A DNA stretch of 64,000 nt from a virus. Its lineage: Duplodnaviria > Heunggongvirae > Uroviricota > Caudoviricetes. Where the stretch lies: IMG/VR virus record IMGVR_UViG_3300028591_000088; one strand, 5' to 3'. This document shows, one piece after another, positions 1 through 64,000 of the stretch (within the stretch, counting starts at the first letter, position 1; the number at the start of each line of letters is the position of its first letter). The notes below the pieces were generated by a model. The model was not told the DNA's origin. It was given only the letters and a program-made list of their open reading frames with translations, and did not search any database. Both the position numbers and the translations under genes were made by a program.

Positions 1-106
1 TAATATTTATGCAGAAGAAGCAACTGATGAAGAGATAGAAATGAATGCTCCAGGAGGAGATGTTAATTGTTTGGAAATTGTTTACGACGAAAGAAATGAA
101 AAGTAA
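1..106 (+). CDS. 3' end of a hypothetical protein truncated by the window edge
   Basis: Frame from position 2 reads NIYAEEATDEEIEMNAPGGDVNCLEIVYDERNEK then TAA at 104-106, overlapping the next ATG at 96. Confidence 0.6.
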   Translation, partial: NIYAEEATDEEIEMNAPGGDVNCLEIVYDERNEK

Positions 107-776
107 TTTTATTCATGTTTGTTTTATTATTGATGAAAGTTCATCAATGTGGACCTCTGTTAATGATGTAAAAGGAGGTTTTGCTAAAATTATAGAAGAA
201 CAAAGAGCTAATGAAGAAGGAACCTGTGCTATCTCTATATTCAGATTTGCCACTGTTCCTAAGGAAGCTGACTTTATAATGGAAGATATTAAAAATGTTT
301 ATCCAGAATTAGCATATAATCCATCTGGATGTACAGCAATGTATGATGGAATAGGTAAGGCTATAGATGAAATAGGTGAAAGACTTGCTGCTATGCCTGA
401 AGAGGAACGTCCCGAGAAAAATCTTATTGTTATTATGACTGATGGTGAGGAAAATTCTTCTCGTAAATACCAGCCATCCAAAGTTAGAGAAATGATTAAA
501 CACCAGGAAGACAAGTATAATTGGACATTCCTTTATATAGGTACTGATATTTCTAATACTAATGATGCTGATAATATTGGTATTGGACGTAAATTTGCTA
601 CAACACGTGGTAAGTTAGGAAAGTCTTATGCCGCTATTAATACTGTAGTTTCTTGCTACCGTAACACAATAGGCGATGCTTCTCTCAAGGCAGCAACAAT
701 GGATATGTGCTTAAATAGTAATATTTCTAGTTTAAATGCTGAGTATTCTAAAGACACTGGTATAAAGATTGACTAA
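96..776 (+). CDS. von Willebrand factor A (vWA) domain protein
   Basis: MIDAS-type FIIDESSSM, later TAMYDGIG and IVIMTDGEENSS. ATG at 96 is preferred over 45 because 45-106 lies inside the upstream ORF. Confidence 0.85.
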   Translation: MKSNFIHVCFIIDESSSMWTSVNDVKGGFAKIIEEQRANEEGTCAISIFRFATVPKEADFIMEDIKNVYPELAYNPSGCTAMYDGIGKAIDEIGERLAAMPEEERPEKNLIVIMTDGEENSSRKYQPSKVREMIKHQEDKYNWTFLYIGTDISNTNDADNIGIGRKFATTRGKLGKSYAAINTVVSCYRNTIGDASLKAATMDMCLNSNISSLNAEYSKDTGIKID

Positions 777-1095
777 TATGAAATACTACTTAGTACAATA
801 TAATGACAATTATGGTGATGAATTTGACGTATATTTTCATCAAGTAATGACTGAAGATACACTAAAAGAAACTAAAGATTTAATTTCTAAAACAAATTGG
901 GAGTACGAGGAATTTTATTTCGGAACCAATGAATGTATAGAAGTTAGTTCTTTAGAATTATTGGAAGCTCTTTCTAAAGCTAAAGAAATAACAGAAGACC
1001 AATATAAAGTTCTTAGTGATTTGGGGTTACTCTCAATAGGTTTTGGAGATGGTCTTAATTGGGATAGTTTTATAGAATATATAGAGTTTGGATAA
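769..1095 (+). CDS. acidic hypothetical protein
   Basis: 108-aa ORF overlapping both neighbours; no recognisable motif. Confidence 0.75.
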   Translation: MTNMKYYLVQYNDNYGDEFDVYFHQVMTEDTLKETKDLISKTNWEYEEFYFGTNECIEVSSLELLEALSKAKEITEDQYKVLSDLGLLSIGFGDGLNWDSFIEYIEFG

Positions 1096-1991
1096 TGAGT
1101 AAGTTAGTATTATGTCAAGGCATTCAAGGCTCAGGTAAATCTACCTGGGCCAAAGCCTGGGCTAAGGAAGACCCAGAACATAGAGTAAGACTAAATTATG
1201 ATGATCTTCGTAATATGATGGGAGAGTATTGGGTTCCTAATAGAGAGAAAATGCTTAAAGTTTTAGAAGAAGCTTTTCTAAAGAAAGCAGTTCTTTCTAA
1301 TTATGATATTGTTATTGACAACATGAATCTCAATCCAAAAACCATTGCATATTATGAGGAATGGGCGAAAGAGTATAATTATGAAATTGAACGCATACTG
1401 TTTGACACTCCAGTCGAAGAATGTATTAGAAGAGATAAGAATAGACCCAATCCCATTGGTGAAATGGTCATTAAACGAACATGGAATACTTATAGGAACT
1501 ATATAATAAGTGAAAGCATTAAGAAAATGAAGGAGAAGGAAATGAAACAGAATCCTAATCTTCCTCATTGTATTCTTGTAGATATGGATGCCACTCTATT
1601 TTTGAACACTAGTGGTCGTCCTTTCTATGGTGATGACTTGGAACCAACCGACATTTTAAAGGATGAACCTATATTATCGACTATTACTTTGGTTAAGGCT
1701 TACCAAAATACTGGCAATTTGGTTATTGGTCTTAGTGGAAGAGAAGATAAACCCCAAATACGAGCTTGTACAATTAAACAATGCGAGAATCAGGGTATAC
1801 ATTTAGATGCTTTAATTCTTAGACCAATAGGTTCTCGCAAGAGAGGTGATGCTTCTAAGAAGGAACTCTTTGAAGAGCATATAAAAGGTAAGTATTATGT
1901 AGACTTTGTACTTGATGATTCTACTAAAGTGGTTAAGATGTACAGAGATATGGGTTTAACTTGTCTACAACCAAATGATGGAAAATTTTAA
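1095..1991 (+). CDS. pseT: polynucleotide 5'-kinase / 3'-phosphatase (T4 PseT-like)
   Basis: N-terminal P-loop GIQGSGKST with RLNYDDLR and IVIDNMN; C-terminal HAD domain ILVDMDAT, LSGRE, VLDD. Confidence 0.9.
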   Translation: MSKLVLCQGIQGSGKSTWAKAWAKEDPEHRVRLNYDDLRNMMGEYWVPNREKMLKVLEEAFLKKAVLSNYDIVIDNMNLNPKTIAYYEEWAKEYNYEIERILFDTPVEECIRRDKNRPNPIGEMVIKRTWNTYRNYIISESIKKMKEKEMKQNPNLPHCILVDMDATLFLNTSGRPFYGDDLEPTDILKDEPILSTITLVKAYQNTGNLVIGLSGREDKPQIRACTIKQCENQGIHLDALILRPIGSRKRGDASKKELFEEHIKGKYYVDFVLDDSTKVVKMYRDMGLTCLQPNDGKF

Positions 1992-2178
1992 GAAAATAGT
2001 AGAGAATGTCCTTCCAATATGTGCTGGACCTACAGGTAATACAATTATGTTTGGCCCTATTGATCCTTCATTACTAAGTCATCTATTAAAAGATTTATTA
2101 GATTCTAATATAAGGATAGATAATACTAATGGTAGGTACAGCTTTTCTTATGCTGGTAATTGGTTTACAATATGGTAA
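1975..2178 (+). CDS. hypothetical protein
   Basis: 67-aa ORF overlapping both neighbours in the operon. Confidence 0.65.
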   Translation: MMENFKKIVENVLPICAGPTGNTIMFGPIDPSLLSHLLKDLLDSNIRIDNTNGRYSFSYAGNWFTIW

Positions 2179-2450
2179 AGAATACAGTAACTATTGAACA
2201 AGTAAAGGAGAATATGCAAGACGTAATAGTTAGAACTCTTGATGATTTTGGTAAGCCCTGTACGTATGTAACAGTACGTATGAAGAATGGCTTTACTCTT
2301 AGAGAGTCTACTACTTGTGTTGATCCTGCAAACTATAATGAAGATATAGGCAAAGAGATTTGTCTAAAAAGAATAGAGAATCAAATATGGTTCTTACTTG
2401 GATATCAACTCCAAGAAGACCTGTTTAGAAGCGGTGAATTGGTGCTATGA
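2172..2450 (+). CDS. N4 gp49 / Sf6 gp66 family phage protein
   Basis: Characteristic MKNGFTLRESTTCVDPANYNEDIGKEIC...IENQIWFLLGYQL; ATG at 2172. Confidence 0.8.
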   Translation: MVKNTVTIEQVKENMQDVIVRTLDDFGKPCTYVTVRMKNGFTLRESTTCVDPANYNEDIGKEICLKRIENQIWFLLGYQLQEDLFRSGELVL

Positions 2451-2578
2451 AGATGAGTAATTGTTTTGGGTGTGGTTATCACAGACTTGAAAAAGATGGT
2501 AAAGGAGTTCCCTATCACTATTGTTCGGATAGAGATTGTAGAGTAGATCCACATGAACCTGAATGTAATTATGACTGA
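2447..2578 (+). CDS. small Cys/His-rich protein (43 aa), missing from the ORF track
   Basis: MKMSNCFGCGYHRLEKDGKGVPYHYCSDRDCRVDPHEPECNYD*; ATGA overlap with the upstream stop and overlaps the ATG at 2571. Confidence 0.7.
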   Translation: MKMSNCFGCGYHRLEKDGKGVPYHYCSDRDCRVDPHEPECNYD

Positions 2579-2921
2579 ACAAGAATTTTTACAAAAAAGA
2601 AAACCAGTATTTGTAGATCCAGATTCTGGACTTGCTACAATAGTAAGTAATCAGAATCTTAAAGATAAGAACTTTGCTGAAATATTATCTAATCAAAAGA
2701 TATATTGGTTAAATACTATAAGAGGCTATATAATGGATGATCATTTAATGTTATATATAAATGATTATGAAATTCCTAATTTTGCTATAGGTACTTGTAT
2801 TTACTTCTTCAACTTCTTTCCAGAGATAAAGTGGATAGGACTTGGCTGTAATAAAGGATGTATAGGAGAATTATGGCCTCCAAAACTAAAAGTGTATAAG
2901 TGTGATATATGTAGTAACTAA
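2571..2921 (+). CDS. hypothetical protein
   Basis: Start at MTEQEF (ATG 2571) fits coupling to the 43-aa ORF; ends TAA. Confidence 0.7.
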   Translation: MTEQEFLQKRKPVFVDPDSGLATIVSNQNLKDKNFAEILSNQKIYWLNTIRGYIMDDHLMLYINDYEIPNFAIGTCIYFFNFFPEIKWIGLGCNKGCIGELWPPKLKVYKCDICSN

Positions 2922-5175
2922 TCAAACATCTTTCTTTTCTAAGTTTCCAAGAGTCACAATTAAAGAATCTCTTGAAATTATAGAGAGTTGGACTAGTATA
3001 CAATTTGACTCTGAAACTTTAGGAAAAGACCCTCATGTAGGGAAACCTTTATCCGCCCAATTTGGTGCTCCAGATAAAAGTATACAGTTTGTAGTAGATT
3101 GGACTACTGTTGATATACGTCTTTATAAAGATGTACTTGAAAGTAAACTTATTATAGGACAGAATTTAAAGTTTGATTTACAATGGCTTTATAATTATGA
3201 AATAGTCCCATTAAAGGTTTATGATACTATGATAGCTGAACAGCTTATATATTTAGGATTTCCTCCCGCTGGTAAGCCAGGAGGAATATCTTATGCTCTT
3301 AATGAGATTGCTATGCGTTATCTTGGTAAGTACATTGATAAAACTATTAGAGGACAAATTCAATATAAAGGTCTAGATGATGATGTCATAGAGTATGCTG
3401 CTAATGATGTTGTAGACTTAACAGATATAGCTAAAAAGCAAATTGAGATTTGTAAGAAACGTAAATGTATGAGAGCATTGCAAATCGAAATGAACTTCGT
3501 TCCAGTTATTGCATATCTAGAGTGGTGTGGAATCAAATTAGATATAAATAAATGGAAAGCTAAAATGACTAAAGATGAAAATAATAGAAAAGAAAGACTT
3601 GAAAAATTAAATCAATTCCTTATTAAATGGTATCAAGATAGAAATGGTAAAGATAATACTGTAGGAGTTCCATATGTAATATCTTCTTTTAATAGTTCTC
3701 ATATACAAGAACCTCCTCCGTCTGCTAAACCTATGTCTCGTCCATATAAGAAAGAAGGAAATATAGATGACCTATTCCAGGATTTTTCTATTCCATTCTA
3801 TATTACAAATAAAAGTGGAAAGATAATCCCCTTTATAAAAGTAGATTTACAGGGGGATTTGTGGAGTGGATTTTGCACAGAACCTCAATGTGTACTTAAT
3901 TGGGATAGTTCTGATCAAGTTATTTATTTCTGTCAGTTATTAGGATTCAATACTAAAGTAGAAGATAAGACTACAGGAGAAGATAAAGACTCTGTAGTGG
4001 AAAAGGCCCTCAAAGTACAAAAAGGAATTAATGATGAATTTCTAAAATTGTATTTTGATTATAAAGAAGCATCTAAAGTGTGTAGTACTTATGGTCAAAC
4101 TTATCTGAATGCTATAAACCCAAATACTGGAAGAATACATACTAACTTTAAACAGCTTGGAGCCTCATCAGGTAGAATGGCTTGTGGAAGTAAGCAAAAT
4201 AATGAAGACCTTGCTAAACTTAAACATGCAGAATTAGCTAAACTTCCTACTAAACTTAGAAAATGTGGATATCCGCAATTACAGAATCTTCCTGCTGACC
4301 ACGACACTAGAGGTGCATTTGTTCCAGAGAAAGGAAATTTAATGTGTAGTTGTGATTATTCTGCTCTAGAGAGTAGACTTGGTGCTGATATTTATAATGA
4401 GCAATCAATGATTGATGAATATTTATATGGCACTGGAGATATTCATTCCCTTACTGCTAAGCATTGTTTTCCTATAGAACTAGCTGGAATAGAAGTTAAA
4501 GATATTAAAGAAAAAAGACCTGACCTTAGAAGTAGAGCTAAGCCTGTAGAGTTTAGTCAGCAATTTGGAGGAAGTGCTAAAGCAATACAAAATGCTCTTG
4601 CTTGTACTAAAGAAGAAGCAGAAACGATTGCTAAGGCATATAATGAAGGTTTCGCTGGTATTGCACGTTTTAAAGAAATAGGTTTTAAGAAAGTATGTCA
4701 AACAGGATATGTACTTATATGTAAATATACTGGACATAGAACTTATATGCCAGACTGGAAAGAATGGAGAGAAGCAATGGATGATGAAGAATTCTGGACA
4801 AAGTATGATTATCTACATGATACCTTGCCTTATAAAGAATTCTGTAAAACTTATGAATATCATAAAGCTTCCGAGCTTCGTAAAACTTCTTCTAAATGGT
4901 CTAGACTAGCTCTTAATTCTCCTACTCAAGGTAGTGGTATCATAATTTTAAAAGATGCTATGGCTAATTTCTTTAAATGGATTATAGAAAATGGGTATTT
5001 TAATATTATAAAGATTTGTGATTTAGTTCATGATGAAGCTGTAATTGAATATCCTGAAACTATGCCTGAAGTAGCTAACATTCTTAAGAATTTTATGGAA
5101 GAATCTTCTGCTAAGTTCTGTAAGAAATTACCCATACCAGCAGTACCTGAGTGTGGTGATCATTGGATTCATTAA
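2902..5175 (+). CDS. polA: DNA polymerase family A with 3'-5' exonuclease domain
   Basis: ExoI FDSETLG, ExoII GQNLKFD, ExoIII YAANDV; QLQNLP; motif A CDYSALESR; motif B RSRAKPVEF; motif C LVHDEAV; GTG start. Confidence 0.95.
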   Translation: MIYVVTNQTSFFSKFPRVTIKESLEIIESWTSIQFDSETLGKDPHVGKPLSAQFGAPDKSIQFVVDWTTVDIRLYKDVLESKLIIGQNLKFDLQWLYNYEIVPLKVYDTMIAEQLIYLGFPPAGKPGGISYALNEIAMRYLGKYIDKTIRGQIQYKGLDDDVIEYAANDVVDLTDIAKKQIEICKKRKCMRALQIEMNFVPVIAYLEWCGIKLDINKWKAKMTKDENNRKERLEKLNQFLIKWYQDRNGKDNTVGVPYVISSFNSSHIQEPPPSAKPMSRPYKKEGNIDDLFQDFSIPFYITNKSGKIIPFIKVDLQGDLWSGFCTEPQCVLNWDSSDQVIYFCQLLGFNTKVEDKTTGEDKDSVVEKALKVQKGINDEFLKLYFDYKEASKVCSTYGQTYLNAINPNTGRIHTNFKQLGASSGRMACGSKQNNEDLAKLKHAELAKLPTKLRKCGYPQLQNLPADHDTRGAFVPEKGNLMCSCDYSALESRLGADIYNEQSMIDEYLYGTGDIHSLTAKHCFPIELAGIEVKDIKEKRPDLRSRAKPVEFSQQFGGSAKAIQNALACTKEEAETIAKAYNEGFAGIARFKEIGFKKVCQTGYVLICKYTGHRTYMPDWKEWREAMDDEEFWTKYDYLHDTLPYKEFCKTYEYHKASELRKTSSKWSRLALNSPTQGSGIIILKDAMANFFKWIIENGYFNIIKICDLVHDEAVIEYPETMPEVANILKNFMEESSAKFCKKLPIPAVPECGDHWIH

Positions 5176-5176
5176 T

Positions 5177-5242
5177 ATGAATATAATAACTTTATGTATA
5201 ATTGGCTTCTTTATAGGAGCTATTTTAGGTTCTAATTCTTAA
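5177..5242 (+). CDS. 21-aa hydrophobic peptide
   Basis: MNIITLCIIGFFIGAILGSNS* exactly fills the gap between polA and the radical SAM gene. Confidence 0.5.
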   Translation: MNIITLCIIGFFIGAILGSNS

Positions 5243-5246
5243 AATT

Positions 5247-5834
5247 ATGAATAAAAGATGTAGATTATTACTAACAACTAAGTGCCCAAATAATTGTCCA
5301 CTGTGTTGTAACAAACAATTTGATTTGTTTAAAGATGTTCCTGTTATAGATAGATGGGACTATGATGAATTCATCCTTACGGGTGGAGAACCTTTACAAT
5401 TTCCATTAGAAGTAATTAATCTCATACGTAATGTAAAGACTATAACTGACTATATGGGAATTTCTTCAAAGATTTATTTGTATACTTCTATATGTAAACC
5501 TTTTATATGGAATGATTTATTTCCTTATATAGATGGAATTACGTATACTGTACATACAAAGGAAAATGCTAAAGAATTAGTGCAGCTTATTCACGTTCTA
5601 AATAATTCTGAAACTGGATATGACTCTGTATTACAAGCTTTATGTAGTTATAATAAATCTTTGTGGTTAAACTTATTCCCAGAAGCTAAAGAGTTTATAA
5701 ATAGCGAATTAGCATTATCTAAATATAAATGGGATGATATAGCTAGATATTTTAAAATAAGACAAATGGAATGGAAAGAGAATTGTCCAGTTCCTGAAGG
5801 CGAAGACTTTAGAAGACTTAACAATCCTTGGTAA
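5247..5834 (+). CDS. short radical SAM protein (NrdG/QueE-like size)
   Basis: CxxxCxxC motif CPNNCPLC and ILTGGEP. Confidence 0.85.
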   Translation: MNKRCRLLLTTKCPNNCPLCCNKQFDLFKDVPVIDRWDYDEFILTGGEPLQFPLEVINLIRNVKTITDYMGISSKIYLYTSICKPFIWNDLFPYIDGITYTVHTKENAKELVQLIHVLNNSETGYDSVLQALCSYNKSLWLNLFPEAKEFINSELALSKYKWDDIARYFKIRQMEWKENCPVPEGEDFRRLNNPW

Positions 5835-5837
5835 AAT

Positions 5838-6041
5838 ATGTGGATAGTTACTAATAAAGATGGATCTAAATGGTTATATGAGAAAAAGCCAGAAAGAAAC
5901 AACAAGGAATGGTACTCAGAAGGAATGGCTGCTTTATTAAGTGGAGCAGTCTTTCCTTTTAACAATCTTCCTGCATTTATAGAACAACAACAATGGAAAG
6001 ATTCTCCAATACAAGTTAAATTTGAAATTAAAAAGAAATGA
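5838..6041 (+). CDS. small hypothetical phage protein
   Basis: 67-aa ORF MWIVTNKDGSKWLYEKKP...; ATGA-coupled to the next ORF. Confidence 0.7.
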   Translation: MWIVTNKDGSKWLYEKKPERNNKEWYSEGMAALLSGAVFPFNNLPAFIEQQQWKDSPIQVKFEIKKK

Positions 6042-6169
6042 CAGTTCAAATTATAATTAGTAGAGATTTTGATCTTTCTGATGAAGATTTAGCATTTCAT
6101 TTAAATAATACAATCTTAGATTATATAACTAGAAATGATTGGACTATAGATAATATAAGTACTATATGA
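6038..6169 (+). CDS. 43-aa hypothetical protein, missing from the ORF track
   Basis: MTVQIIISRDFDLSDEDLAFHLNN...ISTI*; ATGA overlaps at both ends. Confidence 0.65.
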   Translation: MTVQIIISRDFDLSDEDLAFHLNNTILDYITRNDWTIDNISTI

Positions 6170-6315
6170 AAACTTACTATTTTAGACTTTATCAATGCGG
6201 TGATGAAGATGGAGATACTATATTTGTAACTGCTGCTACATGGTCACAAGCAGAAGAACAAGTATTTCAGGATTATCATTCTATTGATAGACTTGATAGA
6301 CTTTATTGTAAATGA
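6166..6315 (+). CDS. 49-aa hypothetical protein, missing from the ORF track
   Basis: MKTYYFRLYQCGDEDGDTIFVTAATWSQAEEQVFQDYHSIDRLDRLYCK*; ATGA overlaps at both ends. Confidence 0.7.
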   Translation: MKTYYFRLYQCGDEDGDTIFVTAATWSQAEEQVFQDYHSIDRLDRLYCK

Positions 6316-7262
6316 AATTTATTGAACCCTCTGTTGAAATTATCCAGCAAGAACCTGGAATTAATGGAATGATGAAGATGATAGAATTAGCTGGACGTAC
6401 AGCATATAAATCAGAAGATCGTATAACAGAAGATTCAGCAAAGAAGTTTGTGAAGATGCTTAAGCAAAAAGAACACGGTGCTGCACTAGAGCATGGTACT
6501 TGTTATCTTGCTATTCCACGTGAAGTTTGGAATGAAATTGTAGATGATCATGATTTTAACTTCATGGATTGTCCATATCAATGGTTTGGATATTCAGAAG
6601 TAATTAATGACTATATTCATCTAACTACTAATTATAGAGTACTTGTAGAACATGGCTATGAATCTCTATTAGATGGAATGGTGGAACCAACTGCGGAGGA
6701 CTTTGAAAATGAAATCTTCAAGAGAAGAATTACTGTGAAATTCACATGTGACAGAGGAGTAAGCCATGAATTTGTAAGGCATAGAGTTTTCAGTTTTTTA
6801 CAAGAAAGTACAAGATACTGTAACTATAGTAAAGACAAATTTGGAGGAGAAATAACATTTATTATTCCTAGATGGATACATGATATTCAGGAAGATATAG
6901 CCTCAACCGTAGATCCTCTTACATATGAAAGTAGAGAAAGCCTTAGAAAATATCAAGGAAAAGCATTAATGGATATGCTGTGTGTTTATGATAGAACTGT
7001 TGCACAGTATGTGGACACATTATCTAATATAGAGAGGTGTTATTTAGATATGATTACTCTGGATGATGGAACTAAATTAGTTCCACAGCAGGCAAGACAG
7101 ATACTTCCTAACTGTTTAAAGACTGAGTTAATTATGACTGGTACTATAGAACAATGGAAGGGATTCTTTAAACTAAGATGTGCTACATCTGCACATCCTG
7201 ATGCTAGACATCTTGCTACTCAGTTAGAAGAAAAATTCCGCAATGCAGGTTATTTAAATTAA
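6312..7262 (+). CDS. thyX: flavin-dependent thymidylate synthase
   Basis: HGAALEH, ThyX signature SHEFVRHRVFSFLQESTRY, ARQILPNCLKTE, FFKLRC...AHPDAR. Confidence 0.95.
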   Translation: MKFIEPSVEIIQQEPGINGMMKMIELAGRTAYKSEDRITEDSAKKFVKMLKQKEHGAALEHGTCYLAIPREVWNEIVDDHDFNFMDCPYQWFGYSEVINDYIHLTTNYRVLVEHGYESLLDGMVEPTAEDFENEIFKRRITVKFTCDRGVSHEFVRHRVFSFLQESTRYCNYSKDKFGGEITFIIPRWIHDIQEDIASTVDPLTYESRESLRKYQGKALMDMLCVYDRTVAQYVDTLSNIERCYLDMITLDDGTKLVPQQARQILPNCLKTELIMTGTIEQWKGFFKLRCATSAHPDARHLATQLEEKFRNAGYLN

Positions 7263-7272
7263 TAAAAACTTT

Positions 7273-7509
7273 ATGCTTAAATTTATTCTTAAACTCATCT
7301 TTGGTGATTATAATCACCGTATTGCTAGATCTATGTCAGCATTTACTAAGATTATAGATAAAGCTACCAAACTTAACGAGGAAATGCGTGCTGACATCTA
7401 TAAGAAAGAAGCTAAGATTGCTGAACTTAATGCTGATATAAATGATATTAATAATAGCATTAATCGTAATACTAAATTTATAACTAATGTCCAAAAGCTC
7501 ACAGAATAA
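7273..7509 (+). CDS. small coiled-coil protein
   Basis: 78 aa with a heptad-like C-terminal half (IAELNADINDINNSINRN). Confidence 0.7.
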   Translation: MLKFILKLIFGDYNHRIARSMSAFTKIIDKATKLNEEMRADIYKKEAKIAELNADINDINNSINRNTKFITNVQKLTE

Positions 7510-7591
7510 GAAAGGTTTCCTATCTAAGATAGGAGCCTTTTTTGAAGTAATAGGCGAAATTTTAGGAGAGATACTTGATGAATTCGATTAA
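7487..7591 (+). CDS. 34-aa amphipathic peptide overlapping a terminator-like hairpin
   Basis: MSKSSQNKKGFLSKIGAFFEVIGEILGEILDEFD*; bridges 7509 to 7578. Confidence 0.5.
   Translation: MSKSSQNKKGFLSKIGAFFEVIGEILGEILDEFD
7511..7543 (+). terminator. possible intrinsic terminator
   Basis: aaaggtttcctatc-taa-gataggagccttt followed by a T-run; lies inside the possible 34-aa ORF. Confidence 0.45.
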
Positions 7592-7823
7592 AAGATGGTG
7601 GAGAAATCATCGATGGGTTGATGTTAGGGATAATTATATTATTCCTCATAAAAATACAACCTTTTGGCTTACTGATTATTCAGTAAAAGAAGCTAGAAAA
7701 TTTATGATAGAACATCCATCTAAATTTTATACTTATATATTTACTCCAGGACCAATAGGAGTATGTATAAAGATAAAAGGTGGAGAAGTAGAAAAGGATA
7801 TTACTGATTATGAATCTTGGTAA
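7578..7823 (+). CDS. hypothetical protein
   Basis: About 81-aa ORF; ATG at 7578. Confidence 0.65.
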   Translation: MNSIKRWWRNHRWVDVRDNYIIPHKNTTFWLTDYSVKEARKFMIEHPSKFYTYIFTPGPIGVCIKIKGGEVEKDITDYESW

Positions 7824-7825
7824 AT

Positions 7826-8059
7826 ATGGAAAAAAATGAAAAACTTGAAGGTATTAAAGGAATTTTAGAAAATGAAGATTTTGGAAGAATGTGGATGAAA
7901 ATGCACACACCTTGGGTGCATAGACACAAAAAAGTACAACGTAATGAGATATGCCCATTCTGTAATTCTGGACTAAAATATAAGCAGTGTGAATGTTATG
8001 AGAATAGATTTAATGGTAAGTATGTTCTTGATGAAAAACATACAAAAGGATGGAAATAA
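7826..8059 (+). CDS. SEC-C-like zinc-binding motif protein
   Basis: KKVQRNEICPFCNSGLKYKQCEC resembles the SecA C-terminal motif KxGRNDPCPCGSGKKYKxC. Confidence 0.75.
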   Translation: MEKNEKLEGIKGILENEDFGRMWMKMHTPWVHRHKKVQRNEICPFCNSGLKYKQCECYENRFNGKYVLDEKHTKGWK

Positions 8060-8661
8060 TTACTAAATATAGTGTAGATACTCCTATATTCTTTACATCA
8101 GATTCTCATTTTTGCCATAAAAATATAATCACATTTTGTGGACGTCCATTTGATACTGTAGAAGAAATGAATCAAGTTCTTATAGATAATTGGAATAAGA
8201 CAGTAGGTCCTACTGATATAGTATATCATCTTGGAGACTTTTGTTTTGCAGGTTCTGCAGAATGGCATCATATTCTTAGTTGTTTAAATGGGCGTATTCA
8301 CCTTATATTAGGTAATCATGATGAAAAGAATCTTAGACAAGGATATATGAATTTGTTTGAAAGTGTTAGTTATCAACAGCATATAGTTATTGGTCCTGAC
8401 AATTTTTATTTAAATCATTATCCTTATCTATGTTATCCTGGGCATCACTCTCATACTTACCAGTTGTTTGGACATATCCATAGTAGTCCTTATTTATTTG
8501 AAGGTATAGATGCTGCAAAGGCTAAAAGAATATTAACTCCTACTCAATATGATGTAGGAGTAGATTGGAATAATTTTACTCCTATAAGTTATGAGGAAGT
8601 AATAAAAAAGTTAAAATACCAAGTAGATAATAAAGTAAATATGTATGACAATCCTAATTAA
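8050..8661 (+). CDS. calcineurin-like metallophosphoesterase
   Basis: FTSDSHFCH, HLGDF, LGNHD, LNHYP, FGHIH. Confidence 0.9.
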   Translation: MEIITKYSVDTPIFFTSDSHFCHKNIITFCGRPFDTVEEMNQVLIDNWNKTVGPTDIVYHLGDFCFAGSAEWHHILSCLNGRIHLILGNHDEKNLRQGYMNLFESVSYQQHIVIGPDNFYLNHYPYLCYPGHHSHTYQLFGHIHSSPYLFEGIDAAKAKRILTPTQYDVGVDWNNFTPISYEEVIKKLKYQVDNKVNMYDNPN

Positions 8662-8785
8662 TTGGTTGATTGCTGCAGTAATAGTAGCTGCTATAATACT
8701 TGCTATAATTAATGAAGATTTTAATTATGTAATAGAATTTATTTTAGGAGCTGTAATGGCTATACTTATATATTTCGTTTTATGA
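8645..8785 (+). CDS. 46-aa protein with two hydrophobic segments, missing from the ORF track
   Basis: MTILINWLIAAVIVAAIILAIINEDFNYVIEFILGAVMAILIYFVL*; ATGA overlap with pncA. Confidence 0.7.
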   Translation: MTILINWLIAAVIVAAIILAIINEDFNYVIEFILGAVMAILIYFVL

Positions 8786-9357
8786 ATAAAACTTTAATTA
8801 TCGTTGATGGTCAGTTTGACTTTATTGAGGGTGGTAAGCTTCCAGTAAAAGGTGGAAAACAAGCACTGGACAATATCGTAGATTATCTTAACTCTGGAGA
8901 AATCTCTATGGTTATTACTACACAAGACTATCATTGTGGTAAGCATTGTTCATTTAAAGAACAAGGTGGAGATTTTCCTGAACATTGTGTAGAAGGAACT
9001 CACGGCGCAGATATTTATCAGCCTATACTAGATGCTATATACAAGAATAATATATTATGGTTTCCACTTCAGAAAGGTCAATATCTTGAAGCATTTAGTG
9101 CTTTTGATCACAGAACTGAAGGATATTCACATTGGAAAGAATATACTACTACAGACAAAGAAACTCCTTACATACAGTTTCATGAAGACGAGATTATACA
9201 AATTTGTGGTTTAGCTGGAGATATTTGTGTAATGCAAACTGCTATAGCTCTTAAAGATATTAACCCAGTCATTATTGATAATATGACAGCTTCTCTTAGT
9301 GATGAGAATTTTAGAAAATTAGCAGATTTAAATAATATAACTATTATCGAAGTATGA
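8782..9357 (+). CDS. pncA: nicotinamidase (isochorismatase family)
   Basis: IIVDGQFDFIEGGKLPVKGG, TQDYH, FPEHCV, QKG, CGLAGDICV (catalytic D/K/C and metal ligands); sits beside pncB. Confidence 0.9.
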   Translation: MNKTLIIVDGQFDFIEGGKLPVKGGKQALDNIVDYLNSGEISMVITTQDYHCGKHCSFKEQGGDFPEHCVEGTHGADIYQPILDAIYKNNILWFPLQKGQYLEAFSAFDHRTEGYSHWKEYTTTDKETPYIQFHEDEIIQICGLAGDICVMQTAIALKDINPVIIDNMTASLSDENFRKLADLNNITIIEV

Positions 9358-10172
9358 TTAAAAATCCAGTTTTAGGTGCAATCGCAGGGGACATGATAGG
9401 TGTTCCCTACGAGTGTCTTAGGTATGGAGTAAGTGTTTCTCCAGATTTTCCTTTATGGGGAGATCGTTCTACCTTCTCTGATGATTCAGTAATGACTCTT
9501 GCAGTAGCTAAATGGTTACTAGAAAGTGAGGATTTTGATTACGAAGTCCTTATTAAATGTATGCAAGAACTGGGACGTAAGTATCGAGATAGAGGATATG
9601 GCAGTAGTTTTGGGCAATGGTTAGATACCGATAATCCTAAACCTTATAACTCTTGGGGTAATGGCTCTGCTATGAGAGTTAGTCCTGTAGGAGTAGTCTC
9701 TGATAAAGAGGAAAATATACTTACTCTTGCTGGTCTTACTGCTAACGTTAGTCATAATCATCCTGAGGGTATTAAAGGTGCTCAAGCTATTGCATTCTGT
9801 GTATGGGCAGCATGGAATAATTGGAATAAGAGTGCAATGAAAATTGGACTACGTGATCATATCCATAATTATGATTTAAATAGAACTCCACAGCAAATTA
9901 TGAACGCTGGTTATAAGTTCCATGTAAGTTGCCAAGAGTCTGTTCCAGAAGCTATTTGTTGCTTCTTAAATAGTGACTCTTATGAAGAGACTGTTCGTAA
10001 AGCAATCCTTCTAAGAGGAGATACCGATACTCAAGCTGCAATGGCTGGAAGTATTGCTGCTGCTTACTGGGGAATCCCTGAAGAAATAGCAGAAGAAGCT
10101 AAAAGTAGACTACCTCAAGACTTATATGTAATTTTATCTAAATTTAGTAAAAAGTATAATTTACCACTATGA
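9354..10172 (+). CDS. ADP-ribosylglycohydrolase (DraG/ARH family)
   Basis: LGAIAGDMIG, FSDDS, GNGSAMRVSP, SHNHPEG, RGDTDTQAAMAGSIAAA. Confidence 0.93.
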   Translation: MIKNPVLGAIAGDMIGVPYECLRYGVSVSPDFPLWGDRSTFSDDSVMTLAVAKWLLESEDFDYEVLIKCMQELGRKYRDRGYGSSFGQWLDTDNPKPYNSWGNGSAMRVSPVGVVSDKEENILTLAGLTANVSHNHPEGIKGAQAIAFCVWAAWNNWNKSAMKIGLRDHIHNYDLNRTPQQIMNAGYKFHVSCQESVPEAICCFLNSDSYEETVRKAILLRGDTDTQAAMAGSIAAAYWGIPEEIAEEAKSRLPQDLYVILSKFSKKYNLPL

Positions 10173-11344
10173 TTTTAAGTATTTTAGACACTGATTTATA
10201 TAAGTTTACTACATCGTATGCTTATCAGAAACTGTATCCAAGTGCCCTTGGAACTTTTGAATACGTAGACAGAAACAATACTGTCTATGATGAATCTTTC
10301 TTAGAGTATCTAGAATTAGAGATATTTAAGTTAGGTGATGTTTCTCTTACTATGGATGAATTCTATAAGGTAATCTCTAATTCTTGGTTATCAAGATTTA
10401 TTCCAGTAAATTATTGGGAGTGGCTTAGAAGCTTCCAGTTTAATCCAAATCTTATAAAGGTATGGCTTGATGAAGATGGACATTTACATATTAGAGTAAC
10501 TGATTACCTTTATAAAGTGACACTTTATGAAGTTCCTATTCTCTATACTGTTTCAGAATGTTACTATAAGTTCTTTGGTATACAGGCTGACATTGACCTG
10601 ATGTATAAGAATCTTGCAGAAAAGATAGAATTTGCTAATAGAGAAAATCTTATCTTTTCTGAGTTTGGCACTCGTAGAAGATATTCCTCTAACATACATG
10701 ACTTAGTAGTTAAATACTTAAAGGAAAATTCAAAAACTTGTGTAGGTACATCTAATGTTTATTTTGCTCTTAAATATAACATGATGCCTTGTGGTACTTT
10801 TCCACATGAGTGGGTAATGTTCCATGGAGCAATTTGGGGTTATCAACAAGCAAATGAACTTGCAATGCGAGACTGGGTACGCTGTTATGACGGTGACCTA
10901 GGAACAGTTCTTGTTGATACCTATACTACTAAGTTCTTTATAAGTCAGTTTTCTCGTAAGTATAGTAAACTATTTGATGGTCCACGTATAGACTCAGGTG
11001 ATGAAAAGGAATTAGGAGATTTATTTATAGAACATTATAAGTCTATGAATATTAATCCTCTTAGTAAGACTCTTGTTATGAGTAATGCTCTTACTTTCCC
11101 GAAATTTAAGGAAATTAGAGATTACTTCTTAGGTAGAATAAATGTTGTAGCTGGCATTGGTACTAATCTTACTAATGACTGTGGAGTACCTCCTCTTAAT
11201 GAGGTAATGAAGCTTATTGAAGTCCAGCTTCATAGGAATGCTCCAAAGTTAGCTTGTATTAAACGTTCTGATGATGCAGGTAAGAGATTAGGAGATCCAG
11301 TACAACAACAAATACTTGATTGTGTATTAGAAAATGCCGCGTAA
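10169..11344 (+). CDS. pncB: nicotinate phosphoribosyltransferase
   Basis: SILDTDLYKFT, SEFGTRRR, GTSNV, GTFPHEW, RIDSGD, GIGTNLTND are PncB-type; the Nampt-type DSYKxSH and HDFGxRG motifs are absent. Confidence 0.93.
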   Translation: MILSILDTDLYKFTTSYAYQKLYPSALGTFEYVDRNNTVYDESFLEYLELEIFKLGDVSLTMDEFYKVISNSWLSRFIPVNYWEWLRSFQFNPNLIKVWLDEDGHLHIRVTDYLYKVTLYEVPILYTVSECYYKFFGIQADIDLMYKNLAEKIEFANRENLIFSEFGTRRRYSSNIHDLVVKYLKENSKTCVGTSNVYFALKYNMMPCGTFPHEWVMFHGAIWGYQQANELAMRDWVRCYDGDLGTVLVDTYTTKFFISQFSRKYSKLFDGPRIDSGDEKELGDLFIEHYKSMNINPLSKTLVMSNALTFPKFKEIRDYFLGRINVVAGIGTNLTNDCGVPPLNEVMKLIEVQLHRNAPKLACIKRSDDAGKRLGDPVQQQILDCVLENAA

Positions 11345-11612
11345 AACTAAAAAGGTTACTAAGACGGTGGAGACGAAGGAGAAACTTCCTTTGTTTCCAC
11401 CTAAGCCTAGAGAGCAACTAACGCCTGGGCAAGAACTTTATTGTTATTATCCTCCTGATAATATTTATCATAAAAGGATATATCTAAGAGATAAAGAAGG
11501 AGATTGGATTATAACCAAGGATGAGAATAATCGTATTTGGTTAGTTAATATAGAACATTTACATAACACTGTTTTAACAAAAGAAGAATATGTGGGACAA
11601 ATGGATAAATAA
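11334..11612 (+). CDS. hypothetical protein inside the NAD operon
   Basis: 92 aa with a basic N-terminus and a beta-rich core; overlaps pncB and nadE. Confidence 0.7.
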   Translation: MPRKTKKVTKTVETKEKLPLFPPKPREQLTPGQELYCYYPPDNIYHKRIYLRDKEGDWIITKDENNRIWLVNIEHLHNTVLTKEEYVGQMDK

Positions 11613-12396
11613 ATCAGTTGCAGACTTGCAAAAGTATATACAAGACTGCCATTTAAAAAGTATAGTATTAGGACTTAGCGGAGGTATAGATAGTACTGTC
11701 TCTGCAGTTATATGTTACCTAGCCACTAAAGATATGCCTGACGTTACATTTATAGGAAGAAGTCTCCCAATAAAAAATGAAGGAACTGATACTTCGATAG
11801 CCAAGAAACTTGGTCAAATTCTATGTGATGATTTTGCAGAAGTAAACTTATACAATTCTTATAAATTCTTTAGAGATTCATTCTATAAAGAAGAAGAAGA
11901 ATCAAAAGCTACTGTAATTTCTGATGGAAATATAATGGCTCGCATACGTATGATGTATCTTTATCAATTAGCTTCTCTTTATAAGGGAATGGTTATAGAT
12001 ACAGACAATGCTACAGAACATGCTCTTGGATTCTATACTATACATGGTGATGTTGGTGATTATAATGTAGGTATTAGATTTCTTTATAAACATGAAATAT
12101 GGGAGCTCGCAGAAGTTCTTGCATCTTATATGCCGAAGGCAGAAAAAACAATAAAAGAATCTATAGCATTAGCCCCAACTGATGGTAATTGTGGAGGTAC
12201 TGATATGGATCAAATAGCTCCAGGTGCTACTTATGGAGATGTAGATTTAATTCTTGATTCTCTTGACGATAGATTTAAATATAGAAAAGCTATAGATATT
12301 TGTGGACTTGATTTAGTCAAAAGAGTAGAAGATAGAACAATAGCTAATGCTTATAAAGATAAATTACCTATTACAATTACTAAAAGAGTAGAATGA
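11590..12396 (+). CDS. nadE: NH3-dependent NAD+ synthetase (no glutaminase domain)
   Basis: VLGLSGGIDSTV, GNIMARIRM, TDNATE...GFYTIHGD, APTDG; only 268 aa. Confidence 0.93.
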   Translation: MWDKWINKSVADLQKYIQDCHLKSIVLGLSGGIDSTVSAVICYLATKDMPDVTFIGRSLPIKNEGTDTSIAKKLGQILCDDFAEVNLYNSYKFFRDSFYKEEEESKATVISDGNIMARIRMMYLYQLASLYKGMVIDTDNATEHALGFYTIHGDVGDYNVGIRFLYKHEIWELAEVLASYMPKAEKTIKESIALAPTDGNCGGTDMDQIAPGATYGDVDLILDSLDDRFKYRKAIDICGLDLVKRVEDRTIANAYKDKLPITITKRVE

Positions 12397-12902
12397 AAGT
12401 AGCATTTTATCTTGGTTCATTTAATCCTCCCCATTATGGACATCTTACTGTCATAAATGATGCACTTCAAAGATTCGAAATGGATAAAGTTGTTATAGTT
12501 CCAGCTATGCATAATCCAACTAAAAAAGAGAAGCCTGCACCATTTGACATTAGATGTAGTTGGATGGAAAGAATTTCAAAGCAGTTTGGAGAATACGTAG
12601 AAGTGGATAGAATCGAGGAATTAATGATTCCTCCTTTCTATTCTTATGCTACGTTACATGCTCTAAGGACAAAATATTGTAATGATGAGACTTATCTTCT
12701 TATAGGAGAGGATTTAGTAGAAGAAATAAAAGATTGGATGAATGGTGGACAAATTCTAAAGGATTGGGATCTTCTAGTTGTAGATAGACCGAAAGGTGAT
12801 TTATCTTCTAGCTTATATAGGCAATGCCCAACTTTATTTGGTTCATTTATACCCCAAGTTATTAGAGACGAAGTATTTTATTATTTTAATGAACATGAAT
12901 AA
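12393..12902 (+). CDS. nadD: nicotinate-mononucleotide adenylyltransferase
   Basis: HxGH motif in GSFNPPHYGH, VPAMHNPTKK, YSYATL, LLIGED, VVDRP, LSSSLYR. Confidence 0.9.
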   Translation: MKVAFYLGSFNPPHYGHLTVINDALQRFEMDKVVIVPAMHNPTKKEKPAPFDIRCSWMERISKQFGEYVEVDRIEELMIPPFYSYATLHALRTKYCNDETYLLIGEDLVEEIKDWMNGGQILKDWDLLVVDRPKGDLSSSLYRQCPTLFGSFIPQVIRDEVFYYFNEHE

Positions 12903-13533
12903 GAATTGGAGTTACAAAATAACTGAAGGAGAACATGCGGGTACAACTTTGTGGAGTGGAAGATACTGTGCTGTTGCTGCTTTTGTGTTTAGAAGAATTG
13001 ATGGTATTTGGTCAGTTCTAGCCAATAAGCGTGGTTCTGGTACACCAGACTACCAAGGGTGTTGGAACGCAGTGTGTGGCTTTCTAGAGGCCGATGAGAG
13101 TGCTGAACAAGGATGTTCAAGGGAAGTTTTTGAGGAAACTGGATATGAGATAAAACCAGAAAAATTCTTGCAAGTTTATACACAGACAGATCCAGAGACT
13201 TCAAATAATGGTAATGTTACTTTAAGGCACATTGCTATACTCTTTGAACATGAAGCAGGCCCACAGAAGAAATCTGAAGGAGGAGAAGAGAACGAAGTAG
13301 AGGATGTAAAATGGATTTCTATTGATAACGTTCATAATTATAAATGGGCATTTAATCATGAGAAAACTATAATAGACTTATTTTATGATTATGTAGAACC
13401 TCTTACTTCTTATTCTCAACTTACAATAGGAGATTTCTTTATGCTTTCACATCCTACATGGTTGAAGAATAATCCTCAAGTTAAAAAGATACTTAAAGAA
13501 AAAATCTTAGGGACATTTGAAATTTATGATTAA
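12889..13533 (+). CDS. Nudix hydrolase
   Basis: Nudix box GFLEADESAEQGCSREVFEETG; ATG at 12889 or 12895. Confidence 0.9.
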   Translation: MNMNKNWSYKITEGEHAGTTLWSGRYCAVAAFVFRRIDGIWSVLANKRGSGTPDYQGCWNAVCGFLEADESAEQGCSREVFEETGYEIKPEKFLQVYTQTDPETSNNGNVTLRHIAILFEHEAGPQKKSEGGEENEVEDVKWISIDNVHNYKWAFNHEKTIIDLFYDYVEPLTSYSQLTIGDFFMLSHPTWLKNNPQVKKILKEKILGTFEIYD

Positions 13534-13963
13534 TATTGACGAACTAATAGCTGAAGCTCGTAAAGAGCAAAATCCAATTAAGTTAGAAGCTTATAAACAA
13601 GTTAAACAGGAATTTGTCCTTAGAAAAACTAAGGGTGAAGACATCAACTCTAATACAGAGATCGCCGTACTGAAGAAACTTGTTGGGCATTATACAGATC
13701 AAGCACAGATGTACCATATAAATGGAAGGGAAGAAATATGTAATGAGTATACAGCATACGCTAATGAGCTCAAAAAGCTTCTTCCTGAAATGATGTCTGT
13801 ACAGGAGATAGAAACTCATGTTGATTATATTATTTCTAAGAATTTCGATGGTATGCCTACCAAGAAAGATATGGGTAAGATTATTAAGATGTTCAAAGAG
13901 AGTTATTCTAATGTAGATGGAGCTGCTTTAGCTAATGTAGTTAAAAGTCGTATTTTTGTATGA
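13526..13963 (+). CDS. stand-alone GatB/YqeY domain protein
   Basis: EIAVLKKLV, LKKLLPEMMSVQEI, KKDMGKIIKMFK, DGAALANVVKS; ATG at 13526. Confidence 0.85.
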   Translation: MINIDELIAEARKEQNPIKLEAYKQVKQEFVLRKTKGEDINSNTEIAVLKKLVGHYTDQAQMYHINGREEICNEYTAYANELKKLLPEMMSVQEIETHVDYIISKNFDGMPTKKDMGKIIKMFKESYSNVDGAALANVVKSRIFV

Positions 13964-14532
13964 TTATAGGTATAGCAGGTAAAGCTCAAGCAGGTAAAGA
14001 TACCACTGCTATGATGCTGCAAACTTTACTTTCTAATCCAAATATAACTTGGAATATGTATTGGAACTCTGATATAGTCTTTGAATGGGATCATTTTATT
14101 GTTCACTATGCAGACTTACTAAAGGAAGTATCTCAAGAAATGTTGGATATGCCTTTTGATGACTTTAATAGTCAAGAGGTTAAACAACAATATATGGATT
14201 GGTTAGGAATGACTGTAAGAGAATTTCTACAGAAGTTAGGTACTGCAGTTAGAAAAGAGATAGATCCAGATTTCTGGATAAAGGCACTGTTTAATACTTA
14301 CCATAATGGTAATGTTATTATAGCTGATGTTAGATTTCCAAATGAAGCTGAGGCTATCAAAGAAAGAGGTGGAAAGCTAATTAGGATAGAACGTCCAGGT
14401 GCTGGAGCAGGTAATCACATAAGTGAGACGGCTCTAGACGATTATAAGGGATGGGATATTGTAATTGATAATGTAGGTACACTTGAAGATTTATTTAATG
14501 TAGTAAAATTTCATGTACACAACAGTTTATAA
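13960..14532 (+). CDS. deoxynucleoside monophosphate kinase
   Basis: IIGIAGKAQAGKDT, YADLLK, REFLQKLGT, IIADVRFPNE, HISE. Confidence 0.9.
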   Translation: MIIGIAGKAQAGKDTTAMMLQTLLSNPNITWNMYWNSDIVFEWDHFIVHYADLLKEVSQEMLDMPFDDFNSQEVKQQYMDWLGMTVREFLQKLGTAVRKEIDPDFWIKALFNTYHNGNVIIADVRFPNEAEAIKERGGKLIRIERPGAGAGNHISETALDDYKGWDIVIDNVGTLEDLFNVVKFHVHNSL

Positions 14533-14578
14533 AAAGTATAGGGGAGCTCGGTAATCGGGCTCCCCTCTTTTTTTTTTT
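14531..14578. terminator. bidirectional intrinsic terminator between the convergent arms
   Basis: ggggagctcg-gtaat-cgggctcccc hairpin (14541-14565) with a long T-run on the right and an A-run on the left. Confidence 0.9.
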
Positions 14579-17500
14579 ACTATTGGGCTTTCTTCCAAGC
14601 ACTATAAGTATCCTTTCCAGCACGGGCAACTGCGAAATTACCCATAAATGCATCTGGTAAAGTCTTCTTACCCATAGCTACTTTTAAAGCGTCTTGTGCT
14701 ACTTTCATATTAACTTCATACATTGGAGAAGCTGTATTATCTCCTAACCAATCTTTAAAGTTAAGTGGACCTCTAAATGAATCATATGAACGAGAACCTG
14801 CTTTATAGAATATTTCTGCAGCTAAATTAGCAAAAACAGGATTATTCTTCATCTCTTTCTTATAATCAGAATAAGCAGGGTCAAGAACAAATTTAAAGGT
14901 AGTAAACAATAACAACGTAATTAACATATCACTAAGTAACTTAGCAAGACTTGCTCTTACAGTTGGATTAGCTTGTATGTAGTCCTTCATAGCTTGTAAT
15001 CCTCCATCTCTTGAGATATAATATAAATCTCTAATAGTATAAGCAATACCTTGAACTATAGTTGGAACATTCTCATATAAAGGCATACCTGTATCTACAG
15101 AAGTAATACCTCCATCTTCATCTAAGAATAATGGGTTACCAGCTTCATCTACTTTCTATTGTAGATTAGAACGATTAGCAGTGTACTTACCTGGCTTCAT
15201 AAAGTAGTTATTCCAAATACCATTCATCCAAGTTGTATACATACCAAAGAACCACATAAGAGTTGTGTGCTCTCCCATTGACTTTAGCGATTTATCATAC
15301 GCACCATATATATTATCAGATACCTCTTTAATAGCTAAGATTTCTCTATCAGAATAAGGTGCAGGTAGGAAAGTCTCTGCAGTTTCTGGATTCAAATCAA
15401 TTTGTTCCTCAGGATGCTCTGCATTCCATTCACGAGCCTTAGACATATAAAGGGCTTTAGCCTATTTATATTCAGCAGAATCCTTTGAAGTTCCATCTAC
15501 TAAGGCCTTAAACCTCTTATCCTTCTTCCAATTATAGGTGAGGATATCATCATTAAGTTCCCATCCTTCCCAACATCCATCTTTCATACAACGTGCTACA
15601 AATAGAGTCATACGGTTTAAAAAGTCAGGACGTCTAAGAGTAGAATATGCCCAGTTTTTGTAGTTAGTCACACCGCCTCTTCCTATCTTTAGAGATTCCA
15701 TACTAGCAAGGTCTATATTAGATAGACGATATCTAGCTTGAAGGGCACTAAGCATACTAATATTCATTGTATTAGTCATACCGTGTGTAACTACATAAGC
15801 ATAAGCCTAACTAAGAGTCTTAGCATCTATATCAGTGTTAAGTTTAGTTACTGTTCTAGCAAAGTTTTCTTCAAAGCCTTGGAAAACATCACGGAAGAAT
15901 GATATCATATTACCTCCAAGGTTCATAAGAGTTACTTTACTTCTTACGCCTGCTAAAGCTCCAGTAAGTACAGCACCTGTCTCACTCTTAATAGTAGTAT
16001 TAAATACATTAACCTTTAAGAAGTCTCTAATATATTGAATTTCTCTCTTCATTACTTCTGTATTACCAGACTCTTCACCCATTAAGGTAAGTTGGAAAAG
16101 TAATGAACGAGTACCTATCATAAAGTCTTTAAGTTTTTCACATTCTATGGATTTAGATAGATATTCAATAAGAATATTCTCGATATTAGTCTCAAAGAAA
16201 TCAATACCCTAAGCATCAATAAATTCTTGACGAGTTCCTGCTCTATCAGATTCATCACCTATCTAGAACATATTAAATACATGTCCGAGCTTTTCTTTAT
16301 CAGCATTAAGGCCTTTCTTTATAAGTTCTCTTTCCTGTTCGGTTATGTTTTCAATTTGTTCGTCATAATATTGTTTAGGATTCCACATTATTTTCCACAT
16401 ACGTTGAGCTCTTCCCTTCCAAGTAGAAGTTTCTAAGTTCTACATTACTCTTGTAGAAGAAGAAGCTCTCATAAGTGGACACCATAAATATTTATGACCA
16501 CCCGCTCTAGATGCTATAAACTTAGGAATTTCTGGATCATCATAACCTTTAAAGTTTAGGGCGTTGCCTCTATTCCTTATTAAATAGAACTAGTAAAGTG
16601 CTTGTTTTAAGAATTTAGCCTCAGCGGGATCAAGACTTCCGTCTGTCCAAGGATTCTTAAATTTCATAGTTCTTCTGCCCTATTCATCCACTTCAAACAT
16701 CTTTGTAAACAAAGAGTTCATATCTCCTAGAGTAGCATTACGAACTAATCCATAACCCTTAGCATCAAGGAATTCCTTAATAAATCCTCTCATATTCTTA
16801 GCATGATAACGTTCTACTTCAGTAGCAATACTATTATAAGTTTGGGCTAAGTTATCAGTAACAATACGAATATTCTGATTAGGGATATGATTTGTTGTAG
16901 ACATATGTCTATAAATGTCAGTTAATTCCCTCTCATAGTTTAGAGTTTCTCCAGTATAACGGTGATAAGCTTCTGAAAGAGCTCTATAAACACGACACAT
17001 TTGTTGGTCTCTATGTGAACCTAAATGTCCTTCAGAACTTCTTACTATCTGTTCAAAAGTCCAATCAGGAAGTTCCTTATAGAAAGAATCCAACAGTTCT
17101 TTAAGAATTTTAGTCTTTGTATAAGCTTCACCGTTTTCTACAAGACTAGCTAATTGCTAAAATTTCTCTGGAGAATATCTCATCACTTCAGCATCACTTT
17201 TAGATGCTATAAGTAAACTATACTCATAAAGAACAGACTCTAAGGGATCTGTAAATTGGTCAGATTTTAAACTTCTAAAGTTATTAACAAACTCAATTTC
17301 TCCCTAGTCATTAATAGTAGAAACAATTTCTGGAAGATATTTCTATGTAATAGTACTTATAGAGTAATTTCTGGCAGTACCACTATGACTAAGAACTTTA
17401 ACTCTACCTAATTGAACTCCTTCTAAGTCCATTGTAGGAAGAATCTAATTAAGTAATACAATGGCTCTTATAGCTTCAGCATTACCATAATCACCTCTTA

Positions 17501-19223
17501 GATTATTAGTTTGAACATCTGTTTTAAATGCACCTAATATACTATGTCTTCCTTTACCAAAAGGTATTTCAGCATTACAATCAAAAGAAGTTAAAGAAAT
17601 AATATCTAATTGTCCAGTATCATTATTCTACATAAGGATAACATTGTAGTCAAGTAATTCATCACGTAACTTCCACTTATAAACAGGTTTACGATTACCT
17701 TTTGAGTCTACTTGCCAATCTACATCATTAAAGTATGTATCAAGCATATTCTTAATAAAACCTCTAGAACGAGAAAGTCCTTTTAGTTTATCAATAACAT
17801 CAGATTCAGGAACGAATACTCCATGCTCTCCAATCTGATTCATTTTACGAATAGCCTCTTTAAGAGTGTGTACTGTTTGTAGAGTTTCATCTTGAATTTC
17901 TCCAAGATGTTCTACTACAATATTAAGAATATCTTGATTGACATTCTTATTTTTATTTGACTTTGGTCTATAAGACTTACCATCAATTATTACTTCCCAA
18001 CGACCTTTATCATCATTTACTTCTCTAATTACCAGAGGTTCAGCTTCTCCAGCTTCTGGAGCACGTTTAATCATTTCTACAGCTGAACGATGTGTACCTT
18101 CACTACGCATATTAAGTATAGGGAAGATATGTTGGAAAATCTCGTCAGCTCTATCAAAAGTTTCTATAGTTACTCTTGGTATCTCTACATTACTTCTAAT
18201 AAAGTGACGGGCATGTTTATCATACTATTCTAACATATATCCACCACCATAGTTTACAGAGATATTCTAAGGAGCACCAACAACTATCTTATCAATTTCT
18301 CCTCCCTCTTTATAGGTCATATTAACTGGGACAATGTTTAATTCTATGTTCTTAACTGGAATACCATTATAAGCAAGCATCTATTTAAGGAATGCCATAC
18401 CATAATTGTACTTTTTCCATTTGTCTTTAGACCAGTAGTTCATAGATTTTTGTGAAGCCTTAAAATTGTAAATATGTAAAGTTCCACTTGAGTCTACAGA
18501 TAAATAGTCTATATGACCAACTAACTCTTTACCAAGTGCTTCTATTTTAGCTTTAAGTCCTACGTTATTTAGAATAGTTGGACCTACTTGAGTATGATAA
18601 ATATATTGTCTAGCAAAGTTTTCCATCTGACCTTTTAAATCTTCAAGAAGAGCAGTTCTTCCTTCAAAAGGAGTACCTTCAACAGTATCCTATATAGCTG
18701 CTACATAGTCAGAGGAATTAACTTTGGTAGATATTGCCCCATAACCATCCACTATTTTGTGTAAAGTTACAGAGTCCTTTTTAAACTAATCCATATTAGC
18801 TAAGTCTTTATCTACTTCTTCTATAGCTTTCTCTTTCTTAACTCCCTTTTCTATTAAATTATCAATTTCACTTTGTCTGAATTGGTCTCTATCAAAAGGT
18901 CTTACTAATGGTTCTCCATCTATAAGACAAGCTGGATCTTCAATAAATTCCTGATAAGAAAGAGTACTTCCATCTCCTCCAAGTTCATCATCATAAGTAG
19001 ATACTGTACGAGCTGCAGTAATCATATAATCATGCTTGACTTCTCCAATTCTTTTAACTATAGATTCCTTTAAAGGATCTTTAGAGTATACAATATCACT
19101 TATTTTCATTTGCTCATCAGTTTTTATAACTTTGGCAAACTGGTCATCGACATAATCTAATAGCTATTTAAGGGTTATACCTGTCTAATCGGTACCTACT
19201 ATATCATATGTACAATTTTTCAT
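14577..19223 (-). CDS. giant virion/ejection protein A (1548 aa, code 15) with a PD-(D/E)xK-like domain
   Basis: Starts MKNCTYDIVGTD(TAG)TGITLK; eight track fragments share the frame; GHIDYLSVDSSGTLHIYNFK at about 18440-18520; ends KKAQ-TAG-TAA. Confidence 0.85.
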
Positions 19224-21775
19224 TCACAATCTTCTATTATATTTTTCTTTTCAATTTGATCTCTTATCCAAGTATCTTTTCTTCTTTGTACCTGTAATGC
19301 CTCATCCCTTATAAAGTTTATATTGTCTCCTAGGGTTTTAGCTACTTCTGAATTAAATCTTTTCCAGATACCTTCCAAAGAACCATCAAATTCAAGGACA
19401 TTTTTAGCTTTGTCTTTTTTGTCAAAGATTGTATCTGTTACCTTTTTAAGGTCATCATTCTAAGCAAATAAAGAACTTAGTTCATAAGGTAAGTTACCTT
19501 CCATATACTATCCATATAAGTCAGCCACTGTTTCTTCTGCTAAGTCCATAGCATTAGCATTTGGATATCTCTTTACCCTCCTATTATATGCTTTTTGTCC
19601 ATTTTCTGTAGATAAAATCTTTTCTATAAAGTCAAGATAATTTTGTCTATAATCAGGATTAGATTTAAGTACTCCTAATAATAAGTGAGCATACTCGTGA
19701 AAAGCATCTGAAGCTCTAGCTGTAGCACTATTTATATAGATTGTTCCATCCTTAATAAATGCCTTAACTAGATTGATATCCTCAATTCCCATTTCAGTTA
19801 GTTTCTCTTCATTAACTATTTCGACAGGAACTCCAAATTTTTCCTTCATAGTACTTACTATACTACTTAATAATTGTAATACTGGAGTTCTTTTATTATG
19901 TCTCTTCTCAGTAACTGCCGTTTCATCAGTTTCGATAAAACGAATACGATATTTACCTTCATCTACCTTATAAGAAGTACTTACATAATAATATGTAGGT
20001 TGCTTAGTTTTTATATCATTTACAACTGCTTTAATTTTATCATTAACAGTAGTTACTTGTTTTTCTCCTTCTTGAGGTGCAGGATCTTCTCTAGGATATA
20101 TCTTATTTCCAGCTTCATCAGTAGTATTTAATACTCTGTTTATTTCACTCAGAAATATAGTAGCTTTTTCTGCAGTATCTATATCTGCATAAATAGCCTA
20201 TTTAGTAGTATTTAATAAATTAAGACTTTCTATATAATCATAGAAATCTTGGAGAGATTTATTAAGTAAGAAGAATTCTTCTTCCTACATACTTTGAGAA
20301 CGTAGATCTAAGGGCACATCCAAAGCAGAAAATATCGTACCTTCTGGAATAAATGTCTCGCTTAAGAAAGAACGTCCAAGACGAGGATCAACTTTTCCAT
20401 CTGTATATTCCTATTTAAGATTGCTGAAGGCATTTTCTTTTAACTTCTACTATATAAAGTGATTATCAATCCATTCCTAAGCCTCATCGATACTTCCAAA
20501 TCTCCTAGCTTGCAGTTTCTCATTTATAAAATATTTAGTTACATAGTAATAAGTAACAGTTCTGTCTCCAATTTCTTTGGTTTGACTGTATATATGATAT
20601 CCATTTCTATCTTCTTCCTTTGTAAAAGAAGCAACTGTATCATATCCAAATCCATAAGCTGATTCTAAAGTAGGATATCTATCCTCTAAAATAAGAGCTT
20701 TCTTGTCCATATGAACAGGTCTTAAAGCTAGAGGATTTTCATTGGGTTCTAATAAGGAATTAATAGCATTAAATAGAGTAGTCATAGCCCATTGATCTGT
20801 ATCATCCTCAGTATGTCTTGCCAAATATTTAGTTCTCTCCTCTATTAACTTAGCAAGAAAGTCCTTTTCTTCCTCATTGAGATTCTTGAGTTCTGATATA
20901 TATTCAATGGCTTCTCCAGCTTTTTTCTAAAACACTTCTAGCAAAGATTTCTGAGTCGTGAATATATGTGGATAAGCCTGAGAAAGAATAGCATTTAATT
21001 CACTAATTGTAAGAACCTTTTGTCCATACTTATTAGTTGTAAGACGTCTATTAAATTCATTTATAACTGGATTAGTATATCTTCTTTTAGCAGGAGTTCC
21101 TTTAATAGCACCTACTATATATGACATCCATACATACTAAGAAGCTCCATCTATTAAAGATTTATCCTTTTTAAATTCTTTAATATTATTAAGGTATTGT
21201 AAGATTGTCTCTTCTTTAGATAATCCTTGCTTTTCTGCTATCTTATTAAGGGCACCTTTAAGTTCTTCATCAAGAGTAGACTCATATTCTCCACTTAGTA
21301 CTTTCTCTCTAGTTTTTAGATAGTTAGAAAGTTTAACAAGTGAATCTTTATCTCCTCTTACTACGAATATTTCTTTTCCTTTTTTATCTAGAACTCTTCC
21401 CATCACAGGGAATTTAGAAGTAACATCTAGAGTATCAAGTAATAGTATGGGCACGTCTATATCAGGAAACTCTATCTCTGGATAAGTATCCTATATGTAC
21501 TTATAGCTTACATTAGGAACTAGTCCATCTTTTCCACTTATTTTTGCGTAAGTAACTGCAGTTGAAACTGCACTATTATCTTTTAAGTATTGTATAATAC
21601 TGTTCTTAATATCCTACCATTGCCCACTATGTTTAGATATTAATGCTGCTAATCTATCCTAAAAATCCTATGTAGGTAGAGAGCGTTCGCCCTCTACCCC
21701 ATAGAACTCTTCTTCTGGGAATGTGATTCTTAAATCAGTATCCCCAATTTTAAAAGTTATAGTACAATTTTTCAT
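19220..21775 (-). CDS. giant virion/ejection protein B (851 aa, code 15) with a zincin-like metallopeptidase motif
   Basis: Starts MKNCTITFKIG, ends NIIEDCE-TGA; GTIYIN...DAFHEYAHLLLG and downstream AEETVAD. Confidence 0.85.
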
Positions 21776-24700
21776 GCACAGTTAATGTCTAAGAATAATT
21801 TAGCCTATCTCATAAGTTCTGCAATAGCATGTATTGGAGAATTATCTAATTGTTCCTTAGTTCTAGTAAGAATGCTAGAATAAGGCTTTCCTAAAACGAA
21901 GTAAGCTCTATCTAAGAAGAATCTATGTAACTTCTATTCTATACCTTCTCCAGGTATTGCAGGAAGAATATCATCCATCTTTTGGTATCTACCATAGCCT
22001 ACATTTTTATAGTAGACTGGAAGTTTATCTTCATACATAATAACTACTGGATCTTTCTGTCCCTTCAAACTAGATACTACTTTAGCCTAAGAGATAAATA
22101 AGTCCATAGCAGTAAAGTCCATCATAGAATCTATCTCTGCATTAGAATAATCATGTTCTCCAACATACTTCAGATATCTGTTAATTATATTATCACCTTT
22201 ACTATCAAACTCTTTTATAAATCCTTCGAATATCTTAGTAAGACGGTCTGAACCATACTAATTCTTATTAACAATTAAGTTATAAAGAGCAAACCAATCA
22301 GAAAGAGCTACTCCTCCAATTTCATAGTTCTATAATTGATTAAGTCCCTTACTAAATCTAGATAATTGAACTCTAGTATAAGAAGAGTCTGAAGATATAT
22401 TTACATTAGTTTTCCAAATAGGAACATCCCTATCATTACCTCTCATTAATGACATAATAAATGGATTACGACTAATTGCTTCCTTAGTAGCGTCATCCCA
22501 ATCGTCATTAAATGTTCCAGCTTTCAATCCGGGAATTACTACATTTTCAAAATAATATTTAAAAGATGCTATTCCTTCTTCAGAATCCAAAGTAATGAAA
22601 CTATTTTTAACATTTCTTAATGTTCTGTTTCTATCTAAGATAGTACCTTCTACTGGGAATTTGAAGTTTCCATCAACAATAAACTATTGCATCATAAGAG
22701 ATGAAGCAAAACTTAAAATTCTTGGATAGTACTTCTCGTCAATATACAGTTTAGGACATTCTACTTGAATCTTACGTAAACATTCACTTAATATTCTACT
22801 CTTAACAGAGAATTGGTTCACAGTACATTCACCTCCCATTAGAGTAAACATGCTCTTAAAGTGGGGTAGTTTTGGAGCAATAGCAAATATATTTAGAGTA
22901 ACTTTTAGTTTATCATAATACTCTGCTACTCTCTGTTGATACTCCTCATCTTGAGTCCATCTAATAGGATCAAATCTACCTCCTGCTATATCAGCATATC
23001 TATCTTCTGCAGCTTCAATTAATTGTCCATCGGAGTTGACTATCTTCATATCTTTTTCTCTCTTAGTAATTATATTTTTAATATATGCTAAGAAAGCTTC
23101 CAAGTCCTCAGCTTTACCCTTTAGACCTTGGTTAATACTTAGAAGACGTCCGAAAGTACTAAACTCATCAGAACCTTCCATAACATTTTTAAACTCATTA
23201 AGATCTGCTAAAGCTTCGGCTCTTTGTGCAGCAGTTAGATTAGAAGGAATAATACTCTTTAATAAGGACAATCTATCTTTTGATCCTTGTATTTCATTTC
23301 CCTCTTCATCTACGTAAGATTCGGCTTCTTTGCTGCTATCATAGTTCTTAAGATACTTTTCAATAGCACTAATTGCTTCATCTACACGTAATTCTTGTCC
23401 AAGGAATACATTAGGATCTGATAATGAATCTATCCAAGAAACAGCGTTACTAGTCATGAATTTCACAATATCATTAACATTATAACCCATAGTCATCAAG
23501 AATAGATAACATTTTGCTAATTTACTACCTGCATTAATCTTAGCAAGGATAAGCTCTTTAGCATTATCAGTTGCTGCAGAAATCATTTGACTGATAATAA
23601 TATCCACAGGAATCTTAGATTTCAATTTTCCAGATTCTATATACTTAACTAAGTTAGGATCAGCAATACCTTCAGTATTTATATCAGGAAGAGTAGAAGT
23701 AGTTACTTGTCTCATTTGAGAAACACCGTTTACATCAGGTAAACTACGTCCAGCAATTCTGGTAGTAGTAAAGTCAAATCTTACTTGTTCTAGTGCCGAC
23801 ACTGGAGTAGGAAGTACTTCTCCAGCTTCGTTAACTGTATAATCAAATCCAAGTCTAGCAGTCTTATAGACATCATTTAAATGATACATCCACATAAATG
23901 CTCCTTTCTGACCAGTAGCTGATATAGCAATAACATTCTTACCAGTCATGTTCTGGTACTGCATTGTATAGACAGAAAGAGGATTAATAAGAGAAATTTC
24001 TAATGCTTCAGCACCCTTAGGAGAGCTATCTGCAGCCTTTCTTAAATCTTTCATTTCTACAGGTACATATGCATCTGCAACATTTCTAACATTCTAAATA
24101 GTATTCTAAATATGTACAGAAATGAAGTTTCTAAGAGCAGAAGCCTTTAAATCTGCAGGTAGAACAGTTGCATTATGATTATTTAATTGTGCTAGAATTT
24201 CTGGAGTTGAACCTTTAACTTTATTAGTATCTTCTAATTTATTAAGGATTCTAGCATAAGCTAAAATTCTCTGTGATTGAAGTTTACTAATTTCATCTCC
24301 ATTTGGAGAATTCTTTAAGGCTTCATCTGCCTATTTAATAATAGCTACATCATCAGAAATATCTATACCATCAGCAGCTTCTTCAAATACTACTCCATTA
24401 TTTGGAAGAGGTAGATATTCAGAAGCCTTTATAGTTTCTAAACTACTATAATTAAATAGACTACTCCACCCAATATAAGAACCATTATCATCAAAAGCAA
24501 GACCCATTATATAAGCCTTATCAATATCCGTTTTACCTTTTATTTTTCAATAAAAGACTGACTATATCATCACTCATTATTGAGTGCCTCCTACTTCGGG
24601 ATTTTGTTGCCTTTTTATAAATTCTTCTTTAGTATAATTATCTCTTATTTTATAAAGTAATGATGGAACTTGTTCTATATAAGGTCTTACTATAGATATA

Positions 24701-27700
24701 AACTTAGAACAATCTTCTTCACTACTAGAAGCTATAGAAAAAGTATTTTTTCCTTCTGGAAATTTTCTAAACTTAATATTCCATACTTCTAAGAAATAAT
24801 TAATAATAATATTAACAGTTGGTTCGTCCACACAAGTAGCAATTTTGATAGTATGTTGTATAGTACTTCTTTGTTTTGAAGTGTTTACGTTTATACACCC
24901 ATCATCCATATACCAAATTGCTATTCCTTGCGCGTTTAACCAATTTAAAAGCTTCCTAGTAAATGTTTTCTTTGGAATATAAACACTTCTACGAAGAGCT
25001 TTTATAGTAGGATTAATAGATAATTGAGAATAAAGAACTTTTTTACCTTCATTATATCCACATTTAGATATATATTCTTTAATTCCATTTACTTTAAATC
25101 CATAATCTGTTAATAATTTAACTTTCCATTCTAAAAACTCCCTTTGAGATTCAGAATGGCTTAATTTAAATACATAGTTACTAGAGATTGTACCATCTCC
25201 AAGTAACATAGCAATAAGTAAAGATTTCTTTTCTTTACTAATTTTAGCAACAATTTTTCTTTTCATACTACATAAATTTTAAACGTAAAACATATTTGTA
25301 GATGAAAAGTTCCCTACTCCCTTCCGGGATAGTCGATGAACTTTCATCCTTATAAAATTAAATATATAGATAAATTTATCAATTTACTAGTCTATATATA
25401 ATAATTTTATCTAGGATGCTTAGCTGCGGATTGTCCAATTTCTTTACCTTTTTACTTTACCTCAAATAGTTACTTTGAGCCTTTAGATGTATTTCTACTC
25501 TAAATTAGTAGTAAAGAACTCTAAGGAGTTTCCCGCAATTCAAGAGGTTTAATGACTACAATATTATTTATAGTCAGAACCTTGTAACCAGGTCTGCCAG
25601 TGTGATACATAAGCTAAGTTTGAACCTTCTGCAGTATAACCAATCTGTCTCATATTCATAAATGACTGTAATGTCTGAGCAGGAATACGAGAAGCTGTAT
25701 AGTATTGAGAACGTAAGAAAGAGTAGTATCTCTTTTCATTAAGTCTCATCTTTAATGCAGTAGTTCTATCATTTAGAATCTTAGCAATTGAACCTTGGTC
25801 CTTAACTTTTTCAAATTTAATAGTTCCTGTTTCTGCATCATATGATAAGTCAGGTCTAGTAAATTCTGTAGTATTAGGAATCTTACTAAATTGTTCAGAA
25901 ATAGCTTCTAGATAGTTAGAAAGTGTAGCATCATAACCAAAATAAAGTTTCTTTCCATCTTTATCAGTAGAAGAGAAACCTGCTAATAAAGCCTTTACTC
26001 TTTCAAGATTAGATTTCTTTATTTGTTGATTATTAACTGTAAATGCCTCATAAGAATCACATTCATAAATTTCCTTCATTAAATCTTGAACGTAAGTATT
26101 TATTTCATCATTTGTAGCAGTAGGCATTGTTCTTCTAAGTTCATCAATATTTATATTATAAACTTGATGTCTCTTTCCATTAGATTTAACCTCGTGTCTT
26201 GTTACAAATTCTACATATTCTCTTACTCCTCCATCTACATAGGAATACTTATTTTCATTCTTGGTAATTCTTTCTCCAGTAAATTTATCATAGAAGTATT
26301 TACCTTCCTCATTATAAGCAATTCTTGGTCTTCGCATATCTCTACCAATTCTAAATAGAACTTTCTATTCTTTGTTAGTAGCATATACTTCATGTACAAT
26401 ATTAGGATCCTTTACAGCTTTTCTACTTCTATCTTTCCAGTAAGTCCATCTATATGATACATCAGGAACTTCTCCATCCTCATCTGGTTGTGTAGAATCA
26501 AATGTTCTATCTAAAGATATGTAAGTATGATGACCATTAGCTTTGGTCATTATAAAATCATAGAAGTCTGGAGTAACACTTTGATGTACTTGTCTAGTAT
26601 TCTTAGCCTTTTTATTACCCTTTTCAATACCGTTCTTCATAACTTCTATCATAGATTCATCAACGTCTACACCGAAGCGAGATTGATAAATGTTAGACAT
26701 TATAAGTTCGGCAGGAGTATTATTAAGTTCTATAGAATTACCACTCCAAGTGTTCTTATCAAGTTCGTCAAGTAGTTCTTGTGTAGAAGAATACTCTTTA
26801 ACTCCATTAGCTAATTGTCTGTTTATATAGGCTTCTATACGAGCAGCAGCTCCAAGTTTACCATTCTTAACAAGTTTCTTATGGAACTATCTTAGTAAGT
26901 GTATACTATTAAAGATGTTATCAGTTCTCTCAACATCAGTAAGAACTTCTCCCTATTCTTTTTCGCTCCAAACAACAGCTTTTCCTTTATATGTCCACCA
27001 TATTTTGGTTGGAGCCAAGTTACGAGACTTATGGATATTCTTTCTAAATTGGAGAACCTTGACAGGAGCTCCTATTTTATCCTATATAAAGGCTCTAGGA
27101 TCTGCTTTAAACAAGTAATAATCAGAGATAGAATCTAAAGATATATCTTCCCACCATTGTTTACCTTCAGCATCTTGTACTAAAAGTCCAACATTGTCAG
27201 TAGGCATGAACTCTTCAGTATGTAAGTCCCAATCAGGATTTTCTCCTAATCTTTCAGTTACTTTATATTTCCATTTAAGAGCGTTGTAGTCATCAGTTTT
27301 CTTCATAAGATAAGCCTCAACTACAGCCTAATTCCATTGTTCAGTAGAAGTCCATTGTGTTGGAACTTTCTTACCATCAATGTCTTTTAAATTAGCCTCT
27401 TCTTGTGTATATAAAACTAAGTAATATTTATCCTCTGGATCTTCCTTACCTTCTTGTTTTCTTTTCTTGTATTGAGTATACTTTATAGTAGCATCTTTAA
27501 GTACATCTTTAAATTGGTACTGTCTTCCATCTATATCATAAACCATCATAATATTGAATCCAGGAGAAAGCACTGCTCCAAGTCCAGGATACTTTTTACG
27601 AATAGATTTATTAGTAATTATAGAAGCAAAAGTAGAAAGAATATTACTATAGATATTAGCATCGCTAAATGGAATCTTTAACTCATCTAGTTTATGACTA

Positions 27701-30700
27701 TTAGTAAGGTTAAACTTTCTCTTAATTTGATTAATAATAGATTCAGCAAGTCCAGCTTGTCCCCTAGCAGTAGACATATTATTGATAATAGTTCTACCTA
27801 TAATATCATAGAGAGCATCTCTAGTTTCTGGAGTAGGATTCAATTGGTAAGCTTGTATAGCTTCCATTTCTACAGCAGATTCCTCAAGAGCAATTTGTCC
27901 TAAGGCTTTGTAGATACCTTTTACATAACCATGTAGTCTACCTCCAGCATCAAGAGCAGAAATAACCTAAGAGAACTCAGTCATCTCAGCTTCATCAGCT
28001 TCATGGTCAGCATCCATCTGAATACCATAATATTCTGTTCCAAGAGTTATAGTATCAAGTTCCTCATTATTATAGAATCTATCTTCACTATTTCTGTTAC
28101 CTGCACCGTTCTTGATAGCACTATTATTACAAATATAGTCTATCATCAAGGTCTTAAGAGGTTGAGCAAAATGTGTTTGATTAAACTCTCTGGTTTTAGC
28201 TTCTTTTCCAGCCTCAGTAAGTACTGTAACATTATTAATTAGGTTAGCTACAACATAATTAGAAGCCTCAGAGTAATGAAGTTCTCCATCTACTATAGAT
28301 TCACTATTTATACCTCCAAATACTTGATGTGCCTCATATATAGATGACATTGTGTGTAAAGCAGGATTATTTTGCTTTTCAGTAAATAGCATATGATTAC
28401 TATTAGCATCAAAATAATGATACTTTCTAGTAACACCACTACCTAATCCCTGGTCATTTACTCTTATTTCATCTGTCCAGTAAACTCCATCTTCATAGCC
28501 AAAATCTACTATTTTATAATTAGTTCCCTCTGGTCCTTTATAGAATAAATCATTACCTCCAGTTAAATCTGTGAAAGTAATTTCTCCATCAGTTGTATGT
28601 GCAGCCACCTCAAGGATATTACCTTCCAATCCAGGAATAGTAGTCCAAGGTTTATTAGCCATTTTCTTGAACATATTTAACATATTAACTCTTGAACCTA
28701 TGGATTGTTGCATCATATTGTTAGTTATAGTATGTGCAGCAAACTTAACAAGAGAAGAAGTCATATGTTCCTTATCATAATAATGCCAAATAGGCTTTTT
28801 GACAGTACCTACTTCATTTTCTTGAAGTGACCAGTTTTCTAAGATAGATGTAATTGGGTTAATAAATGCAGCACCATCGTGTGAATCTACTGTACCATCA
28901 TCTCCAGTGAAGTTAAATACATCTGCTTGAATATCATTCATAATAGCAAGACGCATTGTTCTTGGAATACCTCTCAAGCTATTTTGAGTATAATATCTCA
29001 TGGTAGCAGGAATAATAACGTTACGTTTCAATTGCGCTCCCTGACCAGCAGATTCTACTTCATACATCTTCTTATCTATAACCTTTTTAACTTTATTTTT
29101 AGTTGAAACGTCAGCAATATTATCAATTAAATCATAAGCCTCAACAAGACTCATACTATCCCAGAATTCTTGAGCATCTAAACCTTTCTAAGTAGCAGTA
29201 ATGTTAATAGCTGCTTGTATATTAGCATCCTAGAAATTAACAAGGTTAGACTTATTATTTAAATCAAGAGCCTTAGTAATTACTTCATTTGGTTTAATTC
29301 CTATTAAATGCTTATTCTTATGGTTTATTTCTGAACCAGTAAGAAGCATACGAAGATTATTTCCAAGTAAACTATGTAGCATAAAGTACTTATCCAATAC
29401 AGGATTAAGTTCTACTGTAGTACCCTCAGGAATTAAATTATGTACAGTAATATCTTCGTCTCCAATTCGAGCTAAAGTAAGAGTTCCATCGCTTTGTATC
29501 CAGTTTTCAGATTCTCCAAATTCATTGAGAGCTTTAACCCAAATATTATCAGGATCTCCCTTTCCTTTAAATTTTCTGATACCTGTGATACTTATCTTAC
29601 TCTTTAATAATTGATTTAAGAATTTTCTTTTCTCGTCATTAAGTCTATCTTTAATACCTTGCTTAGAATAAACTTTAAATGCTTGATGATAAAGAGATTC
29701 ATTAAATGATAAGTATTGTTTGTCGTCACGTACTCTGTGTTTGTTATATCTGAAGTGAGTATCAGCTAGTATTTCACTAGTAACACCTTTACTTTTAGCT
29801 AAAGCTATAAGTTCTTGTTCTGTATAGTTATTAAGAAGTCTATCTATTTTAGATATCATCTATCTAACTATAGCCTCGTTTGTAGAAATAACAAAACCAG
29901 CATCATCAAATTGATATGCCTGAGCATATAAATCTTGCATATCAAATATTTGAGCATAATCTCTAAGTACATTACTTAAGATAGTTTTATAACCCTTACC
30001 AATACTGTTTACATACATTTCTTCTAGTTCAGTATTAGACATTTGAGTTATATCTTTTCCTCCAAATATTGTACTTACCATATAATTCACAAACTTAGTC
30101 TTATCAGAATAAGTAGTTGGTTGAATTATCATATATTTCTGACTACCTTCATTCTCTACTAAAGGAATTAAGAATTTATTAACTATAGAGTGATAGAAAA
30201 GTTCACCCTCAGTCATATTCTTAACTTGTTTTATTGTACCATCAGCTAAGCGTACATCAGTATCAATAACAGTACCTCTAATAGTAGAAGGATTATTCAT
30301 AAATATATTAGAGTCTAGTGGAAAATCTCCCCAAGCAGAGTCTCTTTGATGTTGAGCATCCTTAATAACAGTATGTAAATTACCTCCCATAAAGGAAAGT
30401 CCATAGTTAGGAACGCTATCTCCATCCAAATTCTTTGTATTTGCTTTGGAAATTTCTCCAGACATAATCTATTTAACAGTTACATAGTTATCAACCCAGT
30501 CCTAAGAATAACTTATAGTAATAAGGTCTGGTCCCATAATACTTGGTTCCCAAATAGTTCTCCAATCAGTATCAGTTGGGTCAAGTCCGAGAATAGTATC
30601 TCTATAAACTTTAGTTTCCTTTATAAATTTATCAAATTGACTAAATGTATACTGATTATTTTCTCTAGCCTTAATAAATTGATTATGAATATCCCTAACT

Positions 30701-32676
30701 ACCATACCTCGTACAGCAGTTAAAAGAGCTTCTATTGGAGAACCTTTAAAGTTTCTTTGGAATATATCAAATTCTAAAAGTCCATCCTATGTAGATGTAA
30801 ATGATGTTCCAGTAAAGAAGTCTATAAAAGAAAGTAACTTCATAAAGACATCATCTCCAACACTATTTATAAGATTTTGTCTTTTAGCCTTAGTACTTAT
30901 GTCTTTATTCTGTAATAAAGAAGCGACATCCTCTTCAGCTCCCGTAGCTTTATTCCTAAGTACTACAGTAACTCCTTTTGTTTCTTGTCTCTTAGTAAGA
31001 ATACCGTAAGGATTTTGAACTAAGTCTATACCAATATCCAGAGTATAATCTCCAAAATCAATTGAATACGAACCCGGGCTTGATTTTAAAAATCTATAAG
31101 GATTTGCTAATTCTTCTAGATTCTAATTATTCTTATTAATAGCATTAATCATATCAAACTTTTGCTTATTAGTTTGATATTTCTTTTTAATATTTGTTAC
31201 ATACTTATTATTATTAAAGTCATATGTAGTCTATAAATAAGCCATTTCTATACTAGAAGCTATCTAAGCAGCTAAACTTTCTACAAGAGGATATCTATTA
31301 GCTAAACCATGAGTTCTATTATAAGCAGCCTCAATATTAAATAATGAGTTATTACCATGGTATAGTTGCTCATATACAGCATCAAATACCTTCAACTCGT
31401 AAGGATTAATAACATCCTTTAATAAGAACTTTCTAACAGACTCATATTTATTTATAATACTTAGTATATCCCTTAACTTGTTTACAGGGTCCTAATTAAA
31501 GGTAGTTATAGCATTATAAAGTAACCTTAGATTTTGGTCTGCACCATATAATTGTTGTACCTTTCCAAATAAAGAAGTGAACGCTCCTAAGTAATTAACT
31601 GGGGTTAAATAGGTATCATCTATAGGAATACTCGAAATAAGGAATTTAGAGAAATTACCCATTTCCTTTAGTGCATCACGAACATCTACCTGCCAACCAT
31701 GCACTCTATTTTCAGTGTCCTTACCAAAGCGATACTTGTAGTGTTTTACTCCATCAGCATCTACTTCAATAGGAAATTCTTGATCTTTATTTCCTGTTAT
31801 ATAAGTACCTATAGCTTCTTTAGCTAACTTATCGAAGTAAACAATAGAAAGGTAAGCATTTACAGCTTTATAAAGTCCTTCATCACTATTAGTTTCTCCA
31901 CTAAGACTAGCCTACCATCCTTGTTCTATTTCATCCTCAAGGGTTCCTATTCTTCCTTTATGTATTACTAAATTATAGAATCTATCTAAGGTATTTACAT
32001 AAGTTGCAATAGGTTTATTTTGTCTGAACATAGAATTAGGTAGTCCCTTAGCTAATCCTAAAGAACTTAAATATCTATAAACAATAAGATATTGATTAGC
32101 CATAAACTTTTCTATGTTCTCATTAAGAGTTTTCTGACTATCAACAATAGAACTATCCTTTAAAGTCTGTCCTATTCTAACCACAGTAGCAAGACCTAAC
32201 TCTCTTGTAAAGTGGGTTTTAAATGCTTCTCTAGCTGGAAGATTGTTCACAAAGAACTTGTCAAACATCTTATTAAGACGTTGCGCAGCTATTTCTTCAC
32301 GACTAGCTAATTGTCCATCTATAACTGCAGAAAGGTCAACCTCCTCGTCACGAGTAATTCCTCCTTTAGAGTAAAGTTCCATTCTTACATTTTCTAATAT
32401 TAATTCAGAATCTTTTCCACCCTTTTTAAGATCCAATTCTGGATTGTTTTTATCCGCAGCTTCTAAAATATTGGCTAATTTTCCTGTAAGAGTCATTACA
32501 GAATCCTTAAAGTTTTCAGGGCTTAAGGATTCATCAGCAGATGTACTAAAATTAGTATTGCCATATAAATGCTCCATTAATCCAGTAATTACATCTTCGA
32601 CGTTATGGAGTTCCAGTATTTCTGCTGGAACTCCTACATCGTCAAATTTTCCAAAATTTGGTAATTTACACGTCAT
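21772..32676 (-). CDS. virion RNA polymerase (about 3287 aa, code 15), two exons: 32676-25570 and 24528-21772
   Basis: Spliced junction gives WLQGSDY|DIDKAYIMG (DxDxD); also SRIPAQTLQSFM, DSHDGAAFINP, GIQMDADH; starts MTCKLP, ends LDINCA-TGA. Confidence 0.9.
24529..25569 (-). mobile_element. group I self-splicing intron (1041 nt)
   Basis: The 5' exon ends in U and pairs with the IGS (UGACUAU/GUAGUCA, U-G at the splice site); the last intron base is G. Core-like segments GAAUUGCGGGAAACUCC, AAUCCGCAGCUAAG, GUUCAUCGACUA and GAUAUAGUC are present. Removal keeps the frame. Confidence 0.92.
24577..25266 (-). CDS. intron-encoded LAGLIDADG homing endonuclease (double-motif)
   Basis: LLIAMLLGDGTI and IAIWYMDDG; lies between the R-like and S-like intron elements. 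Confidence 0.9.
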   Translation of the reverse strand: MKRKIVAKISKEKKSLLIAMLLGDGTISSNYVFKLSHSESQREFLEWKVKLLTDYGFKVNGIKEYISKCGYNEGKKVLYSQLSINPTIKALRRSVYIPKKTFTRKLLNWLNAQGIAIWYMDDGCINVNTSKQRSTIQHTIKIATCVDEPTVNIIINYFLEVWNIKFRKFPEGKNTFSIASSSEEDCSKFISIVRPYIEQVPSLLYKIRDNYTKEEFIKRQQNPEVGGTQ

Positions 32677-35600
32677 TTCACACAATCACTCGTATTTAAT
32701 TGATTGATTAGTTCATCTATTATATTTTCCAATAGAACTATATCAGAGTTATCTAAGATTCCTTCTTCATCGAGTTTATTTCTTAAATCTCTCTTAATAC
32801 TCTTTAGATTATCTGCAGAATATACAATACCTTCATTTCCTGACATCCATGCTTTTAGTTCATCACTATCTTCATAGACATCATGACTAGAAACAAAGTC
32901 TTGTATTGCCTTATTTACTTCTTCTCCAGTATAGTTAGTCTTAATCTCCTTTTTATCGTCTGATTTTCTAGCTCCTGGAGCAGTCTTTTCATTAACTATT
33001 ATATCTCCATCATCATAGCGGATTTCATATCTGACACCCTTATCATTTGTGATTGTAAATGATGTACCATCACCACTTGCTTCCTAAGAAACAATATTTC
33101 CAATGTCTGGGTATTTGTCTTTCAAAGTCTAGATACCATTAATATCAACTCCTACTATAAGTTTAGTAAGGTCTCCCTCACCTTTAGAGAATATTTTCTT
33201 GTTAATTTCTTTATCAAGTTTTCTATCTACAAATGTAACTATTTCATCTTCAGAGAATCCATCTAAATGCCATCTTGATGTATCAAGCCCTAAAGACTTA
33301 GCAGCTTCTATTAAAGGAATAGTTTCAGTATGTACCTCTGCTTCTCCTTCGGCTTCAGAATATTCATCAAATGAGAACTCTAGTATTGGATTTCCCGGAA
33401 TTTTATCTATTTTAAATAGTTTTCTATTAGTAGCACAAGGGGCTATCATATCACTAGCTGTTCCTCCATTCTTTAATAATACAGGATCGATAAAGAATCC
33501 GTATTTAAATAAGGCTAGAGTATCTTTCTATTGATTATAATCAAAGTCATTATAATTTGCTTCGAAAGCTACTCCATGGAATATTAAATTAAAGAAGTTA
33601 TCCAGACGGCAGTCGTGATAGTAAGTTTCTCCTTCACGATTTCCTGTTCTGTATGTAAATGGATTCTACCCAATTATATCTGTCTAAGTAACAGATTCTT
33701 GTATAAGTCCTTTTACTTCTTTTCCTCCAATATTTGCCGTTAAGAAGGAATCTAATTCAGCATAATCTATATCTCCTTCTGCTTTTTCGTAGTTAAGATA
33801 AATATGATACTTACCTCTACCCTCAGTATCTTTTTTAGCTCTTTCTGATTCAAATGCATCCTTGCCTTTCAGCATTTTCTTATGCATATAAGAAGCAATT
33901 CTACAAAGAATAAGAGGGAAGGCTTTTACTCTTTCCTAGTTTGGAATAGGAATTACCTTACCATCATCACTTATAGTCAGAGTCTTACCTTTAGATTCAG
34001 ATAACCACTTTTCAGTCTCTTTATAGTTGATTCTTTCATTCTTATTAAGACTGGTAGTATCATAAATTTTATCTACTACATTGGTAAATAAATAGTCCAG
34101 CATTTGGGCATATTGCTCTGCTAAATCTGGATTTATAAATATACCATTTGTATTTTGAGGATCCCAATTTTTAACACCTTTATAATATCTATTACCTTCT
34201 TTTAACCCATAAATACGACGTATGTAAGCTCCAGTTCTATCACTCCAACCCACTCTAAATCTAGGTATATCAAGTCCCTCATTAAAGTCCATAAGAGCAA
34301 TTACCTTCTTCGCTTTGTCCTAATCTGGATAAGATTCTAACCATCTTCTGTATTCAGTATTAGATATTACTGGGTCTTTAGTATCATCAGAACCCTTGCG
34401 TTCAGCTTGTAATTCTTTATATAGTTGTGTATCTAACTTAGCATATTCAATAGTCTATGCACGAGTAATTCCTAGACTATCTTCATGTGCTTTAAGCGCA
34501 TTTAGGAAAGTATTAAGATCTGCTCTGTAATTCCATAGAGAAGCTAGCATACGAATACTCATAGCTTGCAAATTCTATGGGAAGGCTACATCAACATCTT
34601 TATAACTTCTTGAATAAATATCCTTGAATCCTCCTCTATAAAGAGAGTGGAATGATACACCCTCATTATCTAAGACTAACATTCTTACTGCTGCTTTAGA
34701 ATTTCTTCCTGCAGCTCTTTCCTCCTGTTGTTGTATAAACAATTTACCTAGCTGGTCAGGAGATAAAGTATTGTCATTAGATACAAATAATACTGCATGT
34801 CCAACTACTTTCTCAGATATTCCAGGAATACTTTTAGTAATTATATGTATTGGACTTACTACTGAATTACCAGTACGAGCATCAAATTCAGAGGTATCAT
34901 CATATAAATCTTCAAGACGTACACTTCTCTTCTGCTTAGGATCAGGTCTATTCTCTTCATCACCTTCATAATCGAAGTCTCCTTCTCTTAACTATATAAG
35001 TTCAGTACGTCCATTAAATTTAGGTTTATTTATTCTTCTTTCTGTAACAGAACCATTAACTAAGTTATTAAGTTGAATTCTGTAATGTTCAGCCTGAGCA
35101 ATCTATTCTCTCTTTTCTTCCGGAGTTAGTTCAGGATTACTATTAATACCATCAATCCAAGTACCAGGATTAGCAACAGCACCTAAAGTAATAATAACAG
35201 GACCAGAAGGAGTATTGATTCTAGCTTGAATACTTATAACCTTTCCAGGAATAAAATCAAGTTTATCCTATTTAAGAGTAGTTAGTCCAGTTAAATTATG
35301 AACGTCACTTCTATCTTCTGCAACTAGCCAGAATTCTGCTTTCTTTAGAGCATCTTTAGGAAGTTGTCTTCTTAAAGTAGCTGGAATATCATAAACATCA
35401 ATATCATGGTCGTAAAGATAAAGACTCTTAATGTAGTTAAGTTCTCTAACTCTTTGTCTTATTTCGTCTGTACCAACTGCTATAGGTTTATCTGGATTTA
35501 GCATTCCAAATATACCTAAGTCACGTACAGGACCACGAGTATTAACTTTATATGTCTTTCCATCCTTAGTTACATTACCTATAAAGGCAACATTACCGTA

Positions 35601-38600
35601 GGCTCTATATCCAACAGGATTTAGTTTTTCTCCTTCTAAAAGTGGAACAGCCTCAGCTTCCTTTTTCTCTTCTTCAGTATTATTTTCTTCTCCTGGGTCT
35701 TCTAACTCTTCTTCCTCTTCTTCCTCTTCAGTCTCTTCTTCCTTCTTGGGTTCTTCCGCAGGTTTAATACTTTCTAGTAAACCTTCTATATAAGAAGTTC
35801 TTCCATCTATAAAGTCTTGAACTACTTCAGGAGAAAGTCTCTCATACTTAGTAGTATAATCTTCCTTTATAGGGTTAACTATATTAGTAAGCTGATTGTC
35901 AAGTACTATACTACCTCTTCTACTTCTGGAAATCATAGTATAAAGATCTCTTAACATATTAAGAGTTGCTTCCATACCACTTTCAAATTTCATCTTTCCA
36001 TCAGCAGCCTTAGCTAAGGCACCTCCCCAGTCAGAGTCAACTATTACATAGTCGAATTCTCTACCTTGAACAGCATCCTTATCTAAAGCAGTAAATACAG
36101 CTCCTGGATTAAGACTAGACTGAATAAAATTAATCCTATCCTTATTAGTACCTATATAAGCTACACTACCTGTTAGCTTAGAAAGATCTTCTGCAGATAA
36201 GGTAGATACTACTTTATCTCCTTCTAAGGAAGTTTCATTTTCAAAATAACTAAGTGGAAGTTTGTTCTTGAGAATTTGTTTTATCTAATCAAAAGTAGCA
36301 TCCTTAGTTGCATCTGATGAATTTCTAATTCTATCCATCATAGAAACTAACTGATTCTAATTTTGTACCTTCCAAATACTTTCATTTCTTAGAGAGAAAT
36401 TAAGTCTTGGAGTTCTAAATGCTAAAACAGCTTCTCTATTTATATTATATTCTTTACCTCTCTGATTTTCATCACCAAGTAAAGTAATACGTACACCAGC
36501 ACGTTTAGCCCATTCAGATATTACTTGTAAGTCTAATAAATCGACATGAGTTGTTTCGTCAAGAACTAAGTGTTTAGGTGCATCTTTAGTAATAAAATCT
36601 TCATCCTTTTTGGTAAGAATTTTAGGCTTCCATCCATCTAGTCCTTTACCGGTAGTGAATTTCTTCTCACCTTTATAGATAGATTTAATTAGCTCTTCTA
36701 CACTAAATGCCTTAGCCTTAGGAGCTATTTCTTTTAATCCATCTATCTAAGTACTAGTGGGACCTACAATCCAAGTGTCTTCGTCGTCATTAACAAGACT
36801 CTTAGCCTCAACACTTGTCTTACCGCCTCCTCCTAATCCAGTAACTATTTCAGTATTCCAAAGTACTGGAACATCATATCCTTTAGTAGCAGCTAATTCC
36901 TACAATACTTCTAAAGCAGTGTTAACTACTTGTGGATTTGCTTGTAATGCCCAACCTAGTTGCATACCAGGTAACTGAGTAGCAAGAGGCGCTATATTAG
37001 GATTATTCTTTATAAAGTCGAGTTCTTTTCTTAACTGTTCTGTTGGATCTAAAGCTATTAAAGATATAAGATAATTAAACTTATCATATGCAGTTAAATC
37101 TTTAAGTTCCTCATCAATATTAGAAGTAATACCGCTTAATAGAGCATCATCCTAATTAATATGGGTAACTAAATCTTTAATAATAGTTTTTAAATCCTTA
37201 CCTTCAGCAACAGCCTTTTTAACATTCTCATGGAATTGTCTTTCAAAATGGAATAAAGCATTTTCTTGATTAGGATCAATTACAGAGTCTTTTAATAACT
37301 CATGTTCAGTCATACTTGCTGACATAAATCCTAGTCTAGCTGTACTTAAAGCTTCGGAAGCCCTTCTTAAGCTAGCAGTACTATTAGCTTGATTTGCTCT
37401 TGATAATGTAATCCATTCATCAATTTCTTGAGCATATCCATTTAAAGCCATAATAAGCTATCCTCCAATTTTCTCATCCATTTCAAATAATGGTTGGAAA
37501 TTCTTGAAGAACTCTGAACCACCTTGTCTTCCTATATGGTCATTATAAAACTTATTAACTGCTTTATTGTAAGTCATTCCATCTTGTAAGTTGGACTCAC
37601 GAGATGAGGCTGCTACCATAGCAGTAACTATATTTATAAGTTTTTTAGCATCTTCCAAGTATTTGATTTGGTCTCCAGAAAGAATAAAGTCTGTAGATTT
37701 CTCTTTATCCATAAATTGTTGATGTATGGATTCAAGGGCTTTCTCTACTTCTACTGCAGAACTGCCAATCTTTGGAGCTAATTCTTTAACAAGTTCAATA
37801 GCTGGACTTTCCTCAACAGATAATCTTTCCTCTAAATCTCTAGCAGCTTGTAAATCTGAATCTGAATTAAATTCAAGATTAAGTTTAGTAAGCTTTGGCT
37901 CTAATGCCTTAAGATCAGATTCTACTTGTGATTTTACTAAAGAGTCAAAATAATCTTGATTCCAAGCATCATAAGTCTTAGCTTCTAATCCATCAAGTTC
38001 GTCTTTTAATTCTGCTTTTTTATCTGGATCGGCTTCTTCCATATAAGCAGCTTGTAGTTCTTCATACCGAGCAATATCTTGTAATAAGTCAAAGTCTCCC
38101 TCCATTCCAGTAAAATCTTCGAACATAAAGCCTAGTTGCTCAGTTAAAGAATAATCTTCATATCCCGTTCTATCCAGATTTTCAAGGGCTTCTTTTAAAG
38201 TAAATTTTGGTTTAGAAGATAATTTAGCATAGAATTTAGTAAGACCTGTTATATCAGTACTTCCTAGATAATCTTCAAACTATTGCTCTATTTGCTTTCC
38301 ATATTTAACTTCTAAAGACTCTTTGACTTTATTTACAAGTTCATCATAGTTCTCAGCATTATTAAGTAATTCCTTATTAATAGAAGTACCTACAATACGA
38401 GCTATAAGTCTATTTTTAATTTGATTTTGTGTTTCTCCTAAGTAAGCCATTAGGTAACGACGAGTACTTGGATCTATGAATGTAGCAGGTTTAGACATTC
38501 CTGTAGCTGGATCCCAATCAAATGTTTTAGCCTCATCCAAAACTCTTTGTAATTTCTGGATTTTTTGACGAGCATTAAGTTCAGCCACAGTAATAGCTCT

Positions 38601-41564
38601 ATCTCTGAGTCTCTTACTAAAGTCTGCTTCAGACTCTTCTTCTGCAGGAGTAGTTCTATTTACATAAGATTCAGATTCTTCGTCTTCTCCGGGAAGCATT
38701 GAATCTACTGTATACATATCCTCGTCTTTGAGAATACCTTCTTCATTAAGAGTTTTACGAATATTCTCCCATTGTGTACTACCTCCAGTATGCTTACTAA
38801 GAATAGCTTCCATCTAAGGTTGAAGTTCTTTAAACTTATCAAAAGCCTTATCTAAATCTTCTTCTAATTTAGATGGGTCTTTTACATATTGTTCATATGC
38901 TTTATCTATTGACGTTTTAAAACCTCCATCTAGCAAGTCATAGTCAACACCTAACATACTCCTAGTGTACTGTTTCTTAGTCATAGGCATAAATGCTCCT
39001 ACTAATTGTGGATTAATAGCAAAGAGCATTTTTTGCAGATATTCAAGAGAGTAATCTCCATTAAAGAACTTATCTCTCTCTAATAACATATTATTTAGGT
39101 CTTTTTCTGCATTTTGAATTTCTATAGTAGTCTTACCATCTCCTGCAGCAAGTTTTAGACCATTTATTTTCTATTCTTGTGCTACAATATTCTTAACAAG
39201 CTATTGATATCTTCTTTGATAACCAGTTATATAAGAGGCATCTTGAAGATAATCTTTTAAAGCTGTATAATTTTCATCCTATAGAACTAACTGTTCAAAT
39301 AGTTCATCTTCTGACTTAGTAAGATGATTCTTTTGAAGAATACTCTCAATTTGCTCTATAGATTGTGTTAAAAGATTATATACATAATCATTCTATGATT
39401 GATTATTTTCGTCAGCTGTTAAGAATACTGATTGTGGATTATTCTTTTCATCGTAAGTTTGAGCTGTTTTATAGGAAAGCTGAGTACTTCCAAGTTCTCC
39501 TGCTTTGTGAAGTCTAGTAAGTTCGTCACGAATTTCCTGTCCTTTACCTTGACGTAACATAAGAAGTAGTTCTCCTGTTGCCTATTGTTGTTGGAAACCG
39601 CCCTATTTTAGAGCGAATATACCTCCACCTACAGCACCTCCTAAGAAGGACATTAGATACCTATCTTTCATGTTCTTCCAAGCGCCAAGGTCTTTTACAT
39701 CGGTTATTCCAAACTCTCCGGCTATTTCACCAAGCTGCTTTACCATATCAGTTACAAGCTCTTCAGAAGTTTCCTCAAGACCTTCACCAAGAGCCTTACC
39801 AAAGAAACCTAGAGTACCTTCTTTTATTGCACCTTTATAGTCTTGAACTGCCTTTTTACCTGCCTATATACCCTTTAAAAAGTACTTTCCTAAGTTCTTT
39901 CTCTCGTCAATTACTGCTTCCTTTCCAGCTTTAACGGTTACTTCAGGAGTAATTTGTTTAAGTTGGTCAGTAATCTTTTTGGTTTCAGCAAGTACAGTAT
40001 TTCTATATAAGGCTCTTTCTGCTCTCTAAGCTGGATCATAGAATATTTCTCCAAGTCCAAAATATTTATCAACCGAGAACATTCCTACAGTACTACCAAG
40101 AGCAAGCATAGCAGCCTCTCTTTTAGATGTACCATGCTCTAGAGCGTCAGTATATACGTCTCCATTAGAGATAATTGCCATATAACCTAGAGAAAGGTCT
40201 TGAGCAAGTCTAGTTCTCTTTGAAGCCTACTTCATAGCAGGTGTAAGATATTTTTCTAAAGCAGCACCACCATAAGCAGAATTCATCCACTTATCTCCTT
40301 TTATAAGTTCAGCAAGAGCAGCTCTATCCTTAGCACCTGTTAGTTGTGCCACTCTAGACATAGCTATTTCACCTCTTTCTCCTTGAGTCATAAGATTAGT
40401 GGCTTGTTTAGTATATTCTCCTAAAGCCTTAGCCTTTGCTGCAGTAGCAGCAGCTTCATTAGCCTTCCATAGTTTAGATAGATTTTCAACAATAAATTGC
40501 TATTGAGACCATTGTAAAGCTACATCAGAAACAAGACTACCAAAGTTTTCAAAAGAGAACATCTTTTCTTTAGCATAATCAGATGTATTTCCTGTGAACT
40601 TGTTACCAAGTGCTGCTATATTGTTTACTAATGAAGATTCAGGAAGGTCGTTATCAAATAAACCTGCCATACCATAAAGCATTGGTAATGTCTTAGCTAA
40701 TTCTCTAACTACTAAGGCTCCAGCATAATATTGTCCAGCTCCAGGTATAAAAGCAGGAGCTATAACAGCTAAGTTCTTCATTACTGTACCTGCTACACTC
40801 TTATCTAGACCATCAGAGTCAAAGAAATCATATTGATTTATCCAAGAACCATCAATAGTAAGGTTATCAGTAAAGCTGAGAATATCCTTATTAGCAGGAG
40901 AACGTCCAGCTAAAGTTTCATAATAAGGAACTCCATTAGCATTTAATTTCTTTTGTCCTTTTGCATGTTCAACATTTCTTCCAAGAATAGGATCATAATG
41001 GGTTCCATTTTCATCATATGTTGCTAACACTAATGGATCATCAAACAATGAACCTATCCAAGCAAAAGGATTCTTAGTAAGTGCTAAATCATTTGGAGTA
41101 TAGTCTTTAAACTTACCCTCTTTATAATCGAAGACCTTTTCTCGTTGAGCCAGTTCTCTATCAGAAAGAGTTCTTTCTCCTTGTCTGTTTGGACCAATAA
41201 TTCCAGTACTTCTTCTTTCAGAATTATGTACTCTCTCAAAACTAACACCAAAAGGTCTTACACTATCTTTGGCTTTACGAAATGTATCAAAAAGTCCATA
41301 TTGATAATTATCTAAAGAACTTTCAGTACTAAATTCGCTAAAGTCTTTTAATTTCTATCTATAAAAGTCTGAGAATTTTTGTTTAACAAAATTTCCATTA
41401 CTATCCTAGAAGAGAGGATTTTCTCTAATGAATTTACTCTTTAAATACTCATCCTCTGAAAGCATCTAGGTGTTATCCAGATTCATTTCAGATATATCCT
41501 TAAAATCTGCTACAGTAAAATCTGGATTATTTATACTAGCAACTATAAAATCGTTCTTCTTCAT
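32673..41564 (-). CDS. giant virion/ejection protein D (2963 aa, code 15) with an SF1 helicase-like domain and hydrophobic segments
   Basis: Starts MKKNDFIVASINNPDF; TGLGGGGKTS, LVLDETTH, LLGDENQ, VQGREFDYV, LYTMISRSRRG; ends LNTSDCVK-TGA. Confidence 0.85.
35690..35765 (-). repeat. Glu-rich low-complexity linker (GAA/GAG repeats)
   Basis: EEPKKEEETEEEEEEEELEDPGEENNTEEEKKE inside protein D. Confidence 0.8.
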
Positions 41565-43453
41565 TGTTCATTTAAAATATCACTGCTTATATCCTACTAT
41601 TTATCCACCTTTCCGGACAGTAAATCTTGATAATTTCTCTCATATAACTGACCAGTAGAGTGTTTAACTTGAGCACCATAAGCAGAAACAGCTGCATTTC
41701 TATTAGGATTAAGGGGTATATAAATGGTACCTCTGTAAATGTCATCATAACCTCCTTCAGTAATCCATCCTAAGCCCCAATCATCTATATCAACTTCGTA
41801 GTTCTTATTGTCTTTGTCAGTACTTAATGCTCTAGACATTGTATCGGCTAAATCCTTAGTAGAAGTTACTTTTTCTACATATTTAGAATCCTTTTTAAAG
41901 TTCCACCTATCTGTAGTTACACCACTAACCATTAGGAACAATCCAAAACGTCTTGAATCTAAAGTGTCAGAACCAGATAAATATTGGTCTAGTCCTGCCT
42001 CTTTAAGTCCTCTGGCTAATTCTCTATTCCATTCTGGAGAACCCTATTCAGCATCAATATTACTAACTATCTTTGTATATTCATCCATTATAGACAAATC
42101 TACTTTCTTATTACCTTGTTCATCCATTGTAGTTGGAAGTATTGCTATATCTCCACCCTAATTCTCATACATAACATCTTTTAGATTTTCATATGGAATT
42201 GGTTGGTCTCCCATAGTAATACCTGCATAACCCTATGTAATTCCCGCTATACCACTAGTAGTAAGCATTTGCTGAAGACTCATATTGTCCTTAACATTAT
42301 TAAGCATAGGATAATGAGTACTAGGCATATTCATTGCATAAATACCTTCCTTAGTAATGATAGAAAGTTGTCTTTCCATTCCTCCTTTTTGTTCAAGCAT
42401 TTGAGTCAAAGGATTGTCATTCTCATCACCAGGTGTCTTAGTGTTAGATTTAGTATCTTTCTTGGTTCCATCTGTATTAAAAGAAGCCTAAAGGGTTGGT
42501 TCAAAGTGATATGTACTAGATGTTCTAGATAAGATAAGGTTAGAAAGAGTCTCTATGGGAGTACCTCCTGTAGAGTGTAAAGAAAGTAGTGTTCTTTCCT
42601 AAGGAGTAAGGCTATTATACACCGCCTTTAGAGCAAGTTGTGCTTGTTCTTTCTAATCTTTAGTAATAACTGAATTCTTATATAATCCATCTACTGTTAG
42701 GGTTCCTGATTCTAATGCATTAGTAGTCTAATCCTGTAATATAGCAAGCCCAGACTTTATAGCATCTGACTATTTAACAGTGTATCCTTCTATTTTCTTC
42801 TCTGATGCACCTAGGTTCTGGACAAGACTATTTACCTTTTTAATAACTTGATCCATTCCAACTCCAGTCATATTACTATATATAGAGTCCCCAAATGGAA
42901 GTTTAGTTTGTCTAATATCAAGTAGATCTCTATTAGTAAGGGCTCTATAATCTCCCTTTTTAAATTCATCAAGGGTTACAGCATCTATACCCTGTCCATC
43001 AGATACCATTATTCTCCCATTTCGATCTATTGCAATTTCATCTAAACTATTATTAACTACAAGTTCCTTACGAGCTTCTTCATAGTTCTCTTTACTTTGG
43101 GCAAGCATATTAAACTTACCTATATTATTAAGATAATAACTTACTAAAGATGAATAAGAAGGTTTGCCACTAAAAGAAAATAACGTATCGTCCTCAAACA
43201 TCTATTTAAAATCTTTGAGAACATACTATACATCAATGGGTAGTCCTTTTACGTTATCAAATACCTTAAGTACATCTTTAATACTAAGTTCATCTTTATC
43301 ACTTTTTGAAGAACTCTTTGAAGAACTATCAGAAGAGCCAGCAACAGCAGGAGCATAAGCCCCTGCAGTTGTACTAGCACTTGTTGGTATATAATTTACA
43401 GCTAAAGAAGCGAATTCGCCTCCTAATTGAAATTTTTGTACTTTTATTTTCAT
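41561..43453 (-). CDS. putative virion cargo protein E (630 aa, code 15)
   Basis: Starts MKIKVQKFQLGG, has a Ser-rich linker, ends DILNEQ-TGA with ATGA overlap. Confidence 0.8.
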
Positions 43454-46400
43454 CTTCTTCTTCTACGTCTTGAAGGTCTTAAATCCTTAATCATACTAAC
43501 GTATCTATCATTATCTCTGCCCCTAGCTTTTAGTTTGGCTATTTCAAGTTTTGTTCCATCCTTTACAAGAACAGTTTTATAACCTCCTCCAAACCAAGGA
43601 GTATGAAAAGTATCATATACTTTTCCAGCCCAAGCAGTAGGAACCTTTCTTAAAGCTTCTACTTTATATTCCTATATTGTTTTGGCAATAGCTTTCTTTC
43701 TTTCTATTGAAGTCTTAGGATCTTCATATTCTGCTTTCAAAGCATCATAATCAGGATGTAGTTTAATCATATAGTCATTTAAGAATTCTTCTTTAGTACC
43801 TAATGATTGTTCTCTAGCTAAATTAACAATATCTTGTTCACGTTGATATTTCTTTAATAACCAGTTAGAGGTATCAGCAAGGGCTCCCATTAAAATATTA
43901 TTATCACCACTTCTCCAAGCAGCTCTAATTTGTGCCATCATTCTTGCTCTATCTGCTATAGCCTTTCTATTGTCATCACCAACCTTAACATTATAAAGAG
44001 TATCTTCATTATCAATATTCCAAGATTTACCAGCTGTTTCAAACTGTCTTCCAGAGTCTTCCATAAAGGCCTTGTCCATTATATCACGTCCAACTCTTTC
44101 AGTTTCAAGAGCAGTAGCAAAGTTAGTTTGTTGGTCAGAACCTTGCTGCATTTGCTATATTCTTCTTAAATCTGCAAGTTCATTTTGACCATGCTTTATA
44201 CGTTCTTGCCATCCTACTATAGCTAATTTCCTATCTATAGGATCACGTAGTGGAGCCTAAGGCATTTCATCAAGTAAATTTTGATATATATTTTTATTAC
44301 CACGAAGTCCAAGTAAAGTTTTAGCAGCAACACTTAATAAAGTTGGATCAAATGGGTCTTTAAAGCGAGTTTCAACTACAGTATCTCTACTTCCTTCAGA
44401 ATCTCCAACTTTCTTGGTACCTCCCATATCTCCAGGTTTAGCTTTAGAAGCCATTTCTTGCAGAATTGCATCATTAGGATTTGTAGGAGAACTAGCTTGA
44501 GCAGCTCCATCTAATGGCTTTATTCTATAATATTTATCATCATAGTTATTATCCATTACATAACCTAATTCCTTTAACTTTTCATTAAAAACACTAAGCT
44601 GTTCTGGAGTCCAGTCATCTAACCTACCAAGAATACGTCTATCATCAGTTATCTAACTATAATAGCCGTCAGGTCCCCAATTTTGATTAACATTATCACC
44701 TGTATTTCTTGAAACTCCTTCAAAATCATAACGAGTGCCGTAATGTGGCTATATACCAAGAGTATTGAATCCTCCAGGTTCTGTAGTAAATCCATTACCT
44801 TGATTATAAGCAACTTGATATGCATGTGTCGTATAATCACCGGAAGCCTAGGCATTGAAGTTATTTCCAGCTTTAGTATACATCTAGGAATGTTGATCTT
44901 GCATACCATTTAACCAATCAACAGCTGCCTACCTATCCTTTCCTTCTAGACTTTTAAGTCTATTTATGATAGTATCACCATATCCGCTAAATACATCATT
45001 ATACCAAGTACCTGCGTTAGAACTTAACTTCACACCCTTTACCGCTTTAATAATACCTCCATTTCTTAAAGCATAAAGAATACCTCCAATTTCATGTTTT
45101 CTTCTTTTATGCTTCTTCTTTGATTGTGGATTAGGTTGTGCTTTAGGCTGTTCTATTGGTCTAGCAGCGTATTTTTCTCCAGTTGGATAAGGCTATACCT
45201 TAGAAGTTATATTATGTATATTTAAAGGAGAATCTGCTGGGAATATGTATAGTTTACTATAATCTCTCTTAGGAATTACAGGTTGATTTCTTCCAGAATA
45301 ATAAGCTTTATAAGGATTTATTCTAGTTAGAATACCTCTTATATCAACAGAAGGATTAGCATTTTCTGCTTTCTATACTAAATTTTCATCGCTAAACCAA
45401 CCTTTATGTTTATTTTGTACTTCTATTGTAGTTCTACCCGGTACCTCTTTAAAGGCTCCAAATCTAGTAGAAGTATTCCAAGGAGCAAAACGAGTTTGAT
45501 TTAAAGTTACTCCTTGTCCCATAAGTTCTTCAGTGAGAGCTTGTCTGGCTTTTGTCCCTCTTGTTTCTCTTAATTTCTTAAATGTTTCATCAGAAACCTT
45601 CTGTTTACCTTTATTTGTGTATATATAATGTTCAGGTTCCGTAGTTGTAGTAGTCTTAATCATTCCTGCCTTTTTAACTTTGGTGGCAACAGAACGTCCG
45701 TGACCAGTCATTATTTGTAATGCTTGTGAAACATTCTACCAGTCTTGCACACTCATACTAGATGGAGAAGTAAGTTTCATAATAGAATTCTTTATTTCTC
45801 CAGCATTAGCAAGACCATTAACTGTGTTTACCCACTACATCATTTTAGGAACTGCCCACATAAGGTTTCTTGCTATCTTAGCACCCTTTCCTACACCACC
45901 AAGACCAGGAATAAGTCCCATAACATCAGCAGCAAGTCCAAATCCAGCATTTTTAGTAGCATTCCATAGTCCAGCTCCATCTGCTAGATCAGCACCAAAG
46001 TTAGTAGCTGTACTTCCAAGTCCAAGAACTGCAGAAGCAGCAGTACCGTATCCAGGAACAAAAGCAGCTCCCATAGAGGTTATATCTGCTATAGTAGCAG
46101 CTATTCTAGCAGTTTCTGAATTAGAGAACTAAGAATTTTCTTCTTTTGTTTCTTTCTTAGGAGCAGGTTTCTATACTGGTTTAGGAGTATTAGCTTGTTC
46201 CCAAGCAGCATAATCAAATCCTCCACCTTGTTGTAAAAATTCTATTTTACCTCCTTCTTTCTAAGATGGAATAGTATATCCTAACTATTGTGCTATATAA
46301 GGATTGCTTGTATCAAGTACATTAGATTCTCTAATACCTTGTCCAGGAACATAATAAGCATAACGTCCGGTATTTCTATCAAGACTTCCATTTATAAGGA

Positions 46401-47553
46401 ATTGATTATCTCCTATCTAAGTAAAGTATTTCTTCCAATCATAGGCATAATCCGTAATAGGAGTTCCATCTTGATTTGTTCCTTTATTATAGGTAGCAAA
46501 TAGACGACTTAAATAGTTTTGCATTACATTTCTATTTGCTTGTCCACTCTCATAATTAGATCTCCAACTAGTAGCAAAGTTAGCAAAATAGTTATTGAGA
46601 TTCTATTGTTGCTGTGCTACATAGTTTCTTGCCTGTTCTGCTCTAGCTTTACTAGGATTAAAGTTAGGATTAAAAGCAGCTGCCTGACGTAATTGTGTAT
46701 CACTGAGAGCCCCACTTAAATAGTTCTATAATGCCTTATTAAAGTCGTAAGTAGGAACATTCAAATTGAAATCCGTAGTTCCTCTATTAGCATTATAGCT
46801 TAGATACTGACGACCTTGTGTTACCTGCTATGCTTCTTGAGCAGCAGCAATATCAGCCTATACTTGTTCTAAATCAGTCTTAGCTTTTTCCTCAGTTTCC
46901 TCTTCGTCTTTTGGTTTGGTTAGCCAATTCTGTGTAAAACCTAGTTGTTGTAATGAATAATCATTAGCTGTTTTGCTATTTAATAATCCAAGTACAGTAT
47001 TAAGACGTTTCTTATACTCATCAGAAGTACCAAAACCTTCAAAATCGTTATAATTTCCGGCTTCTTGTAACTCCTTATTAAGGAAACTTGTTAAAGACTC
47101 CCTTCTCTAGTCATCTGTTTGGTTATCCCAGTATGCTTTAGTATTTAATTTTCCAGATGGATTTAGGGATCTAATATATCTTTCTTCAAGACTGCCTATC
47201 TTTTTCTTTTCTGATTCTGCGGCAGGAGCTGGAGGAGTAAGTTGTCTTCTTGCTAACTGTCCCATAAATCCAAGTGCTCTTTGATAGGCTTCTTGCATAT
47301 GCTTATCTTCTCTATTTAATGCTGAACCGAATTGATAGTTACCATCAGCAGTACGGTTCAGCATATCACCATTGGCTATACGTCCTCTTAAATCAGAAAA
47401 AGCTTGACGTATCAGTGCTGCTCTGTGTTTATTAACAGCTCCAGCGTAGCGTGAGATAAATTCGTCCTATTCGGCATCAATATCCCTTAGCCATTGGTCT
47501 TTATCGATACTTCCTGTACCGAAATCAAAAGTGTTCTTTGTTGGTTCTGCCAT
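43450..47553 (-). CDS. putative virion cargo protein F (1367 aa, code 15) with a Gly/Ala-rich membrane-like segment
   Basis: Starts MAEPTKNTFDFG; hydrophobic stretch at about 45820-46130; ends DLRPSRRRRRR-TGA. Confidence 0.8.
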
Positions 47554-47560
47554 ATTTATA

Positions 47561-47595
47561 TATAAAAATAGGGCATACAGAAAAACTGCACGCCC
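47561..47595 (-). terminator. intrinsic terminator after gene G
   Basis: GGGCGUGCAG-UUUUU-CUGUAUGCCC followed by UAUUUUU on the minus strand. Confidence 0.8.
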
Positions 47596-47605
47596 TAATT
47601 AGTTA

Positions 47606-47929
47606 TCACTTCTTTATGAGTCTAGCGAACTTGCCGCCTTTCTTATAAACTGGCTCTCCCTGTGGTTCTGGTTGCTGTTCAACACCACCTTGCTGCTGTG
47701 CTAACTGAACAAAGGCTTGGCATACAGCCATTGCTGCTTGGCAATCTTGACTCTAAAGAGCCTGCATACTCATCTAAACTAATTGCATCAATGGATCTTG
47801 ACCTCCAGCCTCAGGACCTCCCTCTGCTGGTGCTCCTGCTGGTGCTGCACCTGCTCCAGGTGCTCCTGCTGGTGCTTCCTGTGGGGGAACAGCCCCACCT
47901 TCTTGGAATTTTAATGTTTTAAATTTCAT
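47606..47929 (-). CDS. small Pro/Ala/Gly/Gln-rich protein G (107 aa, code 15)
   Basis: MKFKTLKFQEGGAVPPQEAPAGAPGAGAAPAGAPAEGG...PVYKKGGKFARLIKK-TGA. Confidence 0.8.
47815..47885 (-). repeat. imperfect PAGA-coding repeat
   Basis: Repeated gctcctgctggt units on the + strand. Confidence 0.7.
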
Positions 47930-48017
47930 AGATTAAATAGTTTAATTAAACTCTTAAGTACAGTGAATATATATATTTGAACATCTATTTGCAAGTTAGT
48001 TAAGTCTTTTTAACAAG

Positions 48018-48590
48018 TTAGTCTTTTTTACTTGGATTTTCTACATATTCAGGTTCTCGAGAATCCTACTTTTTAAATACCTTAAATATATACTTTCCTA
48101 AAGCCTTATAATCTTTATCATTATGAGACTCTCTAGCTCTATAAGCTTTAGAAATAAGAACCTTTGTTTCTCGCCTTGAAACTATTCTTTCTCCTCCCTA
48201 TAGTTCCATCTAAGTAGAACCATCAGGAGCAAGTACTTTCATAGTCGGTGCTTTGTCATCTAAGAATTCTAGTTCGTCTCCAACTCTAACTCCAGAACCT
48301 TGATTTAATTCTACTACATAAAGAGTATCGTCATGTCCAAGAAGAGTTTCATCATTAGGTTGTCCTTGTTCTACAGCTATTACTTCCTAATCTGGATTTA
48401 TAAAGATAATATCAAGAGGAATTGGAGTATTCTTCATCCACATCTCTACTAAGTCTGGCTCTTCAAAATAGAAAATCATTCCCTAATCAGCAGGTAGTTC
48501 TTTTACTCCTTGTAATCCATCTCTCCTTTCTTTATAAGAGGCAGCTTCTTCTACCTTATACTATTTATCTCCAATACTAATATTAATCAT
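48018..48590 (-). CDS. DUF192-like protein with a C-terminal extension (190 aa, code 15)
   Basis: GMIFYFEEPDLVEMWMKNTPIPLDIIFI...YVVELN is contiguous only through at least five in-frame TAGs; absent from the ORF track. Confidence 0.85.
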
Positions 48591-50190
48591 AACGCTGCTT
48601 CCATATATCAAAATGATGTTTCCACTATTTAGAATCTTTATACTTTTCTGTAAATGTTAAAGCGTCTTTCTCATTATCAAAAGAGATTACATTATTCTAT
48701 TTTAATGCAGTATTAAAAGCCTCTTTCCAATCTGGAATATATTGAAGTCTTCCTTCCTTCATTTGAATCTGAGGAAATACTAAGTACTTACCATCTTTTT
48801 CTGTATAGCCAAGAAGATGAGTACCTTTTCTTCTTTGTCCTTCTTCATCATCAAACTCAGCATATCCCATATTAGGGCCTATACGTTGAACAAATAAAGG
48901 ATTTACTTGAATTGCATAGTCAACAAGCTATTCTGTAGGCTTACCAGAGTTTATTACTCCTCCTTGTTGAAAAGCTTGATGCTAAGCCACTATTTCTTCC
49001 GGAGTTTGTACTTTCTTTTCAGGTTCTAACTATTTGAGAAGACCAGTTCTATCATCAGTATTCTCGAATATTTCTTTAACAAGGAGTTTACCTGCTTCAA
49101 TAGCTGCATTGTCAGAACCATCTTTCATTAATTTTTCAATTTCTTGAGTGACTTCTAATGTAAAGATTATTTCATTAAGTTCTATTTCAGCCTGCTGTTC
49201 AAGTTCTCCTCCTTCTTTTTCAGAAACTACAGGAATACCTTTTTTAGTAAGTCCTTCTGCATTTTCCATATGATGAAGACGTGCATGTAAAGAACCTTCA
49301 GGAATAACATTCATTTTACCTCCTTCTTTGAATTCTGGAATCTATTCCTCAAATTCAGTAAGAGTATCCACTACTTTAGGCTAGTTCTGCCATTCATGGA
49401 AGTGTTTTAAGTACTCTATTTTTAGACCAAGACGCCCAAAAGATATATTTCCAAAGCCTCCATTCATATCTCTCATGGTACGTTCATTCCATCTATCTCC
49501 CATCTAAGCAGTTAATAAATCATCCTACTATTTATTTCCTATAATTCCTTGGAGTACAGACATCTATCTGTTAGCTTCATAAATTTTATCATTAAGAGAA
49601 CTCTTACTAGAAAACAGACCTACTTTCTTTCCAGATAATTGACTTGCTTTGTCCCAATTAGCCATGAAATCTCCATATCCTCCTCCAGTTCCAGCAAGAG
49701 TACTCATAGTAGTTTGATCATTCTTTACTTCTGCTAATTTAGAAGCTCCTAAAGAATTTAGAGCATTCATGGCAAACCTAGCCATTCCAGCATACTTTCC
49801 AATAACTGGAAGCTAAGAAGCAATTCCCATAATATTATCAACAGTTTCATACCCTCCAGAATTCTCTACTTTAGGAATAAGAGAATTTAGTACACTTGTT
49901 CCTGCTGATATTGTATCCCATCCTCCTATTTTTTGAAAAAAGCTAGTACCTATACCAGATTCAGTGAAATCTCTTGGAGTGAAAGAATATTGTGCACCAG
50001 GTCCAGATTTATAACCAGACCCTGGGGTTACCTACTATACAACCTATTTGGCTTTATTAACGTCTTTAGTTAATTCCCTAAAAGTATCCGATGCTCCAGT
50101 ATTTTGAGTATTAGGTAGCGAATTCCAGTCAGTTGTAGGGGTTTTAAACTTTATTCCTTCCTAACCTTTCTTAATTAATTTCTTATGCAT
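48583..50190 (-). CDS. putative virion protein I (535 aa, code 15)
   Basis: Starts MHKKLIKKG(TAG)EG; contains EFKEGGKMNVIPEGSLHARLH and AEIELNEIIF; ends WKQRYD-TAA. Confidence 0.8.
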
Positions 50191-53100
50191 AACTTTCTGT
50201 ATATATAGTTTTTATAGCAGTGATAGTAGCCAGTTCATCACCTTTATATCTAATACGTACTCTCATATACTTATCTCTTATTTTAGTTTCTTTACGAGCA
50301 GTCCATCCTCCATAAGTAGGCGGATAAGCATCTCCTCTATCTCCAGTATTAGGAAGTACTTGTATACCATTAAAAGAATAACCATTTGGAAGAGTAGTAG
50401 CTGTAATCTAAGTACTCTATAAATCATTAGGAAGCTCACTTGGATTTATAATAATGGGTGGCTTTTCCCAATTTGGCTCATTCTTCTACATAAAGATAAT
50501 AGAAGGTATCTATACATACCATTTATCTTCTTTATATTCAGAATTACCTTTTATACGTCCATAGAATATACGTTCATAGTACTTAGTAGTTCCATCATTC
50601 TCTTGCCAAGCAAATACTCTTCTATGCATAGGAGCAAAGTGTGCTACAATATAATTATATTCAGATAAAGTTATTTCTCTATCATAGTATCCATCTATAG
50701 GACAACATCCTATATGAGTCCATATTCTAAATTCATTTAGTTGAGGATCATATATAATTTCTGAACCAGATAGATGAGCATAATCTCTTGGTATACTAGA
50801 AGAAGTCATCATTGTATAATAGTTATAAATTTTATTTAGAGGAGCTGTTCTTCTATAATAGAGAGGTAAGTATGTAGATTTCTAATTATATATAGTACCA
50901 AGTATCTTTCTCTATTTAGGCTCAAGTTCTTTATAATTAGGATTATATTTAATATTAGAACCTAATCTTTGATATAGTTGTTTCGTAGCTTCCTATCTAC
51001 AATATATATTTAACTTATCTGGAGCCCACTCATATACTTGTCCAACTACATCAAAGTGGAAGGATTCAGGCTATGCCTTATTACTTATAATTTGTAGATT
51101 ATTAAATATTTTATGCTGTTGAGGATTATCAAGTACTAAGAATTCAAATTCAAATGGATGTTGCTTACCATACCAATTACATGGTAATATCTTTCCTTCT
51201 ACTTCCATTAGTCCTGCCTATCCATGCTTCCAGAAACTTGTAGTAAGATTTTCAGTATTAGTAACATACCCAACAGTTCCATATATAGTTGGTCCATAAG
51301 ATACATTACTCTACTCTGTAACTTGAGAACTTATTGGGGTAGCTTTTACAGCTGGAGTATGATAAGAAATTTCTGATAATGCCGTATTACTTATATATAA
51401 ATAGTTATTTACTACCTTATATCTGTCTGCATTATTTTGGTTATCATCATACATTTCTATCTTATAATTGATATTGTCTGCATCATTTACAATAACCTTT
51501 CCAACACATAAATAACCTTGCTAAGAAACTCCACTAACTTCAGAAGTATCAAGAGCTATTTTTGGATATCTTTTAGTAAGTTTAGTTATTGATTTAGATG
51601 TATCTCTATCAAAACTAAAGAATATATTATCAATATTTGCTGAATAAGAAGGTACCCATGAATAGAAAGTTGTAAATTGTTGCTATATTTCATTATAACA
51701 TAGATTCCAAACTTTTTCTTCTATTGTGTTTATATCATCATAAAAAGTGAACATTACATCACTTTTAAATGCATTATAATGACTCTTTACATTACGTATT
51801 CCGATTATTGGTGTCTTCTCTGTTTCAGTAAGTGAGATATTATCAATAAGGAACTTTTCAACTCTGAAATCTGATATAATGTCAAAGTTTTGTCCATTAG
51901 TCCTCCAAATCTTCTTACCAACTGTATCTATTCCATATACATAGTACGGAGTCTTAATAATGCTTTCCGGCCACTGACTACCAAACATATCCGAAAGAAC
52001 CATTGGATTCTCAGGGAGTACGTTAGAGGTGTTTATAAATACATTTCCACCCTTTCCACTTCCTGCTACTACTCTTTCATTAACTGGAACAAGACAAACT
52101 CCGTGTTCAAAAACAGCCAATAAGCTACCTTTAAGTTCTATAATTCTTATTAAAGCTCCATAAGTAAGAGTATAGTCTCTATAATTCATTAAATCAAATA
52201 TTCTAAAGCCATTACGGAATGCATCATTTATAGCTATATTAGAATACATAATTCTAGTTACAAAGACATTCTTTACAGCTGGAACGTCAGGCATTTCGTA
52301 ATTGTATTTTGTGGATAAAGTAGTAGAGTAACCATCATTATATACAGTAGATTCTGGAACTTTGTTTTCTCCTGAGGTATTTCTTGCATATAATGGATAG
52401 AAAGCACGTGGCTTATTAGTAATTCCTTCTTCTGATGCAAATGAATGATCAACACTACGTAGAGACAGGTTTACATTAGAACATACTTTAACAGTTACCC
52501 AATGTCCCATTTTTACTGCATTTACATCTCCTCTATTTACCTTAGTAAAAGTATCAGAATCTTCTAAATCCATATTATCTTTCCAGGTATTTGCACTAAT
52601 AAATTCATCATTATATGGAGCTGAAGGATCTGCAAAATTCCTTACCATTCTATGTGTAAAGTTACCAATAAAACAGTCACCTCTATAACAGGTTATTGAA
52701 TCCTTAAATTCATTCCATTCCATTCTATCAGAAATAGGTTCAAATGGAGAAGTATCCTAATATCTAATTTGGAAGTATTCTCCCATATTAGCTTCACTAT
52801 AATTAGGAATCTTAATATCCATAACAGTCATAGCATAAGGAAGACCCTCTACTCCTTCCAAACCTATATAAGGTCCATATACACCTCTTAAAATGTTTGT
52901 AGCATTTTTAGCAGGATTTTTATAAGTATAATAAGATACTCTCTACACTTCTTCTGCTGTTCCTGCTAATGCTGAATACAAGCAATCTTTATTTTTAGCA
53001 AGTGCCTACCCATCCTATAGTGATACTATTTTGTATTCCTTTAAATAATTATTGGTGTCTGTAGTACCTTTAATACTATATAAGTGAGTTCCATTACGTT

Positions 53101-54817
53101 TACAATATTTATCCTATAATTGATTGGTAGAAAGCCTGACCTCAAAATTAGAACCAGTAAAGAACTAGTTATAAAATCCAGGATTAAGTTCATATTCTGG
53201 ACAAATAGCTGCTTGTCCGTCATTTACAGAACTATTTGTAAGAGTTATTCTTCTTTCATCGAAGTTATGAGTAAGAATACGTTCCTTATTAATAAAACCT
53301 TCCATTAAATATTTAGTAACACCCTCTACTGTATCTGTATCAGAAATAGGAAGAGCTGGAAGATGACTTACATTCTCTATACCCATAGATACTGCCTAGC
53401 AAAGAGTAGTTGCTATACGTTTCTATCTTACAAAGAAACATCCTATAGTATATTCTTTAAGAGCTGCTATAAGATCACTACTTCCATTTATTTTAATAGC
53501 AATAGGAGTTACCGAATTCTATCCTATCTAAGAAGTATTAGAACTAATTCTACAAACTCCTTTACAATTATCAGTACTATTTATGGAAAAATTGTATTTA
53601 TCAATTGGAATATAATTTCTAGCACTACCATTATAAATAGGCTCTGTAGATATACTAGTACCAGTAGTTATTCTATCTATTCCTCTTATATTAAATACAG
53701 GAGAAAGAGTATAATCTTTCATTATATAGACTACTCCAAAACGATAAATTTCATCATTCCAATAACCAAGTCTGTAATATATATTATTTACATTATAGTA
53801 TTCATAATTGCCAGTAGAGTCTTGATAATTTTCGTCTACAAATCCTATTGAAGATTCTTGTACAAGACTTGGCCAGAAGCGTAAAGATAAATCAGCAAGT
53901 TCTTTATAAGGTACTTCTGTTTTTCTCACATTGCCCATAAATAACATATTTTGGGCTATTTCTTGAGTATTTGCCGATTCAACTACATTATATTGTACAT
54001 TTATATCGTTAATACTTGTAGCTAGTTTATCCTCATATCCATTGATTCTTACTTCACTCGTATTACTATAAATAGGGAAGTATTTATCAATTTTAAATGC
54101 TTCTGTAGTTTTATTTGCTAAATTATCTGATGTGTATCTTGTATAATAAACAACAACATTCGAATAGGCTGAATCTAAGTTAGATAATTTAAAATGTACT
54201 GCTTTGAAACTACTCTAGTCTCTGATACCTCCTTGAATAGAACTTGGTTCATTTACATTTCCTATATAACATGTTACTAGTCCAGATTCTCCTATGAAAT
54301 CTGTTTCATTACCATCAGCGTCAGCTAATTTAAAGTAAAAGTGATAATTACCAACAGGAAGATTTCCTCCAGTACTGACTCCTATAAATTTTATTTTAGC
54401 TATTGTTCTAACCTTCTTATATAAAGAAGTATCAGCAGCAAATGTCTCTTTATCATATATATTTGTATCATTATCTCCTTCTCTATCTACTATCTAATAA
54501 GTATCCATTCCAGTTACAGAGAATCGACTATTTATCATACGTGGTTGGTTAATACCATCATTTAAGATAATATTAACCGAACCATCATATGAAGGTTGTA
54601 TAGCCATATCTACAGGATGCTATAAGTCAAATCCTAGCTCTTTAGTGTCTAGGTCAAGTAAAGCACCTTTTGGCTCACCTCCCAGTTCAGGATCCCCTGA
54701 TGTATTTATTCTGAGAGTTTTGAATGGATTATATTCATATACTAAGCTTCCTTTCTAAGATAGCTATTTAACAGCTAAATTAACTCTTAGACTATTTAAA
54801 TTGGGTATAGGTTTCAT
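50183..54817 (-). CDS. crAss-type tail stabilisation-like protein (1544 aa, code 15)
   Basis: GNLPVGNYHFYFKLADADGNETDF, YRLGYWNDEIYRFGVVYI, SDMFGSQW, NVKSHYNAFKSDVMFTFY; ends TIYTESYA-TAA. The family call is from recall. Confidence 0.8.
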
Positions 54818-57800
54818 GTATGATCATTAAATGCTGATATATCATAACTATATAATGTTTTATAATACATATCTGGGGCGTGTTCATCTGCAGCATCAGT
54901 CCATTTTCCTTGAGTAGAAACATTAGATGTTTTCGCAAGTACTTCGTTTTCATCATCTTCCTATACGTCATCCCACCCAAGTTCCTAAGCTTTTGTAGTA
55001 AAGTATAGATAAAAATCTTTAAATGTAATATTGGATGCATCATTCCATCTATATATAACCAAATTTTTATCAGTACTTGTAAGTTTCTTATACTTTGGGG
55101 TATCGTTCCATTCGTATGCACCGTCTGGATTAGCTTCTGGTTTTGCTGAATCTCCCTATCCTTTCTTTTTAGCACATACAGAAGCATTGAATGCTGCTTG
55201 GCTTGTATCAGGCATATATATAGCTTTTACATCTAAATCAGAAGAGTTATCTTCTAGTTGATTATATGTGGCTCCTAAGTAGTATCCTATTAATACATCA
55301 AGATCATAGAGATTAGGTAATTCTAACTCAAAAGGCTCAGTTATAGTTGGGTTAGTAACGTCGATAGTAGGAATAAGGTTAGTAATTGTATATGTTTTAT
55401 TATTTTTTTCTAAGGAGCCATTATTCCATTTTTTTTCAAAATACCAATTTAAAGATTTTTCCTCACCCTCTACTTCCAATACTAATATATCTTTAAGACT
55501 AGATAGATCGGGATTTTCTCCCTAAGATAAAGTTACTTTTATTTTTGTAGTACCTTGCTCATAACGATAGAATCTATCATTAGTAGTTATATAATCAACA
55601 GATTTCTATATTCTATTAACTATAAATATCTAACTAAGAATACATTTAAGCATTACATCAAGTCTAGGCCAAGCAATAGAACTCTTAGCAGGCACATCTC
55701 TTCTAGTAACTAAATTTACAAATCTACTATCTCCATCAGTAAATTTCCAGCAGGCTACGAGATAATTATCACCTTGATAATCAATAAACTATCCCCCATT
55801 TTCTCCACTTCCACTTATAATATTTAATTTATCCGAAGTAGTAGCAGTTGTATTTTCTCTTAAGTTATCGAAACAAAGTTCTGCATCTTCTCCATGATTT
55901 CCAGAGAATATATTAGTTAGAGGACGTCCCATATAATTAGATGCAGTAAAAAGTCCTCCATCATCACATCCACCTCCGGCATCTGGACCTTCCACTACAT
56001 ATCCAGCTGGCATTATTCTTGAATTATAATGCATTGTGGTGTTATCTCCATCTCCTGCTCCTGATATACAGAGAGTTTCTTCAGTATTCCAGTAAGGAGC
56101 TATTTTATTTCTTTTATCAAGACTATATTTTGGAGAGTACAATGGACTCAATCCTTTTGACCAGTAAGTTGCATGTTTAACTTCTGAAACAAGACCCTAC
56201 ATAAATCTATCATCCTTAAACTTTATATTATCAAGAGTCAGAGTATTGTCAGTTACAGTAGTCTCTGCATCAGCTACATATTCCTTTTTAACATTATTTT
56301 CTTCATAGTCTTCACTATGATTAATTGCTTCTATATTATTAAAAGGTTTAAGACTAGAACTTGGAACCCATTCTTTATCATCTCTTTCTATTTCTATAGA
56401 AGAAATCCTATAAGTTTTTAATAAATCCTCAACTAAAGATTTTCTAGGTTTACCTATATATTTATCTTCTATTTCTTCTAACTATCCTAATATACTAAGT
56501 TTGTTTTTATACTCATTAACTATACTAGTGAGGTATTGATAACTATCAAGCTAAGATAAATCTAACTCAGAAGTTGGAGTAGTAAACATTCTGGCTTTTA
56601 CGTCTACTGTAGGAACTTCATAAGTAGTTTCATCAGGACAGTTTATTGTAGCGTTAGAACCTATAAGTTCGGTTTCTAAAGATGGTGATAACTTTATATC
56701 TATAGACTAATTAGGAACAGGTTCATACTCTAGAGATTGACTATTTTCTTGTGCATCTTCTCCAGCTAAGCCTATAGAGTTATTAACAAAGAATCCATTA
56801 TATTTATCATTATATAATGTACTTAAATAAAGCATTTTAAAGTCTATTGTTTGCTCCTTGTCTCCAGTAAGTTTTCTTACTATTTCTACTATATAAACAT
56901 GTTTATATGCTAATCCTATATCAGAGTAGTTTATATACTCTTCAAAATTACCATTATATGATTCTTTCTAAAAGTCTATATATGGAACTGTTACTCCTTC
57001 TCCTGGATTGGGTCCATCTTCTAATTTATGAAAATACATTCTTATATATTCTATCTATTTAGAACCATCTAAATTATAGAAATCATAAGACCATCCTATT
57101 TTTACATACTTTTCAGTAACAAAGAATCTCCATTCTCCAAATTCATCCTAAGTCTTACGTATTTTATCAAAATTAATTGATACACTACGTCCCATTCTCT
57201 AAATTATTCCAAATGGAACATTTGGATAAATCATCGTTGGAATATTTCCAGAACCTTCTACCACTTCTATAGTATTATTATCATAAGATGAAGAACCAGT
57301 GGACAATCCTAAAAAGCCTCCACTACTAGAAAGAGTTTCATTATTTCTTGTTGCTTCTCCTTTAAATGTAACTTTTATTTTATCATCCTAAGTTAAAGAG
57401 TACTCTCTTATCAAATTAAAAGAATCAAGAGTATTAAGCTTTACTATAAGTATCATTTCTCCAGAAGAGGAAGCATCAAATACCTATGCTGAAGATGTAT
57501 TTAAAAGAGAGGATAAATTAGAAGAGCCATCATATAGAAAATCTCCACTTGAATCTTTCGACCAGGTCTTCATTATTTCTATACCTCCGTCAGACTTTAT
57601 AACTCCAAGTTGAATTTCTAAGTACCCTAAATTAACATAGCTTGATAAATTACTTTTTGCTGGAAATCCTATAATAAATTTATCACCAGGATGGAAAATT
57701 CTAGCTTTACCATCTGTAGTAGTAAATATAGCCTACTTTACTACTTCATTTATTATAAAGTCACCATTATATATATCATTCTAAATACTAACAGAAGTAT

Positions 57801-58137
57801 ATATATCTGCAGGTTTGTTTATATCCCAATCTTCATTCTCCCATAGTTGTTTTGGTGAAGGAAACGAACCTACTTGACCCTTTCCAGTTGTAGGATTATA
57901 AGCAGCTACATATATAATACCCCCATGTTCCTTCATACCAACTGGAACATATCCAGCTTTGAGTAATGCATTTTTAATTTTAACATTACCCATATCATTC
58001 TGTAAAGCCCCTTCATTACCATTATATGTAATAAGGGTTCCATTAAGAGCATCAGTAAGAACATCATTGGGAGTGGTAAGAGGATGTAAATCTTTAATCA
58101 TGCCCTTCTAAAATGTATTAGTCGTCTCCTTTTTCAT
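54814..58137 (-). CDS. crAss-type tail protein (1107 aa, code 15)
   Basis: N-terminus NTF(TAG)KGMIKDLHPLTTPNDVLTDALNGTLITYNGNEGALQNDMGN...QVGSFPSP; ends AFNDHT-TGA. Confidence 0.78.
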
Positions 58138-58711
58138 TTAATACCTAATATTTATGGGTTGTTACTAAAATATCTTCAAACTTTAAAGGTTCTCTAATCT
58201 ATATGAGTTCAGCTTCTCCATTACGAAAGTTCTTCTATAACGAAGTCATTCCTATATCACTTTTATAAGGAACTCTAAATATATATCTACAGTTATGCTA
58301 TCTTATTTCACATTCTTCTCTTATTTTATATAGTATAACTTGTCCATAATCAAACCATTTTCTAGGACGTCCCCTACTTTTCTTCTATTTAAGATAGTTT
58401 TCTATCTAAGGATTAGTAAGAGCAAAATAGTAATAGCCGTCCCACTTAAATTTTCTACGTTTATATAGAACACGTATTTTTATAATCAATTTTTTTATAT
58501 AGTAATTGAAGTGTTTTATAGAATCGTTACGTAAGTATCCTATATAACATAGAAAATCTCCGTCCTTTATAAAGGTGTCTCCACCATAACTATTATGTAA
58601 ATATAATGACTTAAATCCAAAATTTAAAATTCTCATTATATCCTTTTTAGGAAGACGGGGCCAAAGTTTTCGTACATCTTCATAATAGTCATTAATAGTT
58701 TTTAGTTCCAT
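58118..58711 (-). CDS. crAss conserved IHF-like protein (197 aa, code 15)
   Basis: ILNFGFKSLYLHNSYGGD...; read-through ends PLKFEDILVTTHKY(TAG)VLNEKGDD-TAA. Confidence 0.65.
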
Positions 58712-59157
58712 TAGCAGTATCTTTTACCATTATTCGTATTTTCAGTAAGCTTATCTTTAAGACGTTTACAAATATATATAGGTTTTCTACGTCTAACTCC
58801 ATTATTCTTTCCATACATATCTAATACTAACTAATTACCTGTAAAGTTAGATGCTAAGAAATCTACATCAAGCCATTTTCCTCGTTTACGAGCTTCTTCA
58901 AATGATTTTCCTTCGTAATTATTAACATGTATTTCAGAGCGTCTACTTCCAGTTGGTAACTAAAATGTTACATTATTTTCTATAATATCATTAAGAATTA
59001 GTTGAAGCGCATCTTTAAAGACACGCTTCACTAATTTATCTTTATGGAAATCTCCATTAACAATATTACAGTCATTACAGGTTACTAGTAGCTTATCATA
59101 CGGGAAATTTTCAAATAGTTCATCCGTATTAAAGGCATAGCCTGTAGCATAATTCAT
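58711..59157 (-). CDS. crAss conserved IHF-like protein (148 aa, code 15)
   Basis: MNYATGYAFN...LILNDIIENNVTF(TAG)LPTG...LDVDFLASNFTG; ends KRYC-TAA with TAATG overlap. Confidence 0.7.
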
Positions 59158-59158
59158 A

Positions 59159-59635
59159 TCAATCTTTTGTTAAAAATACTTCAAAATCTGCAGGATCTAA
59201 AAGTAATTCATTTCCAGCAACTGTTTCTGTATATAAAGGAAGATTAAATTCTTGGGCTGCACTTACAATAGTATAAGTCCTTGGAACTTTTACTCCATCT
59301 TCTCTTTCTACTTCTGCTCCAGGAGTCCAACTAGCCACTTCTTCACCTAAGTATTTTACATGAATTGTAGTATGTCCATCGAAGTTATAATTTGCTACAA
59401 ACCAAGGGAAAGCAGATGCTGTAAATGGAGGCCAAGTTTCTCCATCCTATCTAGCTTCTAATGGATAGTTAGCATAATAATCTGATAATTGGTTCTTTAC
59501 AGCTTCTGCAAAGTTTGTATGATCTACAATTAACCAAGAATTAAATACATTCTTTTCTGGGTTAAGAGCTTTCTCCATTCCATATGAAGGAGCCATAATT
59601 CCTGCACTTCCTACAGGCATTGCTTTCTAATACAT
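59159..59635 (-). CDS. hypothetical protein N (158 aa, code 15), missing from the ORF track
   Basis: MY(TAG)KAMPVGSAGIMAPSYG...DFEVFLTKD-TGA; TAATG overlap with the upstream stop. Confidence 0.7.
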
Positions 59636-60324
59636 TATTTCAAAGGTTTATATGATTTATTATATATTTTTCTATTCCAATTTACTTTGGCATCTAAGAT
59701 TTCATTCCATTCATTCTGTGAAATATATTGAGGCAATCTAGCTTGAGAACATAAAGTTCTCCATTTTCTTTCTAGCATATTAGCTATTTCTAATATGTTT
59801 TTGTTATTAGTTCTTATTGCTTCTTTAAACTTCATATAATAAGCGCAAAAAGCAGCTATAGCCATAGCTTCTTCTTCCGTAATTTCTGGAAGGCCATCAT
59901 CATCTAATATAGTACCTTTATAAAGGATAAAGATTTTTCCTGTATATTTTCCATCTAAATAGAGCGTATCACCTACTCTCTCATAATGGACATATCTACC
60001 TCCTATATAAAGCGGATTTTCAAAAGCTTTTCTTGCTTCTATATAATCTTCAACCCATGAAGAGTAAGGATCTCCATTAGGATAGAAGTTAGAAACGAAG
60101 TTCCAATCTTCAAATCCATAAGTAATTGCTTCTATTTCATCACAATTACAAGGAAGTTCTACTGTATTAGAATGGCAATTTATATCTACACAGTATCTAT
60201 ATAGTCTCTATTTCTTATTCCCAATCATTCTCCAAGCAACTAGGCCTATTTCTTCAAAATCATCGGGAAGTAACTCTAAATCATAGAGTTGATTAGCTAA
60301 AAACATAGCATATCCAAATTTCAT
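59635..60324 (-). CDS. putative tail ring/tubular protein (229 aa, code 15)
   Basis: MKFGYAMFLANQLYDLEL...GLVAWRMIGNK, GGRYVHYERVGD, EILDAKVNWNRK; ends TAA at 59635. Confidence 0.75.
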
Positions 60325-60989
60325 GGTTTATAAGTCTAATCGTTAGGAGCTGGCTGCATAGCAAGTTGTCTATAGTAACGTAATTTCTTTTCAGTAAGTC
60401 TTCTCTTAACTTCATTGTTAACAGCAGAAAAGTTATCGTCATCTAAGTCAGAACAACAAGCATAATTTTCTAATTGTCTTGGATCTTTAAATACAGCTAC
60501 TACAGATACTTGTTTTATCATAGGAGCATTGAATATATAAGCATCGTACATTCCATTTTCATTTGGACTTGTATCTATAAATACAAAAGGTTTATTCCTA
60601 CCTCTTTTTCTATATTTATGATAATAATTCCACTAATATGGAGAAGTATAAAACAGAAATGGAAGTTGTCTATCTATAGAACCTATATAGTTTATTGCAC
60701 CATCAAGTACCTAAGGCATTTCAAAGTGAGCTGTTGGAGTATTTCCAATTGATTCTCTACATCTACATTTTTCTAAGTCTTTACAGTCTACAGGTATACA
60801 ATTAACAGCAGTTAATAAATCTCTTATAGGAAGAGTACCTTTTAAAGAGTATTCTTTCAAGATTTGTAAACGCTCATCAACTACATCATCCTCTAACTAT
60901 TCCATTGAAATAGAAGGATTATGATGGTATCCCTAAAGACCTGATACAACATCATTGTATATAGCGTCTGCAAGTTTCTTTATAAGCAT
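60321..60989 (-). CDS. putative tail ring protein (222 aa, code 15)
   Basis: LADAIYNDVVSGL(TAG)GYHHNPSISME...; ends PAPND(TAG)TYKP-TGA with ATGA overlap. Confidence 0.75.
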
Positions 60990-60990
60990 A

Positions 60991-61027
60991 AATAAAAAAT
61001 GGGCAAGGGCATTTTGTGCCCCTGCCC
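60991..61027 (-). terminator. intrinsic terminator after the 303-aa structural gene
   Basis: GGGCAGGGGCA-CAAAA-UGCCCUUGCCC followed by AUUUUUU. Confidence 0.85.
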
Positions 61028-61045
61028 TATTTTAGTTGGTTAATA

Positions 61046-61957
61046 TCAATCTGTAACTGTTTCGATTGTTCCAATCTTAGCTAGTTGAGTTTCGAAATCA
61101 GAAGCTAAGTCTTGCTTTACAAAGAATACATGAGTTGTCTTAGATTTAACAACTTCACCAACTGCATCTCCACCCATAATACCTCTATTTACACAGTAAA
61201 CAATAGTATATTGATTGTACTTTGCACCTACAACAGGAGTCTCGTCTTGTATGATTTTGCTCCATCTTGTATTTGCAGCAGTAGGTAATCTGTAATCTTT
61301 AATCATATTTCTATAAGTACCAAAGCCTTGTTTTGCTTGTCTTACAAGTTCAACAATTTCTCCGTCTTCGTCTTCAATACTGTCAATAGCAATGAAAGCA
61401 CCTACGTGTCCACCTTCTTGCCAAGCTCCTTGGTTCTCATCAAACTTTTCAAAATCAACTTTTGTTAGAGTTTGATATTCATCTGTACCATCTATAGTTA
61501 AAACACCAGCGTCTTCTGAAATAGCAAGTAACTGATATTCATAAACCATTTGCTGATATTTCTTAGCAATTTTTACTACTTTCTTTGCTACATTAGCTGC
61601 AGTTTCTCCAGCTTTCCAAAGGAATTCAATATAGAAAGGCTTTCCTTTAAATACAAAGTCATTTGCATAGTAACTGTTTTGGCAGCCTGAAAGTCTAATA
61701 TAAACAGCAATTCTGAAAGTTGTATCTACAGCAGGAGCGGTAACTTCGGTTAAATCTATAGTTGCCTGAGCCAATACTGGATCAGAAGCAGCTCTCTTAT
61801 AGATAGCTTCTACATTGTCAGCTAAAAATTTAAAATCTCTCTTAATGTGAATTCCCTTTACAGTATTACCTTCCTTAACTTCAGTAATAAGGGATTGATT
61901 TACGTCATTATAGTCCTGTAGACTATTTACGATAGTAGTTGTTGTAAATTGAAACAT
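61046..61957 (-). CDS. conserved crAss structural protein (possibly auxiliary capsid protein)
   Basis: Intact 303-aa ORF MFQFTTTTIVNS... with no TAG and its own terminator; typical position downstream of the capsid genes. Confidence 0.7.
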   Translation of the reverse strand: MFQFTTTTIVNSLQDYNDVNQSLITEVKEGNTVKGIHIKRDFKFLADNVEAIYKRAASDPVLAQATIDLTEVTAPAVDTTFRIAVYIRLSGCQNSYYANDFVFKGKPFYIEFLWKAGETAANVAKKVVKIAKKYQQMVYEYQLLAISEDAGVLTIDGTDEYQTLTKVDFEKFDENQGAWQEGGHVGAFIAIDSIEDEDGEIVELVRQAKQGFGTYRNMIKDYRLPTAANTRWSKIIQDETPVVGAKYNQYTIVYCVNRGIMGGDAVGEVVKSKTTHVFFVKQDLASDFETQLAKIGTIETVTD

Positions 61958-61969
61958 ATCATTTAATTA

Positions 61970-63118
61970 TTAACCTCTCTTTGTTTGTTGAGGCTGTTCC
62001 TATTGCTGAGCTGGATTGGCAATAGTCTGTGTAACTGGGATATGGGTATTTAGACGATCATCACGTCCATTCTCCATAACTATATGTACCAACTCATTTA
62101 TAATCTCTTGGCATACATAATCTGGGAATTCCATCATTTGAGAAGTGTCCTCTGTTAAATCGAGTTGTTCTTGTGATAGTCTAATATGTTGTGGAGCCTT
62201 TATATAATCCACATAGACTCTCTCTAGTTGGAATAATGAATTATCCTTACCGTATCTAATTTCAATACGTACATTACCTGGATTACCATAGCGGATTTGC
62301 CCAATCTTTTCTACAGCATTTACTTGTGTAGAACCTGTACCTGTAGTATTTCTAATATCTATTACTCTACTTACACCTCCTGTAGTACTCTTATCATTAG
62401 CATACAGATTTCCATTCTTATCACTTATGTGCTGATTATTATCAATTATATTTTCTCCATAAGTATCAGTATCCGAAAATTCTGTACCTATAGTTTTAAT
62501 ATCTGGCCCATAAGGATCAGTTGGAATAGCCTTATTTTCGGTTGGTTCAGAATTACCAACTGTTCCATCATATAAATGAGATGTATAGTCTGCATAAGTA
62601 GCTTCACCGCTTGTTGCAGTATTTACTAAATCTCTATTTACATTATGAAGGTAATAATAAGGTCTCTTGTAAGTAGGACGAGTATAAACATTATTAATAA
62701 CTGTAGACCAGCTATCTGCTGTAAGTCTTTCTGCTGCAAACTGTACATATGTATTAGCATCATAGCATTTAAAAGGCTTAAGTACTTTATACTCGCAAAT
62801 ACAGTTTAAAAGATGTAAGTAGTCTGTTGGAAGGTCAAATTCATAAATAGAGTTATAAAGAGAACCTTTTTTAGTTACGTCTTTTCCATTCTTATGTTGG
62901 GCATTTTGCCCATCTGTAACTTCTAGAGTAACTGTAGATTTTAAGACTCTTACATCATCTGTAGTTTGTTGATTAATATCATAGATATTATATCTTCTAT
63001 TTACGTATTGATCAACGGCTTTATTAAAAAAGTAATTAAAGTCTTCAAGTAATAAATTAGGAGCTTGAGACTTATTTAGTTCAATTAAAACAGCTTCATA
63101 AATCTGTCTTGCCGTCAT
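61970..63118 (-). CDS. conserved crAss structural (ring-like) protein (382 aa with read-through)
   Basis: MTARQIYEAVLIELNK...EFPDYVCQEIINELV; one TAG at 62000, then EQPQQTKRG-TAA at 61970. Confidence 0.75.
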
Positions 63119-63137
63119 AGTTATAAACTTTTATAGT

Positions 63138-63989
63138 TTATTTTGTCTTATCTTTTCCCTGAGGTTCATCTATAGTATCAGGGTATAAATGTGGATAAGT
63201 ATCTTTCTTTATAAGTTCAAGTATTTTCTTATTCTTAGGATTTTTCATCCATGTAATAGCAGCATCATCTGTTCCTCCTAAAATCTTGTCACTGTACCAG
63301 TAATTTTTATCACGAACAAATATAACACCTGCTTCACGAGCATCAACAAGAAGAATACGTAAAGTAAGATCTCCTCCTGTGTATAGCTTAATAATCTTAT
63401 CTGGATCTTTTTCGGCTATCTGTAATAAGAAGTCTTCAACATCAGCATCTGATTGTCCTGACATTCTTTTACCTAGAATCTTAGCCATAGTTAGTCTTCC
63501 ATCTACACCATTATCATCATTAATAATGAAGTCAGAAGCTTGTAAAATCTTCTTTTTCTTAGAAACACGTAGTTTAACTTCTTCTCCAGGACGGTCTACA
63601 TAAAGTTCAGCTATACCATAACGAGGTCTCTTTGCCTTCCAATCCATTGTACCGTCTATAAGATAGTCTCCTTTTGCATCTTTAGCCCATCTTTCTGGAG
63701 CAATAAGAGGACAATTTTTTATAGCTTCCCATTGAGCTGCTTGAATATCATCATTCAAATTAAATACAGTTCCGTCTTCAACTATAATTTGTTCTCCTTC
63801 TTTTATGTAGTATTTACCACTATTTCTTTCAGCGTCAGTAAGAATTAAATCTCCTAAAGAATTAGTTGCTTTTACACATTCGGGGTATCTCCCAGTTTTC
63901 GGATCTTTACAAGGTTGTAAATAATACTTTATTCCTACTTTACCATAAACACTGCGTAAAACAATGTAGTTTTCTCTTGTCACACTCAT
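63138..63989 (-). CDS. conserved crAss protein of the capsid module
   Basis: Intact 283-aa ORF, TAA stop, no TAG. Confidence 0.75.
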   Translation of the reverse strand: MSVTRENYIVLRSVYGKVGIKYYLQPCKDPKTGRYPECVKATNSLGDLILTDAERNSGKYYIKEGEQIIVEDGTVFNLNDDIQAAQWEAIKNCPLIAPERWAKDAKGDYLIDGTMDWKAKRPRYGIAELYVDRPGEEVKLRVSKKKKILQASDFIINDDNGVDGRLTMAKILGKRMSGQSDADVEDFLLQIAEKDPDKIIKLYTGGDLTLRILLVDAREAGVIFVRDKNYWYSDKILGGTDDAAITWMKNPKNKKILELIKKDTYPHLYPDTIDEPQGKDKTK

Positions 63990-64000
63990 ATTAACATTGA

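Follow-up and report, generated by a model that had tools for sequence, protein, structure and literature searches.

It is still not understood how megadaltons of protein pass through the narrow tail of a podophage, and in which order they do so. The question also concerns the crassviruses, the most abundant human gut phages, the cargo of which is invisible in the only virion structure. We analyzed a 64,000-nt stretch of DNA from a tailed virus (hereafter, the window), for which a sequence-only reading had proposed that four giant ejection proteins, D, RNAP, B, and A, are stapled head to tail by Cys residues at their termini. When TAG was read as Gln, all termini that this reading had listed were present on the minus strand. 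The gene block comprises the following features.

41561..50190, minus strand: four ORFs upstream of D, of 630, 1367, 197, and 535 aa (2729 aa in total), with zero Cys
32673..41564, minus strand: gene D, the first chain, 2963 aa with 4 Cys in total; N-terminus MKKND without Cys; C-terminus ...SDCVK, Cys codon 32684-32682
32676 (start, MTCK) to 21772 (end, INCA), minus strand: gene of the predicted virion RNA polymerase (RNAP) as a whole, 3287 aa after intron removal
25570..32676, minus strand: RNAP exon 1, with its ATG (32676-32674) overlapping the TGA of D; MTCK, Cys3 codon 32670-32668; ends with ...WLQGSDY, the first half of the catalytic motif
24529..25569, minus strand: probable group I intron of ~1041 nt, boundaries approximate, splitting the GSDY/DIDKAY catalytic motif
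24577..25266, minus strand: LAGLIDADG homing endonuclease ORF within the intron, 229 aa (PF03161, E=1.1e-22)
21772..24528, minus strand: RNAP exon 2, starting with DIDKAYIMG and ending with ...DINCA, Cys codon 21780-21778; tblastn matches to MT835470 and MT835492
19220..21775, minus strand: gene B, 851 aa with exactly 2 Cys; MKNCT, Cys4 codon 21766-21764; C-terminus ...EDCE, Cys850 codon 19228-19226
14577..19223, minus strand: gene A, the last chain, 1548 aa; MKNCT, Cys4 codon 19214-19212; free C-terminus ...KKAQQ without Cys

No tRNA was found in the window; the source of TAG suppression was therefore not found there. The region 19220-32690, to which the chain had originally been assigned, covers the junctions, whereas the four genes actually span 14577-41564. 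D is colinear with D of MT835470 and with the split D1 and D2 of MT835492. The earlier account had also missed the intron with its LAGLIDADG ORF (about 25569..24529), which interrupts the RNAP gene and leaves it as two ORFs under any code. Matches to RF00028 on the minus strand (25546-25317 and 24641-24538) flank the endonuclease ORF; they score 22.3 and 20.7 bits, below the gathering score of 50. Removal of the intron joins ...GSDY to DIDKAY... and restores a motif that is contiguous in MT835492.

We examined what the four proteins might be. No match to Pfam or PHROGs was obtained for D, RNAP, B, or A. A phmmer search of RNAP against PDB sequences, including gp66 (PDB 6VR4), returned nothing at E<=1, and the best BLASTP alignment with crAss001 gp50 (E 0.011) lies outside the catalytic motif and does not establish homology by pairwise search. 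Given this lack of pairwise similarity, the identity of RNAP rests on catalytic motif, size, and synteny. The motif, G-S/A-D-F/Y-D-I/V-D-K-x-Y, reads GADYDIDKAYVMG in MT835492 and matches phi14:2, crAss001, and p-crAssphage. The gene belongs to the late module, where it follows the Cys-free cargo genes and has giant partner genes next to it, an order shared with relatives. By these three features, RNAP of the window is probably a crAss-type virion RNA polymerase resembling phi14:2 gp66. Virion packaging and activity of this type of polymerase have been shown only in phi14:2 (bioRxiv 10.1101/2020.03.07.982082) and crAss001 (PMC10172136).

For B, an alignment of 31 sequences at 18-38% identity contains only 11 invariant columns, among them H693, E694, H697, E747, and E748, and C4 and C850. 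The HExxH signature together with E747/E748 suggests that B probably carries a gluzincin-like domain. Its AF2 model (pLDDT 77.5) had no Foldseek match in the PDB at E<=0.001; the weak top matches, MATCAP, anthrax lethal factor, and IRAP, are zincins. Cys4 begins a confident beta-hairpin in this model, and the tail that carries Cys850 is free and modeled at low confidence. For the N-terminal domain of A, a RecB/Cas4-like PD-(D/E)XK nuclease fold is predicted, as its AF2 model (pLDDT 84) matched AdnA, AddA/B, Exo5, RecE, and a Cas4-family protein in Foldseek (E from 2e-4, probability 1.00). In the A family, PF12705 was weakly matched in 4 of 29 members.

Inspection of the termini confirmed one Cys on either side of all three internal junctions (SDCVK/MTCK, INCA/MKNCT, and EDCE/MKNCT) and none at the two free ends, the N-terminus of D and the C-terminus of A. 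The four proteins are otherwise as Cys-poor as had been stated: together they comprise 8649 aa, in line with the earlier figure of ~8,650, and contain 22 Cys (0.25%), compared to 2.2% in the early ORFs and 1.1% in the other virion ORFs of the window. The four Cys-free ORFs upstream of D are not members of the Cys chain; their place corresponds to that of the Cys-free proteins of ~600 aa preceding the block in relatives, where the crAss001 cargo proteins gp45 and gp46 are also found.

All three junctions in the window (D/RNAP, RNAP/B, and B/A) are ATGA overlaps. The Cys might thus be due to chance or arise as a by-product of a translational-coupling signal at the nucleotide level (TGTG..ATGA..TGTA), as this pattern is common to the three junctions and TGT is the codon of all six Cys. 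However, other ATGA junctions of the window (41561 and 43450) are not accompanied by Cys, and the probability that all six 10-residue internal windows contain a Cys by chance is ~2.5e-10 from the window alone. Moreover, the coupling that had been seen as favoring 1:1 synthesis is present here but is not conserved: partner genes are separated by 131 nt in p-crAssphage and about 270 nt in crAss002. In crAss001, gp47 is encoded on the strand opposite to gp50 and gp49 and the Cys pair is still present, which rules out a DNA motif. The pattern also persists with GTG starts and non-overlapping junctions, and at protein identities of 18-38%. Both chance and a nucleotide coupling motif are refuted by these comparative data, and the likelihood that we assign to them is close to nil.

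In order to follow the termini across relatives, we compared 15 genomes from the Steigviridae, Intestiviridae, Suoliviridae, the unclassified clade of the window, and Flavobacterium phage Fpv1. A Cys was located within 9 residues of 48 out of 48 internal chain ends and of none of the 30 free ends, counts that are inflated by shared ancestry. Five metagenomic contexts gave the same picture (20/20 internal versus 0/4 free termini). Both terminal Cys were found in 122 of 122 B family members after correction of two start-codon miscalls, and, judged from the alignment above, they are as invariant across distant homologues as the predicted HExxH active site. Members of the A family have the N-terminal Cys in 70 of 72 cases and a C-terminal Cys in none of the 72. 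The three phi14:2 proteins contain four Cys in 5398 residues, all of which are terminal. Phages that infect aerobic hosts, marine bacteria and fish pathogens, follow the pattern with equal strictness. Terminal Cys are kept in orthologues across the Crassvirales and beyond; the lack of conservation that the sequence-only reading had named as refuting its proposal was thus not observed. The apparent exceptions, crAss002 gp33 and the B homologues P0020 and P0055, turned out to have miscalled start codons, the canonical Cys start being available in frame in each. Since all three are miscalls, the sample holds no natural loss of a single partner with which correlated loss could be tested.

We found that the number of Cys pairs follows the number of chains. 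It equals the number of chains minus one (two chains with one pair, three with two, four with three, and five with four). The split of D in MT835492 gave rise to a new Cys pair at a point where the unsplit D lacks Cys. Conversely, cr108_1, in which D and RNAP are fused, lacks Cys where the two join; crAss001 and phi14:2, of the same family, have separate chains at this point and carry the pair. The gains and losses that can be identified as independent are few: a single split, together with two types of fusion, D+RNAP and RNAP+A. Breaks caused by introns, which are repaired at the RNA level, are not flanked by Cys; the one in RNAP thus serves as an internal control. Conservation restricted to chain-facing ends, together with a number that tracks chain breaks, strongly supports head-to-tail pairing, and this core of the D-RNAP-B-A proposal stands without its ATGA component.

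The same data bear on two other ways of using these residues. Each terminal Cys could act alone, bonding to the portal, the capsid interior, or other cargo, or serving in a homodimer or a modification, with the chains not being joined. Lone near-C-terminal Cys without an obvious head-to-tail partner do occur in some other virion proteins, in p-crAssphage gp47 (...QSCR) as well as in gp48 and crAss002 gp30 (...RCGG...). However, this reading leaves unexplained why Cys are absent from first-chain N-termini and last-chain C-termini (0/30 and 0/72 as given above) and why C- and N-terminal Cys are equal in number, with one of each per split; we consider it quite improbable. Alternatively, RNAP and B could each close intramolecularly from N- to C-terminus, with the C-terminus of D bonding to the N-terminus of A, which yields the same Cys count as the chain where there are three or more chains. 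Two-chain genomes, consisting of D and RNAP+A in p-crAssphage, crAss002, and cr8_1 or of D+RNAP and A in Fpv1 and the Suoliviridae, have no protein with both Cys, and the only possible bonds (D to RNAP+A, D+RNAP to A) are those of the head-to-tail chain. Intramolecular closure was rejected on these grounds, and hardly any probability remains for it.

We therefore return to the head-to-tail chain. The giant cargo would be made as separate chains and joined afterwards: the Cys near the C-terminus of one chain would form a bond, most probably a disulfide, with the Cys that the next chain carries at position 3-5. The outcome would be a linear thread D-RNAP-B-A of ~8,650 residues, in which the Cys link does what a peptide bond does in relatives with fused modules. 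Because each Cys lies no more than 9 residues from a chain end, only short stubs would project from the joined polymer, and it could move unfolded through portal and tail channel like a single polypeptide. In sequence profiles of the termini, the Cys are in register with amphipathic strands. Short conserved elements may position the Cys: an N-terminal beta-strand, C-x-Phi-x-Phi-x-Phi-G, that of the downstream chain, and a C-terminal tail of the form Phi-x-Phi-x-Phi-N-C or I-x-E-x-C that of the upstream chain. The bond might form in the assembled particle, and its reduction in the host cytoplasm would set free the polymerase together with zincin-like B and A with its nuclease domain. That the giant cargo proteins are joined by putative disulfides into a threadable chain replacing a single giant polypeptide is, in our view, the probable explanation, held with moderate confidence.

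The nature of the bond is the point at which a further reading has to be weighed. The two Cys could be ligands of a Zn, Fe, or Cu ion or stabilize a non-covalent strand-docking interface, in the absence of any disulfide. All comparative support for head-to-tail pairing fits such a metal bridge equally well. Carboxylates or His are found beside the Cys: in B C-termini, Glu occupies position -2 in 95 of 123 sequences and Asp is the commonest residue at +1, and in the Suoliviridae the ends ...KHCK... and ...IHCI... face CPN, with His-Cys in several members. Assembly of the virions takes place in a reducing cytoplasm, which argues against a disulfide, as does the fact that most of the hosts are anaerobes of the gut, a point that also favors a metal. 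In the control genome of Bacteroides thetaiotaomicron, no DsbA, DsbB, or VKOR was found, and thus no host enzyme for making the bond is evident. However, two thiolates alone form a weak site, the residues beside the Cys are not conserved between families (phi14:2 C-termini read ...NTIC and ...QECK), and the pattern is no less strict in the phages of aerobic hosts mentioned above. In addition, inter-subunit disulfides are documented in the crAss001 virion, where the gp57 dimer and the links of tail hub to ring and of R1 to R2 were seen in density (PMC10172136). Overall, we regard a metal bridge as unlikely.

In crAss001, gp47, gp49, and gp50 were identified as virion cargo by mass spectrometry and the cargo was not resolved in the maps (PMC10172136); the block proteins of phi14:2 were likewise found to be virion-packaged by this method (bioRxiv 10.1101/2020.03.07.982082). 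In crAss001 (gp47/gp50/gp49) and phi14:2 (gp65/gp66/gp67, GenBank gp078/gp077/gp076; PDB 6VR4), the same block follows tail and cargo genes, has the same catalytic motif, and obeys the same terminal-Cys rule as the window. The three crAss001 proteins together amount to about 694 kDa. The block consists of three chains in these phages, in contrast to four in the window, where the zincin module is a separate B after RNAP, an intron interrupts the motif, and TAG is recoded. Cysteines are mentioned in neither report (PMC10172136; bioRxiv 10.1101/2020.03.07.982082). Across the literature searched, we found no published structure or non-reducing gel of crass cargo, and no paper describes a terminal-Cys link between giant cargo proteins, as the sequence-only reading had supposed. 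Whereas the documented crAss001 disulfides hold a rigid shell and tail, the putative bonds proposed here would link mobile, ejected proteins by their ends.

The giant polymerase of N4-like phages (Schitoviridae), N4 gp50 or DEV gp71 with gp72 and gp73, resembles the crassvirus cargo in being capsid-stored and ejected ahead of the DNA (PMC11445570). It is, however, a single chain of about 3,400-3,500 aa, and the ejected proteins essentially lack Cys, with none at their termini, whereas crassvirus cargo comprises two to five chains with Cys at each break. The strong Cys suppression in N4-like ejected proteins has been attributed to passage through the periplasm (PMC11445570). A covalent link, if true, would explain why crassvirus ejected proteins, which otherwise avoid Cys, retain exactly these residues. 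In two-chain AB toxins, one disulfide tethers unfolded cargo through a narrow channel and reduction in the cytosol releases it. There is no homology to the proteins of the window, and the two toxin chains are produced when a single polypeptide is nicked by proteolysis, whereas here separate gene products, up to five in series, would be linked.

Further counterparts are cargo proteins of other crass-like phages in which the same modules are fused in the same order in one polypeptide, namely Fpv1 gp33 (4401 aa), cr118_1 gp14 (4946 aa), and p-crAssphage gp44 (4070 aa). A peptide bond stands in for the Cys pair in them and the fusion points are free of Cys; by analogy, the Cys-linked chain would be equivalent to them in function. 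Release of the fused modules, if any, would require proteolysis, as proposed in the preprint on the virion polymerase (bioRxiv 10.1101/2020.03.07.982082). A more specific version of the disulfide chain can be formulated. In this split polyprotein of crassviruses and their relatives, single disulfides, placed where the fused versions would have a beta-hairpin turn, would stitch two to five giant products into a thread of 5,400-8,800 residues that leaves through the tail as a unit. Host thiols would then cut it into polymerase, protease-like module, and nuclease, the tether being redox-cleaved with no need for a protease. We put this version forward tentatively, as possible but somewhat short of probable.

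If true, a covalent head-to-tail link would explain the fixed packaging proportion and the fixed ejection order of the giant proteins, as well as the free splitting and fusing of the block in evolution, and the Cys map alone would order the chains of the thread for any crass-like genome. As an aid to annotation, the Cys rule tells intron breaks apart from true breaks between chains and points to correct start codons, three of which were corrected in this way in the present analysis.

Read with the standard code, the minus strand of the window between 14.5 and 58 kb holds only short ORFs. When TAG is read as glutamine, a series of very large genes appears in their place; reading TGA as tryptophan brings no improvement. 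The source is a TAG-recoded crAss-like phage. In-frame TAG codons are plentiful in the late minus-strand genes (14577-58711, up to 33 per gene) and almost absent from the plus-strand early ORFs (1-14532), and ARAGORN found no suppressor tRNA within the window. The four successive giant cargo proteins, D, the virion RNA polymerase (RNAP), B and A, total 8649 residues, with RNAP counted after splicing (3287 residues):

41564..32673, minus strand: D, 2963 aa (TAG read as Gln)
32676..25570, minus strand: RNAP piece 1 (exon 1)
24528..21772, minus strand: RNAP piece 2 (exon 2)
21775..19220, minus strand: B, 851 aa
19223..14577, minus strand: A, 1548 aa

We assign the split gene to the crAss-type virion RNA polymerases because its motif agrees with the catalytic motif found in the crystallised phi14:2 polymerase and in crAss001 gp50, which is the sole direct evidence; pairwise searches against gp50 and PDB 6VR4, as well as searches of Pfam and PHROGs, returned no match. 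The ~1041 nt between the two pieces (24529-25569, minus strand) contain a LAGLIDADG endonuclease ORF (PF03161, E=1e-22), flanked by two sub-threshold group I intron matches on the correct strand. Exon 1 ends in ...LQGSDY and exon 2 starts with DIDKAYIMG; the corresponding sequence is uninterrupted in the distant relative MT835492 (GADYDIDKAYVMG). The interruption lies inside GSD(Y/F)|DIDK, at the same or adjacent codons, in the window, in its distant relative MT835470 (insert at ~18940-19977) and in cr108_1, which belongs to another family. The insert of cr108_1 (~290 nt, 14406-14695) lacks an ORF, and the two exons there carry separate gene annotations (gp054 and gp053).

The sequence-only reading had proposed that paired terminal cysteines staple these proteins head to tail. 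The termini on which it relied proved exact: D ends in ...SDCVK*, RNAP runs from MTCK to ...INCA*, B from MKNCT to ...EDCE*, and A from MKNCT to ...KKAQQ*, with an ATGA overlap at all three junctions. Its span of 19220-32690 takes in the junctions, but the four genes reach beyond it. The proteins are indeed otherwise Cys-poor, with 22 cysteines among them (0.25%), compared to 2.2% in the early ORFs and 1.1% in other virion ORFs. Given the Cys frequency of the block itself, a cysteine in all six internal 10-residue end windows has a probability of ~2.5e-10. The four consecutive ORFs directly upstream of D (41561-50190, minus strand) contain no cysteine in 2729 residues, and the ~600-aa proteins preceding the block are likewise Cys-free in phi14:2, Fpv1, cr118_1, cr1_1, cr109_1, cr60_1 and cr108_1. 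This parallels the published suppression of cysteine in N4-like phages, whose ejected proteins are almost wholly devoid of it (DEV, PMC11445570), and against this near-total loss the retained terminal cysteines of crassviruses stand out.

Conservation in orthologues had been set beforehand as the test, and the terminal cysteines are kept. B homologues at 50-65% identity retain both C4 and C850. When 1.8 billion cluster representatives were searched with a profile, 122 full-length B-family members emerged. Every one of them carries a cysteine among its last four residues, and as called 120 also have a cysteine among the first eight; the other two are start-codon miscalls in which a canonical MKC or (M)SKC start is present in frame. 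Among 31 members at 18-38% identity, no more than 11 columns are invariant: C4, C850, E747/E748, the HExxH residues and four more. A homologues have a cysteine at position 3-10 in 70 of 72 cases, the remaining two being truncated gene calls, and none has one within 36 residues of the C-terminus. A pair is present at every junction in MT835470 and MT835492 (polymerase identity 27-29%) as well as in crAss001, phi14:2, p-crAssphage, crAss002, cr8_1, cr109_1, cr60_1, cr118_1, cr7_1, cr1_1, cr108_1 and the unclassified Flavobacterium phage Fpv1. Overall, a cysteine lies within nine residues of the end at 48/48 internal but 0/30 free ends (Fisher p ~5e-16 for the first ten genomes, in a simple test ignoring shared ancestry); five additional metagenomic contexts gave 20/20 and 0/4. 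The cleanest case is phi14:2, with four cysteines in 5398 residues, all terminal; two of them, residues 3 and 2179, are the only cysteines of the crystallised polymerase (2180 residues). The terminal-cysteine observation is thus confirmed as a deep, order-wide rule.

The rule also reveals start-codon errors. In crAss002 (NC_055828, 13088-13183), the annotated start of gp33 lies 32 codons upstream of the true one, MSC at residues 33-35. For the metagenomic B genes P0020 and P0055, gene calling chose a downstream ATG and overlooked an overlapping ATG start and a GTG start.

The number of pairs follows the number of breaks between chains.

Chains of the cargo block and Cys pairs at their junctions
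2 chains, 1 pair: D and an RNAP-A fusion (Intestiviridae)
2 chains, 1 pair: D-RNAP fusion and A (Suoliviridae, Fpv1, cr108_1)
3 chains, 2 pairs: crAss001, phi14:2
4 chains, 3 pairs: window, MT835470
5 chains, 4 pairs: MT835492

In MT835492, two colinear halves take the place of a single D, with the new ends ...EACKVIA* and MQSNC..., and unsplit D of the window and MT835470 has no cysteine anywhere near this point. Within the Steigviridae, D and RNAP are split and carry a pair in crAss001 and phi14:2, and are fused without a cysteine at the fusion in cr108_1. The intron breaks in the catalytic motif (window, MT835470, cr108_1) also lack cysteines, as expected if a link is needed only at breaks in the protein itself. 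Cysteines acting independently of each other do not explain the pattern, as they leave both the empty free ends and the equal N- and C-terminal numbers unaccounted for. Closure of each chain from its own N- to C-terminus is ruled out by the two-chain genomes, in which only bonds between successive chains are possible. A DNA or translational-coupling motif is likewise ruled out, since crAss001 gp47 lies on the strand opposite gp50/gp49 and the distance between partner genes is 131 nt in p-crAssphage and ~270 nt in crAss002. Conservation, splits and fusions together strongly support head-to-tail pairing of the chains.

How the ends might meet is suggested by their profiles. The B-family N-terminus reads C-x-Phi-x-Phi-x-Phi-G-G (hydrophobic at +2, +4 and +6 in 88-100% of sequences) and its C-terminus I-x-E-x-C, while the preceding polymerase ends in Phi-x-Phi-x-Phi-N-C in the window's clade. 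In the AF2 model of B, Cys4 stands at the beginning of a confidently predicted hairpin with strands at 3-10 and 13-20, and the Cys850 tail is unstructured; the A model shows mainly coil at the N-terminus (C-x-Y-x-Phi-x-G, Tyr in 69/70). Profiles and models would fit a C-terminal strand docking beside the first strand of the next chain, with a disulfide between the two replacing the hairpin turn. In the Suoliviridae and cr108_1, Cys-Pro-Asn (MxxCPN) is conserved at the start of the last chain, with Cys-Pro-Tyr in its place in cr7_1, and the chain before the last often ends in His-Cys-Lys/Ile, a possible family-specific docking motif that may include a metal ligand.

We infer that the link is a disulfide with a role in ejection. 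Several inter-subunit disulfides occur in crAss001, the same kind of virion (PMC10172136), and the rule is as strict in phages of aerobic hosts. However, virions assemble in a reducing cytoplasm, gut hosts are anaerobic, and the B. thetaiotaomicron control genome contains no DsbA, DsbB or VKOR. Acidic or histidine neighbours of the cysteines are moreover frequent (...HCK.../CPN in Suoliviridae) and would suit a metal site as well. A thioredoxin-like protein is found among the early genes adjoining the block in p-crAssphage (gp39/gp37), cr8_1 (gp04) and cr108_1 (gp046), and none was found in the window, which covers part of the genome only; such proteins could play a part in forming or reducing the bonds proposed here, or may merely support ribonucleotide reductase. 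In Intestiviridae, smaller virion proteins upstream of the block also carry a lone near-C-terminal cysteine without a head-to-tail partner: p-crAssphage gp47 (sole cysteine at -2), and p-crAssphage gp48 and crAss002 gp30, which share ...RCGG....

Neither the crAss001 atlas (PMC10172136) nor the phi14:2 polymerase preprint (bioRxiv 10.1101/2020.03.07.982082) mentions the terminal cysteines, and the pattern is described nowhere in the full-text literature searched, whose coverage largely excludes subscription journals.

The B and A chains also carry recognisable domains. Residues 693-748 of B (19220-21775, minus strand) contain an invariant HExxH with EE ~50 residues downstream and look gluzincin-like by sequence. 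The same motif is found towards the C-terminus in crAss001 gp47 and p-crAssphage gp45, and close to the end of the gp33 fusion in Fpv1, and thus in different chains by lineage; modules of the thread have therefore been shuffled from one chain to another. Residues 1-320 of A have a predicted RecB/Cas4-like PD-(D/E)XK nuclease fold, which Foldseek matched to AdnA, AddAB, Exo5 and RecE (probability 1.00, E from 2e-4). D239, K255 and K268 are invariant, so the thread may bring in a nuclease with its last chain; the domain lacks the Cys cluster borne by some matched nucleases. Where the minus- and plus-strand gene blocks meet, immediately 3' of the A stop codon, an A-run is followed by a GC-rich hairpin (~14540-14576, minus strand), which is probably a terminator.
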